A stretch of 62,682 nucleotides of DNA, the filler included, from Gemmatimonadota bacterium (GTDB lineage: Bacteria; 4572-55; J002): the NCBI GenBank assembly GCA_003697105.1. It is 5 parts of 5 records of this genome, joined end to end, with 100 filler letters (N's around TTAATTAATTAA, not from the genome) between each part and the next. Parts side by side here need not be neighbours in the genome. Positions count along the whole stretch, not along the records: positions 57,023 to 62,682 come from RFFQ01000084.1; 4 more parts are not named here. One strand, 5' to 3'. The translations under genes and the position numbers were made by a program. The notes under the pieces are model-generated. The model was given only the letters and a program-made list of their open reading frames with translations, did no database searches and was not told where the DNA came from. How positions within the stretch are numbered: the first letter of the stretch is position 1; each line of letters opens with the position of its first letter. Shown here one piece after another: positions 1 to 62,682 of this stretch.

Positions 1-843
1 GTACTCATACGCTTTCTGATAATCTCCTTGCTCCTGAAAAAGCGTAGAGAGATTCTCGTACGAATTTTGAATGATCGTCTTTGCTTTAATCTGTTTCCCA
101 ATCGCCAAGCCTTGTTCAATATAGTATTGTGCCTGCTCATAATTTTTAAGTTGAAGATAGGTAAAACCGATATTATTCATCAGTTTACCGGCAGAGACCG
201 GTGAAATCGACTCATCTTGCAACTGCAATGCCCGTTGGTAGTACGCCAGAGCTTGATCATATTTAAGTAAAAAATAATACACATTGCCCATGTTGCTAAG
301 GCAGTCAAAAATGCCGTTTTTGTCTTCCAGCCGCTGCCGGATGTCCAACGCTTGCTGGTAATAATCCAACGCTTTGGAATAATCCCCCAACCGGCGATGT
401 GAAATACCGATGTTATTCAGAACTTTCGCAATACCGGCGTCATCTTGCAGAGTTTTCATCACCTCCAACGCCTTGAGATGGTAATCCAGTGCGACATCAT
501 AATTGCCCAATTCGTTGTAAATAATGCCCAGCGACAAATACGCATCCGCCACTCCAGCCAAATCGGTCAAGCGTTGGCTCAAGTCCAGGTATTCCAGCCC
601 GTACTCCACCGCTTTGTGGTACAAACTAAGATGAGTATAGGCTTTACAAACCTGCTGAACCGCCGCCATGTGCCCTTTACTCGATTGAAGTTCCAGTGCC
701 AGTAAAAGCGCTTCGTTGGCGTAATCCAGCGCTTTTTCCGGAAATTCAACCTGATGCTGGTCGGCTAATTGCGTAAGCAACTGCAACCGGGATTCACCAG
801 TGGCATGTTCCAATTGATCCTGTAACGTTCTGGTAGTTACCAT
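1..843 (-). CDS. TPR-repeat protein, partial (3' end runs off the window); probably the sensor part of a TPR-kinase/cyclase-type regulator
   Basis: Absent from the ORF track because it has no stop in the window. Manual translation from ATG 843: MVTTRTLQDQLEHATGESRLQLL...AYLSLGIIYNELGNYDVALDYHLKAL...VLNNIGISHRRLGDYSKALDYYQQAL...LSNMGNVYYFLLKYDQALAYYQRAL, which are classic TPR helices. Confidence 0.85.
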   Translation of the reverse strand, partial: MVTTRTLQDQLEHATGESRLQLLTQLADQHQVEFPEKALDYANEALLLALELQSSKGHMAAVQQVCKAYTHLSLYHKAVEYGLEYLDLSQRLTDLAGVADAYLSLGIIYNELGNYDVALDYHLKALEVMKTLQDDAGIAKVLNNIGISHRRLGDYSKALDYYQQALDIRQRLEDKNGIFDCLSNMGNVYYFLLKYDQALAYYQRALQLQDESISPVSAGKLMNNIGFTYLQLKNYEQAQYYIEQGLAIGKQIKAKTIIQNSYENLSTLFQEQGDYQKAYEY

Positions 844-1036
844 GATTCCTAACCCGTGATTAAAGACAATCTCTTGTAATTATCCCGATTTTTCAAATAA
901 TGTCAAGCAATTTATCATATATCTACTCAAAAATGCAGAAAACAAATTGATTTTTACAGGAGATTGATATTATTTTAAGAACCAGAATCGATTTCCACCC
1001 CGCCCCTTTATTCTCATCAACCAAAGTGAGGACGCC

Positions 1037-2653
1037 ATGCCGGAAGTACCTTCGCCATCAACGACGGAATTACGCGCCCAAATTGAACGCCTGGAACGGG
1101 AGAACCAGCAACTGCGCCAACATGCCCCCCCCGAAGCGGTCGCCCACCTGTTGGAAAAGGTCGAAAATGCCAAAAGAGAATGGGAAGTCACAGTTGATGT
1201 GCTCTCCGAACTAATCTGCCTCATCAATTCAGATGGCGAAATTCAACGCGCGAACCGGACGGTCGAACGGTGGCAGTTGGGGCAGGTGATGACCATCAAA
1301 GGGCAAAACTTGCTGGAACTACTTCACCCCGAACCGGATGCCTCCAAAGCCGCGTTTGAAGCTTTTTGGAAAAAAGGATGGCAGCGTCTTGCCAAAGGTC
1401 AATCGGCGCGGGGAGAGTATTTTAATACAGCTCTCCAACGGCATCTATCCATCCATTTATTACCACTGACAAAAGAAAACCCGTTAGAGCCGGTGGCGAT
1501 CGTCATCAAAGATGTAACGGAACAACGCCGCGCCGAAGAAGCGTTAGCCTCCGAGCGCGAAATGTTAGATGTCACCTTACACTCCATTGGGGATGGCGTC
1601 ATCACAACGGATGTGGATGGGCGAATTGCGTTGTTTAATCAAATTGCCGAAAAATTAACCGGTTGGAAAGAGTATGAAGCCCTCGGCCGTTCCCTAAACG
1701 AGGTCTTCCTGATTTACGATGAAGATACCCGCGAACCGTGTGAAAACCCGGTCCAAAAAACGTTGAAGGCAAATACCGCTATATCATATCCGAACCATGT
1801 GATTTTAGTCTCACGAGATCAAAAAGAGTACGGTATCCTACTCAGCGGTTCACCACTGCATAATACCAAAGGGGAGATGATGGGCGTGGTCATTACCTTT
1901 CAGGATGTCACCGAGATGCGCCGTTTGGAACGCTCCAAGTTCAGTTTTCTCAATTCGATCAGCCACGAACTCCGTACCCCGTTGACCTCCATTCTGGGAT
2001 TTTCAGACCTGCTGCTTTACAATGCCAACCCTGAGGATTATCAAGAATATGTAAACCAAATTCGGAAATCCGCAGAACGCCAATCCAATTTGGTCGAGGC
2101 ATTATTGACCATCGTCAAGTTAGAGAGTGATGCGGAAGAATACCAGTTGGAAACCGTGGATGCCTATCCCTTGTTAGAAGAAATTCTGGTTTACGGCAGT
2201 GAATTTATCGAAATAATGCTTCACGAGCGCCACCCCAACCGCATACCCTCCTTTAATTACCACTACACCTTACCCGAAGAACTCCGCCCCATCAAGATTC
2301 GAGTGGATGAAAACCGTATTCAGAAAGTCATCGAAAATCTGTTGAGTAATGCCGTGAAGTACTCGTCCATTGAGAACATCAGCATTCACGTTGAGGTACG
2401 GCTCCAAGACGGGTATCTTGAAATTCACATTCAGGATCAAGGTCGGGGTATTCCCCCTGAGGAGATGGAGCATATCTTCAAGCCCTTCTATCAGGTACGA
2501 GAGCGCCGTTACGATGTTTCCGATGGTATTGGGTGCGGATTGACAATGGTAAACCGGCATGTTCGGGCACATGGGGGTCATATCCGGGTGGAGAGTACTG
2601 TCGGTGAAGGCAGTCACTTTACCATCATTCTACCTGTCAAATCGGAGTCCTAA
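1037..2653 (+). CDS. PAS-domain sensor histidine kinase (HisKA + HATPase_c), cytoplasmic
   Basis: Two PAS regions, H-box SHELRTPLTSI, N-box NLLSNAVKY, G1 DQGRGI, F-box IFKPF, G2 GIGCGL; GAGGA upstream of ATG. Confidence 0.93.
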   Translation: MPEVPSPSTTELRAQIERLERENQQLRQHAPPEAVAHLLEKVENAKREWEVTVDVLSELICLINSDGEIQRANRTVERWQLGQVMTIKGQNLLELLHPEPDASKAAFEAFWKKGWQRLAKGQSARGEYFNTALQRHLSIHLLPLTKENPLEPVAIVIKDVTEQRRAEEALASEREMLDVTLHSIGDGVITTDVDGRIALFNQIAEKLTGWKEYEALGRSLNEVFLIYDEDTREPCENPVQKTLKANTAISYPNHVILVSRDQKEYGILLSGSPLHNTKGEMMGVVITFQDVTEMRRLERSKFSFLNSISHELRTPLTSILGFSDLLLYNANPEDYQEYVNQIRKSAERQSNLVEALLTIVKLESDAEEYQLETVDAYPLLEEILVYGSEFIEIMLHERHPNRIPSFNYHYTLPEELRPIKIRVDENRIQKVIENLLSNAVKYSSIENISIHVEVRLQDGYLEIHIQDQGRGIPPEEMEHIFKPFYQVRERRYDVSDGIGCGLTMVNRHVRAHGGHIRVESTVGEGSHFTIILPVKSES

Positions 2654-3157
2654 ATGTCACCAGAAGCCACCTACTGGATTACCCATCTTCACCTGCAACC
2701 CCACCCCGAAGGCGGCTTTTTTCGGGAGGTCTATCGATCTGAAGAAGTCCTTTTGCCGGCAGGATTACCCGAGCGATACCACCATAGCCGCCCGTTAGCC
2801 ACCAGCATCTATTTCTTACTAACCGGAAAGCACTTTTCCGCCTTACACCGTCTTCAATCCGATGAAATTTGGCATTTTTATGCCGGGGATCGCCTGCAGA
2901 TTTCGATGATCGATGCTGGCGGGCACTTGCGCACTATTCAACTTGGAAACAACCCCGTTCAAGGAGAGCAGTTGCAAGCAGTCGTTCCGCGCCATCACTG
3001 GTTTGGCGCCCATGTGATAAACCCCAACGGCTATGCGTTGGTGGGTTGTACGGTTGCCCCCGGCTTTGATTTTGCCGACTTTGAACTTGGCGAGCGAGAC
3101 CACCTTCTCCGCCAATTCCCACACCATAAAACCCTGATTGAACAACTGACCCGATGA
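2654..3157 (+). CDS. Cupin_5 (DUF985/YML079w-like) protein
   Basis: LQPHPEGGFF, TSIYFLL, HRLQSDEIWHFY and GCTVAPGFDFADF motifs. Confidence 0.92.
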   Translation: MSPEATYWITHLHLQPHPEGGFFREVYRSEEVLLPAGLPERYHHSRPLATSIYFLLTGKHFSALHRLQSDEIWHFYAGDRLQISMIDAGGHLRTIQLGNNPVQGEQLQAVVPRHHWFGAHVINPNGYALVGCTVAPGFDFADFELGERDHLLRQFPHHKTLIEQLTR

Positions 3158-4305
3158 TTGAAAGATTGCTCCAAATTCGCTCCAAGCCGGTACGCCTCAT
3201 GATCGGGCTGATGTCCGGCACCTCACTCGATGGCGTCGATGCCGCCTTAGTGGAGATAAGCGGTTTCGCTCTTGACACCCGCATTCGCTTGATCGATTTC
3301 ATCACCATTCCGTACCCCCAACCCGTCCGAAAGCGGCTCTTGGATTTGATTGAGGGAAAGCCGGTACAACGCGCCTCTGCCGCCAATTTTCTCCTTGGAC
3401 GGAAGTTTGCCGACGCCGCCCAGCAAGTGATGGAACGCCACGGGCTTAAAGCAGGCGAGATTGACTTGATCGGCTCGCATGGACACACCGTTTGGCACCA
3501 ACATCGCCAACACAGTTTGCAATTCGCCGAACCCTCTGTCATTGCCGAGCGCACCGGTGCGGTCGTCATCGCCGATTTCCGGGTGCGGGATATTGCCGCC
3601 GGCGGGTCTGGGGCGCCCCTCGTACCCTACGTGGATTTTTTGCTCTGTCGCAGTGACACTTACGGGCGTATCTTGCAAAACATCGGCGGAATTGCAAATT
3701 GCACCCTTTTACCACGGGGAATCGATCAGGTGGATCACCTAATTGCCTTTGATACCGGTCCCGGCGTGATGATTTGTGATGCTTTGGTAAAAGCGTTTAC
3801 CAACGGAACATTAACCTATGATCGGGATGGCGAAATTGCCCGTAGCGGCACAATTCACCCCGAATGGCTAGAGGTGTGGAAACGTGATCCCTATTTTGAA
3901 AAACCACCGCCGAAGTCCTGTGGGCGGGAACAGTTTGGAAGCCACTTTGCCAACAACCTGCTGGCAAACTACCCCCTTAATGCCGATCTCATCGCCACGG
4001 TAACCGCCTTTACGGCTCATACCATCGCGGATGCCTATCAGCGGTTTTTATTGCCTCATGCGCCAGTGGATCAGATCATTCTGAGCGGTGGTGGTAGTAA
4101 AAACCCATTTTTAGTCAACCAATTACAGCAATTATTACCCTCGTACCACATCCTCAGCTCGGATGAAGTGGGTCTCCCCAGTGATGCCAAAGAAGCGATG
4201 GCTTTTGCCATTTTGGCAAATGAAACTCTTTTTGGGCAACCGGCAAATGTCCCCGCCGTCACCGGTGCCCGCCACCCGGTGGTACTTGGTAAGATTGTGT
4301 TGTAA
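3154..4305 (+). CDS. anmK: Anhydro-N-acetylmuramic acid kinase
   Basis: GLMSGTSLDGVD, GSHGHT, DFRVRDIAAGGSGAPLVP, NIGGIAN, FDTGPG and KEAMAFA motifs; ATGA overlap with the cupin gene. Confidence 0.95.
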   Translation: MIERLLQIRSKPVRLMIGLMSGTSLDGVDAALVEISGFALDTRIRLIDFITIPYPQPVRKRLLDLIEGKPVQRASAANFLLGRKFADAAQQVMERHGLKAGEIDLIGSHGHTVWHQHRQHSLQFAEPSVIAERTGAVVIADFRVRDIAAGGSGAPLVPYVDFLLCRSDTYGRILQNIGGIANCTLLPRGIDQVDHLIAFDTGPGVMICDALVKAFTNGTLTYDRDGEIARSGTIHPEWLEVWKRDPYFEKPPPKSCGREQFGSHFANNLLANYPLNADLIATVTAFTAHTIADAYQRFLLPHAPVDQIILSGGGSKNPFLVNQLQQLLPSYHILSSDEVGLPSDAKEAMAFAILANETLFGQPANVPAVTGARHPVVLGKIVL

Positions 4306-4362
4306 TACCCACCAAAGAGGATTCTAACTCGCTCATCAAGACATTATCCATTTTGAAAACCG

Positions 4363-4391
4363 TTGACATCGGTTTTTTTATATGTTATTCT
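4363..4391 (+). promoter_or_regulatory. Sigma70-type promoter
   Basis: TTGACA (4363-4368), 17-nt spacer, TATTCT (4386-4391) with extended -10 TG; 44 nt upstream of the 4436 start. Confidence 0.65.
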
Positions 4392-4435
4392 TGCCCAACT
4401 TCTAATAGGTTCCTGAGGGTTTTGGAGTCATTATC

Positions 4436-5803
4436 ATGTCGCAAGAATTATTACGGCGAATCGTGTTGGTCTTTTCGCCTGCATTTTTTGGACTGATTAT
4501 CCTTCAGCTGATTCATATTGTGGATGTTATCCGGCGTGATAAAAAAACGGTTCCAAAGAAAACAGTATGGTTGGTGTGGATGGCAATTCCGGTGTTGGGA
4601 GGCTTTGTTGCCGGAATTTATTATTGGATAGTCGTGCGGCGATTCGGACCACCGGCAGGTAAATCCACGCCCGCTAAATCCGGGAAAGTAACCGCGAAAA
4701 CGCCAAAAAAAGCCAAAAAGAAATCAGCCACAACCCCGAAAAACAAGAAAAAGTCAACCGCTGACGCGCCATCAAAACCGGTGATTTCAAAACCCGTCAA
4801 ACCCAAATCCGTGACATCACCCGCCGCATCACCGGCAGTTTCGGCGAAATCTGCGACTCGCTCGACCCCAACAGCGAACATCGCTTCTAAACCGCTAAAG
4901 CCAGCGGCGTCACCTGTGGCGCAACCACAACCGGTTTCACCACCCACTGCCCCAGCGACACCGCCAAACCAGAGCCAGACCGGTTTGAAAGGGTACGGAG
5001 ATGACCGGCGGAATCGCATTATTGAAAACAATGCCGCCCAACCCCCCATTGACGGGCGTCCCCGCGTCCATCAGGCGGATAAAGTGAATGTCAAACCGGA
5101 TGGCTTGCTCATCACAGACGGCTTGAACCGGCATCATGTGAAATGGAATGAAATCCAGATTATCATTGGTGCCCAATCTCCCGTTGGGATACGGGATAAG
5201 CTAATGATGGATATGTTTGTCGCCGGATTGGTTGCACCTTACCGTATTTTTGATGATGTAATTTTGTATCAGGAATTTTTGGACGATGTCTCGTTCAATA
5301 TTGAAGATAATTTTCGGGCATTTACCCAATGGGTATTAAAACATGCCACGGCGGCGGTTGTCGAACCGGAAACCGTTGATTTTGCGAACATCCCGACGAA
5401 ACATTTTGCTCACCAATTTCGTAAGTTTCAGGAATTTGACGAGTTTGTCTGGAAAATCCGAAATCAGGTGTTTTCTCAAACAGAGGTCAGCTCAGCAGAA
5501 CCCCAACCGGCGGTTTCCGCGCCGGAACCCCCTCCTACACCCGCACCTCCGCCCGCAGAAGAGAAATTTGGGGTCATCATCCGGGAAATTACACCGGGCT
5601 ATGAAAAACACATTCTACAAGTCATCATGCACCTTTACAAATGTGATGTGGATCGCGCCAAAACCTTCCTCAAACTGCCGTCCATTGTAGGGCAAAATCT
5701 AAGCCGGGAACAAGCCCTCAAACTGACCAACGAGTTGCAAAAGCGAGGGGCCGTTGTGCAAGGGGTCCGGATGGAACAGCTCAAAAAGTTACGGAAAACC
5801 TAA
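4436..5803 (+). CDS. Membrane protein: two N-terminal TM helices, Lys/Pro-rich linker, central unknown domain, C-terminal L7/L12-CTD-like domain
   Basis: Hydrophobic residues ~9-67; low-complexity K/P/A/S region; C-terminal AKTFLKLPSIVGQNLSREQALKLTNELQKRGAVV resembles the L7/L12 CTD/ClpS-like fold. Confidence 0.6.
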   Translation: MSQELLRRIVLVFSPAFFGLIILQLIHIVDVIRRDKKTVPKKTVWLVWMAIPVLGGFVAGIYYWIVVRRFGPPAGKSTPAKSGKVTAKTPKKAKKKSATTPKNKKKSTADAPSKPVISKPVKPKSVTSPAASPAVSAKSATRSTPTANIASKPLKPAASPVAQPQPVSPPTAPATPPNQSQTGLKGYGDDRRNRIIENNAAQPPIDGRPRVHQADKVNVKPDGLLITDGLNRHHVKWNEIQIIIGAQSPVGIRDKLMMDMFVAGLVAPYRIFDDVILYQEFLDDVSFNIEDNFRAFTQWVLKHATAAVVEPETVDFANIPTKHFAHQFRKFQEFDEFVWKIRNQVFSQTEVSSAEPQPAVSAPEPPPTPAPPPAEEKFGVIIREITPGYEKHILQVIMHLYKCDVDRAKTFLKLPSIVGQNLSREQALKLTNELQKRGAVVQGVRMEQLKKLRKT

Positions 5804-6327
5804 TGCAACGAGGATGCGTCATCATCTTGATACTACTACTCTATGTCACCGCCGGTTCTGGGATTGCTCAAACGGTGGAAGCAACATCCGCGGACTCAAT
5901 TTACGGCGATCAGCCGCTCGGTTCGCCACGTGGCGCCATGTGGCGGTCGTTAGTCCTGCCGGGTTGGGGGCAATGGTATAACGGCCAACCTCGCAAAGCC
6001 TTGATTATTGGTGGAATTCAGGTCGGCACAATTGCCAGCTCACTCCTTGCCGATTATTACGCTTACAAAAATTTGGATCGCAGTAAAAAGGAGTCACTCT
6101 CGACTACTCAACAGGCGATTTTCCGGGAGCGGTATGAAGACTACAAGAATTGGAAACGTTTCTTCCGCTGGTGGTTTTTTTTGATGACCCTCTACAGCAT
6201 GGGGGATGCTTACGTCGAAGCTCATTTGAAGGGCTTTGACGACCAAGTCAAGGAAAATGCGGATTGGCGTATCCAAATGGACCCGGACCTCCGTCACCCT
6301 CAACTTCAACTTCAATTTTCGTTCTGA
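5803..6327 (+). CDS. DUF5683-like membrane/secreted protein
   Basis: Signal peptide; SPRGAMWRSLVLPGWGQWYNG and DAYVEAHL motifs. Confidence 0.7.
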   Translation: MQRGCVIILILLLYVTAGSGIAQTVEATSADSIYGDQPLGSPRGAMWRSLVLPGWGQWYNGQPRKALIIGGIQVGTIASSLLADYYAYKNLDRSKKESLSTTQQAIFRERYEDYKNWKRFFRWWFFLMTLYSMGDAYVEAHLKGFDDQVKENADWRIQMDPDLRHPQLQLQFSF

Positions 6328-6333
6328 GGCATT

Positions 6334-7284
6334 ATGAAAACCCATCGGGGTACGTTGTTATTGGCATTATTGTTTATTTTTCCGGCGTCGTTGATTGTGT
6401 TTGTTTTCCGGCTCGTGCCAGTCATATACTCTTTCATTGTTAGTTTTTATGATTGGGGTGTGGCTGGTATGAAAGGGTTCATCGGGTTGGATAATTATGT
6501 GTTCTTGATGAAAGACCCGGAATTCTGGCAGTCGTTGGTCAACACATTTTATTATGTACTTTACACCGTACCGGTAACATTGGTGCTATCCTTGATAATC
6601 GCAATTTTACTGAATCAAAAAATAAAAGGTTTAGGCATCTATCGTGTGATCTACTTTTTACCGGTGGTGACCTCTCTCGTCGCGGTTTCGATGGTGTGGA
6701 AGTGGATTTTTAATCCAGAAATTGGGCTTGCCAACTATATGCTCTCTTTGATTGGCATTCCGCGCCAACTCTGGTTGCAAGAAGCAAAAGGGGTTTTCCA
6801 ATTGATGCTGAGTCCCGTGGGGATCGATCTTCCCCGTTGGGCAGGGGGTCCCAGTTTGGCGTTGATGAGTATCATTATCATGAGCGTTTGGAAAGGTGTC
6901 GGTTACAATGTGGTGATCTTCCTTGCAGGTTTGCAAAACATTGGGGAACAGTATTATGAAGCCGCAAAACTCGATGGTGCGAACCGGTTTCAGCAATTTT
7001 GGCATGTGACCTTGCCCTTGCTCTCCCCCACGACGTTTTTCGTGCTAGTGATGACGACGATTACCTCTTTTCAAGTCTTCGTCCAAATTTACATGATGAC
7101 CGGACCCCCCGTGGGTGGACCCGCCGGCACAACTAAAGTATTGGTCTATTACCTCTACGAAAAAGGCTTTGAGACCTTTGAAAGCGGTTATGCCTCAGCG
7201 ATCGCGTTTGTCCTGTTTATGATTATTTTAACTTTGACGATCATCCAACGCCAAGTGATTGAACCGCGCGTTCATTACGATTAA
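6334..7284 (+). CDS. Carbohydrate ABC transporter permease (MalF/UgpA-type)
   Basis: FIGLDNY, EAA loop YYEAAKLDGANRFQQFWHVTLPLL, GYASAIA; multiple TM helices. Confidence 0.93.
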   Translation: MKTHRGTLLLALLFIFPASLIVFVFRLVPVIYSFIVSFYDWGVAGMKGFIGLDNYVFLMKDPEFWQSLVNTFYYVLYTVPVTLVLSLIIAILLNQKIKGLGIYRVIYFLPVVTSLVAVSMVWKWIFNPEIGLANYMLSLIGIPRQLWLQEAKGVFQLMLSPVGIDLPRWAGGPSLALMSIIIMSVWKGVGYNVVIFLAGLQNIGEQYYEAAKLDGANRFQQFWHVTLPLLSPTTFFVLVMTTITSFQVFVQIYMMTGPPVGGPAGTTKVLVYYLYEKGFETFESGYASAIAFVLFMIILTLTIIQRQVIEPRVHYD

Positions 7285-7291
7285 GAACCTT

Positions 7292-8305
7292 ATGAAAACA
7301 AAAACATCGATCCTTGAACCGTTATCCGCAGTTGATAACCTCAATCTTTACACCCAGATGGTGCGGATGCGCCGCATTGAAGAACGCGCCGAACAGCTTT
7401 TTCGGGAAAACCGGACGGTTGGGCGCGTGTACACCGGTCGCGGGCAAGAAGCGATCTCGGTAGGAGCGGCGTATGCACTAAACCCCGATGATGGCTTAGC
7501 ACCACTCTACCGGGAGATGGGCGCCCATCTGGTGCGAGGGGTCACCCCCCGCGAAATTTTCTGCCAATATATGGGACGAAAAAATTCCGCTACCCAAGGT
7601 CGGGATTCCGGGTTGCATATTGGCGATCCGCATCGCCATCTGGTGAGCATGATCAGCAGTTTAACCGCCTCTTTACCGGTGGCAGTCGGAATGGGACTCT
7701 CCTACCAGATTCGCGGGCAACAGCGCGTCGCCATGACCTTTTTAGGCGATGGTGCCACCAGTACCGGTAGTGCCCATGAGGGGCTCAATTTTGCCGCTAC
7801 CCGTAAAATTCCGGTGGTGTTTGTCTGCTCGAATAATCAATGGTCGCTTTCGACTCCCTCCCACCAGCAACATGGTTTGGCACGACTGGCAGGTCGCGGT
7901 ACGGGTTACGGCATGGCATCTGTTCAAGTGGATGGTAATGATGTCCGGGCGGTCTATTACGCTGCCGCCGAAGCCGTCGTCCGTGCGCGCCACGGGAAAG
8001 GTCCAACCTTTATCGAAGCCGTGACCATGCGCATGGCCGGACATTCGGTGACCGATCCGGCGGTCTATATTCCCAAGACAATGACCCAACAATGGCAGGA
8101 AAAAGACCCCCTCCACTGCTTTCAAACCCAACTGTGCGCGGAGGGATTGCTGACCGCTGAAAAAATCGAACAAATTGAACTCGAGATACGCGAAGAGATT
8201 GATGACGCCGTTCGCTTCGCCGAAGAAAGCCCGCTGATGCCAACTGACGAACTGACGACAGGTGTTTTTGCCGAATTTCACGGGAGTACTAATGCGAAAA
8301 ATTAG
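7292..8305 (+). CDS. TPP-dependent 2-oxoacid dehydrogenase E1 alpha subunit
   Basis: GQEA, TPP motif GDGATS...NNQW, VDGND, RMAGHS. Start moved to ATG 7292, after the upstream stop. Confidence 0.92.
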   Translation: MKTKTSILEPLSAVDNLNLYTQMVRMRRIEERAEQLFRENRTVGRVYTGRGQEAISVGAAYALNPDDGLAPLYREMGAHLVRGVTPREIFCQYMGRKNSATQGRDSGLHIGDPHRHLVSMISSLTASLPVAVGMGLSYQIRGQQRVAMTFLGDGATSTGSAHEGLNFAATRKIPVVFVCSNNQWSLSTPSHQQHGLARLAGRGTGYGMASVQVDGNDVRAVYYAAAEAVVRARHGKGPTFIEAVTMRMAGHSVTDPAVYIPKTMTQQWQEKDPLHCFQTQLCAEGLLTAEKIEQIELEIREEIDDAVRFAEESPLMPTDELTTGVFAEFHGSTNAKN

Positions 8306-9272
8306 TTACCGCGAAGCCATCCGGGAAACGCTCTGGGAAGCAATGGAAGCAGACGAGCGGGTGTTTACCCTCGGGCAGGACATTGAATATGGCGGCGTTT
8401 ATGGCATCACTCGCGGATTTTACGACCGGTTTGGGCCCAACCGGGTAATCAACACAACACTGGCCGAAACCGCTATTACCGGCGCCGCCATGGGAGCCGC
8501 CCTAGAAGGCTTACGCCCCATTGCTGAGATTCAATTTGCCGATTTTATTACACCCGCCATGGATCAAATTGTGAATATGATCGGTAAATATCACTACCGG
8601 ACTCATATCCCGGTACCGCTGGTTATCCGGACCCCTGCCGGAGCAATTGTCACCGCACACGGGAGTACGGGACCCTTACATTCCCAATCTCCAGAGGCGT
8701 GGTTTGCCCATGCCCCCGGTTTGAAAATCGTGGTGCCCTCAAATGCGTTCGATGCCAAAGGCTTGCTTTTTACCGCCATTGATGACCCCAATCCGGTACT
8801 CTTTTTCGAGCAAAAACGGCTTTATAACGATAAAATGGATGTCCCCGGGGGACGGTACGGCATTCCCTTTGGACAGTTGCGGGTAGCCCGAACCGGGCTA
8901 GACCTCACCGTGGTAACCTACGGCTCAATGGTGCCGGTGGTACTCAATGCGGTCCAGCAAATTGCCGCCCACGGTATTGAAACGGAAGTGCTCGATCTGC
9001 GAACACTGGTCCCTCTTGACCGGCAGGGCATTATTAAAAGCGTACAAAAAACCGGCAAAGTGCTGATCGTCCACGAGGCAAACCGTACCTGCGGTTTTGG
9101 CGCCGAAGTCGCGGCACTCATCAGCGAATACGCCTTTGAATATCTGGATGCCCCGATTCGTCGGCTAACCCCCCCGGATATTCCGGTACCTTCAGCACGA
9201 CATTTGGCAGAGGCATATCTACCCAATGTAAATGATGTGATTCAAGCCATCCAACAATTGAATCGATATTGA
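8292..9272 (+). CDS. 2-oxoacid dehydrogenase E1 beta subunit
   Basis: EIQFADF, HSQSPE, DAKGLL, DLRTLVPLD, GFGAEV and LDAPIRR motifs; ATG 8292 with GGGAG RBS. Confidence 0.93.
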   Translation: MRKISYREAIRETLWEAMEADERVFTLGQDIEYGGVYGITRGFYDRFGPNRVINTTLAETAITGAAMGAALEGLRPIAEIQFADFITPAMDQIVNMIGKYHYRTHIPVPLVIRTPAGAIVTAHGSTGPLHSQSPEAWFAHAPGLKIVVPSNAFDAKGLLFTAIDDPNPVLFFEQKRLYNDKMDVPGGRYGIPFGQLRVARTGLDLTVVTYGSMVPVVLNAVQQIAAHGIETEVLDLRTLVPLDRQGIIKSVQKTGKVLIVHEANRTCGFGAEVAALISEYAFEYLDAPIRRLTPPDIPVPSARHLAEAYLPNVNDVIQAIQQLNRY

Positions 9273-9445
9273 GAGTCCGATTTATCATAAAATCACACGC
9301 TATTTGCTGAATTCAGCGATTTGCCCGGTCTGAAAAAACCGTGTTGCCATTAAAAGCGGCAGTACAACAATAAAATTACCGGTTAGAAAAACGCTATTTT
9401 CCAAATTTTTCGATACTTCTATCTGAAAGGAGTTGGACATTTATC

Positions 9446-12148
9446 GTGAAAAACATCCACCTGTTAGTGCTTATGTCTCTTTGTCTCACCGGAGGATTTC
9501 CGGCAGTTCACGCCAGCGATTTTGCCAAGGTGAGCAAAGCGCGGTTGGATAACGGGCTTCAGATTATTTTCATCGAAAATCACGCCAATCCGGTAGTGAT
9601 GTCGGGAGCCGTGCTGAATGCCGGAAGTCGCTTTGAAGATGGTGCGTTCAGCGGAGCATCCCACATGCTGGAGCATTTGCTATTTAACGGCACCACCCAC
9701 CGCACTCAAAAAGAACTTTACGACGAAACCGACCGCTACGGCATCTATAACAACGCCACTACCATGCAATCCTGTGTGTTTTACATGATGCTCGGTCCGG
9801 CGGAATACGCAGATAAAATCCTTGAAATTCAGTCGGATATGCTGTACAACTCCACGCTACCAGAGGAAAAATTTGAAAAAGAACGCGGGATTGTTCTGGA
9901 AGAACTTAATAAAGATATGGACCGCAAGGAGTACATTGCCGAGCAGCTCTTCCGCCAACATGCCTACCCCATGACACCCTACGCCCTGCCGGTACTGGGA
10001 ACGGTGGAAACCATCACCAACATGTCACGAGATAAGGTCTGGGATTACTACCAAGCGCATTATGTGCCGGGCAATACCACGCTCTTTTTAATGGGGGATT
10101 TTGAGACCGAAACCATGCTGGAAAAGGTCAAAGCCTCATACTACGGCACCACAAAAAGCCCAACAACGGTCCCGCATATTACGGTCAAATTACCGGACAT
10201 TACCGGTCAGGGCAGAAACCTTAAATATTATCGAACCGAAACCAATCAAGCGTACTTGGATTTAGCCTTTAATGCCCCTAAAATCACCGATCCCGATTGG
10301 GCAGCATTTCAAGTTCTCTCGGAAATTATTTCTACCCGCCTCCGTAACCAATTGCAAGGTCATCATTTCCTAACCATCGGGGCAAGCTACGAGACCAATG
10401 CCGATTTTGGACGGCTGCGAGTCTCCGCAACGGCAAAAGATGAGCCGGCACTGGATCGCGGTATTACTGAGATCATTACCGTCCTAAATGATATTGGGAC
10501 ATTTGGCATTCAGGAAAAAGAGCTTCAAAATGTGATTATCCGAACCCAAACCGACGAACTGTTCGTCGCAGAACGGCTTCATTACTATGTGATGATGAAA
10601 GCCGCCCAAATTGCCACGGGCGGCTGGGATTTCGTGCTAAATTACAGTGACCGGATTGCCAACGTGACCACTGGTCAGGTCAATATGGTCGCCCAAAAGT
10701 ATTTCTCCCGGATGAATTACACCGGGACGGTATTGGCAAATGGAACCCCCAATTTTGATCTCGCCCAGCTATCCCCCCTCCAATTGTTACCGGAAGGCAA
10801 AATAGACCCCCGGACCCGCACCGAATTGGAGCTAAACCTTACCCCCGAACCGTTGACCCTCATCTCACAATCGGAAAGCATCGCCGGCAGCGACCAACAG
10901 TCCATTGTGATCCGCAAAGTGTTGGCGAATGGCTTGACGGTGATCGTCGATCAAAACCCAGATTCGCGCGTCTTTGCCGTACACCTTATGGCAAAACATC
11001 GCAGTCTGCGCGAACCAGAAGGCAAAGCCGGTATCGCCGATATTTTGCACCGAATGCTGTTATTGGGGACGGCAAATAAAAGTCGGGAAGAATTGGATCA
11101 AGCGCTTAGTGGTATTGGTGCCGAAGTGCTGGTCACGGATAGGGACTTTATCCCCTTTGATGACTATTATACTACGCCGGAATTTTCGTTTGTCCGCTTT
11201 AAAACGATTGATGATTTCTACGAAACCGGCTTAGATATATTCACCGAGATGATCATCCACCCAGCACTAACCCCAGAAAATTTTGAACAGGCAAAAGAAC
11301 AGCTCCTCGGTGTACTCGGTCGCAAGCAAGAGAGTGTGAAAGAAACGGCGCGTCGTCTCTTTGCTCAGGCACTCTATGGTGACCATCCGCTCGCCCAATC
11401 CCCGTTCGGCACAATAGAAACGGTCAATTCGATCACCTTTGAGGATATGCAAGCCTTCTATCCCATGTATTTTGCCGCAAATAACCTCGTGTTAAGTATT
11501 GTCACCAACCTGCCGGCAGAATCCATAATGGCTACCGTAGAGAGCCGGTTTGGCGAGTTGCCACCAACAGAGTACCCCCTTGAAGATATGCCACCCCTTC
11601 CCGTTACCCAAGAGAGCAAAACGGTTGAAAACAATCAGGAAACCGGACGGGCACAAATCTACATCGGTACGATTTTCCCCATAGAGCCAGCCGATGAAGC
11701 CGCATTGGATGTGGCAACCTCCATTTTATCCGACCGGATGATGTTCGATCTGCGAGAGACGCGGGGGTGGGCATATAGTATCGGTGCATCTTTCAGTAAA
11801 AAGGGTGCATTCGGCAAAGTGACGTTGGGGATGGGCACCAATTCCGGCGTGGTGAATGATGCCGTTGCCGGTATGCAAGAGCAAATCCGGCAGATGGCAG
11901 CCCTCACTGAAATTGACAGTCTGGAAGTCGAGAAAACCATCAATTCCATGATCTACCGACAAGCAATGCGCACGATGGCACGGGAAGGACAGGCATATCG
12001 TTACGCCATGCGCGAATTGGAGGGTCTGCCGGTGGAAAGTGACACGTCCTATACCCAACAACTCCGGACGGTGCAACCGGCAGATGTCGTGCGAGTCGCA
12101 CAACACTATTTGAACACCGATAAATGGGTCACCGTCATCGCGCAGTGA
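9446..12148 (+). CDS. Secreted M16 (pitrilysin/insulinase) zinc peptidase, fused two-half type
   Basis: Signal peptide; inverted zincin HMLEH, EKERGIVLEE; second half has a degenerate DILHR motif and DLRETRGWAY. Confidence 0.92.
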   Translation: MKNIHLLVLMSLCLTGGFPAVHASDFAKVSKARLDNGLQIIFIENHANPVVMSGAVLNAGSRFEDGAFSGASHMLEHLLFNGTTHRTQKELYDETDRYGIYNNATTMQSCVFYMMLGPAEYADKILEIQSDMLYNSTLPEEKFEKERGIVLEELNKDMDRKEYIAEQLFRQHAYPMTPYALPVLGTVETITNMSRDKVWDYYQAHYVPGNTTLFLMGDFETETMLEKVKASYYGTTKSPTTVPHITVKLPDITGQGRNLKYYRTETNQAYLDLAFNAPKITDPDWAAFQVLSEIISTRLRNQLQGHHFLTIGASYETNADFGRLRVSATAKDEPALDRGITEIITVLNDIGTFGIQEKELQNVIIRTQTDELFVAERLHYYVMMKAAQIATGGWDFVLNYSDRIANVTTGQVNMVAQKYFSRMNYTGTVLANGTPNFDLAQLSPLQLLPEGKIDPRTRTELELNLTPEPLTLISQSESIAGSDQQSIVIRKVLANGLTVIVDQNPDSRVFAVHLMAKHRSLREPEGKAGIADILHRMLLLGTANKSREELDQALSGIGAEVLVTDRDFIPFDDYYTTPEFSFVRFKTIDDFYETGLDIFTEMIIHPALTPENFEQAKEQLLGVLGRKQESVKETARRLFAQALYGDHPLAQSPFGTIETVNSITFEDMQAFYPMYFAANNLVLSIVTNLPAESIMATVESRFGELPPTEYPLEDMPPLPVTQESKTVENNQETGRAQIYIGTIFPIEPADEAALDVATSILSDRMMFDLRETRGWAYSIGASFSKKGAFGKVTLGMGTNSGVVNDAVAGMQEQIRQMAALTEIDSLEVEKTINSMIYRQAMRTMAREGQAYRYAMRELEGLPVESDTSYTQQLRTVQPADVVRVAQHYLNTDKWVTVIAQ

Positions 12149-12317
12149 CCTATCCCCCAACGGAAACGTTTAACAGGTGGGTCAGCCCTGAAGAATACTA
12201 TTATTAAAGGCAAAGATCAACAATACCTTCGCCAAAAGTGACCTTTTAGGCTGTATGAATAGCGCCAATTCCGGCGAGATGGTTTTTGATTTGTTGAATT
12301 AAAATTGGGTGAGCCAA

Positions 12318-12417
12318 NNNNNNNNNNNNNNNNNNNNNNNNNNNNNNNNNNNNNNNNNNNNTTAATTAATTAANNNNNNNNNNNNNNNNNNNNNNNNNNN
12401 NNNNNNNNNNNNNNNNN
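12318..12417. other. Artificial contig/scaffold linker
   Basis: 44 N + TTAATTAATTAA (stops in all six frames) + 44 N; identical at four sites. Confidence 0.97.
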
Positions 12418-13365
12418 CGGTACATCCGGGCAACCCTGCTCATCCGCCACATAGCGCACGTTTTCATGATCCACCGATACAAACGGAATACCCCGTTTTT
12501 TGATGGGCACCTCATCGGTGTACCCAATGGAGATCACTTTGATGGGTTGGTTGGTGGTACGGGCTAATTCCTGCAACCAGATTGACACATTTTTTATTGC
12601 ATTTTGGATCGGAATATTCTCATTTTCCACGCGATAATGTCCGAGCTCAAAGCTTTCCATTTGGAATTCCCCGCTTATTTCCTTGGGTGGTGTTGGCAGG
12701 GAGGTTTCAGGTTCCGGATGGGATGGTGGTTGGGTTTCTGATTTAGTCTGTGCCGATCCAGATGGTGGAGGTACCGGTACCGGCACCGGTTCTGCCGGAG
12801 GGTGCTCTTCCGTAGCGGCTGGGGGTGCTTCTGGTTCTGCCAGAGGGTGCTCTTCCGTAGCGGCTGGGGGTTCTTCCGGCGTCGGTTCTACCGGGGGTGT
12901 TTCCTCTGTAACGGCAGGAGGTTCTTCCGGCGTCGGTTCTGCCGGCGGTGTTTCCTCTGTAACGGCTGGGGGTTCTTCTGGAGCAAGTTCTGCCGATTTA
13001 GATTTTGCCGGCGGTTCGCCCCCCAACTCTGCCATTCGTTCGGAAATAAACGTAATAATTTGGGGATCGGTGGCAATATCAACAGCGAGCCGCCCTTGGT
13101 TATCTTTCAAAAAGGGGTCGGCATTTTTTTGTAACAGCAGACGAACACCATCGACCCGGTTCAGTTTGGCGGCATACATCAAGGCGGTTGTGCCGTTCTC
13201 ATCCGGCTCATTCACATCTGAACCGCGGTTAATGGCGATGATTATCATTACTAAGCTGTTGTCTTCAATCGCCTTAAATAGGTCTTCCCGCGTTTGCGAA
13301 AATCCTCCTAAAGGAATACCAACGACTAAACTGAAGATAACGAAGATATGTATCAAGCGCTTCAT
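12418..13365 (-). CDS. Secreted ankyrin-repeat protein with Pro/Glu repeat linker and probable OmpA-like C-terminal domain, truncated by the gap
   Basis: Signal peptide; GTTALMYAA...LLLQKNADP ankyrin; repeats; then FELG...IKVISIGYTD, resembling the OmpA_C GxTD motif. Confidence 0.7.
12788..12981. repeat. Four in-frame tandem repeats (45-51 bp) encoding EEPPA(V/A)TEE(T/H)PPAEPTP-like units
   Basis: Repeated GGTTCT(G/A)CC...GG(G/A)GGTTCTTC-type units seen directly in the DNA and in the protein. Confidence 0.9.
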
Positions 13366-13452
13366 AAACAGGCATCCTGTTGATAGTTTTAAGATGGCAA
13401 TGATTTATGACGGTAAGGATACACCAGATCGAGGTGGAAATCAACTTTATTT

Positions 13453-13929
13453 TTATTTTCCGCTCCGTAAGGTCGCATTGAGACGCTGGGGATGAAGCAA
13501 TATATCCAATCCGGCGTCGATACGGGTCACGACCAGATCACTTGCCACCAGGGTTGCCGTAGCGGCACCTTCTTCTTGAATCGTGGCGATGCCCAAGGCG
13601 GCACGTTCCAGCATCAGGGAGTCATTCTGGCCATTACCGATTGCCACGACCCGATTAGCTCCCAATTGTTGGACGTAATCCCCTTTTGCTTGGGTTTGAT
13701 CTGCTTGGGTGAGGATCACCACTTGGCACGGTAAGCCAGCTAACGCGCGTTCCACCGTCCCAAACGTATCCGCTGTGATTACGTGGATTTTGAGATAATC
13801 CGCGAGTTGGCGCAACCGATCCGCTACCCCGTCAATTAAGTGTCCATCGATTGCCAATGTACCGTTATAATCCAGCACCAGATTTTCAAATTGGTAGGTT
13901 TGACCTCCTGAAATCTGAATTTGAAGCAT
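13453..13929 (-). CDS. HAD-family hydrolase, soluble P-type ATPase-like (COG4087)
   Basis: LDYNGTLA, ITADTFG, AIGNGQND motifs; AGGAGG RBS. Confidence 0.88.
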   Translation of the reverse strand: MLQIQISGGQTYQFENLVLDYNGTLAIDGHLIDGVADRLRQLADYLKIHVITADTFGTVERALAGLPCQVVILTQADQTQAKGDYVQQLGANRVVAIGNGQNDSLMLERAALGIATIQEEGAATATLVASDLVVTRIDAGLDILLHPQRLNATLRSGK

Positions 13930-14098
13930 TTTTCCTCCTGCGTCCGATTGAAATTTCGGATAAAATGATATATTCCCCTTGAAAAATCAAGCCAAACCAT
14001 GTAGCTTGCGGCTATATTATCCGTCATTTTTGATCTCGTGATGGGGGTATTGTTACCATCTCTCACATTTTATCATTTTTCAGAAAGGAGTTGTTCTT

Positions 14099-15619
14099 AT
14101 GAGTTATGATTTTCTTCAAAAATTGGGTATTAACGACATTAATTCTGGGGCGTATTGCGGTGAGTGGTTAGAGACATCCGGTACTGTATTGGAGGTTAAG
14201 ACTCCAATTGACGGGTCGGTCATTGGGAAGGTGAAGCAAGCCTCCGCTGAAGATTACGAAAAGGTCATTCAAAAAGCGGGTGATGCGTTTAAGGTCTGGC
14301 GTACGATTCCAGCGCCGAAGCGAGGGGAAGTCGTCCGGCAGATTGGGCACGCCTTACGGGAGTACAAGGAAGACCTCGGGGCGTTGGTGACCTTAGAGAT
14401 GGGCAAAATTAAAGCCGAAGGGTTGGGCGAAGTGCAAGAGATGATCGATATGGCTGATTTTGCGGTTGGGCAATCCCGCATGTTGTATGGTTTGACCATG
14501 AAAAGCGAACGGTCTCAGCACTTTATGATGGAACAGTGGCACCCGTTGGGGATTGTGGGTGTGATTTCGGCGTTCAACTTTCCGGTGGCGGTTTGGTCCT
14601 GGAATACCTTTTTAGCACTGGTTTGCGGGGACTCTACGGTCTGGAAACCGGCGTCCAAAACCCCGTTGACGGCTATCGCCTGTATGAACATTATCCATGA
14701 TGTTCTCAAGCGCAACGATTGCCCGGATGGAATCTGTTCGCTGGTTATTGGTAGTGGGCGCGAAGTTGGCGAATTGATGGTCAATGACCCGCGAGTACCG
14801 CTGATTAGCGCCACCGGTAGCACACCGATGGGACAGAAGTTGGCGGCGAAAGTCTCGGCGCGGTTGGGTCGAACCATCCTCGAATTGGGTGGTAATAATG
14901 CCATCATTGTCACTCCGGCGGCGGATATGGAGATGGCGGTGCGTGCGATCCTGTTTGGTGCGGTCGGTACGGCGGGGCAGCGGTGTACTTCCACTCGCCG
15001 GATCATCGTTCATGAATCCATCGAACAAGAACTGGTGGATAAACTGGTGGCGGCGTATAAGCAAGTGACGATTGGCAATCCACTGGAAGAGGGCACACTC
15101 ATGGGTCCGTTGGTGGCAGATTATGCCGTGGATGACATGATGGCGGCAATTGAGCGCATCAAAGCGGAAGGTGGCGAAATTGTGTACGGGGGAGAAAAGC
15201 TGGATCACCCTGGAGGTTGCTATGTCACACCCTGTATTGCGCGGGCAAAGAACGAGTTTGAGATCGTGCAGGAGGAGACCTTTGCGCCAATCCTGTACAT
15301 CATCAAATATAGTGATTTTGATGAAGCCTTAGCGTTACACAACGGCGTTCCGCAGGGCTTATCATCCGCGATTTTCACCAACGATGTCCGGGAGGCGCAC
15401 AAGTTCCTGAGTGAGGTCGGGAGCGACTGCGGAATTGCGAACGTCAACATTGGGACGTCCGGTGCGGAAATCGGCGGGGCGTTTGGTGGCGAGAAAGATA
15501 CCGGTGGTGGTCGTGAATCCGGCTCGGATGCGTGGAAAGCGTACATGCGTCGCCAGACGAACACCCTCAACTGGGGTACGGAGTTGCCGCTGGCACAGGG
15601 CATCAAGTTTGGTGAATAA
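14099..15619 (+). CDS. Aldehyde dehydrogenase family 7 (antiquitin / piperideine-6-carboxylate dehydrogenase-like)
   Basis: ISAFNFPVAV, LELGGNN, GTAGQRCTS (catalytic Cys), GAEIGGAFGGEK and C-terminal LPLAQGIKF. Confidence 0.93.
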   Translation: MSYDFLQKLGINDINSGAYCGEWLETSGTVLEVKTPIDGSVIGKVKQASAEDYEKVIQKAGDAFKVWRTIPAPKRGEVVRQIGHALREYKEDLGALVTLEMGKIKAEGLGEVQEMIDMADFAVGQSRMLYGLTMKSERSQHFMMEQWHPLGIVGVISAFNFPVAVWSWNTFLALVCGDSTVWKPASKTPLTAIACMNIIHDVLKRNDCPDGICSLVIGSGREVGELMVNDPRVPLISATGSTPMGQKLAAKVSARLGRTILELGGNNAIIVTPAADMEMAVRAILFGAVGTAGQRCTSTRRIIVHESIEQELVDKLVAAYKQVTIGNPLEEGTLMGPLVADYAVDDMMAAIERIKAEGGEIVYGGEKLDHPGGCYVTPCIARAKNEFEIVQEETFAPILYIIKYSDFDEALALHNGVPQGLSSAIFTNDVREAHKFLSEVGSDCGIANVNIGTSGAEIGGAFGGEKDTGGGRESGSDAWKAYMRRQTNTLNWGTELPLAQGIKFGE

Positions 15620-15629
15620 TGTTCTGATC

Positions 15630-15671
15630 CTAGCAGATTTCACCCCCTCCCCATCCGGTGGAATCTGCTAG
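15630..15671 (+). terminator. Stem-loop after the ALDH gene (possible terminator or processing site)
   Basis: CTAGCAGATTTCACC / GGTGGAATCTGCTAG 15-bp inverted repeat with one G-U pair. A second weaker hairpin followed by a T-run lies at ~15681-15721. Confidence 0.55.
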
Positions 15672-15737
15672 ACCCCAACTGGAACCACATCGACACCGCG
15701 TGTTGCTGTGGTTTTCCTTTTATGAGTCGATAGCACT

Positions 15738-17615
15738 ATGATGAATCGTCGGTTTGCGTGGATAGATGACTTTCGCCACGCTGTATTATTTTGGTTTCTC
15801 CGCTTACGGCAACGGCAAGGTTTTTCAACAATTTACGGCTTAGCGGTCTTAGTGGGTTTAGGTGCTGGGATCGGGTCGGTTCTGTTTTACAAGGCGATCA
15901 TGACCTTCACCCATTTTTTTTTCGGGACCGTTGCCGGTTGGCTGGTGGGGATTGACCATTTTTATGAGCGATTTCTCCATGCGAATGGTCATGGGTTGCT
16001 GCTGATCGGGTACATGCCATCTCCCCGTTTGGTGCTACTGGTTTTGATTCCGATGATTGGCGCGGTAGCCGTCTCCGCGTTTATCCGGCGTTTTGCCCCC
16101 GAAGCAGAGGGTCACGGCGTCCCCGAAGTGATGGAAGCTGTGGCAAAAAAAGATGGTGTGATTCCGCCGCATGTGGCGATTGTAAAGATTTTAGCGTCTG
16201 CCTTATGTATTTCAACCGGAGGTTCTGTCGGGCGGGAAGGACCCAGTGTGCAGATCGGGGCGGCGATTGGCTCCTCAATTGGACAATTTTTCCGCATGTC
16301 TGCCGACCGGGTACGGGTGCTGGTGGGGTGCGGTGCCGCCGCCGGTATTGCGGCATCGTTTAACGCCCCGATTGCCGGCGCCCTTTTTGCCTCCGAAATT
16401 ATTCTCACCGATTTTGCCGTAGCGACTTTCAGCCCGCTCATCATCTCTTCCGTAACGGCGGTAGCGGTTGCTCGCACCTTTTTAGGGGATGAAACGGCGT
16501 TCCACGTGCCGACCTACGAATTTACCCATTTCATGGAATTACCGTTGTATGCGCTCTTGGGTATCATTGCCGGGGTGATTTCCATTTACTTTATCCACAC
16601 GTTGTACCGGGTGGAAGATAGTTTAGGAGAACTCAAGATTCACCCGCTGATGCGTGCCGCTCTCGGCGGTACCTTTGTCGGTGTGATGGGCTTGTATTTT
16701 CCGCAGTTGTTTGGGATTGGTTATGAACTGATTACCAATGCCTTAGCCGGAAAAATGACGGTTTTAATCTTGTTTTTTCTGATCTTCATCAAACCGCTGG
16801 CGACCGGTTCGACCCTCGGGGGTGGGGGTTCCGGAGGTGTTTTTGCCCCAACGCTTTTCATGGGTGCGGTTTTAGGGGATTTTTTCGGGCAAAGTGCCCA
16901 CAGCCTTTTTCCGGCATTACAATCATCACCCGGCGCGTTTGCGCTGGTGGGGATGGCGGCGCTAGTCTCTGGGGTGATCCGTGCCCCCTTGACGGGCATT
17001 TTGATCATCTTCGAGATTACCGGTAGCTATGAAATCATTTTGCCGGTAATGCTGGCGGCGGTCACCAGTGCGCTGGTCGCCCACCGCTTAGAACCGGATA
17101 CGATCTACACCATTAAGCTCAAACGGCGTGGTATCCATATCGGACAAGAAGGAGATGTGGCGGTACTGCAACAAATTCGTGTGAGCGAGGTGATGGATAT
17201 CGAATTGGAACCGATTAAAGTCGGTACACCCGCCCATCAGGCAATTGACCTTATCAAGCAGAGCAAACATGATTTATTTCCGGTGGTCACGGACGATCAT
17301 TCCTTGATCGGAACGATTTCGTTTCAGGAATTGCGTCCCGTGCTGGCAGAACCGGAAGTCTTGCTTAATATTTTAATTGTTGATGACTTTGTAAACCGGG
17401 ATTTTTTAACGGTCAACCCAGAGTCCACCTTGTTGGAGGCACTCCATGCGTTTAGTGTGAGGGATGTGAGTGCGTTGCCGGTGGTGGATCGGCAAAATCC
17501 CCAACGATTAGTTGGTATTTTACGCCGTCCCGATGTGCTGCAGCGGTATCGCCGGGAGGTGTTGTTTTCGCGATCCGCGGATTCGTTTTCCGCCGAAACT
17601 CCTGAGGTATCTTAA
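15738..17615 (+). CDS. CLC chloride channel/transporter with CBS pair (paralog 1)
   Basis: GHGVPE, GREGP, FNAPIAG, GVFAP and IYT motifs; C-terminal CBS domains. Confidence 0.94.
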   Translation: MMNRRFAWIDDFRHAVLFWFLRLRQRQGFSTIYGLAVLVGLGAGIGSVLFYKAIMTFTHFFFGTVAGWLVGIDHFYERFLHANGHGLLLIGYMPSPRLVLLVLIPMIGAVAVSAFIRRFAPEAEGHGVPEVMEAVAKKDGVIPPHVAIVKILASALCISTGGSVGREGPSVQIGAAIGSSIGQFFRMSADRVRVLVGCGAAAGIAASFNAPIAGALFASEIILTDFAVATFSPLIISSVTAVAVARTFLGDETAFHVPTYEFTHFMELPLYALLGIIAGVISIYFIHTLYRVEDSLGELKIHPLMRAALGGTFVGVMGLYFPQLFGIGYELITNALAGKMTVLILFFLIFIKPLATGSTLGGGGSGGVFAPTLFMGAVLGDFFGQSAHSLFPALQSSPGAFALVGMAALVSGVIRAPLTGILIIFEITGSYEIILPVMLAAVTSALVAHRLEPDTIYTIKLKRRGIHIGQEGDVAVLQQIRVSEVMDIELEPIKVGTPAHQAIDLIKQSKHDLFPVVTDDHSLIGTISFQELRPVLAEPEVLLNILIVDDFVNRDFLTVNPESTLLEALHAFSVRDVSALPVVDRQNPQRLVGILRRPDVLQRYRREVLFSRSADSFSAETPEVS

Positions 17616-19496
17616 ATGGAAGCCGTCTTGACTCGGACAGAGCAATTGCGGCGTTCGATTATCTTTTTATTTTTGCGGTTACGCCGCCGGCATGGTTTCT
17701 CCTTAATTTATGCTTTGGCGATTTTAGTGGGTTACTTTGGCGGATTGGGATCGGTGTTGTTGCACAGAGCGATCCTCTGGGGCGATCATTTCTTTTTTGG
17801 GGTGCTGGGGCAACTGTTGGTCGGGGTAAACCACTTTCGGATGATGTTTTTGCAGGCGAGTGAAGAAGGACATTTGCTAATCCATGTTTTACCGCATTAT
17901 CGCTTGTTTTTCCTGATTCTGATTCCCGCCGGTGGGATTATGGTCACGGCGCTTCTCATCCGGCGGTTTGCTCCGGAAGCCGCGGGGCACGGTGTCCCCG
18001 AGGTTATGGTAGCAGTTGCCCGCAACGGCGGGGTGATTCCGCCGCATGTGGCGTTGGTTAAAACTATTGGTTCGGCATTGACGATCTCGACCGGCGGATC
18101 GGTGGGGCACGAGGGACCCAGTGTGCAGATCGGCGGGGCAATTGGCTCGGCTGTGGGGCAATTCTTTCGGATGTCTTCTAACGGCATGCGCGTTTTAGTG
18201 GGCTGTGGTGCGGCGGCGGGCATTTCGGCCTCATTTAATGCCCCCATCGCCGGCGCGCTCTTTGCCGCTGAGATTATTTTAGGCGATTTTGCGGTCTCCA
18301 CATTCAGCCCGGTTATCGTGGCTTCGGTTATTGCCGCTGCGACCTCCCGTGCCTATTTCGGCAATTCACCCGCGTTTGAAATTGCCGGAATGTACACGTT
18401 AAATCACCCAGTAGAACTTCCGTTGTATATTGCGCTTGGCATTGTTGCCGGCTTTGCTTCGCTTTATTTCATCCGGGTGTTCTACTGGGTGGAAGACCGT
18501 TTTGAAGCATTGAAATTTCACTATCTACTCAAAGCCGCACTTGGTGGGAGTCTTGTCGGGTTGTGTGGGTTGGTATTCCCGCAGTTATTTGGCATTGGTT
18601 ACGAACCGATTACCAGTGCTTTAGCGGGGCGATTGACTCCACTGGTGTTGCTGATCTTGATCTTGCTCAAACCGATTATCAGTGCCGCCACCTTGGGTGG
18701 TGGCGGATCCGGGGGTGTTTTTGCGCCGGCATTGTTTATGGGGGCGTTGCTGGGTGACCTGTTTGGGCAGATCGCTCATGGCATTTTCCCGATGCTCCAA
18801 GCGGCACCGGGGGCATTTGCACTGGTAGGTATGGCGGCGCTGGTTGCCGGTACCATGCGCGCCTCTCTGACGGCTATTTTAATGATCTTTGAAATCACCG
18901 GCAGCTATGAGATCATCTTACCCTTAATGCTGGTCACGGTCACCACGGCAATGGTTACCCACCAGTTTGAACCGTACACTATTTACACCTTAAAGCTGGC
19001 AAAACGCGGCATCCATATTGGACAAGAAGGCGATGTGGACATTTTAGGCAGATTGAAAGTCGCTGAAGAGATGATTACCGATATTGAACCGGTTGAGGTG
19101 GAAACACCGGTTGACCAGATATTGGCGCGGGTCAAAACGAGCAAATTTGATCTCTTTCCGGTGGTGAATGCGAGTCATGAGCTTGTTGGCACCATTTCCT
19201 TTCAGGATTTACGTCCCATTTTGGCGGAACCCGGCTCACTGACACGCATGTTAATTGCGGATGATGTGATGAATCGGGATGTGTTGACCGTGACGCCGGA
19301 TGCCTCCTTATTGGATGCGTTGCATTGTTTCGGGGTACGGGATGTGAACGCCTTGGCGGTGGTGGATGGCTCCCCTCAAAATCGCTTGATCGGGATTCTG
19401 CGCCGTCCAGACGTGCTGCAACGCTATCGCCGCGAGGTACTCTTTGCGGGGGAAAACACCGATCAACTGTTGCCGGATGGGGGTAAAAATGTCTGA
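17616..19496 (+). CDS. CLC chloride channel/transporter with CBS pair (paralog 2)
   Basis: GHGVPE, GHEGP (variant), FNAPIAG, GVFAP and IYT motifs; CBS domains; starts immediately after the paralog 1 stop. Confidence 0.94.
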   Translation: MEAVLTRTEQLRRSIIFLFLRLRRRHGFSLIYALAILVGYFGGLGSVLLHRAILWGDHFFFGVLGQLLVGVNHFRMMFLQASEEGHLLIHVLPHYRLFFLILIPAGGIMVTALLIRRFAPEAAGHGVPEVMVAVARNGGVIPPHVALVKTIGSALTISTGGSVGHEGPSVQIGGAIGSAVGQFFRMSSNGMRVLVGCGAAAGISASFNAPIAGALFAAEIILGDFAVSTFSPVIVASVIAAATSRAYFGNSPAFEIAGMYTLNHPVELPLYIALGIVAGFASLYFIRVFYWVEDRFEALKFHYLLKAALGGSLVGLCGLVFPQLFGIGYEPITSALAGRLTPLVLLILILLKPIISAATLGGGGSGGVFAPALFMGALLGDLFGQIAHGIFPMLQAAPGAFALVGMAALVAGTMRASLTAILMIFEITGSYEIILPLMLVTVTTAMVTHQFEPYTIYTLKLAKRGIHIGQEGDVDILGRLKVAEEMITDIEPVEVETPVDQILARVKTSKFDLFPVVNASHELVGTISFQDLRPILAEPGSLTRMLIADDVMNRDVLTVTPDASLLDALHCFGVRDVNALAVVDGSPQNRLIGILRRPDVLQRYRREVLFAGENTDQLLPDGGKNV

Positions 19497-20017
19497 ACAA
19501 AATCACTCAACGTATTAAATTCATAATCCGGTGGTGCCGGGAATGTTGCAATTGGACGATCCGCATGGACACCGGTGCGGACAAACACGGTCTGGCAACC
19601 GGCGTTTTTTCCCGCTTCAATATCCCGCATGTTATCCCCAACAAAAACGCATTTCCGTAAATCCAGATTGAAATCATGGGCGGCTTGGATTAACATCCCC
19701 GGGCGGGGTTTGCGGCAGTTACAGCCTTCACTGGGATGGTGCGGGCAGTAATAGACCGCCGTAATGTACCCGCCGGCTTGCTCGACCTGATGAGCCATCC
19801 GGCGGTGAATTTCTTGCACGGTGGTTTCGGTCACAATTCCGCGCCCAATTGCCGATTGATTGGTAATGACGATCACCGGAATTTCGTGATCATGAAGTAT
19901 TTTGAGTGCGGTGAGAACATCCGGTAAAAATTGAAATTCAGCCCATGATTTGACATAATCATCGCGGTTTACGTTTATTACGCCGTCGCGGTCGAGGAAG
20001 ATGATGGTGGGTTTCAT
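19463..20017 (-). CDS. gmhB: D-glycero-D-manno-heptose 1,7-bisphosphate 7-phosphatase
   Basis: FLDRDGVIN, ITNQS, YCPHHPSEGCNCRKP Zn motif, VGD..RD. Confidence 0.9.
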   Translation of the reverse strand: MKPTIIFLDRDGVINVNRDDYVKSWAEFQFLPDVLTALKILHDHEIPVIVITNQSAIGRGIVTETTVQEIHRRMAHQVEQAGGYITAVYYCPHHPSEGCNCRKPRPGMLIQAAHDFNLDLRKCVFVGDNMRDIEAGKNAGCQTVFVRTGVHADRPIATFPAPPDYEFNTLSDFVQTFLPPSGNS

Positions 20018-20022
20018 GGGTT

Positions 20023-21456
20023 TTAATGTGCTCCTTTCCCCGACAGTACCGCCGGGATGGTCTTCAGTAGTAATTTTAGATCAAGCCAGATTGACCAACT
20101 ATCAATATATTTCAAATCCAATGCGACCCAATCATTAAAATTGGAAATTTCATTACGTCCCTCAACTTGCCAGATGCAAGTCAGCCCCGGTTTGACACTA
20201 AGTTTGCGGCGTTGCCAGTTATCGTAGCGGTGGACTTCACTCGGAATTGGGGGGCGAGGCCCGACGAGGCTCATGTCACCTTTGAGCACATTCCACAACT
20301 GGGGGAGTTCATCCAGACTGAAGCGGCGTAGGAATCGCCCTAAGGGTGTAATACGCGGGTCTTGGGCTAATTTAAAGGCGGGTCCTGACATCTGGTTTTG
20401 GGTCGCAAGTTCCGGTTGGAGCGCTTCCGCATTGTTCACCATAGAGCGGAATTTATAAAAGCGGAAAATCGTACCGTTCAAACCGACGCGATCTTGAACA
20501 TACAGGATGGGTCCGGGGGAGGTCAACTTGATGGTAATGGCAATGATGATGAGCAGTGGTGCCAGTAGAACCAGCAGAATCGTGGAGAGTGCCACATCCA
20601 GCAACCGTTTGATGAAGAGTTGGAAGTTATCTTTGTAGGTGTGCTGGATGGTGATGATAGGTAAGCCGTAAACAATATCAGCGTGGATACTTTTCGCAAT
20701 ATTCCCTAAAAAGTTCGATATAATTCGAGTTTGTACCCCTTCTACTTCGCACAGTTCTAGTATGGTACGAATTTTTCCAAAATGCTCGGTGGATACCGTG
20801 ATAATGACTTCATCCACGTGGGTAGTGTGGAGGATTTGCAAGAGTTCGGTATCTGTTCCTCGCACGTAGGTTGCGATGTTATGGGGAGGGGGATCATCTT
20901 CCGCTATGGTTAAGATGCCCACCGGCTCTAAACCCCATTCAGGGTGTGTGTTAATAAGGTTTAAAAATTGCTGGGTGCGGGGGTTCCAGCCAACGATTAA
21001 AATGCGTTTGTGATAGTGCCCTTTCTGGCGAAGCCAGGCGGCGATATAGATCAGTAGTTTGCGCTGGAGCAGTAGCATTGTAAAATTGGTGCAACCGAAA
21101 AGCGCGATCAAGGTTCGGGGGATGTATCCGACTCGAAAAATAAAGATATAGCCCAGCAAAACGAATATGCCGGTAATTACGGTTTTTAAAACGTGGGCAA
21201 TCTCGGTGTCGAAGGATTTAAATCGCTGGTATGAATAGGCTCTTTGATAATTTAGGATCATGTGCCAGATGAGCAGGGTGAAGAGCATTAGCGAGAGGTG
21301 GTCATGCCCGAGGATTAGATCACTACCGAGAGGAAAATCTGGAAATAGCCCGCGCAAGCCTTCCCAAATCAGGTAAGCGACAACAAAACTCAAGGCGGTA
21401 ACAACCAAATCCGCCACTTGAGCGATTCGCTGGTGGTGGGTATCTTGCCAGAGCAT
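20023..21456 (-). CDS. Polyprenyl-phosphate sugar phosphotransferase (WcaJ/CpsE-type priming glycosyltransferase)
   Basis: N-terminal TMs, CoA-binding-like domain, IKRLLD, KFRSM, SLDELPQLWNVLKGDMSLVGPRP, KPGLT. Confidence 0.93.
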   Translation of the reverse strand: MLWQDTHHQRIAQVADLVVTALSFVVAYLIWEGLRGLFPDFPLGSDLILGHDHLSLMLFTLLIWHMILNYQRAYSYQRFKSFDTEIAHVLKTVITGIFVLLGYIFIFRVGYIPRTLIALFGCTNFTMLLLQRKLLIYIAAWLRQKGHYHKRILIVGWNPRTQQFLNLINTHPEWGLEPVGILTIAEDDPPPHNIATYVRGTDTELLQILHTTHVDEVIITVSTEHFGKIRTILELCEVEGVQTRIISNFLGNIAKSIHADIVYGLPIITIQHTYKDNFQLFIKRLLDVALSTILLVLLAPLLIIIAITIKLTSPGPILYVQDRVGLNGTIFRFYKFRSMVNNAEALQPELATQNQMSGPAFKLAQDPRITPLGRFLRRFSLDELPQLWNVLKGDMSLVGPRPPIPSEVHRYDNWQRRKLSVKPGLTCIWQVEGRNEISNFNDWVALDLKYIDSWSIWLDLKLLLKTIPAVLSGKGAH

Positions 21457-21516
21457 AAATCATACCTATTTTAATCGATCTTTGTAGCATTTATGCGTGA
21501 TATGTTTGATACCTTT

Positions 21517-21545
21517 AGAATAACATCTCTGTAATTTACTGGCAA
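21517..21545 (-). promoter_or_regulatory. Sigma70-type promoter for the glycosyltransferase-gmhB unit
   Basis: Minus strand TTGCCA, 17-nt spacer, TATTCT with extended TG. Confidence 0.55.
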
Positions 21546-21714
21546 TACCAAATCCGTTGGAGAACATGGGTTCTATTATATTTTTTCTAAAGTTGTCGTA
21601 CCCTTTGTTTTTAGACTTCTGTCGGGACTTCCGTATTTTTTGTTGAATTATCCGAACAAACGGTGTACAATTAAGTTCAACTCAACACGTTTAAAACATC
21701 TGGGAGGTTTTTTC

Positions 21715-23819
21715 GTGAAACATTGGTGGTGTTATATGGGGGTGATCGGGTTTGTTCTGGCTGGAATGTTTCCGAGCTTGGGAATCGCCCAACCGTTCAC
21801 GGCGATTACAAGCGGCGATCTGGTCACAGATAACCATCCGTCGTGGGCAGGGTGTTGGGGCGATTACGATCAAGATGGGGATTTAGACCTGTTTGTAGCA
21901 AATACAAATGGGGTGAATAATATGCTCTACCAAAATCAGGGAGATGGTACATTTCGTGCCCTACGCGATGAGATTGTTAGTAATGAACGCGGTTATTCCT
22001 ATGATTGTGCGTGGGTTGATTATGATGGGGATGAAGACCTTGATCTGTTTGTTGCGAATAGCGTGAAACAAGAGAACTTCTTATATCAGAATGATGGGAA
22101 GGGTTCGTTTTCTCGTGTTCAGGCGGGTGCTATCACAACGGATTCGGAAAGCTCCACCAGTGCGAATTGGGGCGATTATAACAACGATGGGTATCCTGAC
22201 TTATATGTCACCAATTGCTGTGGTGAACCCAATTCGCTCTATCAAAATAATGGTGATGGAACATTCCGTAAGATCACCGAAGGGGCTATTGTGACCGATG
22301 CTTATTCTTCGTGGAGTAGTGCGTGGGGAGATTATGACAACGACGGTGATCTCGATCTTTTTGTCGTCAATACGAATGCCCAGCACAATGCCTTGTATCA
22401 AAATGAGAAGGGCACTTTTGTGAAGGTGAACCATCCGTTACTTAGCAATGATGACGGCAATTCCCAGAGTTGTACGTGGGTGGATTATGATCGCGATGGT
22501 TATTTAGATTTATTTGTCACCAATATAGGACAGGTTAATTATTTTTATCAAAATATGGGCGATGGTCGATTTCAACGGATCACAAATCAGATAATTACCT
22601 CTGAACTCAATGATTCGTGGAATGCCGTTTGGGGTGATTTCAATCAGGATGGCTTTGAAGATGTTTTCATTGCCAATAATCGTGCGAACACATTATACCA
22701 AAACTATCACGGGCAGGGTTTTGTTCAGGTTGCGTTGGGTGATTCCTTGCCGGAAGATGTTTCGTGGAATGGGGCGTGGGGGGACTATGACGGCGATGGT
22801 GATTTGGATTTGTTTGTTGCCAATGCTACGGAGAATAACCTTTTCCGTAATGATGCAGCACAGCGGGTATTGCCGGCTACCGCTGTTTCCCCTCACCCTC
22901 CTCAAGCGGGGCAGTCTTCGCACCGCGAGATGTTGGATACCGTACCTGTACCACGAACACCCGTACCATCCTCGCAAGAGCCGGTCCATTCTGGTGAGAT
23001 ACCAGCGGATACCACATCTCCTGAACCGGCAATACGACTGGGTTCTGAAATGCCTAAAACGACGGTTTACCGGATTGAGGTTGACGGGTTACCCATTTTT
23101 AGCGAAGTGACCCGCAGTGCTTTAGTGGCAGAAGAAGCGTATTCGTGGGGTCAATGTTGGGGCGATTATAATAATGATGGTTATGAAGATGTCCTTGTTG
23201 CCAACAGCGGGCAAAATACGTTGTATCGTAATAATGGGGATGGTACCTTTACTCCGGTTCGTACCGGTAGTAGTATCACCCGCGATGAGTTTGATTCGTG
23301 GGATTGTGCTTGGGCAGATTATGACAACGATGGCGATCAGGATGTGTTTGTCGCCAATAGCGGCAAAAGTGTTTTGTACCGCAATGAAGGCAAGGCGCGC
23401 TTTACCCCCATCATCTTGAATGCCTTTTATAAAAACCGGTATATCGTACGGAGTGTGGATTGGGGTGATTTTGATAATGATGGTTATCTCGATCTGTATC
23501 TGGGTACGGGTTCGGGCCAGCCAAATATGGCTTTTCGCAACAATCAGGATGGTACCTTCTTGCCGTTGGTTGATATTAACATTGTGAGTCATTGGCAAAG
23601 TGCGAGTCAAGTCAAGTGGGTGGATTATGATAACGATGGGGACGTAGATTTATTTATTGCGAATTGTTGCAATGAGAATAATCAACTTTTTCGGAATATG
23701 GGTAAATATGGCTTTCAGGAGATTCCATTTGGGGGTAAAGCAAGCGGTGGTAACTCCCAACGGTTTGCTTGGGGGGATTATAATAGTGATGGATATCTGG
23801 ATTTGATCGTCTTCAATAG
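21715..23819 (+). CDS. Secreted FG-GAP/VCBS (CRTAC1-like) repeat protein, truncated by the gap
   Basis: GTG 21715 after GGAGG; signal peptide; many WGDYDNDGDLDLFVAN...LYQNxGDGTF repeats. Confidence 0.9.
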
Positions 23820-23919
23820 NNNNNNNNNNNNNNNNNNNNNNNNNNNNNNNNNNNNNNNNNNNNTTAATTAATTAANNNNNNNNNNNNNNNNNNNNNNNNN
23901 NNNNNNNNNNNNNNNNNNN
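23820..23919. other. Artificial contig/scaffold linker
   Basis: Same N44-TTAATTAATTAA-N44 spacer. Confidence 0.97.
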
Positions 23920-26900
23920 GCAACGATGCCGGTTGAAAAATCGTATTCACCCGGACGACCGGGCATCACGAAGATATTCATGGTTTTGGTATCACCGGGG
24001 GGGATATTATAAAAGAAGAATAGCGCGGCACGCTTGCGGAACCCGTCACCGGTCAAGAACGTATCATCGACCATCCGGGTTGGTACCGGTTGTACCATAT
24101 CCCAACCGGTGATGCCTTCTAAATCATCTTCTGTTATGTCATACGGGCTCGGAATCGAGTCAACTTCGACTAAAAAATAAATATTACGTTGGGTTTCCAG
24201 CCACAACGCACCTGCCGGAATATTGATATTCGTGGGATTGTGAATGCCCACCGTAAACAGACCATTTCGCCCGAGGCGCACGGCATCGGGTCCTTGGATC
24301 GACAGTTGAATGTCCAGTGGGTCTGATGGCTCTACTAACAAACCGGATGGGATCACCGATTCCGTACCCTCAGGCAGGGTGACCACAACATCCCAAAACC
24401 CTAAGTCTAAATGTTCTGTGGGGAAAATTGCCCTTAGCTGGGTCGGGTTGAGAATGGTTGTGTATGCCGGCTCTAACACCTGTTCCTCGCGGCGCAACAT
24501 CACTTGTGTACTATCCTGAAAGCCGACTCCATCTACCCGGATGATGATTTCCCCTTCTTCCTTTAACCCACCTACCACCGGCGGGTTGATCCGGCTGATC
24601 GAAAAATCCAATGATACCGCTTGTAGCCGGATCGTTTCGGTCTCTATTCCCTCGGGCACATCCCGACCGATCAACAAGATATAGTATGATCCCGTTTGCG
24701 AGACCGGCACAAACACGCGTTGATTTGCGGCAAAGGGCACTCCGGAAAGATCATAATCACGTAGGGATGGCATTCGATTGTAAGCGATATAGATTTCATT
24801 CATCGCCAGTTGGGCATCACTGGTAAGGCCGATATCTAATACCCGATTCGGGGTATCTACCTCCATCTGGTAATATCGAACTTGACCTTCCGTCAAGGTG
24901 GTTTCAACACTATCCCCGATGGAGAAAGTCTCCACCTGTACCTGCACCGGTGTTGAAGAGACCCGCAGATTATTCTCCAGATGGCTCTCCCGAATATCAT
25001 TCCGAATATTAGTGCGGACGATAACCGAATATGATCCGGGAATCACGCCGGGGGTTTCTCCCACAAGTGTACCGTTGGGGTTGCCATTATCCCGCAAAAT
25101 ACGGGCGGGATTGATCCGTTGCTCCACTTGCAACCGTTCTCCCGGTGCCAGATCAATGTACCGTTCCTCGTAGCCGATGAGCGGGTCTTCCGCCGACCAT
25201 AGGCTATCTGCCGAGAGATACACGGCGTCCCGAATCATGCCTTCCGCCCGATTTGTGGGGTCCAGATTCTGAATCTGCCACGTAATAGTTGTTTCTTCGC
25301 CGGAGATGGCGCTATCGGGGTGGCTGATATGGGTTACTTCCAAATCCACCGGTGGCGCTAACACAATATCGAGCGGAATCGCGGCAATGTTGTTGTCTTC
25401 CGCCTCATGTTCGTAAATATCATTCCGGCTATCGGTGTGGATGAGCGCATAATAACGTCCCGAAAGATAGACCGGTATCTCCACGGTCAAGCTGTCGTGA
25501 TATGCCATACCGGTGTCCAAAACTCCGCGGTGAGGTATCGAGCCGAGCCGGATATCGTTTTCATCCAACAACGGGTTTGGAGAGAGATAAAAACCGTCAT
25601 ACCAGTTTGCTGGAGTTGGACTCATACCGTTGTTTTCAACGCTCCAATGGATTGATACCGGTTGGCCCGCCATCACTTGGCGGGCGGCGGAGTTCGGTTG
25701 CACCACTAAATCCGGGGAAGGTGATAATGTTACTGTAATCGGTCCTGGTGCCCGGATAACGTTGTTGGTTGGGTCTTTATCCTGAACCGCCCCGGCCACA
25801 TCGGTTTGGGCAAACAGATAAAAATCACCGGCGATCCCATCGGGCAGGTCAACCGCCAGTTGCCGTTCATACGCCTGACCCGCCGCTAAACCGCCAATAT
25901 GGGAACGGGTCGTAACGCTCAGATCGGTTTCGACACTTAACAAAGTATCGGCGGAGAGGTAAATTCCATCTGACCAGACCGAAGCTAAGGTATTGCCTGC
26001 CCCGATATTCATTACTTGCCATGTCAGGTTGATCGGTTGCCCGGATTCACCGCTTGCCGGCGCGGTGAACTGGCGAATCGCAAGGTCAACCGGTGGATAG
26101 GGTTGAACCGAAAGCGGCACACTCCGGGTTATATTGTTATCCTCGGCGGTATGCTCATAGATGATATTGGCAGCGTCCGTTTGGCTGTAAAGGTAGTATG
26201 TGCCCGAAATATCGGGTGGTAGCGTCACGCTCGCCGTTTGGGTACGAGTGACGGCGGTATCCAGCGGTTCAAAATGAAAAGCGACATCCAGTAAAATACT
26301 TCCGGTAGTATCCCACACTGCCGAAGGCGAAAGATAAAGTTGGTCTTGCCAAGCAAGCTCCGCTGTCGCGGCAGAACCGGCATTCCGAACGACCCAGTTG
26401 ACCGTAATCGTCTGTCCGGCAACCAGTGACGTATCCGCCGTCCAAACCGAATCGACTTGCAAATCCGCCCACGGGCTCAGATTGATGTGAACCGTTGTCT
26501 CACTCCGCGCGATATTATTCGCCGTTGCCGTGTATTCAAACACCTGATCCTGCCAATTGGTATGGACAAACAGGTAATAATCGCCGAAGATACCCTCCGG
26601 CAGGCGTTCCGTGCGTCTATCGCTGTAGCTTTCATTGGGGGCAAGTTCGCCCGTGAAAGATAGCGTATCCAACCGGATCAGGGAATCGGGGTCAAATGTG
26701 GGGCAAGGGGAAAGGTAAAGCGCATCCGTCCAAGAATCTTCGTAAGGTGTTCGTTCACCTTGATTTTGCACCGTCCATTCCACCAACATCGCTTGGCCGG
26801 AATAGACCGCCGTATCCGGGATGCTGACCGCCGTGACGGCTAGATCGGGCAATGCTCCTGCCGCTATCACCAGCGAGTCGCGACGCCGGATGTTATTGGT

Positions 26901-28106
26901 TTCGGCGTTGTATTCGTACAGATCGTTCTCTGTATCCGTTACCACAAACAGGAAATAAGTCCCCACAAGGGTATGCGGCAATGGCAAGGTATCCATGACC
27001 GTATAACCCGTGTAGGGGTCCAGGAAACCGGTGTGCGGTACGACCGCCAATAACCGGTCATCTGCTTGGCTGAAGGTGGTATCCGATGAGGCATAAATTG
27101 CATCAGACCAGTGAGGTTTCATTGTTCGACCCGAAGCGTGATTTTCCACAGTCCAAGAGAGTACCATATTTTGCCCGGCCGTCGCCGTTGCCGGCGATGT
27201 CACATCTGTCACTTGTAAATCAATGGGGGTCCGATTAATCGTAACGATTTGCTGCCGGATATTATTTAACCCGTGCGCTTCCGCCAGATCACGGTCTGCA
27301 TCAGTATAAACGGAGAGATAGTAATCCCCTTCGATATCCAGTGGTACCACGAACTCATGGTGATTGGTGTAGCTTTCACCGGAAGTGAGATAGCTTACAT
27401 TTTCAATTGCACCTAATAAAACAACCCCTGCCTCTTGCAGATCGGCATCGGGGTTTGGCATAAGATAAATTTTGTCCTGCCAGTGCGGAACATTGGTGCC
27501 CTCATTGCCGGTGTTGGTAACTTGCCATGATACTTCAAACGTTTGACCGGAAGATAATACCTCCGTTGCTTGAACATTCGTTACCTCCAGATCGGCGAGC
27601 GGATATTGTTCGGTATCCACCGTCCATTGGTGAATGTGTTGGAAGCCGTGAATACCGGTAGGGGTGACACCTTGTATAAACAGGTAATTGTCATAATCTA
27701 GGCGCATCGGATCAACCGGAATGGTGACATCGATATTCGTGGTGGGAGTGAAATCGGTGTAGGAGGTGGAGTTGTAGGTTGTCGCTGCCGTCCGGAAAAA
27801 ATAGTCAACCGTTGTAATATCTGGTAAGCCGGGAGTGCCTTTTTTGAAAAAAGGGTGGGAGTGGGGGATGCCCCAATTACCGGTTTCGTTTTTTGCCCGC
27901 AGGTACAGAGTGTGGAAGCCCTCGGGGACATCCGCCGGCGTGAATTGGAGCGTCACCACACTATCCGCTGTAACAGAAACGGGCGTACCGTTCCCCAAGC
28001 CGGGGTCGGTATCCCAAAAATACTCCACCTGTACAATATCTTGTGCTAATACCGCTGAAACAAAGAACAAGCTGAAAAGGTAGATCAAAATGGGTTCCTT
28101 TTTCAT
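23920..28106 (-). CDS. Large secreted CARDB-repeat protein, C-terminus truncated by the gap
   Basis: Signal peptide; EYFWDTDPG.G.G N-terminal module; about seven DL.V...W.V.N.G...W.D..YLS...G.YYL.V.TD...E...NN repeats. Confidence 0.88.
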
Positions 28107-28163
28107 GATAATGCCTCCTTCGGTGGTGGTAAGACACCACCACTGCCCGCTGTTTCCATCCGA

Positions 28164-29198
28164 TTAATCATTTGATTTAATCTTGACGCGAATATTCAAG
28201 TCCGTCTGCGGGCCCACGATTGGAGGCGCATCAAAGAAATAGACCGAGGGCATGGGTGTGATTCCCGACAAAACATAGGGTGTTGAACCACCAAACATAC
28301 CAATATCAACCCCATTTTCACCCGCATCTAACGCCGGCGATCCTTCCGCCAGTTGCCAGCGACCATCGGTACTGCCAGCATTGATAAAAACAGTGTTCAT
28401 ATCGACATTCGATTGGTTTCCATCATCACTGCCAAACTGGGTCGAATTTCCGATATTGTGAGTAACAATACAGTTCGATGCCCAAAACTCACCGTCTCTC
28501 AAAATATTGTGGCGAAAGGTGGCATTGTAAACCGAGATGCTTCCCAAAAAAACATTATGCTCGATGGTAATCGATTCTGCCCCCGACGGGGAGATTAACG
28601 CTTCGCGACCTTCCGTTAAGCCGCGTTCAATATAATTGTTGCGGATGATAATATCGGAATTCTGATTTCCCAGCCAGATGGTCGGGGCACAACCACCATA
28701 GTCACTCGTATTGCGGATATAATTTTGAAGAATGAGAATATTACTGACATTCAAACCGGTACCGATGATATAATCTCGGTCATAAGTGTATCCATCCGTC
28801 ACAATCATATTTCGCTGCAAGATAATATCGTTCGTCCAAAACCGGACGAAGCCATTAATATCGAGCCCCATCAGCATTGAACCGCTGGAGGTCTCATGAA
28901 AGCTAATATATTCGGTCTTTGCCGTGGCAATATCGGCGCGAGTTTCCGGGTTTTCGGCTAAAAAATAACCGGGACCGTAGATGTAGAGCGTTTTTGAAAG
29001 GTCTAATGCTCCATAATTCACCGGTGAACCCATCACATAAAGGGTATCGCCAGCGTTAGCACCGTCATGTGCTTCTTGTAAGGTCACAAAATCTGCATCT
29101 GGACTGCCGGGATTACTGTTTACAACCCAGATTGTGGCAGAAGCCGGGGCGATGAACGCAAAAAAAAGTATCAGTATAAAAAAGGTGCGGGAATACAT
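28164..29198 (-). CDS. Secreted right-handed beta-helix (pectin lyase-like) protein
   Basis: Signal peptide; ADFVTLQEAHDGANAGDTLYV start, I..N.I repeats, L..GSPALDAG...DIGMFGG end. Confidence 0.8.
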   Translation of the reverse strand: MYSRTFFILILFFAFIAPASATIWVVNSNPGSPDADFVTLQEAHDGANAGDTLYVMGSPVNYGALDLSKTLYIYGPGYFLAENPETRADIATAKTEYISFHETSSGSMLMGLDINGFVRFWTNDIILQRNMIVTDGYTYDRDYIIGTGLNVSNILILQNYIRNTSDYGGCAPTIWLGNQNSDIIIRNNYIERGLTEGREALISPSGAESITIEHNVFLGSISVYNATFRHNILRDGEFWASNCIVTHNIGNSTQFGSDDGNQSNVDMNTVFINAGSTDGRWQLAEGSPALDAGENGVDIGMFGGSTPYVLSGITPMPSVYFFDAPPIVGPQTDLNIRVKIKSND

Positions 29199-29691
29199 GG
29201 CTAAATCCTCCAGAATGGCATATTCGGGAAATAAGTTACGTGGATTTTCATGAGATTTTTACAAGATTTACGGGACCCGCGTTAAACCGCGGCGTAGTTC
29301 TTGGAATGAAAAACCCTTAAAGTCCTTAAAGACTCTAAGGGTTCAATCACTTACTTTTAAGCATCCGATAGTTTTTAGCCGTGGTTTTGATCCGCACGTT
29401 GCGGAATGTCTCTGGAGGGTATTTAATTTCGGGGAGGCGCTGGCGCGCCACACGTTATACCGTCTAAAATCATTACCAGAATAACTTGGTTGTGCCCGTT
29501 TAGACCGGTTGGTGTAAATGGTATTGAGAGGAGGCAATAATGGTTGCGGGTATTTTTCGGTTGGCATTTTATTACCCATACCGGAATACCTTTTTGTGCA
29601 TGAGTAAATGTACCCGAGGAGGCGTGACCCCTTACGGTAACCGGTTCGCGGTTATGAGGGTGGGTTTTCAGGGAGAACTTCTGGCAATATT

Positions 29692-30012
29692 TTATCCTTT
29701 CATCTCGAAGAGTATCAAAATCGCATGGTGGGCAATAATATTGGCGTGAATCACACCGCGGGGGATTTTGAGCATATCCCCGGTGGCTAACTGGATGGTT
29801 TCGTCATTGAGTTCAATGGTTGCAGAGCCTTGCGCCACAAAGAGCAATTCATCGTGGGCATCATTTTCATGACGGAAATCGTGCAACCCATGCTGTTTAA
29901 GGACATAACATTCATACCCGTCAACATCCATGAAAAAATTGACGATGCCATTGTTGTAATTCTCCGCGGTCTCAAACACGTTGCGTTTCTCATAAAACGT
30001 CGGTTGTTCCAT
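29692..30012 (-). CDS. Cupin_2 domain protein
   Basis: DAHDELLFVAQG...GDMLKIPRGVIH cupin motifs; GGAG RBS. Confidence 0.8.
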   Translation of the reverse strand: MEQPTFYEKRNVFETAENYNNGIVNFFMDVDGYECYVLKQHGLHDFRHENDAHDELLFVAQGSATIELNDETIQLATGDMLKIPRGVIHANIIAHHAILILFEMKG

Positions 30013-30115
30013 CCGTTATTCTCCCCAAAAAGTTGAAAGATTCTGAGCCAAACCGCAAAATTTATCATACCACACACCCATCTATTTGGCAAGTTTTTTT
30101 TGACGACATGGGTGC

Positions 30116-30997
30116 TCACCGGTTGGTATTGTACAAATAGGGGTTTGCCTCGTACAACCCGTGCTCCCGCATAATCCGGTCAATGGTAAACGGATCGGGT
30201 TTGATCGAAATTTCCGGTTCGGTTGGGAGGTCTAGGCGCAGTTCGTCATAAAAAGGGGTGGTATGGTAGAGTTTTTTGTTATAGGCGATTACCATCAATT
30301 TTTCCAGATTGACTACATCAGCGATGTTGTACGCCAGTAGCGTCTCCAGAGATTGCGGAATGCCGTGTCGCTGATAATCATTCCACAAATGAATCGCAAA
30401 ACGACCATTGATACCGTCCAATTCCTGCCGGTGGATGCCGAGCCGCTTTTCACACTGTTTCAAGCCGCCGGTGTAACCCAAGCTCGCCAATACATACCGC
30501 AGATCAATGTGGGTCAGATGGTTAAGTTTGATTTTCAGATAGCGTTCAATGATGGGCACATCAAAGGTTTTGCCGTTGTAACTGACAATGACCTTATACT
30601 GCTGAATATCCTCCTTGAATTCTCGGAGATTCTCCCCCTTGACATAGCAAAATGTGGAACTGCCGTTGTAGAGGGCGATGGTTGTGATATAATGCCCTTG
30701 CCGGTACGGTGATGGTGACGTTTCGATATCCAGATACGCTGCCGAATAGCGGAACTCCGGGAAGAGCCGCCAATGCTGATTCGCCGGAAGTTTTCGGGAG
30801 AAATAACCCGGCTGATCTGCTGCCAGATGTTCTTTCGACTCCCAGAGATACCGGCGAATGTGTTGGGTGTTTATGTGGGGGAGTTGAATATCGCCCGCGG
30901 CTAAAAAATCATCCCACGTATGGATGCCTTGTGACCAAAGCCATTCTTCGGTCTGGGGGGTCACCCCCGGAATGTGGCAGAAGGTACAATCTAGCAT
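30116..30997 (-). CDS. YprB/RNase_H_2-family DEDD 3'-5' exonuclease
   Basis: N-terminal HhH-like HIPGV; YLDIET, SYNGKTFD, HIDLRY, GGLKQCEKRLG, YNIADV. Confidence 0.85.
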   Translation of the reverse strand: MLDCTFCHIPGVTPQTEEWLWSQGIHTWDDFLAAGDIQLPHINTQHIRRYLWESKEHLAADQPGYFSRKLPANQHWRLFPEFRYSAAYLDIETSPSPYRQGHYITTIALYNGSSTFCYVKGENLREFKEDIQQYKVIVSYNGKTFDVPIIERYLKIKLNHLTHIDLRYVLASLGYTGGLKQCEKRLGIHRQELDGINGRFAIHLWNDYQRHGIPQSLETLLAYNIADVVNLEKLMVIAYNKKLYHTTPFYDELRLDLPTEPEISIKPDPFTIDRIMREHGLYEANPYLYNTNR

Positions 30998-31002
30998 GAA
31001 AC

Positions 31003-31344
31003 CTACTTTCTATATTTAAGATGGCTAATGCAACCGCTCCGGCAATCCGATGCCCCAAAACGGGGAATCAAAATCTCCCCTGCCGTTTGTTGGTTGAGTT
31101 CACATTCTGGCACTGTGGATCGAATGACATCAACGACCGCAACTGCGGGATGTGCCAGCAGATAATCGATATGCCATTTCAGGGTTTTAGTGGTTCTTAA
31201 ATGTCGCCGGATGCGGGCTTCCAAATGCCGCTTGGCACTTCCGGTGTAGATGTATTCCCCTACGGGGAACTCGAAGACACCTAACTTTCCCACCGTAAGA
31301 GAGACCGGTTCGCTGACGCGGATGACCAGCTGATAGCTCTGCAT
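31003..31344 (-). CDS. GIY-YIG nuclease, DUF123 (Uri superfamily)
   Basis: GEYIYTGSA, RIRRH, WHIDYLL, ECEL, FGASDCRSGCISHL. Confidence 0.88.
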   Translation of the reverse strand: MQSYQLVIRVSEPVSLTVGKLGVFEFPVGEYIYTGSAKRHLEARIRRHLRTTKTLKWHIDYLLAHPAVAVVDVIRSTVPECELNQQTAGEILIPRFGASDCRSGCISHLKYRK

Positions 31345-32016
31345 TTACCGGATTGCCTGCCGTACCGCGGTCACGAACGTATAAAAAAGCGGTGTTGGCA
31401 ATGTTCGCCCCTCCCGATCCAGTGACGCAAACATTTTTTGGCGGATGCCGTTCGGGAGTTCAATCTGCACCCCAGCGCGATTCTGGTTGCGGTTACAGAT
31501 ATTGTTCAGATTTGTGCCGGCATAGGCCGGGTGTTCGTCCACCTGAAAACCGTATGCCTGCAAGCTATTTTCCAACCGGTGGCGAGTATATCTATCCCGC
31601 CCGCCGACATAAATGGTATCAGACTGAGATGACAAACCGTGTAGCGTGATGGTACGTCGGGAGTGGTGAACCAGATTCAGCGCAACCGGCTCATCAAAGG
31701 TGGTGCTGGTCAGATGTAAATTGCTATTACCTTCCAGTTTAATCCCGGAAAAGCTATAGCACGTGTAATCAGAGCCTGCAATAGCGAATGCCAGCTCTGT
31801 GGTACCCGGTTCAATACCGCCGCCGTGGGGCGCCAGAATTACAACGTCTGGTAATTGTCGTAAAACCTCAATTTGATAATCCGTGCCCTGACGTTCATGT
31901 TGTTTCAGTAGATGGTAACTCCCGTATGTGCTGGGAGTACCCACATCCGAACCTTTGCAAAGCGATGACAAACCAAAAAGCACGAAGATCAGCCCGGCAA
32001 CTATTTTGATGTTCAT
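31345..32016 (-). CDS. Poly-gamma-glutamate hydrolase family protein (DUF867), with signal peptide
   Basis: APHGGGIEPGTTE, LHLTSTTFDEP, TLHG, NICN, GVQIEL. Confidence 0.88.
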   Translation of the reverse strand: MNIKIVAGLIFVLFGLSSLCKGSDVGTPSTYGSYHLLKQHERQGTDYQIEVLRQLPDVVILAPHGGGIEPGTTELAFAIAGSDYTCYSFSGIKLEGNSNLHLTSTTFDEPVALNLVHHSRRTITLHGLSSQSDTIYVGGRDRYTRHRLENSLQAYGFQVDEHPAYAGTNLNNICNRNQNRAGVQIELPNGIRQKMFASLDREGRTLPTPLFYTFVTAVRQAIR

Positions 32017-32132
32017 TTTAAATTCCTTCTAAGTCCTGAAAACTCTGGAAAAGTGGTTTTTTATTGATTTATGGTGTCCTTTTGAGTATGAACCCTATTT
32101 TGTATTTTTGATGAGGATGTTGATTATGATGC

Positions 32133-32232
32133 NNNNNNNNNNNNNNNNNNNNNNNNNNNNNNNNNNNNNNNNNNNNTTAATTAATTAANNNNNNNNNNNN
32201 NNNNNNNNNNNNNNNNNNNNNNNNNNNNNNNN
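32133..32232. other. Artificial contig/scaffold linker
   Basis: Same N44-TTAATTAATTAA-N44 spacer. Confidence 0.97.
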
Positions 32233-32342
32233 GGGCTAGAAGGAAAAAGCAAAGAACCACCACCAATTGTCGATCAAGACTTTAGAAAAAGGCATCTGGC
32301 ACTTGTGACGGTCTAAAATTCTCACAGGTCAGGTGATAGAAC

Positions 32343-32568
32343 ACAGTAAACCCCTGTGGATTCCAGCGCGACACTGTCCACACAGCACGCTTCCAACCAA
32401 TCTGCCAACTCATGCAAATCACCGGTGAATGTCTCGAAAACCCGAACCGGGTCATCAGACAGATGAGGCGCTACCGCCACCCACATCAATACCCGCAGAA
32501 TTCGGGTGGGCAATCTCAAGACTTTCAAATTGAACCGGTTGCTTCTTATTTTTAGGTTGACGCTTCAT
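32343..32568 (-). pseudogene. IS110-family transposase/recombinase remnant (N-terminal DEDD domain; frameshifted and truncated)
   Basis: ATG 32568 after GGAG: MKRQP...AHPNSAGIDVG, then in another frame WVAVAPHLSDDPVRVFETFTGDLHELADWLEACCVDSVALESTGVY. GID and ESTG.Y motifs are typical of DEDD_Tnp_IS110; similarity ends at ~32343. Confidence 0.85.
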
Positions 32569-32698
32569 AAGTCTATCTCCTATCCAAACCGTGATAAAAT
32601 ACAGTGAGTTCAATAGAAGATAGGACATCACATGTGCAACGACAAGTTTCATCGGTCAACGAAATGACCGAACATAGGGACAATGATTAGGTCGATCG

Positions 32699-32830
32699 GA
32701 TCGATCTAATTCTGCGAATTAAAAAGTGTTTAGATCGATCAAAGATCGATCTATCGTCCGTGAATGAAAAAGGTTTAGATCGATCAAAAAAACCGCGATT
32801 TAATCGATAAATAAATCGAATATCGCGGTT
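32699..32830. repeat. Two tandem 45-bp units, each with 10-bp inverted termini GATCGATCTA/TAGATCGATC, plus a third hairpin AACCGCGAT...ATCGCGGTT
   Basis: Units at 32699-32743 and 32744-32788; third hairpin at 32791-32830; all read directly from the sequence. Confidence 0.85.
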
Positions 32831-33057
32831 CATATCTAAAATCCCCGTTTCCGGTGAAAGAATAGCTGAATAGTACTCTTTTTTAGAAAATACACGGATG
32901 GGGTTAAAAGATCAAGTGTAAAAATGGGTTATTTTAGCACACTTAAAAATAGTTTCGGACGTGCCCGCCTAACGATGTTGATAACCGTATTCAAAAAAGT
33001 TTCAACGATCACTGATTTTTATTGACCAGCGGGAAGTAAAGTGCAATACCGGCGGTA

Positions 33058-33912
33058 TTAAAAATCCTCTGGAAGCGTGATCCGGTACGCTGCGGCGTGT
33101 TCATAAAACGATTGGTACTGCTCGCGGTTAAATTGGTGTGCCGCCTGAATCGAATTCCGCAGAGTGCCTTCATAATAGCGCCGCCAGAGCAATACAACAA
33201 TAGCGCCAGCTTCCCCATACCGCTCTCCGCGAAGGGCATCGACCGTATAATAAGCACAGACCCCATTCAACAGCAAGGCAAGCAGCCCTTTTTGCCTTTT
33301 TCCAGCATATATCAAACCCAATCCCGGTACGACCGCAGATAGAAATCCTGCCACCTCCGGTGACTTTTGCGGCAGGGTTTCCCCATGTAAACTAAGGGAA
33401 GACAGAGCATCACACCGCAGACGAACATCCTCAGAGTGCGCCTGTTGACCCGCCTGCTCAAACCAACATTGTGCCTCCCGCCATTTTCTCAACTGCAGAT
33501 ACGCCCAGCCCATCAAATATGCCCAATGGGGATGATTCTCCTCACATTGGCGTAACGCCCTCAAGCCTAATTTCGGTTGATCTGCCCTCAAATAAACATC
33601 GGCGACCATCAAGCCGGCGGCACGCTGCAATGCCGGCGTCGCTAACGAATCCTGCTCGATTTGTTCAAAATGATAAGCGGATTGCTTCCAAAACTGCCCC
33701 TGATAATACGCCCATCCCAATCGATAATGGATCGAATCCCGCAAACTAGGTGAAACGCCGCCGGATAACAACCGTTGGTACTCCGTCACCGCCCGGTAAT
33801 AATCATGCTGGTGATACAGATGATCGGCAAACCCAAGGTCACTCATGGGTTGGGCAAAAAGGTCTGAACCGGTGAAAAGAAGTACCCATAACCCACAGAC
33901 ACACCATCTCAT
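33058..33912 (-). CDS. Secreted TPR protein with C-terminal SPxxAxxLSxxxPG (TM2/DUF5683-like) membrane module
   Basis: Signal peptide; FADHLY..DYYRAVTEYQR; KSPEVAGFLSAVVPGLGLIYAG. Confidence 0.75.
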   Translation of the reverse strand: MRWCVCGLWVLLFTGSDLFAQPMSDLGFADHLYHQHDYYRAVTEYQRLLSGGVSPSLRDSIHYRLGWAYYQGQFWKQSAYHFEQIEQDSLATPALQRAAGLMVADVYLRADQPKLGLRALRQCEENHPHWAYLMGWAYLQLRKWREAQCWFEQAGQQAHSEDVRLRCDALSSLSLHGETLPQKSPEVAGFLSAVVPGLGLIYAGKRQKGLLALLLNGVCAYYTVDALRGERYGEAGAIVVLLWRRYYEGTLRNSIQAAHQFNREQYQSFYEHAAAYRITLPEDF

Positions 33913-34769
33913 TCAACAATACCTTTCACCTGAGAACGTGCATTGACTTCCAGCTCGATATGACGAAAGTGGTGGACTTGAACACGGTGGTTGAATTGCA
34001 ACGCGGCGGCAATCGCCCCGTAAATATTCCCCAGATAAAAAACACCGCCACCCAGACCAAAAACCGCCAATCGGACAGTATGATCGTCTTCGTGCGCTTG
34101 GTATGTTGCCCACGCGGCGGCGGAAATCAGTAAAAAAGAGAAACCCCCATCCTGCCAACGTCCGGCGTAAGTTTGCCCCATCCCGGGAAGTAACGCCGAC
34201 AGCAATCCCGCGACCACCGGTGACCGCCGGGGAAGCCGCAACCCATCTGCCGCCAGACGGGTTAAAACCGGAGATACTGGCATAAATTCCTGCCGTGCCT
34301 GCTCCCAATCATATTGCCGGGCAGCAACCAACCCTTTTAAAAGATGCCCTTCTTGCCAGCATGTATCTGCCGGGGCACAATAGGCGAATAACTGATCGGC
34401 TAATTCACCACTGCGGGAATAATCACCCTGCCGGTACGCAACCACAATTGACGACAAGTAGGCTTTCCGCTGCCAATAGCGTGCGGAATCCGCCTGTAGC
34501 AACGGGGCATAACTCTGCAAGGCAAACTGCCATTTCCCTTGTGCCTGATACGCCTGCCCAATCCGAAATTGGGTCGCCAGTTGTAAGGAATCTGCCGGAA
34601 AAAAATACAAATACCGCTTGTATTCTGATATCGCTCGGAAATGATCCCCCTGCCGGTAGAGTTCATCCGCAAATTTCAATATATCGGGAGCATGAGGTTG
34701 GGCAGTTACGACATTCCCACTCAATACGATCCATACAATCCAGCCGGTCAGCTTGATCAATCTACGCAT
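33909..34769 (-). CDS. Secreted TPR protein, paralog of the downstream gene
   Basis: FADELY..DHFRAISEYKR; RSPVVAGLLSALLPGMGQTYAG; ATGA overlap with the next gene. Confidence 0.75.
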   Translation of the reverse strand: MRRLIKLTGWIVWIVLSGNVVTAQPHAPDILKFADELYRQGDHFRAISEYKRYLYFFPADSLQLATQFRIGQAYQAQGKWQFALQSYAPLLQADSARYWQRKAYLSSIVVAYRQGDYSRSGELADQLFAYCAPADTCWQEGHLLKGLVAARQYDWEQARQEFMPVSPVLTRLAADGLRLPRRSPVVAGLLSALLPGMGQTYAGRWQDGGFSFLLISAAAWATYQAHEDDHTVRLAVFGLGGGVFYLGNIYGAIAAALQFNHRVQVHHFRHIELEVNARSQVKGIVE

Positions 34770-34883
34770 ATTGACATTCTACTCTGCAAAGTCGGGTGCT
34801 TTGCCTGCCCCACCTTCGCAACAAAAAACCGGACGAAATAATCGCCCGGCAACACGATAATCGCCCACAAGCACAAGCGATGA

Positions 34884-36827
34884 TTATGAAAGGTACTCAT
34901 TTAACAATTGGTTCACCACAGCACCTGCAATTTTCCCCCGGCACTGTTTCATCACATTCCCCATAATGAAATGGTGTTTTGCCGCCGGACTGGTGTAGGG
35001 ACGTTCAACCGCAAGTTCCTGTTGAAGGAGGTCTTTCACGGTTGCTTCGTCAATTGAAGGCAACAGAAAGGCGTGAATTTGGGTTGCTAGATCAACAGTC
35101 CCATCACTTTTGAGGAATGTTTCTAATAACGTTTCCGCCGCTTCCACCAATGGCGGGTGGGTGTTCGCATGGGTAAACAGGGTCTGCCAGACGGCTTCGG
35201 TTAAACGGGAGGTATCCAGCCCTTCGCGGCGCCAGGCCACCGTTTTTTCAAACATCAAGCGGGCAATTCGCACTGGAGAGAGGCGGTTAAATGTCTTGAC
35301 CAAAGATTCAAATAATTCTGCCTGCATCGAAGAAGCAATTGGTACTAACAGATGTTCCGGCACTCCCCATTCGCGGTAGCGGTCTTCCCGCACCCACATT
35401 TGCTCCGGCACATCTTCAGCGAGGTTTTCAATGCGCTGGGGGGTAATCTCCAATGGCGGGAGGTCGGTATCGGGGTACATCCGCTCGGGACCCGGCAGAA
35501 TACGCTCAAAGCCGTTTGTACCATCGTCAAGGGCTTGGCGCGTTTCACTGGGGACAGGACAATCCAATGTTGCTTCGCGGGCACGGATAGCAATCTCATC
35601 AATGGCAGTTTTCACATCTTGAGAGCTACCCCAGACCAAGATTAATGCGTCATTAGCTTGTGCCCGAACCGCTTTGCGAATCCGGTTCCAGACCACATTG
35701 CCGATGGTGACTTCCGTACTTTCCGAGGTCAAGATGTTGGGCTGGCGGGTCAGGCAAGCAATCACCCGCACCCGGTCGGAAATTTCCTTGGAAAAGACCG
35801 TTCCGGTTTGGGTCGGGTAGCTCAGAATGCCCAAAAAGCCCTTTAAGTTGACACATGCCACCATCTCTTGCCGCTTATGAATTGCCCGTTGGATCGGTTC
35901 CCAGGTTGTGTGCATCAGGTAGGAGGTCACATCCACCCATTCATATTGAAAGGTGTCCGGGGTGATGCCGCGCCGGCGCAATTCATCCCGAATTTTCAGC
36001 AAGGAATATTGTCGTTGGGCTTCATGGTAGATCAAGCGAGGAATGAGTTTGATGCGGTGGACACCTTTGATTTCGATCCGGGTACCCCCAGCGATACTCA
36101 CATTAACATCTTCCCGTGCCGCACCTAAACCGGTGCGAACTCTGCCAGTACTGCGGGAAACATACCGGATAATATTGCACACATCCGCAACTTCCTGCGG
36201 AGTACGCATGACTGGCTCCGTAACAACTTCCGTGATCGGCATCCCCAACCGGTCGGTGATGTAAATACGCTCATGTCCGATGTCAGACACTTCCCGGCAG
36301 GAATCTTCCTCCAACCCCAACTGCACCAAACCGATCTTACGCCCTTTGTAAGGTAACCAGCCATCAATCCCGACAATTGTCGTCCGTTGAAAGCCGGTGG
36401 GAATACTCCCATCCAGATATTGCTTGCGGGCAATATGAATCTCGCTCACGAGCTTATAGTTCATCACCATCGCCAGTTGTAAGGCAATATCAAGCGCTTG
36501 TTGGTTGATTTCAAAGGGGGGTGTATCATCCATCTCATAGGTACAAACACTTTGATGATTGATGCGGTAGATAATTTCTTTGCGAGTTTTGAATTCCATC
36601 AGCGCCGTTCCATCGTACTCGCCCAATTCCGAAAGGGTTGGGCGCATGTGGCGCAAAATCTCGGCATCGTATTCTTTGGTGTTGTATAACCCGGCGGGAC
36701 AGCGGCAGAATAGTTTGCGGTCGGTTAATAGCTGTTGGTGTACTTCCAACCCGGAACGTAGCCCGATTTCGGCATAATCTTCCGGCGTCATCTCTTCAAA
36801 AGGCTTCAAAAGTCCAGATAACGTCAT
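34884..36827 (-). CDS. gatE: Glutamyl-tRNA(Gln) amidotransferase subunit E (archaeal-type)
   Basis: GLEVHQQL..KLFCRCP, RPTLSELGEYD, CTYEMDDTPP, DGSIPTGFQRT, LEEDSCR, DRLGMP..EVVT, REDVNVSI..G.RIEIKGV, a central insertion domain, SETR, RILPGPERMYPDTDLPP and C-terminal MGNVMKQCRGK. These match GatE rather than GatB. Confidence 0.88.
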   Translation of the reverse strand: MTLSGLLKPFEEMTPEDYAEIGLRSGLEVHQQLLTDRKLFCRCPAGLYNTKEYDAEILRHMRPTLSELGEYDGTALMEFKTRKEIIYRINHQSVCTYEMDDTPPFEINQQALDIALQLAMVMNYKLVSEIHIARKQYLDGSIPTGFQRTTIVGIDGWLPYKGRKIGLVQLGLEEDSCREVSDIGHERIYITDRLGMPITEVVTEPVMRTPQEVADVCNIIRYVSRSTGRVRTGLGAAREDVNVSIAGGTRIEIKGVHRIKLIPRLIYHEAQRQYSLLKIRDELRRRGITPDTFQYEWVDVTSYLMHTTWEPIQRAIHKRQEMVACVNLKGFLGILSYPTQTGTVFSKEISDRVRVIACLTRQPNILTSESTEVTIGNVVWNRIRKAVRAQANDALILVWGSSQDVKTAIDEIAIRAREATLDCPVPSETRQALDDGTNGFERILPGPERMYPDTDLPPLEITPQRIENLAEDVPEQMWVREDRYREWGVPEHLLVPIASSMQAELFESLVKTFNRLSPVRIARLMFEKTVAWRREGLDTSRLTEAVWQTLFTHANTHPPLVEAAETLLETFLKSDGTVDLATQIHAFLLPSIDEATVKDLLQQELAVERPYTSPAAKHHFIMGNVMKQCRGKIAGAVVNQLLNEYLS

Positions 36828-36908
36828 AGCGTCAATCCTCAGTTTCTAAGGGATGAAATAAAAGAGATCAAATGAATAGGGTATATATACGCTCTATTGC
36901 GAGATCAC

Positions 36909-37679
36909 TCAATGAATTTTTTCAGTCACCGAAGGATGCGAAAAGAATTGTGAAAGTTGGTCTTTGATCTGGCGTTCCATCTCATGAAAATAGCGATCAT
37001 GAAAGGAATAAACCGTCACTTCAAACTCCACCACATCCGCCGTTTGTCGGACGGACTTGAGACGTGGCTCCCGTTTTAAGGATGCCGCCGGAAAGTTCAG
37101 GATAATCTCCCGTAACCAACTCAAAAATTCGGGATTCACCTGAGACGCCGGTACTTGCAGTTGGAACACATATGTCTTTTCCGTCTCGATGGGGCTTGTT
37201 TTTTTGATAACCCCTTGGGAAATAGTGCTATAGGGGATTTTCACCCGCTCCCCATCGTGGGTTTCGATTTCGAGGATGCGAAATCCCAACGTCCGAATAT
37301 ACCCCTGATAGGTATCCCATTCAAGCCAATCACCTACTTGATACACATCCTCGGATTTTAAGATGATCCCAGCGGCAATATCCCGGATAGCAAACCAGAC
37401 CGAGCCAATCCCCACAGCAACCATGACCCCCAACAGCAGATACGCCAATTGCGGGCTTTCCCGAAAAAGAGATTTGAGCATCTGAAAACTAAAAATAAGC
37501 CAAACCAGCATTTCGACGACGAGAAACCCTTGTCCCAACCGCAACCGGTACGGTTTTTTGAGGTCTGCCCGGTGGAGAACGGTTTGCAAAAGCCGGAAAC
37601 TGATAAACAAAATCACGCCCAGCAGCAGAAATTCGACCAATAGAAATTCCGATATGTTGAAATGCCATGACGGATTCAT
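36909..37679 (-). CDS. Small MscS-family mechanosensitive channel protein
   Basis: Three TM helices, then RDIAAGIIL...YQVGDWL...GYIRTLGFR...VKIPYS (MscS beta domain). Confidence 0.8.
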   Translation of the reverse strand: MNPSWHFNISEFLLVEFLLLGVILFISFRLLQTVLHRADLKKPYRLRLGQGFLVVEMLVWLIFSFQMLKSLFRESPQLAYLLLGVMVAVGIGSVWFAIRDIAAGIILKSEDVYQVGDWLEWDTYQGYIRTLGFRILEIETHDGERVKIPYSTISQGVIKKTSPIETEKTYVFQLQVPASQVNPEFLSWLREIILNFPAASLKREPRLKSVRQTADVVEFEVTVYSFHDRYFHEMERQIKDQLSQFFSHPSVTEKIH

Positions 37680-40600
37680 AGGACTTCCATCTCCTTTAAT
37701 TTGCGCACCAGATACGGATGGAGAAACGGATTAATTTCTAAAATATGATACGTATTTTCCGTGACAATCCCCATCCGTTTGAGGGTTGTGAGGTCTTGCT
37801 TCCAACGTTCGGGGGGACGGCGTAAAATACGAGCCAGCCGGGCACGTGTCAATTTTTTGTGCAAAATAAACTGAATCAGGATCAGAATCCAATCTGGTTC
37901 AAGCAAATTCAAGGGTTTTAGGTCTGGGGTCACCGGTTTACGGATAATCAAGGTTTCATTTTGGATCTCCTGAATATTGGCTATCCACGCTTGAAGCGCC
38001 ACACCCGGATTACCGCGGGAATATTTGAAATACTCCGTAAACAAGCGGGCTTGTTTCCATTCTGCCAAATGTTTCTCGTCGTGCCCATCCAATTGGAAAG
38101 TCAATCCGGTGGAACGGTGTCGCCGTAAAATTAAATCCTTCAATTGTTCCGCATCAAACGGGGGGCAAGAGATTACTTCCAGCATGAGATGGTCTAAGTT
38201 ACGTAACGCATTGATAAAATTGTAGCTATAATGATTCAAATTGAGGATAAAAAAGTATTTATCCCCATAATCCGTCATCAATTGTAAAATACGATTAACG
38301 ACAACCATGCCGCCGGCACTACGCTCCCACCACATATCCAAATCATTGAAAACAAAAACACTATGAGCCGGTAAGGTATTAAAAATATCGCTATAGGGCA
38401 ATTCGGACGCCACGGCATGTTGAACGGTTGTTTCAAACACGGCCAACTCAATTGACCCACCTTGTGGCGGGTCAATGCGATAAACCCGCCGCGTATCAAA
38501 ACATTGATGCGCAATGAAAAGCGAAAGTGCCGTTTTCCCGGAATACCGCTCCCCAATGATGGCTAAGCCTCCGGCAATACCGCTCCGAAAGCGGCGTACT
38601 GCCTGCTCTGCGCGGGCGATCTCAGCCGTAGCACCGATCCAAAACTCCGTACTAATCGTAGGTTTACCGATGAACAACTGTTTATAGTAAAAGGGCAATG
38701 CCGCCAGAATCCGTTTTGGTGGCGAAATGGTATCGACCAGCGCCAACATGCTTTCCACCTTCCCCCCGGCGGTTTCAAGGGGTGAAGTACCCCTTGTGCG
38801 GGATAAGTTGCGGCTCTGATGGTACCACAATTTCACCAGTACCTCCCGTCCAAAACGATACAACTGCTCCAACTGTTCCTGAAATTTGGAGGGCACCGCT
38901 TGGTCCACTTGATGCTGCATATACTGCCCCCAAACACCGGTGGAATGGGTGATAAAGTACAAATTAATCTTTTCAAAGGTCTGTTTTAGATGGCGTTGGG
39001 TGGCTTCATTCAGGATGTTCAAGATTTTTTCGATTTGCTCTCGTTCGCTTTGGATAATCCGTATCCCATCGGTGATTTTTTGGACGGTCGCCTCGTAGAC
39101 GGTCTCCAGATCAATCTCTAAATCGCTGAGATGGAGCGAGACCATGCGGAGTACATCACTGGTGGTGCCTAAGGCTTTGCTCAGTTTGAGCGGCAATTCC
39201 GCCATCACGGCTTGTAAAGGGCGCACAAATTCAGTCGCAATCAGATAATCCACCAGCCGCCGGAGGGATATTGTCAACACCTCAATGCGATCAAACTGGC
39301 GGTTTTCAATCATGTTGAGGGATTCCCCACTCATCACCTCAACCGTTTCCGGCAGTTCACCGGTAACCTCTTGAATTTCAGCGACAAGTTTGTCCATTGC
39401 CTCTTGGATATCAAAATCAACTCGTAGTTCTGGCATAACCGGCAGGGTATAGTCTGTTTTTTCCTGAAGATGGGTGCGCAGTTGCTCCAAGTCCGCCGTT
39501 AATTCTTGGAAGTTTTCACTGATATTTTTCTGCACACTCTGATTCAACTCGGACATCATTTTTTGCACCAGCATCCGCATCCGGCTCTGCAAAGAGGCTA
39601 ACACAAGGTCAGTCAACAGAACATTCAGTACCAAATACTGATTTTTCAACCATAGACTTGGGACATTCAAAATTTGATCCCGTAATGCTTGTGCAGACTT
39701 CGGAACTCTGCGCTGGCGCCGGATAAATTGGTTGACATCGATCCGGTCGGCATCCTGAATCAGCCGTTGCAGGATGTGCCGGCTCTCTCGTAGCAAGGTA
39801 TGGCGGCAAGTATTAAATTTCTCCTGATGACTTGCCGTGGTCTGCGCCGTAAGGGTCTTCAATTTTTCGCGTTCGGCGGCGATAACTTCCGGCGAAAACT
39901 CATCTGTTTGGAGGTGCCGGTCTAAAACGGATAAACTGGACTTTGCCTGTTCTAACAATCGCTGCACCTGATACAGATTTTGGTAGCTATCCACCCCAAA
40001 TTCTTGCAATATCTGGTAAAAAAGGTGGCGTCCTTTGGTTTCTACATAAAAAATTTTAAGGTCACGTAACCGTACATCCTGCGTGATCACTTTTGCGGGA
40101 TTTAGACGTGCTTTCTGCCACTTAAAAAGCTTCAGGCGAAGTGAATCTTCCGGCTGGATGGCAAACCGCTCGAGTTCATAGCCAACATTCAAGGTTTCTG
40201 GGGTGCGGTATGCCAGCTCGGTCATTTGTGAAAAAATCCACGTGATCCCCGCCTCCGCCATCTCCTTTTGGTCGGGCAAGTAATCTGTTTTAAACTCTGT
40301 GAGAATCCGGCGAGCTTGAAACAAGAAATTATTCCGAATTTTGGGGATCACCTTCTGTTGCCGTAAACGCTCCGTGGTGGAAACCTGCTTTTCCAGATCG
40401 GTAAATGTGCGCTGGATCAACTGGTTGATGGTGCCAATCAACTGTTGGTCTGCTCCGTACATCTCTTTCAAGTAGCAGTCGATGTAATCCCGCAGGAGGT
40501 CTTCCAACTGTTGGGCTAACTGCCGTAATGCTCGTTCCAGCGCATCATTTTGGGGAAAGATCAGTGCCGGCAGTTGAAATTCGGTAATAGGGGTGGTGTC

Positions 40601-42823
40601 ATCCTTCAATTTGGGTTGTTTTCGCTCGATCCCGACAAAAATTTCCTCAAAATAGGACGAAGCCCGGATCAACAGCACCGTACCGATTTCATGAAGCAAC
40701 CAATTGGTATTTGCAATAAATTGATCTACATTTTGCGGATTGACATCGGGCATCCCGATGATAGTCAGATCAGAATGCACGGATTCCAGTTTAATCAAGT
40801 CCCGAAAACTGCGCTTTTCAATGGCATTGTTGATCACTTTTACTTCGGCGGGGATGCGATATTCTTCCAATACTCGCCCCATATTTTTGATGATTCGGGG
40901 AGTAAGGGAACTGTCCTCATTCACAATCATGACCCGGATGAGCGCGTCGCGCCATTCATCCGAAACGCGCATAAATTTGACTAACATCAAAGATAAGCTG
41001 ATATTATTACCGGAACCCCGCCACCAAATATCAATTTGCTGGCGTTTGCCATATCCAAACCGGTCATCATAATCAAGTAGTAAGAGATTATAATCCAGCT
41101 CGGTCATGGTGTGGAGCAAGTCCACAAAGCGTGCCGGATTACGGCTGTTGCGCACCCACCCCATCAGCACGGTATTGGGTTCAATTCCGGAAAATCCGTA
41201 GCTCCGCACAATCATATCAATACCGTCATAGATGTTGCGGCAGGTTTGGCGGCGCATAAAAATGCCGGTAAATTCATCCGGGTCGGTCTTCAACGCTTGG
41301 TTGGATTTGGAAAAGAGGACTTTCGTGGTCGTATCTTCAATGAGATCAAAATTGGAGAGAACACCCCGATTTTGTACCAACCATTTACCGAATTGCAACA
41401 AATGCGGACGTTTATCCGTGCCCCCACTAAATAGGATCACGTTGGGCTGCCAGTTTCGTTTGTGAAGGTCACTTTGGTTGAGTTTGAACAGCCCAGAGCG
41501 AACCACCGTAAACCAGACCCCTGCCCAGACATCCCCGGCATCTGTACCGAGTTCCTTGCGCTTGAGATAGAAAAAGATGCCGATCATGATCAGGGAGGAG
41601 GCAATCATTGCCACCACATCCAATAAAATCATAAACAGAAAGCAGACAACCGCACCGACAACGCTTACCCATGTGGGAATCTTAAATTCGGGACGGAAAT
41701 CAGGACTTGCCCAACTTTCAATGGCATACGTCAGGTTGAGGAAACCGTAGGTGGTCATGTAAAACATGGAGACAATGCGGGCGATCAGGTCTAATTCCCC
41801 GCTCCAGATAGCAATCTCGGCAATAATGGCAGTAAAAATGAGGGCATTTCGCGGTTCGTTACCTTCACCAAACCCGATTCCGAAAAGTTTTGGTGTCACT
41901 CGATCCATTGAGAGGGCTTGTAAAATACGTGGTGCTCCCAAAATGCCCCCCATAGCAGAAGAGATGGTCGCCGCCCAAATACCACCCAATACCAGCGGTG
42001 ACCACCACGCAATTTGCTTAAGAATGTTGTAATCCGTGCGAAGAACCTCGCCATCCACAGTTAGACCTAGAAAAATCGCCAAACTAATATAGATCACAAG
42101 TCCGGTTCCTACTGCCGCCATAGTGCCGACCGGAATCGATTTGTTAGGGTCTTTCAAATCTCCTGACATGGCAATACCCGCTGTGAAGCCCGTTACCGCT
42201 GGAAAGAATATCCCAAAAACCTCCGCAAAGGAGCGGGATTCTGCCGGCGCAAACAAATTCACGTGGGTGGGAACAAAATCATGGGAACCCAAAAAGATGG
42301 AAACGAGGGAGAGCGCAATCAACCCCAATACTAAAAATTGCGATTTTAAGGCAAGAGACGTGCTGATAAATGCGAGTGTCGTAACAACAAGCAACGTTAA
42401 AGAACCGGTGAGCCGCAAATCCGCTTTGGTCGTACCTAACGTGATGCCAAAAAATGAATCCAGTAGCGGTGAAAACGCCTCATTGAAACTTTCGGCAAAA
42501 CCGACAATATACAGCGCAATACTAACCGCCGTTCCGGCATAAAGGGCAATACCCAATGCGCCACCAATGGAGAGTCCCAAACTGCGTGAAATGATATAAT
42601 AGACACCTCCAGCTTTGACCCGCTTGTCTGTCGCAATGGAAGACACACTCAATCCAGTGGAGACCGAGATAATGTGCGCAATCAAAATAATCCCAATCGC
42701 TCCGATAATCCCGGCTTGTCCAACGACCCACCCGAGACGCAGGTACATAATCACGCCAAGGATCGTCAGAATCGATGGAGTAAATACCCCCGCAAATGTT
42801 CCGAATTTGTAACCGTTTGCCAT
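37676..42823 (-). CDS. Cation-chloride cotransporter (SLC12/CCC-like) fused to a long helical region, a P-loop NTPase and a winged-helix-like end
   Basis: FGTFAGVFTPSILTILGVIMYLRLGWVVG, GGVYYIISRSLG, FFPAVTG...SGDLKDP, SPDFRP.F, NWQP, IDIWW; C-terminal IIGERYSGKT (Walker A) and VFVFNDLD (Walker B-like). Confidence 0.88.
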   Translation of the reverse strand: MANGYKFGTFAGVFTPSILTILGVIMYLRLGWVVGQAGIIGAIGIILIAHIISVSTGLSVSSIATDKRVKAGGVYYIISRSLGLSIGGALGIALYAGTAVSIALYIVGFAESFNEAFSPLLDSFFGITLGTTKADLRLTGSLTLLVVTTLAFISTSLALKSQFLVLGLIALSLVSIFLGSHDFVPTHVNLFAPAESRSFAEVFGIFFPAVTGFTAGIAMSGDLKDPNKSIPVGTMAAVGTGLVIYISLAIFLGLTVDGEVLRTDYNILKQIAWWSPLVLGGIWAATISSAMGGILGAPRILQALSMDRVTPKLFGIGFGEGNEPRNALIFTAIIAEIAIWSGELDLIARIVSMFYMTTYGFLNLTYAIESWASPDFRPEFKIPTWVSVVGAVVCFLFMILLDVVAMIASSLIMIGIFFYLKRKELGTDAGDVWAGVWFTVVRSGLFKLNQSDLHKRNWQPNVILFSGGTDKRPHLLQFGKWLVQNRGVLSNFDLIEDTTTKVLFSKSNQALKTDPDEFTGIFMRRQTCRNIYDGIDMIVRSYGFSGIEPNTVLMGWVRNSRNPARFVDLLHTMTELDYNLLLLDYDDRFGYGKRQQIDIWWRGSGNNISLSLMLVKFMRVSDEWRDALIRVMIVNEDSSLTPRIIKNMGRVLEEYRIPAEVKVINNAIEKRSFRDLIKLESVHSDLTIIGMPDVNPQNVDQFIANTNWLLHEIGTVLLIRASSYFEEIFVGIERKQPKLKDDTTPITEFQLPALIFPQNDALERALRQLAQQLEDLLRDYIDCYLKEMYGADQQLIGTINQLIQRTFTDLEKQVSTTERLRQQKVIPKIRNNFLFQARRILTEFKTDYLPDQKEMAEAGITWIFSQMTELAYRTPETLNVGYELERFAIQPEDSLRLKLFKWQKARLNPAKVITQDVRLRDLKIFYVETKGRHLFYQILQEFGVDSYQNLYQVQRLLEQAKSSLSVLDRHLQTDEFSPEVIAAEREKLKTLTAQTTASHQEKFNTCRHTLLRESRHILQRLIQDADRIDVNQFIRRQRRVPKSAQALRDQILNVPSLWLKNQYLVLNVLLTDLVLASLQSRMRMLVQKMMSELNQSVQKNISENFQELTADLEQLRTHLQEKTDYTLPVMPELRVDFDIQEAMDKLVAEIQEVTGELPETVEVMSGESLNMIENRQFDRIEVLTISLRRLVDYLIATEFVRPLQAVMAELPLKLSKALGTTSDVLRMVSLHLSDLEIDLETVYEATVQKITDGIRIIQSEREQIEKILNILNEATQRHLKQTFEKINLYFITHSTGVWGQYMQHQVDQAVPSKFQEQLEQLYRFGREVLVKLWYHQSRNLSRTRGTSPLETAGGKVESMLALVDTISPPKRILAALPFYYKQLFIGKPTISTEFWIGATAEIARAEQAVRRFRSGIAGGLAIIGERYSGKTALSLFIAHQCFDTRRVYRIDPPQGGSIELAVFETTVQHAVASELPYSDIFNTLPAHSVFVFNDLDMWWERSAGGMVVVNRILQLMTDYGDKYFFILNLNHYSYNFINALRNLDHLMLEVISCPPFDAEQLKDLILRRHRSTGLTFQLDGHDEKHLAEWKQARLFTEYFKYSRGNPGVALQAWIANIQEIQNETLIIRKPVTPDLKPLNLLEPDWILILIQFILHKKLTRARLARILRRPPERWKQDLTTLKRMGIVTENTYHILEINPFLHPYLVRKLKEMEVL

Positions 42824-42824
42824 G

Positions 42825-42938
42825 TGAGTTTATGAGTTTGATGAGTTTTATGAGTTTGGGAGTTTATGAGTTTATGAGTTTATGAGTTTATGAGTTTATG
42901 AGTTTGAGAGTTTGACGAGTTTTATGAGTTTGGGAGTT
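42825..42938. repeat. Simple tandem repeat, ~14 copies of an 8-9-nt unit (consensus TGAGTTTA), abutting the CCC start codon
   Basis: Read directly; central run of four perfect TGAGTTTA copies. Confidence 0.92.
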
Positions 42939-43016
42939 GGTAAGTTTTGGAAGTTCGTCACTCATCATTACCCATCGCCCATTGGTCAGTGCTCCCATTC
43001 TTCATTCATCCTTGCT

Positions 43017-43337
43017 TCATTGTCCGAGGTCTCGTACTAAGATCACCGTATGTACCATCATCTGTGGATCGGCAATCGCGCGTGCCTCCCAGACCAAGCT
43101 ACTGTGCGAAACGACCCGCCAACCTTCTGCGGCATGTTGATTCAGCTCATCTTCCATGCGGTTATCCCGCCGGTCATCTCGCTTGCTCAGGGCGGCTTGC
43201 TTGAATTCCAACACTTTGTACTCAACCCTCGATTTTTCAGGTGAATTCCCCGCAGAGACCCGTTGTGATTGCAAAACAGCCCCCGCAAGGATTCCGATAA
43301 ACATTAATAGTAGTGTCCAGCGAAAGACAATCATCAT
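43017..43337 (-). CDS. DUF4177-like small protein with N-terminal hydrophobic segment
   Basis: GGAGG RBS before ATG 43337; EYKVLEF...EDELNQHAAEGWRVVS...VILVR. Confidence 0.72.
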   Translation of the reverse strand: MMIVFRWTLLLMFIGILAGAVLQSQRVSAGNSPEKSRVEYKVLEFKQAALSKRDDRRDNRMEDELNQHAAEGWRVVSHSSLVWEARAIADPQMMVHTVILVRDLGQ

Positions 43338-43383
43338 AACCTCCAAACATGATATAAAGTTGTCCCTAAACGGGAGAAATAAT

Positions 43384-44457
43384 TTAATGACTGGCGCCAA
43401 CGGCATCACCAATTGATTTCCAGCCATCCCGATCCATCAATTCAATCAAGCGCCGGCAGATGTTCCATACCGCACGGGGTCCTTCGTAGATAAAGCCCGT
43501 GTAAATCTGCACCAAAGATGCCCCTGCCAGAATCTTTTCGTAGGCATCATCACCCGTAAAAATACCGCCAACCCCGATAATTGGGATAGAACCATCACTC
43601 AGATGATAAAGTTGGTGGATAATTTCAGTTGATTTTCGGCGGAGGGGTTGCCCACTAAGCCCACCGGTTTGGGGTTCATCCAACCGGACGCCTTCGCGGG
43701 AGATCGTGGTATTGGTGGCAATGATCCCGTCAATGCGGTGTTCTTGCACGACGGTCACAATGTCTTCCAACTGTCCTTCAGTCACATCGGGGGCAATCTT
43801 CAAAAAGATGGGTTTGTGTTTATTATTTTTTGCTTGAAGTGCGGCTAAAATCTGGTGGAGTTCATCCTTGTTTTGCAGTTCCCGCAGATTGGGCGTATTG
43901 GGCGAACTGACATTTACCGTAAAATAATCCCCAAACGGGTACAATTTTTCAAAAGAAGCGCAATAATCTTCTACCGCCCTCTCTAACGGCACAACTTTTG
44001 TTTTTCCAATATTGATTCCCAACGGGATCGGACATGTCCTGTCCTGATAAAACTGCCGCAAGCGACGTGCAACCCGTGTTGCCCCATCATTATTGAAACC
44101 CATCCGATTGATAATAGCCCGATCCGCAGGATACCGGAACAGCCGGGGTTTAGGGTTACCCGGTTGTCCCTGAGCCGTCACCGTACCGACTTCAACATGT
44201 CCAAACCCGAAATGATGCCAGAACCGGATGCCATGCGCATTTTTATCAAACCCTGCCGCCAACCCGACCGGATTCGGGAAATGAAGCCCGGCGAACGACA
44301 CGTGCAAACGTGGATTTTGGTATGTCAAAAGTGGGTCTATGAGGTGTAACATGGGTGAAGCCGCACGTAGAAATGCCATTGTCCCCTCATGTACCACTTC
44401 TGGGTCAACCTCAAAAACAAGTGGACGAATAAAAGACTTATATAATAATAGCATCAT
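43384..44457 (-). CDS. pyrD: Quinone-dependent dihydroorotate dehydrogenase (class 2)
   Basis: NPVGLAAGFDKN, GNPKPRLFR, INRMGFNN, NVSSPNTPNLR, KIAPD, GGLSG, GVGGI. Confidence 0.96.
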   Translation of the reverse strand: MMLLLYKSFIRPLVFEVDPEVVHEGTMAFLRAASPMLHLIDPLLTYQNPRLHVSFAGLHFPNPVGLAAGFDKNAHGIRFWHHFGFGHVEVGTVTAQGQPGNPKPRLFRYPADRAIINRMGFNNDGATRVARRLRQFYQDRTCPIPLGINIGKTKVVPLERAVEDYCASFEKLYPFGDYFTVNVSSPNTPNLRELQNKDELHQILAALQAKNNKHKPIFLKIAPDVTEGQLEDIVTVVQEHRIDGIIATNTTISREGVRLDEPQTGGLSGQPLRRKSTEIIHQLYHLSDGSIPIIGVGGIFTGDDAYEKILAGASLVQIYTGFIYEGPRAVWNICRRLIELMDRDGWKSIGDAVGASH

Positions 44458-44740
44458 TAACTGACCCGATAATAGAGATATGTGCGAAAATTGGGTTTAT
44501 GTAGCAACAGTATAGGCTATTTGACGGTCAAAGATCAATTTTTTTTTATGAACCGTTGCGCCAAGTGGGTGTCATTTGGGGTATGAGCTGTGAAATGGCG
44601 TCTTCTCTGCGTCCATCCACCCCGTAAAGATCAAATTCCTTGACTTTTCAGGGGTTTGGGTTTACCAATTTGATGAATTCAATTGATCATAAATAATCAA
44701 TGTCATTCATCCCAATAACATCATATCAAGGAGGTTTACG

Positions 44741-45880
44741 ATGCCATTTGAACTGACAGAAGAACAACGGATGGTCCGTGATATGGCGCGGGATTTTGCA
44801 GAAAAAGAGGTTGCCCCTCTAGCGCACGAGTTGGATGAGCAGGAACGCTTTCCATCCGAGACCATACCCAAATTGACCGAATTAGGATTTCTCTCCATGA
44901 TGGTGCCGGAAGCATACGGCGGTCTGGAAGCCGACACGCTGAGTTATGTGCTGGCGGTAGAAGAAATTTCGCGGGCGTGTGCTTCCACCGGGGTTGTAAT
45001 TTCGGTGCATAATTCGCTGTGTGCTTATCCGCTTTCCAAGTTTGGGTCGGATACCGCCAAAGCGAAGTACCTACCCCAATTGGCTGAAGGTAAATTAGGC
45101 TCCTATTGTCTGACCGAACCTCAGGCGGGGTCAGATGCGGCAAACCAGCAGACAACGGCTACTCTCGATGGGGATCATTATGTCCTGAACGGTACCAAAA
45201 TTTATGTCACCGGTGGGGAACAATGCTCCTTTATGATGGTCATGGCAATGACCGACAAAAGCAAAGGCACGCATGGCATTAGTGCCTTTTTTGTGGAAAA
45301 AGCATTTGAGGGCATTAAATTGGGCACAAAAGAGAAAAAAATGGGGTTGAAAGGTTCCGACACCATGGAACTTATTTTTGATAATGTGCGCGTGCCCAAA
45401 GAGAATCTGCTCGGTGAAGAGGGTATGGGGTTTAAGATCGCCATGATCACGTTGGATTGTGGACGGTTGGGTATTGGTGCCCAAGCCCTCGGCATTGCTC
45501 AGGCGGCAATGGAAGAAGCGATCAAATACGCCAAAGAGCGGGTCCAATTTGGCAAACCGATCAGCGAATTTCAGGCAATCCAATGGATGATCGCCGATAT
45601 GGCAACCGAAATTGAAGCCGGTCGTGCCTTGCTTTACCGGGCGGCAGACCTGAAAGATCGAGGCGAACCGTTCAGTAAAGAAGCGGCGATGGCAAAATTG
45701 TTCTGCTCCGAGATGTGCGGACGTGTCGTCGATAAAGCGGTACAAATTCATGGTGGCTACGGCTACATGCGGGATTACACGGTGGAACGGCTCTACCGGG
45801 ATGCGCGTATCACCCGCATTTACGAAGGTACTTCTGAAATCCAGCGGCTGGTCATTTCTCGCCACATGTTGCGGAGCTAA
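44741..45880 (+). CDS. Acyl-CoA dehydrogenase (short/branched-chain-like)
   Basis: LTEPQAGSD, NGTK, ERVQFGKPI, QIHGGYGY, RIYEGTSEIQR; AGGAGG RBS. Confidence 0.95.
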   Translation: MPFELTEEQRMVRDMARDFAEKEVAPLAHELDEQERFPSETIPKLTELGFLSMMVPEAYGGLEADTLSYVLAVEEISRACASTGVVISVHNSLCAYPLSKFGSDTAKAKYLPQLAEGKLGSYCLTEPQAGSDAANQQTTATLDGDHYVLNGTKIYVTGGEQCSFMMVMAMTDKSKGTHGISAFFVEKAFEGIKLGTKEKKMGLKGSDTMELIFDNVRVPKENLLGEEGMGFKIAMITLDCGRLGIGAQALGIAQAAMEEAIKYAKERVQFGKPISEFQAIQWMIADMATEIEAGRALLYRAADLKDRGEPFSKEAAMAKLFCSEMCGRVVDKAVQIHGGYGYMRDYTVERLYRDARITRIYEGTSEIQRLVISRHMLRS

Positions 45881-45918
45881 ACCAGAATTACGCATTCAAA
45901 CTGAGAAGGGAAAACACA

Positions 45919-47271
45919 ATGAAACCAATCGTTACACTGATGATCATTACCGGAATCCTCTTGAGCGGAACGGGGCTTGGAAGGGCACAAAATAACCTGA
46001 TGTTCTCTGGTGACCCGAATTCCGTGCAAGCGGGTTTGACCGGCGGCATGATGGGCGGTGTTGGTGTCTCGTTCATTGAAGATGATGACGGCGAGATGGA
46101 AACGTGGGTTAATCTTAATTTGCAGCCGGAACTTCGCTTTGGTAAATTTGGCATTGGGCTTCATTTGGATCTGTTGGTTAATACGGCGCCCGATTCTGGA
46201 GAGGACGCCATCCGAACGGAAGATTTAGAATTTACCAAAATTGTGCGGTATCTAAGCTACGGTTGGAAAGGGTCGAAGCCGCTTTACGCCCGCCTCGGGG
46301 ATTTGTCGGGTTATTCACTGGGGGATGGCTTTCTGTTTTATAGTTACAGCAACCAAATCAATGAAGATAACCGCAAATTGGGGCTCGCCGTTGACGTAAA
46401 TCTGGAAAAATTCGGCGTGGAAACCGTGACCACTGATTTGGGTCGTTTGGGCATTATCGGAGCCCGCCCCTATGTTCGTCCCCTCAAATTAGCAAACCTG
46501 AATGTACCTCTTTTAGACAAGTTGGAAGCCGGTTTCACCTTTGTGGAAGACTTTGACCCCGACGAAAACACCAACACGGATGATGAAACGATTGCCTACG
46601 GGATCGATTTAGGGCTACCGGTTATCCAGACCAAACCCTTGAACCTACGGTTGTACTGGGATTGGGCGACCATCACAGCGCAAGTGCCGCAAATGGATGG
46701 TTCATTTGAGGAAATTGACGGTGCGGGTCAAGCGCTCGGTACGGCAGCCACCTTTAATGGCTTGGGGTTATTGACCCTGAACGCCCGTCTGGAGCGCCGC
46801 TGGCTAGGTGAAAACTTTATTCCCAATTACTTCAATGCTCTTTATGAAGTTCACCGGGCAGAACGCGCACAGGCGTTGCAAACTGTCGAAGAAAAAAGCG
46901 GTACATTTGGTGAACTAGGCGGGGATTTCCTCGGCAAAGCCACCCTCAAAGGTAGCTACCAGTATATTGATGACATCAAATACAGCGGGGTTTTCCATGC
47001 GGAAGCCAGTATTCCAGATGCGATCCCCAAAATTTGGGCATTTGCCGCCTATGATCGCACCCACATTGAGACCATGACCGGCACTTACGGGCTGTTCAAG
47101 GTCAACCAGTATTCTTTGGCGTATGTGGATGTGGGCTATAAACTTAAAGAGGTACCGGACATTATACTGGTGATGCATTACGAGTGGTCTTTCCGGGAGA
47201 ATGAAGAAACCGGTGAAATTGATACTATCCAGAAAATCACCCCCCGTATTCAGGTTAATTTTACGTTTTAG
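45919..47271 (+). CDS. Hypothetical exported protein, probable outer-membrane beta-barrel
   Basis: Signal peptide, amphipathic beta-strand pattern, C-terminal ...RIQVNFTF. Confidence 0.6.
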   Translation: MKPIVTLMIITGILLSGTGLGRAQNNLMFSGDPNSVQAGLTGGMMGGVGVSFIEDDDGEMETWVNLNLQPELRFGKFGIGLHLDLLVNTAPDSGEDAIRTEDLEFTKIVRYLSYGWKGSKPLYARLGDLSGYSLGDGFLFYSYSNQINEDNRKLGLAVDVNLEKFGVETVTTDLGRLGIIGARPYVRPLKLANLNVPLLDKLEAGFTFVEDFDPDENTNTDDETIAYGIDLGLPVIQTKPLNLRLYWDWATITAQVPQMDGSFEEIDGAGQALGTAATFNGLGLLTLNARLERRWLGENFIPNYFNALYEVHRAERAQALQTVEEKSGTFGELGGDFLGKATLKGSYQYIDDIKYSGVFHAEASIPDAIPKIWAFAAYDRTHIETMTGTYGLFKVNQYSLAYVDVGYKLKEVPDIILVMHYEWSFRENEETGEIDTIQKITPRIQVNFTF

Positions 47272-47307
47272 GCTCGACGGCGAGCCAACACGATAACCCC
47301 TCACGCA

Positions 47308-47339
47308 AAACGGCGGCTGAAACCAATCAGCCGCCGTTT
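47308..47339. terminator. Bidirectional intrinsic terminator-like hairpin between convergent genes
   Basis: AAACGGCGGCTGA-AACCAA-TCAGCCGCCGTTT perfect 13-bp stem. Confidence 0.75.
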
Positions 47340-47375
47340 GCATACCCCCTTACCAACCACTTTAATCCGTTTCAA

Positions 47376-47756
47376 TCAGTGGACTGTACCAAAAAGATGG
47401 TGGATTTCCTCTGCCATCTTTGTGGCAAAATAGGGCTTCTTCAGTAGCCGATCGATGCCCCATTTTTCTTTTTCCAGATCAAATCGAGACTGCGTAAATA
47501 CGGCAGTAAACAAAATAATTTTAACATTCGGGTTGATAAACTCTTTGATGCGTTTACTCGCCTCGAAACCATTCAGATATGGCATTAAGCCATCCATGAT
47601 AATCACCTTGATCTCCTGATCACGGGCGTACTCCACAGCTTGTTGGCCATCATTGGCAGTCACAACCTCAAAACCGTTTAACTCCAGACTGGTCTTCACC
47701 AATACCCGCATATCATTATCGTCATCGGCAACCAGCACCTTTCCTTTGAAGTTCAT
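47376..47756 (-). CDS. Stand-alone response regulator receiver (CheY-like)
   Basis: VLVADDD, IIMD (phospho-Asp), FTA, KP; ATG 47756 after GGGAG. Confidence 0.9.
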   Translation of the reverse strand: MNFKGKVLVADDDNDMRVLVKTSLELNGFEVVTANDGQQAVEYARDQEIKVIIMDGLMPYLNGFEASKRIKEFINPNVKIILFTAVFTQSRFDLEKEKWGIDRLLKKPYFATKMAEEIHHLFGTVH

Positions 47757-47880
47757 AAGGGACTCCCTTTGGTTAAAGCGTAAAAAAGGCGAAAACATAA
47801 CCCGCGCGAAACAACTGCAAAGCAGTGATTACAGTGTAACCGAATTTGCATACCGGATCAACTCTTTTTTTTACAACTCA

Positions 47881-47914
47881 AAAACCCCGAATGTTTAACT
47901 ACATCCGGGGTTTT
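47881..47914 (-). terminator. Intrinsic terminator after the giant repeat protein gene
   Basis: AAAACCCCG(A)ATGT-TTAACT-ACAT(C)CGGGGTTTT hairpin flanked by A/T runs. Confidence 0.7.
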
Positions 47915-47949
47915 CAGAGAATACACAAGGGAATTACGCCCGAGCCGGG

Positions 47950-50900
47950 TCATTTAATGGTGACTTTATAGCTCATCTGCCCGCTTTGCCCAGGAGTGAG
48001 TTCTAGCACATTAACATTCACGTTTGTAAAATCAATTGAAATGGAGTGTCCATCATATCCCCCACCGTCATTATCCCCATCATTGGCATCGGCGGTCAGA
48101 TAAATGGTACTGCCATCGGGACGGACAAACTCAATATCTTGCGAACCCGCGCCGGTATCAAAACCATCATACACGATGTTCACAAATTCTGAAATTGGGT
48201 CGGAGAGATCAATTTGGAGTAACGTATCCGCACCCGCATTGATATATGTCACCGTATAAAGCAGGGTATCTCCGGGTGACGCCACCGCTTTATCAACCGA
48301 TTTGACCAGTTGCATACTGCCGGTCTGCACATCGCCCACCGTTGTCATATCCGTGACACTGCTGGTAATTGCCGGATTATTGACTGACGTGGCAGTAAAG
48401 ACGGTAACATCCACAGCATTATCTGGTGTGCTGGTGGGTACAAACGCCGTCACAATAATATCCACGGTACCCCCTGCCGGCACATTACTCAATGAGGTAA
48501 TCGGGCTGCCGGTTGGGTTTCCACTGCCATCATCCAAGTAAATCGCCCACGCCCAGCCCCGTGAACTGGTAAAGCTTAGATTGACATCATCTGGCACACT
48601 TCCCAAGTTAGTCACATCATGGAAGTAATGGACTCGCGTCCCTTTCGGTACCGTCCGGCTTTGATCTGGCAGAATAATAATACCGCCCAGATGTACCGTA
48701 GCCGAGGCATCTGGTCCGGGGCTGTATTTGCGCCGGTAGGTACTGGTCGGATGGCTATACCACGTATCCACCTGTGCCGTATTGGTAAAGGCAGTACCTA
48801 AGGGGACGATGTCTAAAATATTACTATCCACAATCGCACTGTAATAAATCACCAAGCTATCACCGCCGGAATTGAGAGAGTCGCCGCTACCAAACGTCCA
48901 GGTAATTCGTCCGGTCGTAGAATCATAGACCGCCAAACTCGGGGTTGTCGCCACATTATTGATCTCGTATGCCGGAGCGGGTGAGCCAGTGAGCGGATTA
49001 TCCGAGCGCATCCCATTGGGCACGACATCTGTAATGATAATATCATACGCTTTCGCTGGGGAAGAGCCGCTATTGACCACCTCAATGCGGTATCGAACCG
49101 TATCACCGGCGGCAACGGTCTGTTTATCCGCCGTTTTGGTGATTGACATTCGAGGCTGAACGATAGTATGGCTGGTTGAGGCGTATCGCGACTCATAATC
49201 CGCCGCCAGATCATCACTAAAACCATGGTTCACGTAATTCCAATTTACACTGGCATTATTGGTCACCGTTCCATCCACGCTGGTATTGAGGAATAAATTT
49301 TGTCCGGTGGAATTTTTGCCGGTCACATCAACGGTATAATAAACATAGATGCTTTCCGGGCTAGTGTTCGCATTGGTGATCGGGTTAAACTCCCAGCGGG
49401 GGATAAACCGGCGGAATGAATTCAGCGAATCCGAGATGTCAAAGGAGGTCAACGCCGTATTGGGATCGGTAATGCTGGCATCACTTCGTCCATAGGATAC
49501 GGTTGTGGTATCCATGCGGGTGGCTTCCGGTAACGTATCGACCACCACCGGATAATAGATCACCGTTTGCCGGGGCAATTCGACGGTCAGCGTATAGGAT
49601 TGCCGGTCGCCGATGCGCCAGGTAGTGCCGGTTGGTGTTTTGGTAATGGTCGCGCCTTCAATCGCCACCACACCGGCGGAATCTGGACCCACATCCGCAT
49701 AAGCAGGGGTCGAATCGGTGTCGCGTTCGAGTGGTAGATTGCCCGGCAACGTACTGTAATCGATCACATCCACCCGGTTCGTGATCAGTTTGGAAGATTC
49801 CATAATCTCGGAATTCAGAGTCGCCGTATATTCCAGTAAAACGGTTTCGGCGGTATCTACCCGGGCCGTCGCATTACTGGCATTGGTGATCAACGTGATA
49901 ATCCATTCTCCGGTCGCCGCCGTGTAAGATCGACTGTAATCCACACCGTCAGTCAGAGCGCGTCCACCCGAGGTGAACGTGGTAATCGTCGGTTCGGTAC
50001 CGTTCATTTCCGCCGGGATGGTATCCCGAATTACCACATCATAGGCGGCAGAATTACCGGTATTTTGAAATGTGACGGTGTAATTGACCGAACTCACTCC
50101 CGGGCGCACAATCGGATTACCATTTCCGTCCGTTCCGAGGTTGGGTGCAACCGGCGGGACATCCAAGTTCTTGACCAGATTGGAGATCGTTGGTTCGATG
50201 ATAGTTGCTTGTACCGGATTGGATTGAATCTGGGTGACCGATGCTGGATTGCCATTGATGGTATTCCAGCGGAAACCTGCCCGGTTGGTCAACACACTAT
50301 CTCGTGCCACATCCGGCGAACCTCCAAAATATTGTTGATCCACGTTCGTGCGCATCGTGATGCGATAGGGATTGACCGTCGCATTCCCCGGCAAACTTCC
50401 TAATGAGAGGGCAATGGTATCTCCCAAACCGGTATAGAGCGTATCAATGGAGCCGCTGTTATTCTGGAATCGCAGGTCAACCAGCGAGACACCATCCGGC
50501 AAGGTATCCAGAAAGACGGATTGGTAAGCCGTCGTCTGATTTGGTACATCAAATTCAATGATATAATAGAGCGTATCCCCGATGGTCGTTACAACATCCG
50601 TGCTATCGGTAGGGGAGGGGTCCACAAAAACGGAATATTGATTTTTGATTTGTGTCGGTAATCCATCGGTAAACGCTAAAGCAGTATCATTTTGGGTCGA
50701 TTGGTACACCCGCTCAAAAGGGGTTGAACCGGGCAGACTGGAAAAGGTATCCACGACCGCATGGTTGACCATGTAGGCTGAGGTACCAATACTGGCATCG
50801 ACTTGCAGTTGGTAATTAATCGTCACCGTTTCCCCCGGATAAACGGGTGTGTTTGCGGTACTATCAAATTCGATGGTAAAGACTGTGCCATCGTACAAAA

Positions 50901-53900
50901 GGGTGGTATCTCCCGCACCTAAAGTCCGTGCGCCGACCGTGATTGAAATCGATAAGGTGGTGGGGTCGGTATCGCGCATACCCTGCGGCACGGTATCCCG
51001 AAAGACGGTTTCATAGGCAACTCCATCCCCGACATTATCAAACGTAACGGTATAATTGACAATCTGCGTTCCCGAGACCGGATTACCGGTGGTCTGTGTC
51101 TTGACAAAATTCGCAAATTCCGGCTCATTGACATACGTGGTGACGGTATTCGTAACGGAACTTAACTGCGTCCCCACATCATCATTGATGTAATTCCACG
51201 TGAAATAGCCGGTATTACTGAACGAATCGGTACTATCGACCGGGCTTCCCCCATTGAACGTGGAATCCACACGAGCGGTAATATCAATCGTTACCGTTAA
51301 CCCTGCGGCGCCACCGAAAAGAGAATCAAACTCGGCACCGCTCACTTGGACCAGAGTTGTCCCATTCCCTTGCGGTGTCTCCGTAATCGTCCCATGCGTG
51401 GTACTGGTGTTTAGAACCGTTAGCCCATCTGGGATGGTATCGCGGAAGACGACATCGTAAGCAGTAGCACTATCCGGCACAATAAACTGAATCTGGTAAT
51501 AAATTTCCTCACCGATCTGCACCGAATCCCCATCCGCCGGCGCATGATACTGGGTCGTCACCGATTTAGACGAGGTGGGACCTCGCGTATAAAACGTATT
51601 ACAATCTGGACCCACTTGGGTATAGACGCGCTCTGGGGTGACATAGGCACTGTCCGCGGGACCGGTGAAGTTCCCATACTGGGCCGTATCTTTAATGGAG
51701 GTATAACTGAGCACAGCGGCACAGTTCTGCATGGTAACACCTGCCCCAATGGAGGAATCAACCGTCGCGGTATAGGTTATCGTAATGACTTCATTGGGGT
51801 CCACCACGGCAGTAGCGGTGGTATCAAACGCAATGGTGAGTACCCCTGTACCGCTGTTAAAACTGGCGTTAAAATCCGTTCCGGAGGTAAATGCACCATC
51901 GGTACTACTGGTAATTGCTACCGTACCAGAAGGATCGGTTAAGCGCATTCCGATAGGCAACGTATCCACCACCACTACATCATAGGCAGGGGAATCAAAG
52001 TTATAGCCGGGGTAATTATTATCAAAAGTCAACGTAAAGGGGATATTTTCGTTTGCTTGTACCGTATCATCGGGGGTCGTGTGGGTCTTCGTAAAACTGA
52101 TAATCTGCGGTTCGATGACATAATAACGGATATTAGGACCGTAATCTTCATCTTGGGTCGTCGGATTCCCATTTTCATCGTACGTATCCCAATTAAAATC
52201 ATTCACACCGCGATTTTGGGTCCGGACTCGCAGTTCATCGCTAACGTCCACGACCCCGTTGAGTGGACCCGCCTCATTTTGCCCACTGCCACCCCCGTGA
52301 TAATTGCTCATGACACTCGCAATAACGGTAATGGTGACCAGTGAGTCGCTCGCTCCGGCCCGGATTCGATCCCATTGGACTTCAAAACCACGATACGTCC
52401 CTGTCCGAATATAATTGAAAATATTGGGGTTATCTCCACCATTAATGGTAATTTCCTGAATTTCCCAGCCATCATCCAATTGAATCAACGCATTTGGATT
52501 ATAGGCTTGCGTATATGCCGGCACGGTAATTTCGTAGGTAATGGTGGTATATTCCCCAATGGTAATATGGGGGCGATTTGATCCACCGTCATATGTGGTG
52601 GACTGCTGTCGCGTAAAGCTACGGGAAAGCGTGACATTGGGGGTCTGAAAACTAATGGATTGCAACAAGTTCGGGTCATACGTGCGTTCATTTGCACTGG
52701 TATCTGGCATGGAGGTATAACCGGTTATATCTGCATAATTGGAGAGGGTCACCAAGGTTTGACCAGCGGTTGCGATTCCATTTGCCGAGATGGTATCATC
52801 AACATCCACCGTGTACTGAATAAAGAGCGTATCCAAGGGTGCCAGACCCCCTTGGGTGCTATCTCCTTGCGTTTTGAAGGTTAAAATACCTGTTGCCGCC
52901 GTGTAGGTGGTATCAATAACCCCTAACACGACGAGATCACGGGTGCTACCGGCATCTGGACGGATTTCCACCGTATTGATCGTGGGTGTTGCATTTCGCA
53001 TCCCATACGGCAGAGTATCCGCAATGGTAATTTGATATGCCGGAGACGTTCCACTGTTGACCGCCCGCAACGTGAACACAATTGTGGAATCCCCATTGAT
53101 CGTGCCCGAAATGTTACTGGTTTTGCTGAATGTACTGACGTTTGGCTCAACAATATAATAATCAATGGTACGGGACATCGTCGTCGGGAAAGCGTTATGA
53201 TTGTAATTGACCCCGTAAATGGAAAAATCGGTATAACCGGTATTCGGTAGTTGGGTGGGAATGGTGTAATCATTTCCCGGCACATCCTGCGGTCGCGTGG
53301 CATATTGGATAACAACTTCCCCTTGACCTCCTGGACTCACAAAATCCGCCACAGTCCAGACCAATGACGGCGCCGTTGAATCGGATAACGTGACGGTCGA
53401 ACCGGTGGTATTGGTAATAATACTGAAACTGCCCGGCACATACTCCATACCGGTCGAAATGGAATCACCAATGGTCACTCCGGTATAATTCCCCGCGGCA
53501 AACAGATTGAGCGAATCTCGATGGAAAATGGGATTCCCGATGGTTCCATAGGCGGTGCTGTCTGAGGTCACGGCGCCGGGCTGCACGGTGGACCAGTGAA
53601 CTTTGTTAAATTCCACTCCGGCAACCGTTACAATCGCCGGGGTCGTATCATAGCTATGGCGGCAGATACGGGTACCCGCGCCATCCACACACCAGCCTTC
53701 CACTACACCCAATACATTAAGGGAATCGGGCCCAACAATCGCGCTAAAAACCGCCGATTTGGTATCATTTCCGCCAGCCGCTTCAATGGTATCAATATCG
53801 GTATAATCCCAATAAAGAACGCTATCACCGATAATCGTTGCCACACCTAATGAATCTACCCCGCCTCCTTGTCCACTTTCTTGCACGATACTACTAAATC

Positions 53901-56900
53901 CGTTACCGAGTTCAATGTTGAGATAAAGAGAATCCGCGGCACCATCTCCCACATTCGTCAAGGTTACGGTAAATGTAACGCGTTGACCTAACCCTGCCGT
54001 TTGCAAGGTGGGTGTAATGTCGATATTCACATTGGGGGTGAGGGGATTAACGGTTGTCGTTGCAGGTGGGGATACAATTGGGTCACCGCATGTGTTGGTA
54101 TAATCTAGGTCAACAACATTATCACTTGTCGGTACGATACCGGGGTCACTATTCAAGTCGGAATCACAATAGGTACCATCACCTTCCACCCGAAACGTAA
54201 TGGTGATCCGCTCACCCGGGATGATGGTATCCACTTCGGTTGCCCATTGGATGATAGTACCACCGGCAGACGTATCGGGCTCCGTATCGGCAAAGGTACG
54301 TCCGGTGGGCAAACCGGTACTAATATACGTACTCGTAATCGTTGCCGTGCCCTGATCATAGACATAGCCTGTGGGTAGGGTATCCGTGACGACCACATTC
54401 CGCGCTACGGAACTCGGCATTCCACCGGTGGTATCGTTATCCACAATGATACGCATCTCACCGCCACAGGTGCTAAAATCTGCCGAGGAAACCACGCTTG
54501 TCGCCCCTGCCACCGAAGGTTGCGTCACCACGGTTCCAGAGGTGACACTGGTAAACAAATCCCGGCAACTACTGGCATTACATCCCCAATACACATACGC
54601 CAAATTCGTGACCGGGTCCACACAACTATCCACAACAGTATAAATATAATATTCCGACAACCCTAACGGCAGGTCCGATGCTAAGGTAAATTCATACGCT
54701 CCATTCACGATGTTGACACTACTGATCGCCGGTGCACTCCCTTGGGGAACAATTGTTTGATACTGCAAATTGGATGGAATACTATCCCGAATGAGAGCAT
54801 TCTGGGCAGTGGCATTTCCATTATTATAAATCTGAATGCGATAATAGACCGGTTCGTTATAGGACGCATAAATGGTATTACTCCACGACCCTGTCGTATC
54901 TTTTGCCACATCCTTATTTAAGGTGATGATCGGCTCTTTAATCTCGATGGTGATCGAGTTAGAGAGTGAAATTTCCGTTGCTGTTGAGGTGCCCGAGGTA
55001 TCCACTTGGCACGGAGTCGAATACCGCGCCACCGTACTGGTACGACGATTCGCCGAAAAATCACAGGTCGTACGAACTTCAAAGAAGATTTTGAGGGTAT
55101 CCCCCACATCCAGAGAGGCTAATTCAGGAATTTCGGTTTTCGTCCAGAGCAACAAGGTATCGCCGGCCGTAAAACCAGCCGGGTCATTTGTGGCGGTACG
55201 TGCACCACTATTGAGTTGAACTTTCGTCGTTCCGGTTTGATATTCAAACCCCGTTTGAAGAAAATCATACTCAGCTTCGATATTATAATCCGTAGTTGCC
55301 CCATTATTGATCAAATAGATTGCTAAGGTATCCGTCGAACACAACTCGACGGAATCTGGCACCACATTTCGCGCCCGTAAATTGGAGTTCGGGACGGTAA
55401 ATCGGGGAACACCATCTTTGACGATGGGTGTGGCACAACTTCCCGGACAGTTTTTGTACCATGTGGTGGTAGAAGAGGTCTGATCGGCTAAATCACAATC
55501 GGTCCCTTTCAGACGGGTAAAAACGGTAATGGTATCCGTTTGACCGGGCGCAAGGTCGCCCAAATCAATATCAAAGGTTGTCTTGTTGACTTGATAATTA
55601 AACGTAATCAATGAATCTTGACGACTACCGTTCACATAGACGGAATCCAGCCGCAGATGTTGCCCAATGGAATCATATAAGGCCGTATTAAAAGCGGTGC
55701 CGCTTCCGGAATTGGTCACATAAATAATCCAACTCGGGTTGATATTCTCGACGGTCACATCGTTTGGAGTAAAAATCACACTGACATCGGCAACAGTATT
55801 CAACAACGGTTCATCACTATTGGTCACTGAACCATATACCGTACCGCATGCATCTCGCTCGTGGAGTGCGACATTCAGCAATTTTGGCGTCCCGCAGATT
55901 TTAGTCAGGAGCAGTCGAATCGTTCCGGTGGCGCTGGTATTCGGCGTGTTCAGGAAGCGGAACACTAAACTATCAGCATAGGCGGTCGTATCCGAAGGCA
56001 ATACCCCACCAAATCCGGTGATCGATGTGACGGAATTATACAGGTAATTTGTCGTTTCAATAACAACTTCAACGGTATCCGCATTCCAGTTGGAACCGGA
56101 AACACCCACCAGATCAATATCAACGGAGATCGTATCACAATCGGCAACAATATTTCGTGAAAAATTAGGAGTAATGGTGATATTGGGGGTCGGAATGGTA
56201 AACGACAGATTATCCGTGGCAAAAGCTGGGTCGGTACAATTATAATCTACCCGGGCGTTAATACTCGTGGTGGGGGTACAATCGTTATAAATTTTTGCCT
56301 GAATCGTTCCCGTACCGACAGGCAAGCTCGAGCCAGCAAAAGAAAATCGCGTGCTGTCCCCCAACGTGATAATGGTCGGCTTAATATTCCCAAAGCCACT
56401 AACACTGTTGGTATCCACGAACACATAATCGGGGTGAATTAAGGTTACAAAAACCGAATCGGCGGTGTAATTGGTAATATTTAGGTCAATATCCACATCA
56501 AAGGTATCAAAGACGGCCGCCGCTTGGGAAAGAGCAAGGGTAATCCCCGGATTCGATTGCACAAAATTAACCGTCTGGACATAATCCCCATTACCACCGC
56601 CCCCACAACCGGCATTGTTACCGTTAATCGACAAGGTGGAAGTAGTCGGATACGTGAGGGTGGAATCGGGTCCGATATTGGGCGGGTCAAATGAGAGATC
56701 GTATTGGATAATCAGTTGGTCACCACGCACAAAATCATCGGCTTCATCGAATAAAAAGTCCAGTGTGATGTAGATCGAATCATTCGAGACGGTTGAATCC
56801 GCAACTGGAATCGGGTTGGGACCAAACACGGTGGAGTTGCTATCCGTTAAAGTGTAGGTGAGATTTCCTGCATATTGCATATTGGGATGGGTTGTAGTTG

Positions 56901-56922
56901 CCAAAAAGGTGGAATTGGTCCA
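47950..56922 (-). CDS. Giant DUF11 / isopeptide-domain repeat surface protein (>2980 aa), N-terminus lost in the gap
   Basis: Frame is open up to the gap (WTNSTFLATT...); repeated K...Y.I...N.G...A..V.I.D(T/S)(L/I)P.G...N.A modules; T/S/D-rich. Confidence 0.88.
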   Translation of the reverse strand, partial: WTNSTFLATTTHPNMQYAGNLTYTLTDSNSTVFGPNPIPVADSTVSNDSIYITLDFLFDEADDFVRGDQLIIQYDLSFDPPNIGPDSTLTYPTTSTLSINGNNAGCGGGGNGDYVQTVNFVQSNPGITLALSQAAAVFDTFDVDIDLNITNYTADSVFVTLIHPDYVFVDTNSVSGFGNIKPTIITLGDSTRFSFAGSSLPVGTGTIQAKIYNDCTPTTSINARVDYNCTDPAFATDNLSFTIPTPNITITPNFSRNIVADCDTISVDIDLVGVSGSNWNADTVEVVIETTNYLYNSVTSITGFGGVLPSDTTAYADSLVFRFLNTPNTSATGTIRLLLTKICGTPKLLNVALHERDACGTVYGSVTNSDEPLLNTVADVSVIFTPNDVTVENINPSWIIYVTNSGSGTAFNTALYDSIGQHLRLDSVYVNGSRQDSLITFNYQVNKTTFDIDLGDLAPGQTDTITVFTRLKGTDCDLADQTSSTTTWYKNCPGSCATPIVKDGVPRFTVPNSNLRARNVVPDSVELCSTDTLAIYLINNGATTDYNIEAEYDFLQTGFEYQTGTTKVQLNSGARTATNDPAGFTAGDTLLLWTKTEIPELASLDVGDTLKIFFEVRTTCDFSANRRTSTVARYSTPCQVDTSGTSTATEISLSNSITIEIKEPIITLNKDVAKDTTGSWSNTIYASYNEPVYYRIQIYNNGNATAQNALIRDSIPSNLQYQTIVPQGSAPAISSVNIVNGAYEFTLASDLPLGLSEYYIYTVVDSCVDPVTNLAYVYWGCNASSCRDLFTSVTSGTVVTQPSVAGATSVVSSADFSTCGGEMRIIVDNDTTGGMPSSVARNVVVTDTLPTGYVYDQGTATITSTYISTGLPTGRTFADTEPDTSAGGTIIQWATEVDTIIPGERITITFRVEGDGTYCDSDLNSDPGIVPTSDNVVDLDYTNTCGDPIVSPPATTTVNPLTPNVNIDITPTLQTAGLGQRVTFTVTLTNVGDGAADSLYLNIELGNGFSSIVQESGQGGGVDSLGVATIIGDSVLYWDYTDIDTIEAAGGNDTKSAVFSAIVGPDSLNVLGVVEGWCVDGAGTRICRHSYDTTPAIVTVAGVEFNKVHWSTVQPGAVTSDSTAYGTIGNPIFHRDSLNLFAAGNYTGVTIGDSISTGMEYVPGSFSIITNTTGSTVTLSDSTAPSLVWTVADFVSPGGQGEVVIQYATRPQDVPGNDYTIPTQLPNTGYTDFSIYGVNYNHNAFPTTMSRTIDYYIVEPNVSTFSKTSNISGTINGDSTIVFTLRAVNSGTSPAYQITIADTLPYGMRNATPTINTVEIRPDAGSTRDLVVLGVIDTTYTAATGILTFKTQGDSTQGGLAPLDTLFIQYTVDVDDTISANGIATAGQTLVTLSNYADITGYTSMPDTSANERTYDPNLLQSISFQTPNVTLSRSFTRQQSTTYDGGSNRPHITIGEYTTITYEITVPAYTQAYNPNALIQLDDGWEIQEITINGGDNPNIFNYIRTGTYRGFEVQWDRIRAGASDSLVTITVIASVMSNYHGGGSGQNEAGPLNGVVDVSDELRVRTQNRGVNDFNWDTYDENGNPTTQDEDYGPNIRYYVIEPQIISFTKTHTTPDDTVQANENIPFTLTFDNNYPGYNFDSPAYDVVVVDTLPIGMRLTDPSGTVAITSSTDGAFTSGTDFNASFNSGTGVLTIAFDTTATAVVDPNEVITITYTATVDSSIGAGVTMQNCAAVLSYTSIKDTAQYGNFTGPADSAYVTPERVYTQVGPDCNTFYTRGPTSSKSVTTQYHAPADGDSVQIGEEIYYQIQFIVPDSATAYDVVFRDTIPDGLTVLNTSTTHGTITETPQGNGTTLVQVSGAEFDSLFGGAAGLTVTIDITARVDSTFNGGSPVDSTDSFSNTGYFTWNYINDDVGTQLSSVTNTVTTYVNEPEFANFVKTQTTGNPVSGTQIVNYTVTFDNVGDGVAYETVFRDTVPQGMRDTDPTTLSISITVGARTLGAGDTTLLYDGTVFTIEFDSTANTPVYPGETVTINYQLQVDASIGTSAYMVNHAVVDTFSSLPGSTPFERVYQSTQNDTALAFTDGLPTQIKNQYSVFVDPSPTDSTDVVTTIGDTLYYIIEFDVPNQTTAYQSVFLDTLPDGVSLVDLRFQNNSGSIDTLYTGLGDTIALSLGSLPGNATVNPYRITMRTNVDQQYFGGSPDVARDSVLTNRAGFRWNTINGNPASVTQIQSNPVQATIIEPTISNLVKNLDVPPVAPNLGTDGNGNPIVRPGVSSVNYTVTFQNTGNSAAYDVVIRDTIPAEMNGTEPTITTFTSGGRALTDGVDYSRSYTAATGEWIITLITNASNATARVDTAETVLLEYTATLNSEIMESSKLITNRVDVIDYSTLPGNLPLERDTDSTPAYADVGPDSAGVVAIEGATITKTPTGTTWRIGDRQSYTLTVELPRQTVIYYPVVVDTLPEATRMDTTTVSYGRSDASITDPNTALTSFDISDSLNSFRRFIPRWEFNPITNANTSPESIYVYYTVDVTGKNSTGQNLFLNTSVDGTVTNNASVNWNYVNHGFSDDLAADYESRYASTSHTIVQPRMSITKTADKQTVAAGDTVRYRIEVVNSGSSPAKAYDIIITDVVPNGMRSDNPLTGSPAPAYEINNVATTPSLAVYDSTTGRITWTFGSGDSLNSGGDSLVIYYSAIVDSNILDIVPLGTAFTNTAQVDTWYSHPTSTYRRKYSPGPDASATVHLGGIIILPDQSRTVPKGTRVHYFHDVTNLGSVPDDVNLSFTSSRGWAWAIYLDDGSGNPTGSPITSLSNVPAGGTVDIIVTAFVPTSTPDNAVDVTVFTATSVNNPAITSSVTDMTTVGDVQTGSMQLVKSVDKAVASPGDTLLYTVTYINAGADTLLQIDLSDPISEFVNIVYDGFDTGAGSQDIEFVRPDGSTIYLTADANDGDNDGGGYDGHSISIDFTNVNVNVLELTPGQSGQMSYKVTIK

Positions 56923-57022
56923 NNNNNNNNNNNNNNNNNNNNNNNNNNNNNNNNNNNNNNNNNNNNTTAATTAATTAANNNNNNNNNNNNNNNNNNNNNN
57001 NNNNNNNNNNNNNNNNNNNNNN
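56923..57022. other. Artificial contig/scaffold linker
   Basis: Same N44-TTAATTAATTAA-N44 spacer. Confidence 0.97.
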
Positions 57023-57314
57023 CAATGTAATTTCCCACTTGCCAGCACAAACTACCGCTGTGACTCAACACCCGAATCAGGTGATCGATTACCTTTTCCT
57101 GATCCTTTAAATACGTCTGAATGTTTCTCTGAGTTTCGTACTCTTTACCGATGTTGTACGGTGGTGAAGTGATGATTAATTGCACTCGGTTAGAAGGAAT
57201 TGTCTTCACGAAATCCAACACATTTCCGTGATAAAGATTGATGGTTTCGCCCTCAGAAAATTGGGTGACCAGACCGACCTTTGGTGGATCAAAAATCAGT
57301 TGCTGGTGAGACAT
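57023..57314 (-). CDS. Site-specific DNA amino-methyltransferase (beta class, SPPY motif, likely N4-cytosine), truncated by the gap
   Basis: LYHGNVLD...VQLIITSPPYNIGKEYE...RVLSHSGSLCWQVGNY; AGGAG RBS inside the upstream gene end. Confidence 0.85.
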
Positions 57315-57315
57315 G

Positions 57316-58743
57316 TTATTCTCCTATCGATTCATTTTTGTAGATCATCAATAACCCATCCGATTCACAAACTACAATGAGTTCTAGGTCGCCGTCGTTA
57401 TCCAAATCAGCGAGTTCTACATCGCGGGGGGCATCTGGGGTTTTAATGGTCTTCCATTCCCGAAAATACCGCCCGTTAAAGTTCAGCAGAATTTTCACCG
57501 AACCTTCGACATAATTAGCAACTACCAGGTCCATATCTGCATCGCCATCTACATCACCGGTTTTGATGGCGGTGGGCCAATTTCCACTGGGGTAATCCAA
57601 TTCGGGGTAGAAGGACCCATCCCCCCGGTTGATCAACACTGCGATAGAATCCCGCCCGGCATCTGCCGCGATCAAATCCAGAAAACCATCTTTATTCAAA
57701 TCGGCGGAATGCAACGCTGTCGGATAGCCTCCGAGTTCCACATCGATCTTATCTGCTAATTTGGCGTTGCCCTCATTCATAAACAGACTGACCGTATTGG
57801 TATAGCGATTTGCAACGGCGACATCAAACCGCCCATCCACATTCCAATCCCCCGTCACCACGCTCGAAACCGAGTTTCCGGTGGTAAACGTGAGGGGGTC
57901 TAGCAGATTCCCATCACCGGTATTCAAAAAGAGTGAAATATTGTCATCTTCAAAGTTGGCTACAATGACTTCCAAAAAACCATCATTGTCCAGATCGACC
58001 GCATCCACGGCAATGGGTTGTGTCCCGCAAGGGCTACCCACCTCCTGCCCAAATTGACCGGTGCCATCGTTCAAAAACACGGTAATTTCATTGGTTTGGG
58101 CGCGGGGGATTAGCAAATCGAGGTCGCCATCCAGTTCAATGTCTGTCGCCAAAATGCTGGAAGGCTCACCCGCCGCGCGATACTCCATTTTGGTGAATTG
58201 GTAATCCCCGTGATTGATGAATACCGTGACGGAGTGCGAACCTTGATTGGCAATAGCTAAATCAAGGTCGCCATCGGCTTCGGCATCAAACGCCACAACC
58301 GCTTGGGGCCACCGCCCCACTTTCCGGGGATCCATCGACTCGAAATTGCCAAGTGAGGGGCGCGTTTCAATCTGAAATTGCCAGCCAAAATCATCTAAAA
58401 ATGGTGTCCCATCTGCCGGAATAATTTTGTGTGTGACAATCACGGTAACCCGTTCCCCGGGAAAAAATGCCCGGGAAGACCGAAATGTGACGGTATGCGT
58501 TGCCCGATCATACGAAAATTGCTCCGTATGTTGCCCAGATTGCGATCCCATGATACGAATCCCCGCTGGGCCAATTTCCCATAAGTTCAACGGATTGGAA
58601 AAACGCAACACGACCGGCGAGATCCGTTTTACATCTTGGGCATTAATCGGGGGGGCTAACGCCGTGATACGAGTGCTATCCGCCGCTAGCGAGATTCCCC
58701 ACGCCACAAACAGAAAAAAAAGAATGAGATACCGAATTTTCAT
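57316..58743 (-). CDS. Secreted Ig-like (Big_5/SbsA-type) + FG-GAP/VCBS repeat protein
   Basis: GAGGAG RBS before ATG 58743; signal peptide; FFPGERVTV Ig domain; about seven DxDxDGxLD repeats. Confidence 0.85.
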   Translation of the reverse strand: MKIRYLILFFLFVAWGISLAADSTRITALAPPINAQDVKRISPVVLRFSNPLNLWEIGPAGIRIMGSQSGQHTEQFSYDRATHTVTFRSSRAFFPGERVTVIVTHKIIPADGTPFLDDFGWQFQIETRPSLGNFESMDPRKVGRWPQAVVAFDAEADGDLDLAIANQGSHSVTVFINHGDYQFTKMEYRAAGEPSSILATDIELDGDLDLLIPRAQTNEITVFLNDGTGQFGQEVGSPCGTQPIAVDAVDLDNDGFLEVIVANFEDDNISLFLNTGDGNLLDPLTFTTGNSVSSVVTGDWNVDGRFDVAVANRYTNTVSLFMNEGNAKLADKIDVELGGYPTALHSADLNKDGFLDLIAADAGRDSIAVLINRGDGSFYPELDYPSGNWPTAIKTGDVDGDADMDLVVANYVEGSVKILLNFNGRYFREWKTIKTPDAPRDVELADLDNDGDLELIVVCESDGLLMIYKNESIGE

Positions 58744-58875
58744 CAAGATTCTCCTCTGGAGGATGTTTCGTATTGCGCAAAGTATTGAACCGGCTGTCAA
58801 AAGTCAATGATTTTGGTTTGTGGTGCTGAATTTTCGGCAAAACCACCTCAATTCAGGCTATAGTATATATTTTTG

Positions 58876-58904
58876 TTGCATTTAACACGGATTTATGGTA
58901 TTAT
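58876..58904 (+). promoter_or_regulatory. Sigma70-type promoter
   Basis: TTGCAT, 17-nt spacer, TATTAT with extended TG. Confidence 0.55.
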
Positions 58905-58977
58905 AAGCAATGACTTAAAGTAAATTATTAAGTCTATCCTTGGTGAGAAATCTTATTTGAACAAGAGGCGCCCAATC

Positions 58978-61011
58978 ATGCAACCTATTCACGTGTACAA
59001 ATACGTCCAATCAGATTCACGAAACGGCATCTTATTTTGCCACACAGACCCGGGAGAGCGTAACGATAGCCAATCCACGGTGGTCCTGGTGAAAAGCAAA
59101 AATACAGATCGCGTGCATCAAATTGCGGCGATCATCGCGTACCGCACCTTTTTGCAGGAATATTATTCCATGCAAGTAATTCGTACCGGTAAATCACGCA
59201 TAGATGCGGCGCTCCGGGCGATCAACACTGCCTTGCACCGATTTTATACGATCAACAAAATTAAAGAGCCTGCCGATATTCACCTCTGCGCCATCACGCA
59301 TGACCGCAATCGTGTTGCCACCTTCAGTAATAACGGGTTTATGGTGGGTACCCTACGGCATCAAATATTTCAGCGAGTGCCTACCACCCCTCACACCGTG
59401 ATGCCGCGCTTTGGGGAGTCCCGCGATGAGATATTTGAAAGTGCAGTGACCCCGCTTCGTAATGGCGATCTGATTTTTGTCGCCTCTCATAAACAACTGG
59501 AAGATATACTCCGGGAAAAAATTCAACAGGATACCGGAAAAGACCCAATTGGTGCGATTTTCAACGGGCTGGATCCGAAAATCGATGAGCTAAATGCCGA
59601 TCAAAATCTCGCTTTGGTGGCGTTAAAAGTGACGGAAACCGTCACTAAAGTGGCTCCCCCATTCGTGACGGCGTCAATACCGGTCCAAAAACATTCCCCT
59701 TTCAAAAAGCATAAACCGGCTAAGCGACGAACCCTCCAGTTACCGAAATTTTCATTGCCCCGTATCCCTTTGCCGGAACGCCCCCAATGGACGATACCGG
59801 AGGCATTCCGTCCCCAGATACAACAGTGGGGGATAATTGGTATGAGTGCCATGATCATACTTTTAGTTGCGGTTATGGCAATCCGCACAGCGGCAGAACG
59901 AACAACAGGGGACCCAACCCAAATTGCCGGACTTTCCACGAGCCCGCCCGCATCCTTTTTAGATACACCTGTGTCTCGATCTGACCCACCTCCAGCCCAA
60001 CACTCCGAACCTGCTGTAACCGTACCGGCTTATAATCCGGGTGAAGAAATATGGGTATATGGGGCACCGAAATCCGTTTCTTCCTCACCCATTGTGCGCC
60101 ATGGCAATGTGTATGTGGGTTGTAAAGATAATTATTTGTATGCCCTGGACTATCACACCGGAGAAATCAAGTGGCGGGTGAAAACTGGTGGAGGCATCGG
60201 TTCCTCACCGGCAGTTTCGGGAGACCGGGTGTATGTGGGGTCTTACGATGGGTATCTTTATTGCGTTCAAGCCGTTCGTGGGGATGTCCTTTGGAAGTTC
60301 CGTACCCAAGAAAAGATTGTCTCTTCACCGGTGGTTCATCAGGGTTTAGTCTATATCGGATCATTTGATAACACTCTTTATGCGATTCGTGAAAGAGACG
60401 GACAACAACAGTGGAAGTTTTCTACCAAAGGGGATATCTGGGCAACCCCGGTTGTGGATGCAGAAAAGGTCTATCTTGCCTCTTTTGATGGCTTTGTGTA
60501 TGCCCTCAATCGGGAGGATGGTCAGTTAGAATGGAAATATCAAGTCGGGGACGAAATTTATTCTTCCCCCGAAATTGTGGGACAACTTCTATTTTTGGGG
60601 TCGCGTAACCACTATTTGTATGCCTTGAGCACCATTGACGGGAAAGAAATGTGGAAATTCAAGACCAAAGGTAAGATTTATGCCTCGCCCAAAGTGTGGA
60701 ATGGCATGGTGTATGTGGGTAGTAACGCGGGTATTTTCTATGCCGTGGAAGCTGTTAGCGGCGCGGAACAGTGGCAATTTAGTCTAGGTCGGGAAGTCCC
60801 GATCCGGAGTCGAGCCACCATTGAGGGAGGTGTGGTTTATTTTACAGCATACGATCATTATCTGTATGCCGTGGATGCTTATTCGGGGAATCTACTCTGG
60901 AAATATCAAGCGGATAGCGAGATTTATTCCTCGCCAGCGATTGCCGGAAACCGATTGTACTTCGGGTCTTTAAACGGCACGTTGTATGCTCTCAATGCGG
61001 CAACCCCTTAA
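58978..61011 (+). CDS. Bitopic protein: degenerate PP2C-like N-terminal domain, TM helix, PQQ-like (BamB/AfsK-type) beta-propeller
   Basis: LRNGDLIFVAS and N.ALVALKV resemble PP2C fold strands; one TM at ~290-310; eight SSP.V..G.VYVGS.D..LYA....G...WKF repeats. Confidence 0.8.
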   Translation: MQPIHVYKYVQSDSRNGILFCHTDPGERNDSQSTVVLVKSKNTDRVHQIAAIIAYRTFLQEYYSMQVIRTGKSRIDAALRAINTALHRFYTINKIKEPADIHLCAITHDRNRVATFSNNGFMVGTLRHQIFQRVPTTPHTVMPRFGESRDEIFESAVTPLRNGDLIFVASHKQLEDILREKIQQDTGKDPIGAIFNGLDPKIDELNADQNLALVALKVTETVTKVAPPFVTASIPVQKHSPFKKHKPAKRRTLQLPKFSLPRIPLPERPQWTIPEAFRPQIQQWGIIGMSAMIILLVAVMAIRTAAERTTGDPTQIAGLSTSPPASFLDTPVSRSDPPPAQHSEPAVTVPAYNPGEEIWVYGAPKSVSSSPIVRHGNVYVGCKDNYLYALDYHTGEIKWRVKTGGGIGSSPAVSGDRVYVGSYDGYLYCVQAVRGDVLWKFRTQEKIVSSPVVHQGLVYIGSFDNTLYAIRERDGQQQWKFSTKGDIWATPVVDAEKVYLASFDGFVYALNREDGQLEWKYQVGDEIYSSPEIVGQLLFLGSRNHYLYALSTIDGKEMWKFKTKGKIYASPKVWNGMVYVGSNAGIFYAVEAVSGAEQWQFSLGREVPIRSRATIEGGVVYFTAYDHYLYAVDAYSGNLLWKYQADSEIYSSPAIAGNRLYFGSLNGTLYALNAATP

Positions 61012-61046
61012 AAATTTATGGCCTCATTCATAAGGCACCTCCGACG

Positions 61047-61088
61047 AAACGCCGAGTCCTGAAGTAGAGTGCAGGGCTTGGCGTTTTT
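61047..61088 (+). terminator. Intrinsic terminator of the PQQ-propeller gene
   Basis: AAACGCCGAGTCCTG...CAGGGCTTGGCGTTT stem with T-tail. Confidence 0.65.
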
Positions 61089-61133
61089 CGGTTTAAAATG
61101 GCAAGATGCGATATATCCCAAGATACCATCCAT

Positions 61134-61168
61134 AAAAAACCCGCTTTATCCCAACGGATAAAGCGGGT
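61134..61168 (-). terminator. Intrinsic terminator of the DUF1573-like gene
   Basis: ACCCGCTTTATCC-CAAC-GGATAAAGCGGGT perfect 13-bp stem, followed by a T-run on the minus strand. Confidence 0.75.
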
Positions 61169-61271
61169 AAATTCATCATCACACTATCGATTACGGTTCT
61201 GTCGGGACCTAGGTACTTCTCCCAGACCCAGACTTCAGATACATCCTTACTGCAAACTTGACAAACTATAT

Positions 61272-62027
61272 TTACTTTTGAGTGTTTTGACCCGTAGGAG
61301 TTACTTCCTCCACCCGACCATAGGTACGGACTTGCACCGATTTTTGCGAACCATCTTTATTTTTGAGATTCGTGATCGGAATGTTGATAAAACCACTCAA
61401 AATCCGGCGATCCATGTTTTTAGGGTGAAATGTTCCCGTTATTTTCATGCTTTCACCGGGTTTCAGTTCGGTTTTTTCGATCACTACTTTCAGATCGGCA
61501 CTGGGGGAAACCGGCTCTCCCAACTGAATCGTCTTTTGGGTGCGGTTTGTCAACGTAACTTCTGCCGTTGCTTCCGTCCCAACTTTTACCAATTGAAAGT
61601 TTAAATACGAAGGACTCACATCATACGGAACAATGACCGTCCCTTCCATCGCAAATTGAAACGACGGATTGTCCGGATCGTTCGTCGTAACCGTAATCGA
61701 TTTTCGTTGATGGTTTTTCTTATGAGCTGTTTTGAAGGTTGCCGTAATTTCTCCAACCCCACCGGGGTGGATTTTGTCAGCCGAAGCCAACGCTGCGGTA
61801 CACCCTCAGCTGCCTTTGACGTTGAAGATCTCTAACGTATCGTCACCGGTGTTTTTGAAGCGAAAAATATGCGTGACATTTTCGCCTTCCATCACCTCAC
61901 CGAACTTATAGGTGACATCACCTACCGGTTCGAATTTAGGAGCGGCAACACCGACAGAGACGACCGCAAAGACCAGCACTAAGCAGAGCAAGCCGGTAAT
62001 CCCAGCGCGAGCGATGCTGTGCTTCAT
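61272..62027 (-). CDS. Secreted DUF1573-like protein with in-frame TGA (61806-61808), putative selenoprotein, ~251 aa
   Basis: The two listed ORFs are in the same frame and separated only by TGA: ...FRFKNTGDDTLEIFNVKGS-TGA-GCTAALASADKIHPGGVGEI...TVTTNDP. The family motif is SCGCT. GAGGAG lies 9 nt before ATG 62027. Confidence 0.75.
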
Positions 62028-62204
62028 GATAAACATCTCCTCAGTTGAAAATGAAAAAAATTAGTGAATTAAAACAATGATGCATCGGGGAAAATAATAC
62101 GTCCCCCCCTTAGATGCAAGTGTTAATATAGACGAAAGTTACCTGCCCAGCTTGCACCGCAAAGATAATAATACGATCAAGAAAGAGTAACGTTTGTGTC
62201 CCCT

Positions 62205-62682
62205 TTACCGGAGTAACACCATTGATTTCATCTGGATTGTCTGCTCCGTTTGCAATTGAGACACATATACCCCCGATGGGACTGCCATACCCTGCGCATC
62301 GTTGCCGTTCCACTCCACCGTGTGATACCCGGCTGGGGTGGATTCTTGAATCAGCGTTGTGACCAAGCGCCCGTCAATGGTGTAAATCGAAAGATTCACG
62401 TTCGCCTCGTGGGGTAAGTCAAAGCGGATGGTGGTTTTGGGGTTAAATGGGTTCGGATATGCCGCATAGAGTGTGATCTGTTGCGGCACGGCGACCGTCT
62501 CCTGAATCCACTTGACCGGCTGTTCGTTGATCTGCCCGGAGCGGATCGCCAGATTGGCGAGATTCCCCAAACGGAGCAAATCGGGGGTGGTTAGGGGTGT
62601 CACACCGAAGGCACCGACCCGCCACTGATTTTCGACCCGATTGATTGCCAGTTGCCAATTTGCCGGCACACTGGGGGCGAGG
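62205..62682 (-). CDS. C-terminal part of a secreted protein with FlgD-Ig / T9SS-type-A-like sorting domain (5' end outside the window)
   Basis: YPNPFNPKTTIRFDLP...IYTIDGRLVTTL...GYHTVEWNG...VPSGVY...KSMVLLR. Confidence 0.85.
   Translation of the reverse strand, partial: LAPSVPANWQLAINRVENQWRVGAFGVTPLTTPDLLRLGNLANLAIRSGQINEQPVKWIQETVAVPQQITLYAAYPNPFNPKTTIRFDLPHEANVNLSIYTIDGRLVTTLIQESTPAGYHTVEWNGNDAQGMAVPSGVYVSQLQTEQTIQMKSMVLLR

Follow-up and report, generated by a model that had tools for sequence, protein, structure and literature searches.

GatE makes up half of an enzyme by which glutamine is formed on its tRNA, and textbooks place this enzyme in archaea only. Reviews up to 2021, in the portions available, also confine GatDE to archaea (PMC2811023, PMC2330236, PMC7373986, PMC8007984), and it has been described as an archaeal signature protein (PMC2330236, in part). 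Archaeal GatDE is reported to recognise tRNA-Gln with an A1-U72 pair, and Mth His15, Glu157 and Glu184 are named as the catalytic residues that bind Mg2+ in the kinase/transamidase site (PMC2330236, in part). Here we describe a gatE in a 62.7-kb stretch of DNA, the whole of which we call the window. The features discussed are listed in Table 1.

Table 1. Features of the window that bear on gatE and its surroundings.
Feature	Position	Strand	Description
gatE	34884..36827	(-)	647 aa, ATG start; predicted kinase/transamidase subunit of Glu-tRNA(Gln) amidotransferase GatDE, bacterial clade
Catalytic cradle part	36227..36740	(-)	residues 30-200; predicted Mg2+ ligands H30, E173, E200
AspRS-like (GAD) insertion domain	35604..35888	(-)	residues 314-408; present, divergent
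YqeY-like C-terminal tail	34890..35144	(-)	residues 562-646; Pfam GatB_Yqey
Terminator-like hairpin	34828..34850	(-)	9 pairs (6 G-C), then TTTTTGTT; ~35 nt past the gatE stop; consensus scan
Two overlapping paralogous genes	33058..34769	(-)	286 and 284 aa; occupy the site at which relatives carry gatD; do not belong to the enzyme
Class-2 (quinone) pyrD	43384-44457		same contig as gatE
DUF5683 protein	5803-6327		

The initial annotation had called the gene a GatE rather than a GatB because of three motifs and a central insertion domain, and all three motifs, RPTLSELGEYD, CTYEMDDTPP and PGPERMYPDTDLPP, are found in the translation. We took membership in GatE to mean a whole-protein score above a curated equivalog cut-off and above that of any GatB model. 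The product scored 522.3 bits with the NCBIfam GatE model NF003107 (cut-off 456) and 456.9 bits with TIGR00134 (cut-off 319.55). All six GatB models (TIGR00133 and NF004011-15) gave scores below their cut-offs, at 74-154 bits compared to the required 315-680; the best was NF004012 with 154.5 bits (cut-off 338), and TIGR00133 gave 129.8 bits (cut-off 314.8). The comparison of models that the initial annotation had called for thus bears out its choice. In phmmer searches of the PDB the product aligned end-to-end, over residues 17-644, with the GatE chains of P. abyssi (1ZQ1_C, 333 bits) and M. thermautotrophicus (2D6F_C, 304 bits), while GatB chains reached at most 92 bits. GatB and GatE are paralogues with a common cradle domain (PMC2330236, in part), so that a divergent GatB of GatCAB might have been mistaken for GatE; however, the model scores, the presence of a GatE-type insertion domain in the product, and a tree in which the branch parting GatB from GatE rows carries 2.2 changes per column together refute this identity, to which we give practically no credence. 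Judged from its sequence, the ORF is an intact GatE and not a GatB.

The domain structure of the product is that expected of GatE. Pfam GatB_N spans residues 26-466 on a profile of only 277 positions, which indicates a large central insertion. The AspRS-like insertion domain, which is absent from GatB, is present in divergent form: Pfam GAD aligned over profile positions 3-94 of 95 with 13.2 bits (E=0.11), under its cut-off of 23.4 and compared to 41.2 bits for a Heimdallarchaeota GatE, and the region aligned contiguously with 1ZQ1 and 2D6F. The tail was recognised by GatB_Yqey with 28.4 bits (cut-off 27), compared to 83.6 bits for the Heimdall GatE. This YqeY-like tail is the D-loop-binding domain in solved AdTs. 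A GXXAXGX tail motif (PMC2811023, in part) had no confident placement in the GatE alignments and was dropped. In ungapped blocks of the 2D6F alignment, His15, Glu157 and Glu184 of the Mth enzyme map onto H30, E173 and E200, in columns with 95% or higher conservation over 58 GatE rows and identical in three GatB rows. The product retains 69 of the 70 columns that are near-invariant (at least 95%) in the 58 GatE rows, with the conservative L198I as the sole deviation, and all 34 of the columns that are invariant in GatE and common to GatB, including the Mg2+ ligands.

These observations also bear on whether the gene is a decaying relic, the remnant of a disrupted operon that no longer yields a working enzyme. 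Such a relic could account for the missing partner gene at the locus and for the weak scores of the tail and insertion domains, and the occurrence of GlnRS in relatives means that the enzyme is possibly dispensable. However, the reading frame is open along its full length, the near-invariant columns and all the Mg2+ ligands are kept as described above, and the terminal branch of the window GatE (0.32) is no longer than those of its neighbours (0.16-0.34). Furthermore, the clade members P0002 and P0015 also have weak insertion and tail scores, so we regard these as a trait of the clade rather than decay of the window copy. We therefore consider a relic very unlikely.

The contig that carries gatE is bacterial, as had been claimed, with bacteria-specific genes flanking gatE on both sides. 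The window encodes an AnmK (457.7 bits, cut-off 387), whose relatives that bear organism names are all bacterial (at most 52% identity), as well as a T9SS sorting domain, a DUF5683 protein and the class-2 pyrD that the initial annotation had placed on the contig. Its description of the flanks as TPR/DUF5683-like holds loosely: the two paralogous genes downstream of gatE give weak TPR signals, but they have no Pfam match over threshold and no similarity to GatD, and the DUF5683 protein lies elsewhere in the window. The DNA comes from a hot-spring metagenome, and its host is bacterial. Since the reviews cited above, in the portions available, call GatDE archaea-only, one might suspect an archaeal gatE mis-joined to bacterial DNA, or an archaeal contig. 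Against this, gatE does not stand out in GC content (0.526; window range 0.43-0.53), and Logan contigs of two runs each span positions 33000-38000, and with them both ends of gatE, showing 1 difference in one run and 3 in the other, and neither joints nor loose ends. The two bridging runs, in which the contig stands at ~20-24x depth, may be the source of the window DNA and are thus not independent of it. In addition, the window GatE is 60-71% identical to bacterial-labelled proteins and only 30-41% to archaeal representatives. Archaeal contamination, which had been named beforehand as an outcome that would overturn the finding, is excluded by the context, the GC content, the bridging assemblies and the clade, and we regard contamination or chimerism of any kind as extremely improbable. 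The junction downstream of gatE is sound.

In a GatE tree of 61 rows (58 GatE and 3 GatB; IQ-TREE PMSF) the window GatE is held by a 30-row clade with an SH-aLRT of 100 and a stem of 0.5, which is made up of the window protein, 13 bacterial-labelled and 15 unlabelled rows, and one row with a doubtful 'Thermoplasmata' label. The rarity implied by the initial annotation is not supported, as the gene falls within a large clade of bacterial GatE that databases already annotate as such; among 401 genomes drawn evenly from one bacterial phylum, 16 had a GatE over cut-off. As part of the explanation that we favour below, the window gatE is probably a vertically resident member of this clade and not a recent import from archaea. 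FastTree and a quick IQ-TREE tree (SH-aLRT 98) linked the clade as sister to Heimdallarchaeota, nested in Asgard archaea. This sisterhood was not upheld: in an AU test, for a group chosen after inspection of the tree, a tree in which the 28 archaeal rows were kept monophyletic was not rejected (p-AU 0.63) and was 6.9 lnL units better. We claim neither a donor nor a direction for any transfer of GatE.

The initial annotation reported that the window has no gatD, and tblastn with bacterial GatD supports this, with no match in the 62.7 kb at E<=1e-5, a best permissive match of E=0.10, and no remnant. In relatives the two genes are closely linked. gatD starts 5-149 nt past gatE in 36 of 37 informative genome loci and lies downstream of it in all 25 informative metagenome loci (in one of them across a 1.4-kb gap), giving 61 of 62 informative loci overall, none of which come from the window's own six-row subclade. 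In the 13 closest metagenome relatives (69-84% identity) every contig terminates within gatE, and the neighbour genes in the window showed no synteny with 85 loci. The two proteins also co-occur, with GatD over cut-off in 42 of 43 GatE-bearing genomes; the single miss is a genome (G041) in which gatE is cut by a contig end. One relative, G010, has an unlinked layout like that of the window, with gatE on one contig (C32), whose 10-kb flanks lack gatD, and gatD on another (C23). The linkage in relatives, the co-occurrence of the two proteins and the precedent of G010 make it most likely that the genome encodes GatD elsewhere, in a part that was not recovered. Directly downstream of gatE is a terminator-like hairpin, which we find suggestive because of its position directly after the stop codon; it is a pattern match only, and the 5 terminator-like sites in the region are not above the shuffled expectation of 6.7.

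We also considered whether the window gatE could be an orphan, with gatD lost and GatE using free ammonia or a glutaminase such as GatA. Neither gatD nor a remnant of it is found in the 62.7 kb, gatE is apparently the last gene of its own transcription unit, and GatA is over cut-off in 15 of the 43 relatives (26 of 43 at E<=1e-60), so an alternative glutaminase is possible in principle. However, apart from the contig-cut gatE of G041, GatE and GatD occur together throughout the GatE-bearing genomes, and a pairing of GatE with GatA is not described in the available portions of PMC2330236. The scanned ORFs of the window contain no glutaminase, amidase or asparaginase-type domain, and this also speaks against the suggestion of the initial annotation that another ammonia donor has replaced GatD. 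We judge the orphan state to be quite unlikely, and favour a gatD that is encoded elsewhere.

GatDE in these bacteria is not obviously needed for making Gln-tRNA, because GlnRS is over cut-off in 39 of the 43 GatDE-bearing relatives; the initial annotation had proposed that the lineage uses an archaeal-style route, and as a necessity this is not supported, given the same count. AsnRS is encoded by 40 of the 43. The tRNA-Gln of GatDE-bearing relatives has the bacterial U1-A72 pair and not the archaeal A1-U72, and this, together with the divergent insertion and tail, means that substrate recognition by the archaeal enzyme is not simply transferable. The window itself contains no tRNA genes or Rfam families. 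One closed genome, G004, showed no GlnRS, GatA or GatB and might suggest GatDE as the sole route to Gln-tRNA; this candidate was rejected, since G004 also showed no GluRS, which is impossible and makes absences in that assembly unreliable. G038 is likewise suspect, with no GluRS cross-match and with GatB and GatA broken. In G029 there are two full GluRS genes, and no GlnRS was found. Our literature search found no assay of a bacterial GatDE.

The explanation that we favour, and hold to be clearly probable, is that the window encodes a functional GatE of the bacterial clade whose operon with gatD has been split, with gatD likely elsewhere in the genome. If it works like the archaeal enzyme of known structure (PMC2330236, in part), GatE would bind Glu-tRNA(Gln) and use Mg2+/ATP to phosphorylate the gamma-carboxyl of the Glu that the tRNA carries, before amidating the activated Glu; an asparaginase-like GatD dimer would free the ammonia from Gln or Asn, and this would travel to GatE via a tunnel. 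The activity and the tRNA substrate of the window GatE are thus predicted from its archaeal counterpart. In the window genome the usual gatE-gatD operon would be split, with gatE closing its own transcription unit. The most likely role of GatDE is either a second path to Gln-tRNA(Gln) or the clearing of Glu-tRNA(Gln) produced by a non-discriminating GluRS. A further reading, which we think improbable, takes bacterial GatDE to be a separate function retained beside GlnRS and AsnRS and acting on U1-A72 tRNA, with the subunits uncoupled in the window genome and GatE possibly working without GatD on free ammonia. GatDE would then not be a stand-in for GlnRS; it might, for example, clear the Glu-tRNA(Gln) that a non-discriminating GluRS makes, or supply Gln-tRNA from Asn/Glu when glutamine is scarce, and archaeal GatDE would refuse the U1-A72 tRNA.

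Taken alone, the window adds one more intact gatE to a bacterial clade whose members are already named correctly by annotation pipelines, and locally it stands out only in that gatD is unlinked. Of more weight is the broader pattern: GatDE occurs in many bacterial species, mostly together with GlnRS and AsnRS and with tRNA-Gln of the U1-A72 type. This contradicts the archaea-only view, and a definition of the archaeal signature protein as one found only in Archaea, in hosts without GlnRS, does not fit GatDE. It also raises the question of why a second path to Gln-tRNA is kept, which is experimentally approachable because Melioribacter roseus is a cultured species (PMC3534657).

Compared with archaeal GatDE (1ZQ1, and 2D6F with tRNA-Gln), the window protein shares the domain order of cradle with Mg2+ site, AspRS-like insertion, helical region and YqeY-like tail, is alike in its Mg2+ ligands, and passes both GatE equivalog models. 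It differs in its bacterial host, its separate and strongly supported clade, and its insertion and tail, which score 13 and 28 bits compared to 41 and 84 in the Heimdall protein. Furthermore, its clade has three specific substitutions (T74, T81 and D101), its likely substrate, going by the tRNA-Gln of relatives, is of the U1-A72 type, and its gatD is not adjacent. GatB of GatCAB (S. aureus 2DF4/3IP4 and T. maritima 3AL0) has a homologous cradle, and is reported to use the same kinase-then-amidation chemistry (PMC2330236, in part) and, in bacteria, likewise to read U1-A72 tRNA (PMC2811023, in part). However, GatB has no insertion domain, partners with GatA and GatC, and aligns with the window GatE only over about residues 107-285. 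Close as well are the bacterial GatDE operons annotated in genomes and MAGs of Ignavibacteria/Kapabacteria, Melioribacter, Calditrichia, Marinimicrobia and others, which are of the same clade, length and domain set, with 50-71% identity to the window GatE. These carry gatD downstream of gatE, in contrast to the window, and only G010 shares its unlinked arrangement.

The translation of the gatE ORF contains all the motifs quoted in the initial annotation, among them RPTLSELGEYD and CTYEMDDTPP. It passed both NCBIfam GatE equivalogs, NF003107 (522.3 against a curated cut-off of 456) and TIGR00134 (456.9 against 319.55), and fell far short of all six GatB models (best 154.5 against 338). The Pfam GatB/GatE catalytic domain extends over residues 26-466 on a profile of 277 positions, so the domain carries a large insertion, and a YqeY-type tail was also detected. 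In the PDB, the GatE chains of P. abyssi (1ZQ1_C, 333 bits) and M. thermautotrophicus (2D6F_C, 304 bits) aligned end to end with residues 17-644, whereas GatB chains matched residues ~107-285 alone, with at most 92 bits. These comparisons identify the protein as GatE and not GatB, as initially annotated.

Judged by its conserved positions, the gene is also intact. In an alignment of 58 GatE and 3 GatB rows, conservation within GatE reaches at least 95% in 70 columns; the window protein agrees in 69 of these, the sole departure being a conservative L198I, and in 34 of 34 columns also identical in GatB. The Mg2+ ligands of the M. thermautotrophicus E-subunit are His15, Glu157 and Glu184, mutation of which abolished kinase and transamidase activity (PMC2330236, in excerpt). 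Their counterparts in the window protein, placed by gap-free blocks of the 2D6F alignment, are H30, E173 and E200, all three conserved. The insertion and the tail, which are tRNA-handling appendages in the solved enzymes, are both present and divergent. Decay of the window copy could be rejected as the cause because two other clade members (rows P0002 and P0015) score equally weakly, which makes the weakness a feature of the clade.

Features of the window and of the GatE protein (nucleotide positions unless residues are stated).
Feature	Position	Strand	Description
DUF5683 protein	5803-6327		the true DUF5683 protein, distinct from the pair at 33058-34769
ClC-type chloride channels	15738-19496	+	two tandem paralogues, 625 and 626 aa, zero gap, both ending in C-terminal CBS domains
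Giant surface-type protein	23868-28106		1412 aa, CARDB repeats
Genes downstream of the pair at 33058-34769	30116-33057		poly-gamma-glutamate hydrolase-like gene (209 bits), DUF123 gene, RNase_H_2-superfamily gene, then the low-GC gap (span given includes the gap)
Low-GC gap	32017-33057		~43% GC, ~1 kb, no sizeable ORF
Palindrome	32731-32753		10 pairs, inside the low-GC gap
Two overlapping paralogous genes	33058-34769	-	284 and 286 aa; next genes after gatE, where relatives have gatD
gatE ORF	34884-36827	-	647 aa, ATG start; only ORF at exactly these coordinates
1715-aa protein gene	36909-42823	-	SLC12/amino-acid-permease-type membrane domain (residues 13-560), then ~1150 residues without a family match, in which a Walker-A-like GERYSGKT stretch occurs; stop overlaps start of a short MscS-like gene directly upstream of gatE
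Giant surface-type protein	47950-56904		2984 aa, DUF11 and DUF7619
T9SS C-terminal sorting domain protein	62205-62681		window end
GAD-type insertion of GatE	residues 314-408		full profile covered; 13.2 bits, E=0.11, vs 41.2 bits in Heimdallarchaeota GatE
YqeY-like tail of GatE			28.4 bits vs 83.6 bits in Heimdallarchaeota GatE

The neighbouring genes encode anhydro-N-acetylmuramic acid kinase (AnmK), quinone-dependent PyrD, PDH E1 alpha and beta, a two-component histidine kinase and an EPS priming glycosylphosphotransferase, and further window proteins include a DUF5683 protein, surface proteins with FG-GAP and CARDB, and a separate protein with a T9SS C-terminal sorting domain. The nearest non-self AnmK relatives are 47-52% identical and all the organism-named ones are bacterial; the host is therefore taken to be a poorly sampled bacterial lineage. 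By its gene content the contig is bacterial, in line with the flanks originally described. The giant surface-type proteins and the T9SS-sorted protein would fit a cell envelope of the FCB type. Contamination, raised at the outset as an alternative, is opposed by these neighbours, by the GC content at gatE (0.526, inside the window's 0.43-0.53 range) and by bridging of the junction in two runs from a single hot-spring metagenome study. In each run a single Logan contig covers 33000-38000, with 1 and 3 differences from the window, 0 joints and 0 loose ends. The gatE junction is sound and the assembly confirmed, though the runs give no independent support because they may be the source of the window DNA.

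A word-index protein search gave at least 8000 matches to the window GatE. Among the best 120 of these, the 119 non-self proteins were 60-70% identical to it, and the eight with organism names were all bacterial (Caldithrix, Calditrichia, 'Cloacimonetes 4572_55', Neomarinimicrobiota and 'bacterium'). An exhaustive search of 50%-identity representatives returned 642 clusters at E<=1e-30, archaeal clusters included. GatE scored above cut-off in 16 of 401 genomes evenly sampled from one bacterial phylum, that of the relative G002, and of the 14 control genomes the four archaeal ones alone were positive. A site-heterogeneous IQ-TREE 'quick' tree of 61 rows places the window protein in a clade of 30 rows (SH-aLRT 100, stem 0.5); of the other members, 13 have bacterial labels, 15 have none and one is labelled 'Thermoplasmata'. 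The rows closest to the window protein are P0002 (71%) and P0022 (Cloacimonetes 4572_55), and the Caldithrix and Calditrichia rows come next. P0416, a 'Thermoplasmata archaeon' GatE at the base of the clade with no precomputed GAD match, has a label that looks doubtful because it lies on a 5.16-Mb contig. Heimdallarchaeota GatE was sister to the bacterial clade in the IQ-TREE (SH-aLRT 98) and in a FastTree of 131 rows; however, this relationship was not upheld, as the AU test did not reject monophyly of all 28 archaeal rows (p-AU 0.63) and the tree so constrained was 6.9 lnL units better. Because archaeal monophyly thus stands unrejected, we limit our phylogenetic claim to monophyly of the bacterial clade and propose neither a donor nor a transfer direction. 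By these trees and searches, the window gatE is a typical member of a large GatDE clade of bacteria and not a rare import.

As the initial annotation had noted, gatD is missing from the window: tblastn with a bacterial GatD query found nothing at E<=1e-5 (best permissive match E=0.10), the window held no gatD pseudogene remnant, and none of its scanned ORFs contained a glutaminase, amidase or asparaginase domain. A terminator-like hairpin and T-run, by pattern match only, lie ~35 nt 3' of the gatE stop. The overlapping paralogues that follow are TPR-like in their N-terminal half and hydrophobic in the C-terminal half, where they have a common PG(L/M)G..YAG-type motif, and neither gave a Pfam match above threshold.

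Among relatives, gatD starts 5-149 nt after gatE at 36 of 43 species-representative genome loci. Six of the others are cut by a contig end, and one (L007, genome G010) has full 10-kb flanks that contain no gatD. In 42 metagenome loci, gatD was present in all 25 with downstream room, in one across a 1.4-kb gap; the remaining 17 stop at, or at most 151 nt past, the end of the gatE match. A gatE with no adjoining gatD is exceptional among relatives. GatD scored above its curated cut-off in 42 of the 43 GatE-bearing genomes, the sole miss being G041, whose gatE is truncated by a contig end. In G010 the two genes form a genuine unlinked pair: gatE lies on a contig of 196 kb, and an intact gatD (502 bits) lies in the interior of another of 398 kb. 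Given the near-universal GatD, this precedent and the absence from the window, the best reading is that the organism's gatD probably lies elsewhere in its genome, the informative loci all coming from outside the window's own six-row subclade. The 13 closest metagenome relatives (L089-L101, 69-84% identity) all terminate inside gatE, at 13 different codons from 71 to 327, some on contigs of 5-18 kb; this may reflect search bias, only an N-terminal peptide pattern being common, or a feature of that lineage that breaks assemblies. Two Kapabacteria loci carry extra short copies of the last ~30 gatD codons (L002, 15715-15801; L043, 15967-16056), 2.4-2.7 kb downstream of the real gatD.

If it works like the solved enzyme, its homologue (PMC2330236, in excerpt), GatE would bind Glu-tRNA(Gln) and, with Mg2+ and ATP, phosphorylate the gamma-carboxyl of the attached Glu through H30, E173 and E200. 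The ammonia that then amidates the phosphorylated Glu would be released by a GatD dimer through hydrolysis of Gln or Asn and pass to GatE by a tunnel. In the window organism, gatE and gatD would be expressed from separate transcription units. The sequence features are observed; activity, partner and substrate are predicted.

GatDE is described as confined to archaea in excerpts of PMC2811023, PMC2330236, PMC7373986 and PMC8007984. Our full-text literature search, with supplements and Sheppard & Soll 2008 (J Mol Biol) outside its scope, found no description of a bacterial GatDE. The two papers with both 'GatDE' and 'Bacteroidetes' describe none, and the Melioribacter roseus genome paper does not mention the search terms. 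Database entries already name proteins of the clade GatE, so the clade has been overlooked in the literature and not in databases. The window copy's own peculiarity is its apparently unlinked gatD; the wider interest lies in the clade's coexistence with GlnRS and its presumed U1-A72 substrate.

Archaeal GatDE exists because GlnRS is absent there (PMC2330236, in excerpt). At curated cut-offs, the 43 bacterial GatE genomes yielded GlnRS in 39 (a 40th, G025, has it split across contig ends), AsnRS in 40, GatB in 20 and GatA in 15 (26 at E<=1e-60). Given these GlnRS and AsnRS counts, bacterial GatDE mostly coexists with complete direct routes. An apparent lack of GlnRS, GatA and GatB in the closed genome G004 was withdrawn as artefact because GluRS was missing there too. 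Family searches found no GluRS in either G004 (L016) or G038 (L038), both long-read-style assemblies, and G038 has GatB and GatA split or stop-codon-bearing; absence calls in both are unreliable. G029 (L028), an incomplete MAG in which GlnRS was not found, has GatDE and two full-length GluRS genes (558 and 531 bits), a set-up that resembles the GluRS1/GluRS2 type.

tRNA-Gln(CUG) in six GatDE genomes has T1 and A72 throughout, the bacterial U1-A72 pair. In view of this pair and of the GlnRS and AsnRS counts, the archaeal-style Gln-tRNA route first proposed is not established. The U1-A72 pair, the divergent insertion and tail and three clade-specific substitutions in bacterial GatE (T74, T81 and D101) suggest that the bacterial enzyme may read its tRNA differently: archaeal GatDE recognises A1-U72 (PMC2330236 and PMC2811023, in excerpt), whereas the six bacterial GatDE genomes carry a U1-A72 tRNA-Gln.

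What the first reader, a model, noticed from the sequence alone, without database searches (positions are those of the whole stretch)
36909..42823. Cation-chloride cotransporter fused to a P-loop ATPase/wHTH and coupled to an MscS channel
Seen: residues ~1-730 form a complete SLC12/CCC-like transporter (TM domain plus cytosolic domain). They are followed in one frame by ~650 aa of helical/coiled-coil sequence, a Walker A (GERYSGKT), a Walker B-like VFVFNDLD and a winged-helix-like end (LTRARLARIL...DLTTLKRMGIV). The stop overlaps (ATGA) the start of a 3-TM MscS gene. Known: ordinary prokaryotic CCCs end after the cytosolic domain, and both CCCs and MscS act in volume/osmotic control. Inference: a dedicated osmoregulatory machine in which a nucleotide-switch module links salt cotransport to a mechanosensitive channel.
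Basis: partly seen in the sequence, partly recalled or inferred. Interest (0 to 1): 0.75.

Follow-up and report, generated by a model that had tools for sequence, protein, structure and literature searches.

The report
Salt transporter-ATPase fusion, MscS-partnered
One bacterial gene joins an animal-type sodium/potassium-chloride salt transporter to a long helical arm and an ATP-binding switch, and it travels with its own small pressure-release channel gene, which points to an undescribed way for bacteria to control salt and water balance.

Summary
Window 37676-42823(-) is one intact 1715-aa ORF. It reads SLC12/CCC transporter (res 1-~730), two long helical bundles (731-1329), then an AAA+ ATPase with lid and winged helix (1330-1715). 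Its stop overlaps (ATGA) the start of a 256-aa MscS-like gene (36909-37679).

It belongs to a large unnamed family. The extension finds 456 representative clusters at E<=1e-30, and 352 stretches in species genomes.
- Fusion: 57 of 80 fetched loci carry it as one ORF.
- Linkage: 68 of 80 have the MscS-like gene directly downstream, 34 with the same 4-nt overlap.
- Unlinked cases: 5 of 5 such genomes searched keep the cognate MscS elsewhere.
- Co-occurrence: in 121 Cytophagales genomes the cognate MscS is in exactly the 7 that carry the CCC-type fusion.

The same module also occurs fused to CPA2 antiporters (4 of 4 loci followed by MscS) and free-standing (3 of 3). A controlled complex prediction supports ATPase-WH binding to the MscS cytoplasmic domain (0.76; best control 0.01).

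Best reading: an ion/turgor-homeostasis unit coupling an importer to a release valve through a nucleotide switch. Function is inferred. My searches found no paper on it. This scan had already noted the family on other DNA.

The parts
41444..42823 (-). CCC/SLC12 transmembrane (APC-fold) domain, residues 1-~460
   Evidence: PF00324 at 13-460, E 1.3e-44. Aligns to KCC4, KCC1-3 and NKCC1 chains. The TM8 segment matches NKCC1 best, 1.1e-12 against 1e-8 for the KCCs.
40634..41443 (-). CCC cytosolic C-terminal domain, residues ~461-730
   Evidence: PF03522 at 472-559, 27.9 bits. TIGR00930 stretch to residue 673. KCC4 alignment to residue 666. Family conservation up to F725.
38837..40633 (-). Two tandem long helical bundles with small beta inserts, residues 731-1329
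   Evidence: AF2 model m022e7867287f: pLDDT 88.5, pTM 0.82, helices of 45-78 residues. Foldseek found no PDB match at E<=1e-3. VIA matched only generic four-helix bundles, best Z 14.8 to a designed bundle and chemoreceptor-type sensor domains at Z 9-10.
37679..38836 (-). AAA+ ATPase core, helical lid and C-terminal winged helix, residues 1330-1715
   Evidence: AF2 model m2cf8e7a03f3c: pLDDT 91.9, pTM 0.88. Foldseek matches RuvB at 8.7e-9, A. pernix ORC2 at 1.4e-8 and PABY2304 at 8.3e-8. VIA matches NSF-D2 at Z 14.9, Orc1/Cdc6 2qby_A at Z 14.8 and 1w5s_A at Z 14.6 spanning model residues 46-385.
38531..38554 (-). Walker A GERYSGKT, residues 1424-1431
   Evidence: Over 81 sequences: G1424 and G1429 81 of 81, K1430 73 Lys and 8 Arg, T1431 63 Thr and 18 Ser.
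38318..38359 (-). Strand beta3 plus Walker B-like acids and the family motif: VFVFNDLDMWWERS, residues 1489-1502
   Evidence: D1494 81 of 81. Position 1496 is Glu in 80 of 81, with Asp only in the window. W1498, W1499 and E1500 are 81 of 81. R1501 and S1502 lie in the predicted MscS interface.
37679..37918 (-). Winged-helix domain, residues ~1636-1715
   Evidence: Model helices at 307-311, 314-326, 331-338 and 342-354, strands at 358-360 and 366-368, and a helix at 373-382, in piece numbering. Aligned with the WH of Orc/Cdc6 chains. H1655 is 81 of 81. Residues 314-325, 337-339 and 383-386 of the piece lie in the predicted interface.
37676..37679 (-). ATGA stop/start overlap between the fusion gene and the MscS-like gene
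   Evidence: The same 4-nt overlap occurs in 34 of 80 related loci, and a 1-nt overlap in 6.
36909..37679 (-). Small (256 aa) MscS-like channel gene of a subfamily cognate to the fusion
   Evidence: PF00924 at 98-157, E 3.1e-12. Adjacent in 68 of 80 loci. Found only in fusion-carrying genomes in a 121-genome sample. Predicted to bind the ATPase-WH through residues 166-167, 191-204 and 226-237.
42825..42931 (.). 8-nt tandem repeat (12.9 copies) abutting the start codon. Membership in the unit is uncertain.
   Evidence: TRF score 143; sequence. The contigs of runs X1 and X2 break here.

Best explanation
This is a two-gene ion/turgor-homeostasis unit. The large protein is a Na+/K+-Cl- type (SLC12) cotransporter. 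Its cytosolic domain continues into two rigid helical bundles and ends in an ORC/Cdc6-like AAA+ nucleotide-binding module with a winged helix. The small downstream gene encodes a dedicated MscS-type mechanosensitive channel subunit.

I propose that the AAA+-WH module docks on the outside of the channel's cytoplasmic domain. An ion importer and a pressure-release valve would then sit in one complex. The nucleotide state of the AAA+ site, next to the invariant WWE(R/K)S loop that lies in the predicted interface, would set their activities reciprocally: importer off when the valve is engaged, and the reverse.

The AAA+-WH/MscS pair is the invariant core. The transporter (CCC here, CPA2 antiporter elsewhere, none in a third group) is an exchangeable input or output.

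Shown here: the architecture, the folds, conservation of the fusion, of the motifs and of the gene pair, and co-occurrence.
Predicted with controls: the contact.
Inferred: direction of regulation, ATP hydrolysis, the ions carried and the physiological role.
For: Architecture and folds:
- One ORF with CCC, helical bundles and AAA+-WH.
- AAA+ fold with lid and WH: Foldseek E 8.7e-9 to 1e-6 to RuvB, ORC and Cdc6 chains, PABY2304 and SSO1545; VIA Z 14-15.

The family is large, and the fusion is the rule:
- 51 of 55 homologue clusters carry PF00324.
- 104 of the 150 best representatives are 1600 aa or longer.
- 57 of 80 loci have one ORF.

The nucleotide motifs are conserved.

The MscS partnership:
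- 68 of 80 loci adjacent, 40 of them with overlapping stop and start.
- No third conserved neighbour.
- 5 of 5 genomes with an unlinked fusion keep a cognate MscS, E 3e-38 to 2e-76.
- In 121 Cytophagales genomes the cognate MscS (E<=1e-25) is in 7, exactly the 7 with a CCC-type fusion.

The module is portable and always comes with an MscS:
- Free-standing 1033-1056-aa paralogues are each followed by a 347-394-aa MscS, 3 of 3.
- CPA2 fusions in Plesiocystis and three Enhygromyxa strains are followed by an MscS, 4 of 4.

Complex prediction of ATPase-WH with MscS:
- Score 0.76 (runs 0.77, 0.76, 0.76); best of 3 controls 0.01.
- That mark was reached by 58 of 80 solved complexes and 2 of 110 mismatched pairs.
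- The runs agree in at least 61% of contacts, and the partner's pLDDT is at least 70.
- My own alignments were used, so those calibration counts hold only roughly.

Transporter side: the TM8 segment matches NKCC1 best, and a Ser-Ser pair (S288, S289, invariant in 43 of 43 sequences) aligns with the NKCC1 Ser-Ser. That this pair belongs to the Na+ site is recalled, not tested.
Against: - No experiment or expression data were available.
- The predicted interface is not more conserved than the rest of the domain: mean 0.46 against 0.51.
- The prediction used one MscS chain, not a heptamer. Whether that surface is exposed in the oligomer was not tested.
- CCCs are dimers, MscS is a heptamer and AAA+ proteins are usually hexamers (recalled). 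The stoichiometry of a complex is therefore unclear.
- 8 of 81 family members, and the free-standing paralogue L009:14974-18144, have Arg at the Walker A lysine. The window alone has Asp at the otherwise Glu position 1496. Hydrolysis may be weak or dispensable.
- I saw no conserved arginine-finger candidate, and did not test for one formally.
- 7 of 80 loci lack an adjacent MscS.
- The pore-lining helix of the partner MscS is poorly conserved, so it may sense tension rather than conduct.
- The helical region has no informative structural relative.
Confidence: 0.5

Rival explanations
1. The parts and the complex are the same, but information flows the other way. The MscS-like subunit is mainly a membrane-tension sensor. 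Through the AAA+-WH and the helical arm it switches the fused transporter on or off. It need not act as a release valve at all.
For: The pore-lining TM3a of the partner subfamily is poorly conserved, while the cytoplasmic part and the TM3b motif (W95, D100, G104) are conserved. The partner is minimal, at 230-290 aa. The predicted contact is with its cytoplasmic domain. The transporter differs between subfamilies while the sensor-like pair is constant.
Against: Free-standing paralogues have no fused transporter to control. The beta-domain is a normal MscS match. Nothing here separates sensing from conducting.
Confidence: 0.2
2. The AAA+-WH module is an assembly or quality-control factor. It acts as a dedicated chaperone or tether that builds, positions or disassembles the MscS-like oligomer next to the transporter, and does not regulate activity.
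For: The AAA+ fold is typical of remodelling and loading machines such as RFC, NSF, ORC and TnsC. Translational coupling fits stoichiometric co-assembly. Binding is predicted.
Against: I saw no pore-loop or ring-forming features. Arg replaces the Walker A Lys in 8 of 81 members and in the one free-standing paralogue checked, which argues against a working motor. MscS channels assemble unaided in known cases (recalled).
Confidence: 0.1
3. It is an anti-phage or abortive-infection device. A STAND/AAA+-like sensor would open membrane effectors (channel or transporter) to collapse the cell on infection.
For: The module gives weak sub-threshold AAA_16, NACHT and nSTAND hits in relatives. Structural matches to NLR and Avs NTPases reach Z 12-13. 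The two-gene unit sits in variable neighbourhoods.
Against: PADLOC gave no hit beyond E 0.005-0.007 noise for the extension, the MscS or a paralogue pair. The neighbours here are housekeeping genes: pyrD, a gatB-like gene and an acyl-CoA dehydrogenase. The transporter keeps residues invariant across the whole CCC fold. The fusion partners are always cation transporters. ORC/Cdc6 and RuvB matches outrank NLR and Avs.
Confidence: 0.05
4. The winged helix binds DNA. The protein would be a membrane-tethered, transporter-coupled transcription regulator or chromosome anchor, and the MscS gene is simply co-regulated.
For: The ORC/Cdc6-type AAA+-WH architecture binds DNA in its known relatives (for the likeness; the function is recalled).
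Against: In the complex prediction the WH (piece residues 314-325, 337-339, 383-386) is used for the MscS contact. The strict MscS co-occurrence is not explained by this reading. I looked for no conserved operator-like site.
Confidence: 0.05

Closest known systems
Eukaryotic SLC12 cation-chloride cotransporters (NKCC1, NCC, KCC1-4) and the ~730-aa prokaryotic CCCs
   Same: Residues 1-~730 are a full CCC, with transmembrane domain and cytosolic C-terminal domain. They match KCC4 at E 8.9e-88 and NKCC1 at about 1e-74. TM8 is most like NKCC1. Volume control by salt uptake is their known role (recalled).
   Different: No described CCC continues into about 985 more residues of helical bundles plus an AAA+-WH module. 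Animal CCCs are controlled by WNK-SPAK/OSR1 phosphorylation (recalled), which is absent here. Here the gene is paired with a channel gene.
Orc1/Cdc6 initiators, RuvB, and the archaeal 'ATPase_2' proteins PABY2304 (2qen) and SSO1545 (2fna)
   Same: AAA+ core, helical lid and C-terminal winged helix in the same order. Foldseek E 1e-8 to 1e-6. VIA Z 12.5-14.8, with the Orc/Cdc6 and 2qen chains spanning the whole model.
   Different: No significant sequence similarity: phmmer against PDB gave nothing better than E 0.1, and Pfam AAA_16 scored only 10.4 bits here. The acidic motif is hhhh-x-D-L-E followed by the invariant WWE. The module is tethered to a membrane transporter. Its predicted partner is a channel, not DNA.
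MscS (YggB)-family mechanosensitive channels, including members with added regulatory domains
   Same: The partner has the MscS beta-domain (PF00924), three N-terminal hydrophobic helices and a C-terminal alpha/beta domain.
   Different: It is a distinct small subfamily, scoring 15-21 bits against NCBIfam MscS equivalogs whose cut-offs are 400-500. In the sample searched it occurs only with the AAA+-WH module. Known MscS regulation is by tension, or by domains fused in cis (recalled), not by a separate AAA+ protein.
KefC/KefB (CPA2 with a C-terminal KTN/RCK domain and KefF/KefG) and TrkH-TrkA / KtrAB
   Same: They work alike in principle: a cation transporter governed by a cytoplasmic nucleotide-binding module plus an ancillary subunit. 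A sister subfamily is actually fused to CPA2/Kef-type domains.
   Different: The regulatory module here is AAA+-WH with a helical arm, not an RCK/KTN Rossmann fold. The ancillary subunit is an MscS-type membrane protein.
STAND NTPases (AAA_16, NACHT, NB-ARC, Avs)
   Same: P-loop core, helical domain and winged helix. Weak AAA_16, NACHT and nSTAND hits in relatives. VIA Z 12-13 to NLR and Avs chains.
   Different: No C-terminal repeat or sensor domain follows the WH. The hits are below Pfam thresholds. ORC/Cdc6 and RuvB rank higher. The context is ion transport, not defence.

Membership tests
SLC12 / cation-chloride cotransporter (TC 2.A.30) | APC-fold 12-TM permease domain with significant similarity to SLC12 members | tested here: met
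   PF00324 at 153.2 bits against a cut-off of 24.6. KCC and NKCC chains at E 8.9e-88 to 1e-58.
SLC12 / cation-chloride cotransporter (TC 2.A.30) | SLC12-type cytosolic C-terminal domain | tested here: met
   PF03522 at 27.9 bits against a cut-off of 27, so only just met. The KCC4 alignment runs to residue 666. TIGR00930 scores 404 bits, below its subfamily cut-off of 953.
SLC12 / cation-chloride cotransporter (TC 2.A.30) | Ion-site residues (cation and chloride ligands in TM1, 3, 6, 8, 10) | tested here: inconclusive
   Aligned residues are conserved: Y75, P208, T211, G212, S288, S289 and Y359 are invariant in 43 of 43 sequences (alignments). Which residues ligate which ion is recalled from the literature, not tested.
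SLC12 / cation-chloride cotransporter (TC 2.A.30) | Coupled cation-chloride transport | not testable with these tools
   Needs flux assays.
AAA+ ATPases (ORC/Cdc6-like architecture) | alpha-beta-alpha P-loop core followed by a helical lid | tested here: met
   Model pLDDT 91.9. Foldseek probability 1.00 to RuvB, ORC, Cdc6, ClpB and RFC chains. VIA Z 12-15.
AAA+ ATPases (ORC/Cdc6-like architecture) | Walker A GxxxxGK[ST] and Walker B acidic residues | tested here: met
   GERYSGKT is present. K1430 is Lys in 73 of 81 and Arg in 8. D1494 is 81 of 81. Position 1496 is Glu in 80 of 81, Asp in the window. The spacing hhhh-x-D-L-E departs from the canonical hhhhDE.
AAA+ ATPases (ORC/Cdc6-like architecture) | Sensor 1, arginine finger, sensor 2; ring or spiral oligomer | tested here: inconclusive
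   Asn at the end of beta4 is present in 69-73 of 81 sequences. R1568 in the lid is invariant. I found no conserved arginine-finger candidate. Oligomerisation was not modelled.
AAA+ ATPases (ORC/Cdc6-like architecture) | C-terminal winged helix | tested here: met
   Secondary structure of model residues 307-382. Orc/Cdc6, 2qen and RuvB alignments span to residues 381-386.
AAA+ ATPases (ORC/Cdc6-like architecture) | Sequence-level membership of a curated family (AAA_16, AAA_22, ATPase_2, Cdc6) | tested here: not met
   The window protein scores AAA_16 E 0.91, 10.4 bits against 32.6. phmmer against PDB found nothing better than E 0.1. Of the relatives scanned, one passes AAA_16 (P0136, 38.1 bits against 32.6) and a few pass AAA_22 or AAA. 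I therefore file it as AAA+ by fold, and not as a member of the Orc/Cdc6 family.
MscS family | MscS beta-domain following the pore-lining helix | tested here: met
   PF00924 at 46.8 bits against a cut-off of 20.2, residues 98-157.
MscS family | Three TM helices, the third lining a heptameric pore; tension-gated conductance | not testable with these tools
   Three hydrophobic stretches are visible, but I ran no TM predictor or oligomer model. The TM3a sequence is poorly conserved. NCBIfam MscS equivalogs are not met, at 21.5 bits against 500.
STAND NTPases | NOD (P-loop, helical domain, WH) plus a C-terminal sensor or repeat domain; curated family hit | tested here: not met
   The protein ends at the WH. 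No STAND family passes its threshold. NLR and Avs matches at Z 12-13 rank below ORC/Cdc6.
Known anti-phage defence systems (PADLOC-DB 2.0) | Match to a defence-system protein model | tested here: not met
   Only E 0.0046 (Csn2) and E 0.0068 noise for 4 proteins.

The most novel reading that the evidence does not exclude
An ORC/Cdc6-like AAA+-winged-helix module is a previously unrecognised universal adaptor. It plugs dedicated MscS-type channels into secondary cation transporters (NKCC-like CCC, Kef-like CPA2), or works on the channel alone. The result would be an ATP-set 'importer plus valve' volume regulator, a bacterial counterpart by function (not by descent) of the WNK-SPAK control of animal NKCC and KCC. 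It would also be the first case of a mechanosensitive channel with an obligate AAA+ partner.
Probability: 0.35. Interest if true: 0.85.

Novelty: new variant of a known kind. Interest (0 to 1): 0.72.

Why it matters
CCCs are major drug targets and volume regulators in animals, yet their prokaryotic relatives are barely studied. How bacteria coordinate salt uptake with release through mechanosensitive channels is an open question.

This family offers a natural, genetically compact system in which importer, putative switch and valve are encoded together. It is found in hundreds of species across Calditrichia, Bacteroidota, Ignavibacteria, Myxococcota and others. Some carriers are cultured and are not known pathogens (the latter recalled): Plesiocystis pacifica SIR-1 and Enhygromyxa salina.

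It makes several ideas directly testable:
- that a mechanosensitive channel has a cytoplasmic ATPase partner;
- that a CCC C-terminal domain can be driven by a fused nucleotide module;
- that the same module has been re-used with different transporters.

Databases currently name these proteins only 'amino acid permease' or 'cation:proton antiporter', which hides more than half of each protein.

Tried and rejected
- No whole genome is held for the window.
- A genome-contig scan with the single extension protein found no relative. The alignment-based scan did.
- phmmer of the extension against PDB sequences gave nothing better than E 0.1.
- Pfam on the extension at E<=10 gave only noise, plus AAA_16 at E 0.91.
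- Helical region: Foldseek had no match at E<=1e-3. VIA gave only generic helical bundles, which the tool's own note says are common at Z below about 13 for helical models. The ESM Atlas gave no usable hit and holds no model. I therefore give this region no fold name.
- The ~1130-1180-aa 'short forms' (P0044, P0067, P0087, P0088, P0096) are not new N-terminal domains. They begin inside the CCC C-terminal domain, so they are probably gene-call fragments or splits. This is unresolved.
- PADLOC: no defence family.
- Rfam at E<=0.1 over 36500-44600: nothing.
- Promoter-like and terminator-like sites are no more frequent than in shuffles, 8 against 9.1 and 8 against 7.9. The operon boundaries are not defined.
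- No RNA holder is listed among the sequencing runs, so nothing can be said on expression.
- A pyrD homologue search to place the organism gave a best identity of 59% and no close named relative.
- Look-up of earlier findings by sequence found nothing. The look-up by words found eight notes.
- Literature: full-text searches returned no paper describing a CCC-AAA+ fusion or an MscS with an AAA+ partner. I read only the listings. For PMC12903740 and PMC3924187 I also read the single passages that hold the term; these were a reference-list entry and a family table. One search was rejected for a slash in a term. Subscription journals, TCDB and supplementary files were not searchable.
- The predicted interface residues are not more conserved than average, so I do not use conservation as support for the interface.

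Full report
**What is there**

The minus strand of the window carries an intact 1715-aa ORF (37676-42823). A 256-aa ORF (36909-37679) follows, and its ATG overlaps the TGA of the first as ATGA.

- Residues 13-460 match AA_permease (1.3e-44).
- Residues 472-559 match the SLC12 C-terminal domain (27.9 bits, cut-off 27).
- The first 730 residues match solved KCC and NKCC chains at 8.9e-88 to 1e-58, aligned up to residue 666.
- The small ORF matches the MscS beta-domain (3.1e-12). It shows three hydrophobic stretches ahead of that domain.
- The remaining 985 residues match no curated family and no solved chain by sequence.

**Is the long ORF real?**

Contigs of two runs, X1 and X2, cover 36700-42871 with no insertion or deletion. 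They come from one study and may be the source of this DNA, so they are not independent. Their only two differences inside the gene are synonymous third-position changes.

Comparison is more telling.
- A word-seeded search with residues 1300-1715 found 55 clusters. Of these, 51 carry the permease domain, nearly all at about 1650-1800 aa.
- An exhaustive HMMER search with the extension alone found 1891 representatives at E<=1e-3 and 456 at E<=1e-30. Of the best 150, 104 are 1600 aa or longer.
- A scan of one genome per species found 352 confirmed stretches of 355 pattern matches.
- The 80 best loci come from Calditrichia, Cytophagales, Bacteroidales, Flavobacteriales, Ignavibacteria, Rhodothermia, Latescibacterota and Myxococcota. 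They include the cultured Plesiocystis pacifica SIR-1 and Enhygromyxa salina.
- In 57 of the 80 the whole architecture is one ORF. Thirteen are cut by a contig end. Ten are in pieces, and nine of those ten still show CCC pieces in line, mostly in MAGs whose isolate names begin 'MFD'.

The window's own organism has no close named relative.

**The extension**

With a 54-row alignment, residues 1330-1715 fold with high confidence (pLDDT 91.9, pTM 0.88). The model is a P-loop alpha/beta core, a helical lid and a winged helix.
- Foldseek ranks RuvB, Aeropyrum ORC2, the archaeal ATPases PABY2304 and SSO1545, Orc/Cdc6 chains, ClpB-NBD2 and RFC at E 8.7e-9 to 1e-6.
- The Foldseek-independent aligner gives Z 14.9 for NSF-D2, Z 14.8 and 14.6 for Orc1/Cdc6 chains, and Z 13.9 for PABY2304 and TnsC. 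NLR and Avs NTPases score 12-13.
- These rows are close to each other, so the domain is AAA+ by fold. Only the Orc/Cdc6, 2qen/2fna and RuvB chains span core, lid and WH together.

Over 81 sequences:
- Walker A glycines are invariant.
- K1430 is Lys in 73 and Arg in 8.
- D1494 is invariant.
- Position 1496 is Glu in 80. The window alone has Asp.
- The following W1498-W1499-E1500 are invariant, as are R1568, H1569, W1613 and H1655.

Residues 731-1329 also fold confidently (pLDDT 88.5). They form two bundles of 45-78-residue helices with small beta inserts. The only structural matches are generic four-helix bundles, so I describe this region and do not name it.

**The MscS partner**

- An MscS-like ORF of about 230-290 aa lies directly downstream on the same strand in 68 of 80 loci. 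In 34 it has the same 4-nt overlap, and in 6 a 1-nt overlap.
- In 3 more loci it lies 1.3-2.5 kb downstream. In two of those, a separate roughly 740-aa CCC gene sits between.
- Seven loci have none, and two have too little DNA.
- No third gene family is conserved around the pair. The window's neighbours are pyrD, a DUF4177 gene, a gatB-like gene and an acyl-CoA dehydrogenase.
- In 5 of 5 genomes tested among the seven without an adjacent partner, a cognate MscS is present elsewhere, with scores as high as the linked ones (E 3e-38 to 2e-76).
- In an even sample of 121 Cytophagales genomes the ATPase module is in 9, of which 7 have the CCC-fused type at E<=1e-138. The cognate MscS at E<=1e-25 is in 7, and they are the same 7 genomes. 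Genome completeness was not reported for this sample.

**The module is portable**

One Calditrichia genome has, 3.8 kb from its CCC fusion, a 1056-aa protein without any transporter. Its last 400 residues are 24% identical to the window's ATPase-WH (3e-24). It is followed by a 394-aa MscS. Two more such free-standing genes, of 1033 and 1044 aa, are each followed by an MscS of 383 and 347 aa.

In Plesiocystis a Kef-type CPA2 antiporter domain (PF00999) takes the place of the CCC in front of a helical region and an AAA+-WH. A 290-aa MscS-like gene follows. This form has 29 clusters of about 1050-1450 aa, 23 of them with PF00999. It is followed by an MscS-like gene in three Enhygromyxa strains as well.

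The constant core is therefore 'helical region, AAA+-WH, then MscS'. The transporter is exchangeable.

**Do they touch?**

- Score 0.76 (runs 0.77, 0.76, 0.76). The best of three controls scored 0.01.
- That mark was reached by 58 of 80 solved complexes and 2 of 110 mismatched pairs.
- The runs agree in at least 61% of contacts, and the partner's pLDDT is at least 70.
- The tool warns that these counts hold only roughly with my own alignments, and that a pass supports binding but does not show it.
- I know of no solved MscS-AAA+ complex (recalled), so a pass from memory seems unlikely.

The interface joins:
- R1501 and S1502, just after the invariant WWE next to Walker B;
- the helix after sensor 1 (1532-1540);
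- the first WH helices (1643-1654, 1666-1668) and the C-terminus;
- MscS residues 166-167, 191-204 and 226-237, in its C-terminal cytoplasmic domain.

Against over-reading: these positions are not more conserved than the domain average (0.46 against 0.51). Only one MscS chain was modelled.

**How it most likely works**

The CCC part looks competent. Residues across the fold are invariant. Its TM8 resembles NKCC1 more than the KCCs and keeps a Ser-Ser pair aligned with that of NKCC1. That this pair contributes to the Na+ site is my recollection.

I therefore read the unit as an importer of Na+/K+ with Cl- tied physically to a tension-operated release channel. The AAA+ nucleotide site would act as the switch, and the helical bundles as the lever to the CCC C-terminal domain.

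The direction of control, hydrolysis itself, and the stoichiometry of a dimer-heptamer assembly are all open. Arg at the Walker A lysine in 8 of 81 members and in the free-standing paralogue L009:14974-18144, and Asp at 1496 in the window, bear on hydrolysis.

Rivals are a sensor-first reading, an assembly factor, a defence device (no PADLOC support) and DNA binding by the WH.

**Novelty**

Sources name these proteins 'amino acid permease', 'amino acid transporter/GTPase' or 'cation:proton antiporter'. Six full-text searches found no description. I read only listings and two passages, and supplementary files and subscription journals were out of reach.

This scan had already noted the same family on other DNA eight times. 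My results were obtained before I read those notes, and they agree.
- the controlled contact prediction and the residues in the predicted interface;
- the finding that the partner is kept when unlinked;
- the exact co-occurrence in a genome sample.

**Verdict**

It is a new variant of transporter regulation built from known folds, and worth bench work.

Noticed in passing
window 42825-42931: An 8-nt unit (TGAGTTTA on the + strand) is repeated 12.9 times and runs right up to the start codon of the fusion gene, leaving no obvious ribosome-binding site. The contigs of runs X1 and X2 break into many short pieces exactly here. This could be repeat-length variation affecting expression, or just an assembly limit.
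   Followed up: partly
window 38336-38338 (residue 1496): The window's protein is the only one of 81 family members with Asp instead of Glu at the second acidic position after strand beta3.
   Followed up: partly
L047:11183-13393 and L060:11109-13367: In two Bacteroidales or Bacteroidaceae MAGs an ordinary stand-alone CCC gene (736 and 752 aa) sits between the fusion gene and the MscS-like gene.
   Followed up: no
L009:13607-18144 (same place as L081); L091:5501-9678; L092:5003-9277: Transporter-less paralogues of the helical plus AAA+-WH protein (1033-1056 aa), each followed by a larger MscS (347-394 aa). The one checked, L009:14974-18144, has Arg in place of the Walker A Lys.
   Followed up: partly
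L090:4185-10775; L093-L095: Kef-type CPA2 antiporter fused to the same kind of module and followed by an MscS-like gene in Plesiocystis pacifica and three Enhygromyxa salina strains. These genomes also hold the CCC-type fusion.
   Followed up: partly
L096 and L097 (G008:C112, G006:C106): A second CPA2-like gene in Enhygromyxa lies in open frames of 1481-1530 aa and matches only the antiporter part (35% identity). Its long C-terminal part was not examined.
   Followed up: no
G011:C383, G012:C29, G014:C46 (L104-L106, L109-L111): Where the cognate MscS is unlinked from the fusion gene, it lies next to a second, more distant MscS-like gene (E about 1e-17).
   Followed up: no
window 47950-56904 (-): A 2984-aa ORF lies about 5 kb upstream, next to a response-regulator gene (47376-47798). 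It was not examined.
   Followed up: no
window 34884-36827 (-): The gatB-like ORF downstream is 647 aa. Its GatB_N match spans residues 26-466 for a 277-position profile, which implies a large insertion.
   Followed up: no
L030:6579-9941: In one low-coverage Flavobacteriales MAG only the extension (residues 765-1715 equivalent, 1120-aa ORF) was detected, although 6.5 kb of upstream DNA is present. L007, L008 and L039 of the same group have a longer ATPase match (1329 against about 1160 nt) and no adjacent MscS.
   Followed up: no

Follow-up and report, generated by a model that had tools for sequence, protein, structure and literature searches.

The window analysed here, a stretch of 62,682 nucleotides of DNA (62.7 kb, filler included), contains on its minus strand two ORFs of 76 and 172 aa, and we consider it likely (probability about 0.75) that they are one gene whose UGA at codon 77 is recoded as selenocysteine (Sec, U) in a SelB-dependent way, giving a full-length exported protein with two Ig-like domains and a U-G-C centre, a candidate selenoprotein. 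The case for Sec is well supported at the level of sequence and rests on the column in which the TGA falls, its identity in the contigs of two samples, the intact frame downstream of it, the hairpin that follows, the relatives with a TGA and the SelB of those relatives.

Gene structure and reading frame

The gene and its signals are located as follows (positions along the window).

61272..62027, minus strand: CDS of the selenoprotein candidate, 251 codons from ATG 62027 with one in-frame TGA; stop codon TAA at 61274-61272
61272..62036, minus strand: alternative CDS from ATG 62036, 254 codons; the read-through product P0001 is numbered from here
61806..62036, minus strand: ORF of 76 aa, N-terminal half of the DUF1573 gene (ORF listing)
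61272..61790, minus strand: ORF of 172 aa with TTG start, C-terminal half (ORF listing)
61806..61808, minus strand: in-frame TGA, proposed Sec codon, residue 77 of P0001 and residue 74 when counted from ATG 62027
62037..62042, minus strand: Shine-Dalgarno-like GAGGAG, 9 nt before ATG 62027 and directly abutting ATG 62036
61139..61168, minus strand: intrinsic-terminator-like hairpin with 13 bp in its stem and a T run behind it, about 100 nt past the TAA stop

The TGA lies in the context AAA GGC AGC TGA GGG TGT ACC, translated on the minus strand as K-G-S-U-G-C-T, and 177 codons are intact between it and the TAA. A sequence-only reading made before this analysis had taken the two ORFs as a single frame split by one TGA, and both the ORF listing and the translation agree with it. 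Judging from the sequence, ATG 62027 is a likelier start than ATG 62036, because it stands 9 nt from the GGAG while the GGAG touches ATG 62036; the extent that the earlier reading gave to the gene implies the same start. That reading had also treated TGA as a normal stop with no genome-wide change of the code, and indeed TGA ends 10 of the 32 long ORFs in the window, including those at 3157, 9272 and 12148. There are 34 TGA codons in the window that are flanked by at least 50 open codons on both sides, and a Cys at +2 (U-G-C) is found only at the one studied here, the other 33 being judged by their 21-residue contexts and positions alone.

The best surviving alternative, which we regard as unlikely, is a nonsense pseudogene, in which a Cys-form DUF1573 gene would recently have changed TGC or TGT into TGA and the downstream frame would not yet have decayed. 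A single base change suffices for this; on the other hand, all of the codons after the TGA are intact and both domains of the read-through product score well.

Protein domains and structure

To describe the product, we list the segments of the read-through protein with their coordinates in the window.

61941..62027, minus strand: signal peptide MKHSIARAGITGLLCLVLVFAVVSVGVAA, likely cut before PKF (from the sequence, with a predicted cleavage site); modelled as a helix at residues 7-26 and then a linker
61635..61913, minus strand: DUF1573 (PF07610) Ig-like domain, residues 42-134 of P0001 (Pfam), which holds S-U-G-C-T
61317..61619, minus strand: second Ig-like domain of the ASH / choice-of-anchor D type, residues ~140-240

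The DUF1573 match of the read-through product has a Pfam score of 105.8 bits (E = 1.2e-30), passes the gathering cut-off of 26.1 bits, covers profile positions 7-98 of 98 and crosses the TGA at residue 77 without interruption; therefore the 172-aa ORF begins within the domain, as the sequence-only reading had noticed. Its description of the product as an exported DUF1573 Ig-like protein likewise fits the predicted signal peptide and the Pfam match. The second domain is matched by ASH (2.5e-09) and TMEM131_like_N (1.2e-06) in Pfam and by choice_anch_D in NCBIfam (48 bits against a cut-off of 45). In the sequence of the candidate, the single Cys besides the U-G-C motif sits in the signal peptide.

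An AlphaFold model built on an alignment of 19 sequences consists of two beta-sandwiches with a mean pLDDT of 90.6, and it places U77-G78 in the turn joining strands 68-75 and 80-84. Searching PDB with the sequence of the window protein gave 0 matches. The fold matches in PDB are generic tandem ASH/Ig-like structures, such as ciliary central-pair proteins, the SPD-2 domain of CEP192 and 2qsv (function unknown), and no functional lead came from this fold search.

The domain boundaries bear on another alternative, in which the UGA is a true stop and the locus makes an exported fragment of 73-76 aa plus a TTG-started protein of 172 aa, or is read through at a low level by selenium-free near-cognate decoding. 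Gene callers do list the two halves as separate proteins (P0002 and P0122), and the downstream ORF, to which the earlier reading had assigned no ribosome-binding site, is nearly but not entirely without one, since there is a weak GAGGG that shares bases with the TGA and stands 12 nt ahead of the TTG. However, such a split would cut a beta-sandwich domain in two and leave the 172-aa product without a signal peptide, and we consider a true stop very improbable.

Sequencing support for the TGA

Between the Logan contigs of samples X1 and X2 and this stretch there are 0 differing letters, at a word depth of 22 and 19, respectively; both samples come from the same hot-spring study, X1 may be the source of the window, and contigs drop minor variants. 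Nothing specific speaks for a sequencing or assembly error with TGC or TGT as the true codon beyond this loss of rare variants and the single study behind both samples, and since the contigs of two samples are identical, a random error is unlikely and this explanation hardly credible. Sample X3 has no coverage of the stretch, and among the sequencing runs listed no RNA dataset contains it.

The conserved Cys column and protein homologues

In the alignment of 19 sequences, the TGA falls in the column where SCGC has its first Cys, and this column holds C in all of the 16 other homologues that cover it. The motif xCGCx is present in 183 of the 187 retrieved homologues, the exceptions being the two halves from the window, P0007 and P0008. 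The match of the UGA to a conserved Cys of SCGC, claimed by the sequence-only reading, is thus borne out. As to whether homologues carry Cys or TGA at this column, both occur, with Cys in nearly all of the retrieved protein homologues and TGA in a number of relatives, above all from Calditrichia-like bacteria.

The closest full-length homologues are four metagenomic proteins, P0003-P0006 (39-52% identical in the alignment), which share the two-domain layout and the signal peptide with the window protein and differ from it in having SCGC in place of S-U-G-C. Cys in all four of them is what a nonsense pseudogene would predict. For the C-terminal part the closest relatives are P0007 (53% identical) and P0008 (54%), both of which are without everything before the TGA column, and this shared lack counts against a pseudogene. 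P0007 begins at 'MASAD', as does the TTG-started 172-aa ORF, and this coincidence of starts suggests that P0007 comes from a diverged orthologue with the same TGA.

When genome and metagenome contigs were scanned with the single window protein, no relative was found. A query made from an alignment of 4 sequences retrieved 160 loci, of which the closest is 52% identical over a segment and the best long match 39%. The DNA of a close orthologue was not recovered among the contig scans, including these 160 loci.

Sec-form relatives and constraint on their hairpin

Among the 160 loci, xUGC occurs in a DUF1573 context at five (L030, L052, L070, L081 and L136); two more matches to the xUGC pattern turned out to be spurious. 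In the Calditrichia-like phylum (that of genome G002), 35 of the 66 best matches, from 34 of 86 genomes, contain one in-frame TGA. All of these loci were inspected, and the TGA falls in the same xUGC column in 35 of the 35. Apart from a frame of 350 aa in G047, the TGA-form relatives are all single-domain proteins, whose open frames measure about 140-190 aa.

Compared with the window gene, the Calditrichia-like Sec-forms have xUGCT at the same column and a hairpin that starts about 18 nt after the U of UGA. They differ in that they are 32-47% identical to the window protein over the first domain only and are without the second one. Their hairpin, CUUCUG-AGUU-CAGAAG, has no sequence in common with that of the window, and the peptide encoded there is LLSSEV in the relatives and LASADK in the window, whose RNA folds nonetheless.

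We aligned the 35 relatives to examine this hairpin. It has 6-7 bp and spans nt 18-35 counted from the U of UGA, with 91.8% of the cells paired, against only 31-47% in a control in which the 3' partners were slid. The pair 21-32 occurs as U-A in 27 relatives, as C-G in 7 and as U-G in 1, and no relative leaves it unpaired. The covariation score was reached by 0 of 500 shuffles, where it should be kept in mind that only one pair covaries and that the sequences are related. The codons tell more: CTG, AGT and TCA within the hairpin are invariant in 35 of 35, while the neighbouring codons for Gly, Thr, Ala and Pro vary among 3-4 synonyms. This contrast between invariant hairpin codons and variable flanks indicates that selection acts on the RNA itself. 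The loci L081, L030 and L205 have hairpins of unrelated sequence at a similar distance from the UGA.

We also looked at gene neighbourhoods. Around 14 Sec-form relatives, no shared neighbour gene was obvious from a by-eye reading of ORF lengths and first residues. The window ends 646 bases upstream of the selenoprotein candidate, within a gene with a T9SS sorting tail. Because no shared neighbour stood out and the upstream gene is cut by the window end, the operon context says little.

Candidate SECIS hairpins in the window

Two hairpins, A and B, can form in the RNA downstream of the UGA, and they exclude each other.

61776..61798, minus strand: candidate SECIS region with the mutually exclusive hairpins A and B (RNA folding)

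Hairpin A (61798-61781, nt 11-28 after the U of UGA) has a stem of 6 bp with one mismatch, the 4-nt loop GUUG, a free energy of -7.9 kcal/mol and an ensemble probability of 0.43-0.44. Hairpin B (GUUGGC-UUCG-GCUGAC; 61791-61776, nt 18-33) has 6 bp, the loop UUCG, -6.5 kcal/mol and a probability of 0.55, and it stands at the position of the conserved hairpin of the relatives, which speaks against a pseudogene. The sequence-only reading had proposed hairpin B together with an outer GGGUG/CACCC stem. The former holds up; the outer stem can pair (-5.2 kcal/mol alone, and -12.2 kcal/mol for hairpin B plus the outer stem), but its probability in a 60-nt context is 0.00, and we rejected it. The SECIS-like distance that was claimed agrees with the position of the hairpins, 11-33 nt past the UGA. 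The whole 76-nt fold is unexceptional when compared with shuffled sequences (z = -0.82).

The bSECIS model, as laid out in the legend of Fig. 2 of PMC13188914, asks for a loop of 3-9 nt with a G as its first or second base, an upper stem of 4-16 bp, a UGA-to-loop distance of 16-37 nt and an MFE of at most -7.5 kcal/mol; the same review states that some bacterial SECIS elements do not fit the model. Both window hairpins lie within the ranges for loop size and upper stem. Hairpin A also agrees with the model in the G of its loop and its -7.9 kcal/mol, and its UGA-loop gap is 14 nt when counted from the A and 17 nt from the U. Hairpin B agrees with it in a gap of 20 nt, but not in the loop UUCG or in -6.5 kcal/mol alone. 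The window resembles the bSECIS consensus in its small hairpin within the coding sequence soon past the UGA, whose loop has 4 nt and includes a G and whose stem has 6 bp, and differs from it in that neither hairpin fits all four constraints.

We then compared the best hairpin within nt 9-45 between forms. Its median is -8.1 kcal/mol in 15 Sec-forms, which represent only about 5 independent hairpin sequences, against -3.2 kcal/mol in 131 Cys-forms (Mann-Whitney p = 1.5e-7). Of these Cys-forms, 12 have a hairpin that equals or exceeds that of the window (-7.9 kcal/mol) in stability, so a pseudogene could carry one by chance. Taken alone, the SECIS evidence for the window is suggestive and short of decisive.

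Selenocysteine machinery

In the 62.7-kb window, we found no tRNA, no Rfam match at the gathering score and no sel gene, and the evidence for Sec machinery comes from the genomes of relatives, a point that favours the pseudogene. SelB (TIGR00475) is above the cut-off in 70 of the 86 Calditrichia-like genomes. Among those with the TGA form it passes in 33 of 34, the exception being G024. For this threshold, only E. coli and M. jannaschii passed among 14 control genomes. The SelB-less genomes G032 and G038 have Cys forms. Five genomes of Sec-form relatives were searched for the other components: all five have SelA and tRNA-Sec (the latter by a model that also passes its cut-off in 5 of the 14 control genomes), and four have SelD.

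Besides, three SelD genes in relatives contain one in-frame TGA, presumably for Sec (G003:C15:66755-67678, G004:C141:3838-4758 and G050:C245:765-1691). The genomes G003 and G004 have, in addition to the TGA-containing SelD, a longer SelD fusion that is free of stops and has an open frame of about 750 aa.

Relation to the known DUF1573 selenoprotein family

A DUF1573 selenoprotein family with U-G-C has been known in the literature since 2007, and a curated model of it exists. OS_HP2 appears in Table 2 of Zhang & Gladyshev (2007 NAR, PMC1976440) as a new selenoprotein of Olavius symbionts, and it is given as pfam07610 with UxC among the GOS selenoproteins (Zhang & Gladyshev 2008 PLoS Genet, PMC2398784); the lists in two reviews of 2022 and 2026 contain 'DUF1573, UGC' (PMC9312934, PMC13188914). 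Like the members of this family, the window gene has its in-frame UGA where homologues have the first Cys of the CGC motif. As far as the table rows and legends describe the family, it shares with the window gene the Pfam domain, the U-G-C column and the order of UGA and then hairpin, and the window protein differs in its extra ASH-type Ig domain. Measured against the same table rows and legends, the window gene adds a two-domain, hot-spring member to a known DUF1573 selenoprotein family. In the literature searched, we found no functional work on DUF1573 proteins.

These records also bear on the alternatives. If the gene were a pseudogene, its stop would have fallen on exactly the column known as Sec in the DUF1573 family. 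The use of Sec at this column by the family, in genomes with SelB, also argues against a true stop.

The best NCBIfam match of the window protein is NF041425, 'OS_HP2 family (seleno)protein', with 97.6 bits, which misses the cut-off of 100 by 2.4 bits. We ran the model on nine other Sec-form domains, eight from the Calditrichia-like phylum and one from the phylum of G001, and obtained 69.6-86.1 bits; the Cys-form P0003 has 85.9 bits. It turned out that all ten Sec-form domains tested (window plus nine) score below the cut-off. Because the Sec-form scores are all under 100 bits, NF041425 does not take in all Sec-containing DUF1573 proteins. Annotation pipelines that apply it at 100 bits would probably miss the Sec-forms (loci L172-L179 and L181-L204, genomes G002-G050) as selenoproteins and may leave fragments.

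For annotation, the two ORFs of the window should become one selenoprotein gene, and the same applies to dozens of relatives. What is new is that the Sec-form is common in one phylum (34 of 86 species genomes), tracks SelB and has a hairpin with invariant synonymous sites. The biological gain is modest, a two-domain hot-spring member being added to a known selenoprotein family.

Proposed mechanism and possible function

If the UGA is recoded as Sec, the locus would be one gene with an exported product of about 222 residues once the signal peptide is removed, comprising two Ig-like domains. SelB with Sec-tRNA(Sec) would bind the mRNA hairpin 11-33 nt past the UGA, a step modelled on known bacterial Sec insertion, Sec would be delivered instead of termination, and translation would go on for the remaining 177 codons to the TAA. 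In the mature protein, U77 and C79 would be the sole selenol and thiol, on either side of a tight turn that links two beta-strands.

CXC motifs can be redox-active. From the modelled position of the two residues, we infer that U77 and C79 most likely form a reversible selenenylsulfide or a two-ligand site for a soft metal on a periplasmic or surface Ig-like scaffold, which would make the protein a redox or metal-handling module. A wider picture is conceivable but doubtful: Sec-form DUF1573 proteins might be lineage-wide, routinely mis-annotated extracytoplasmic selenoproteins of Calditrichia-like bacteria, in which U-G-C on an Ig-like scaffold, not on a thioredoxin fold, serves as a site for soft metals (Cu, Hg) or polysulfide, and the two-domain hot-spring form might present this site at the cell surface. 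With a Sec-form that is common in one phylum, tracks SelB and has a constrained hairpin, the DUF1573 family is well suited to finding out the role of a U-G-C turn on an Ig-like fold.

Other genes in the window and in relatives

A GatE-like protein of 647 aa with GatB/GatE domains is encoded at 34884-36827 (minus strand); GatE is a subunit of the archaeal-type GatDE amidotransferase. Its homologues, at about 65% identity, are annotated as GatE in MAGs of Caldithrix, Calditrichia, Cloacimonetes and Neomarinimicrobiota (the 120 matches listed include 8 named organisms). In the Calditrichia-like phylum, a strong copy of GatE (E <= 1e-78) is present in 25 of the 86 genomes, the near-full-length copies being 59-72% identical. 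With GatE as the single marker (about 65% identity), the window organism may be placed loosely near Calditrichia. In the phylum of G001, which is the source of the best-matching Sec-form locus L081, no GatE was found, and this absence ruled it out as the phylum of the window. The two ORFs downstream of GatE (33058-34769) have no Pfam match. Among the relatives, the GatE homologue at G043:C1:422728-424628 is interrupted by one TGA and one TAA and could reflect a defective gene or faulty assembly.

Several other genes of the window have unusual sizes or arrangements. For instance, an ORF of 1715 aa (37676-42823, minus strand) matches amino-acid permease / SLC12 in its first ~560 residues, and the other ~1150 residues have no Pfam match at 1e-5. 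Two CLC chloride-channel paralogues with CBS domains, of 625 and 626 aa, adjoin each other with no gap at 15738-19496 (plus strand). Very large surface-type proteins are encoded at 47950-56904 (minus), 23868-28106 (minus), 21640-23871 (plus) and 57316-58800 (minus), the set comprising a protein of 2984 aa with DUF11/DUF7619, one of 1412 aa with CARDB and two FG-GAP repeat proteins. The gene at 62205-62681, which is truncated at the end of the window, has a T9SS sorting tail, and this tail together with the large surface proteins fits an organism of the FCB group.
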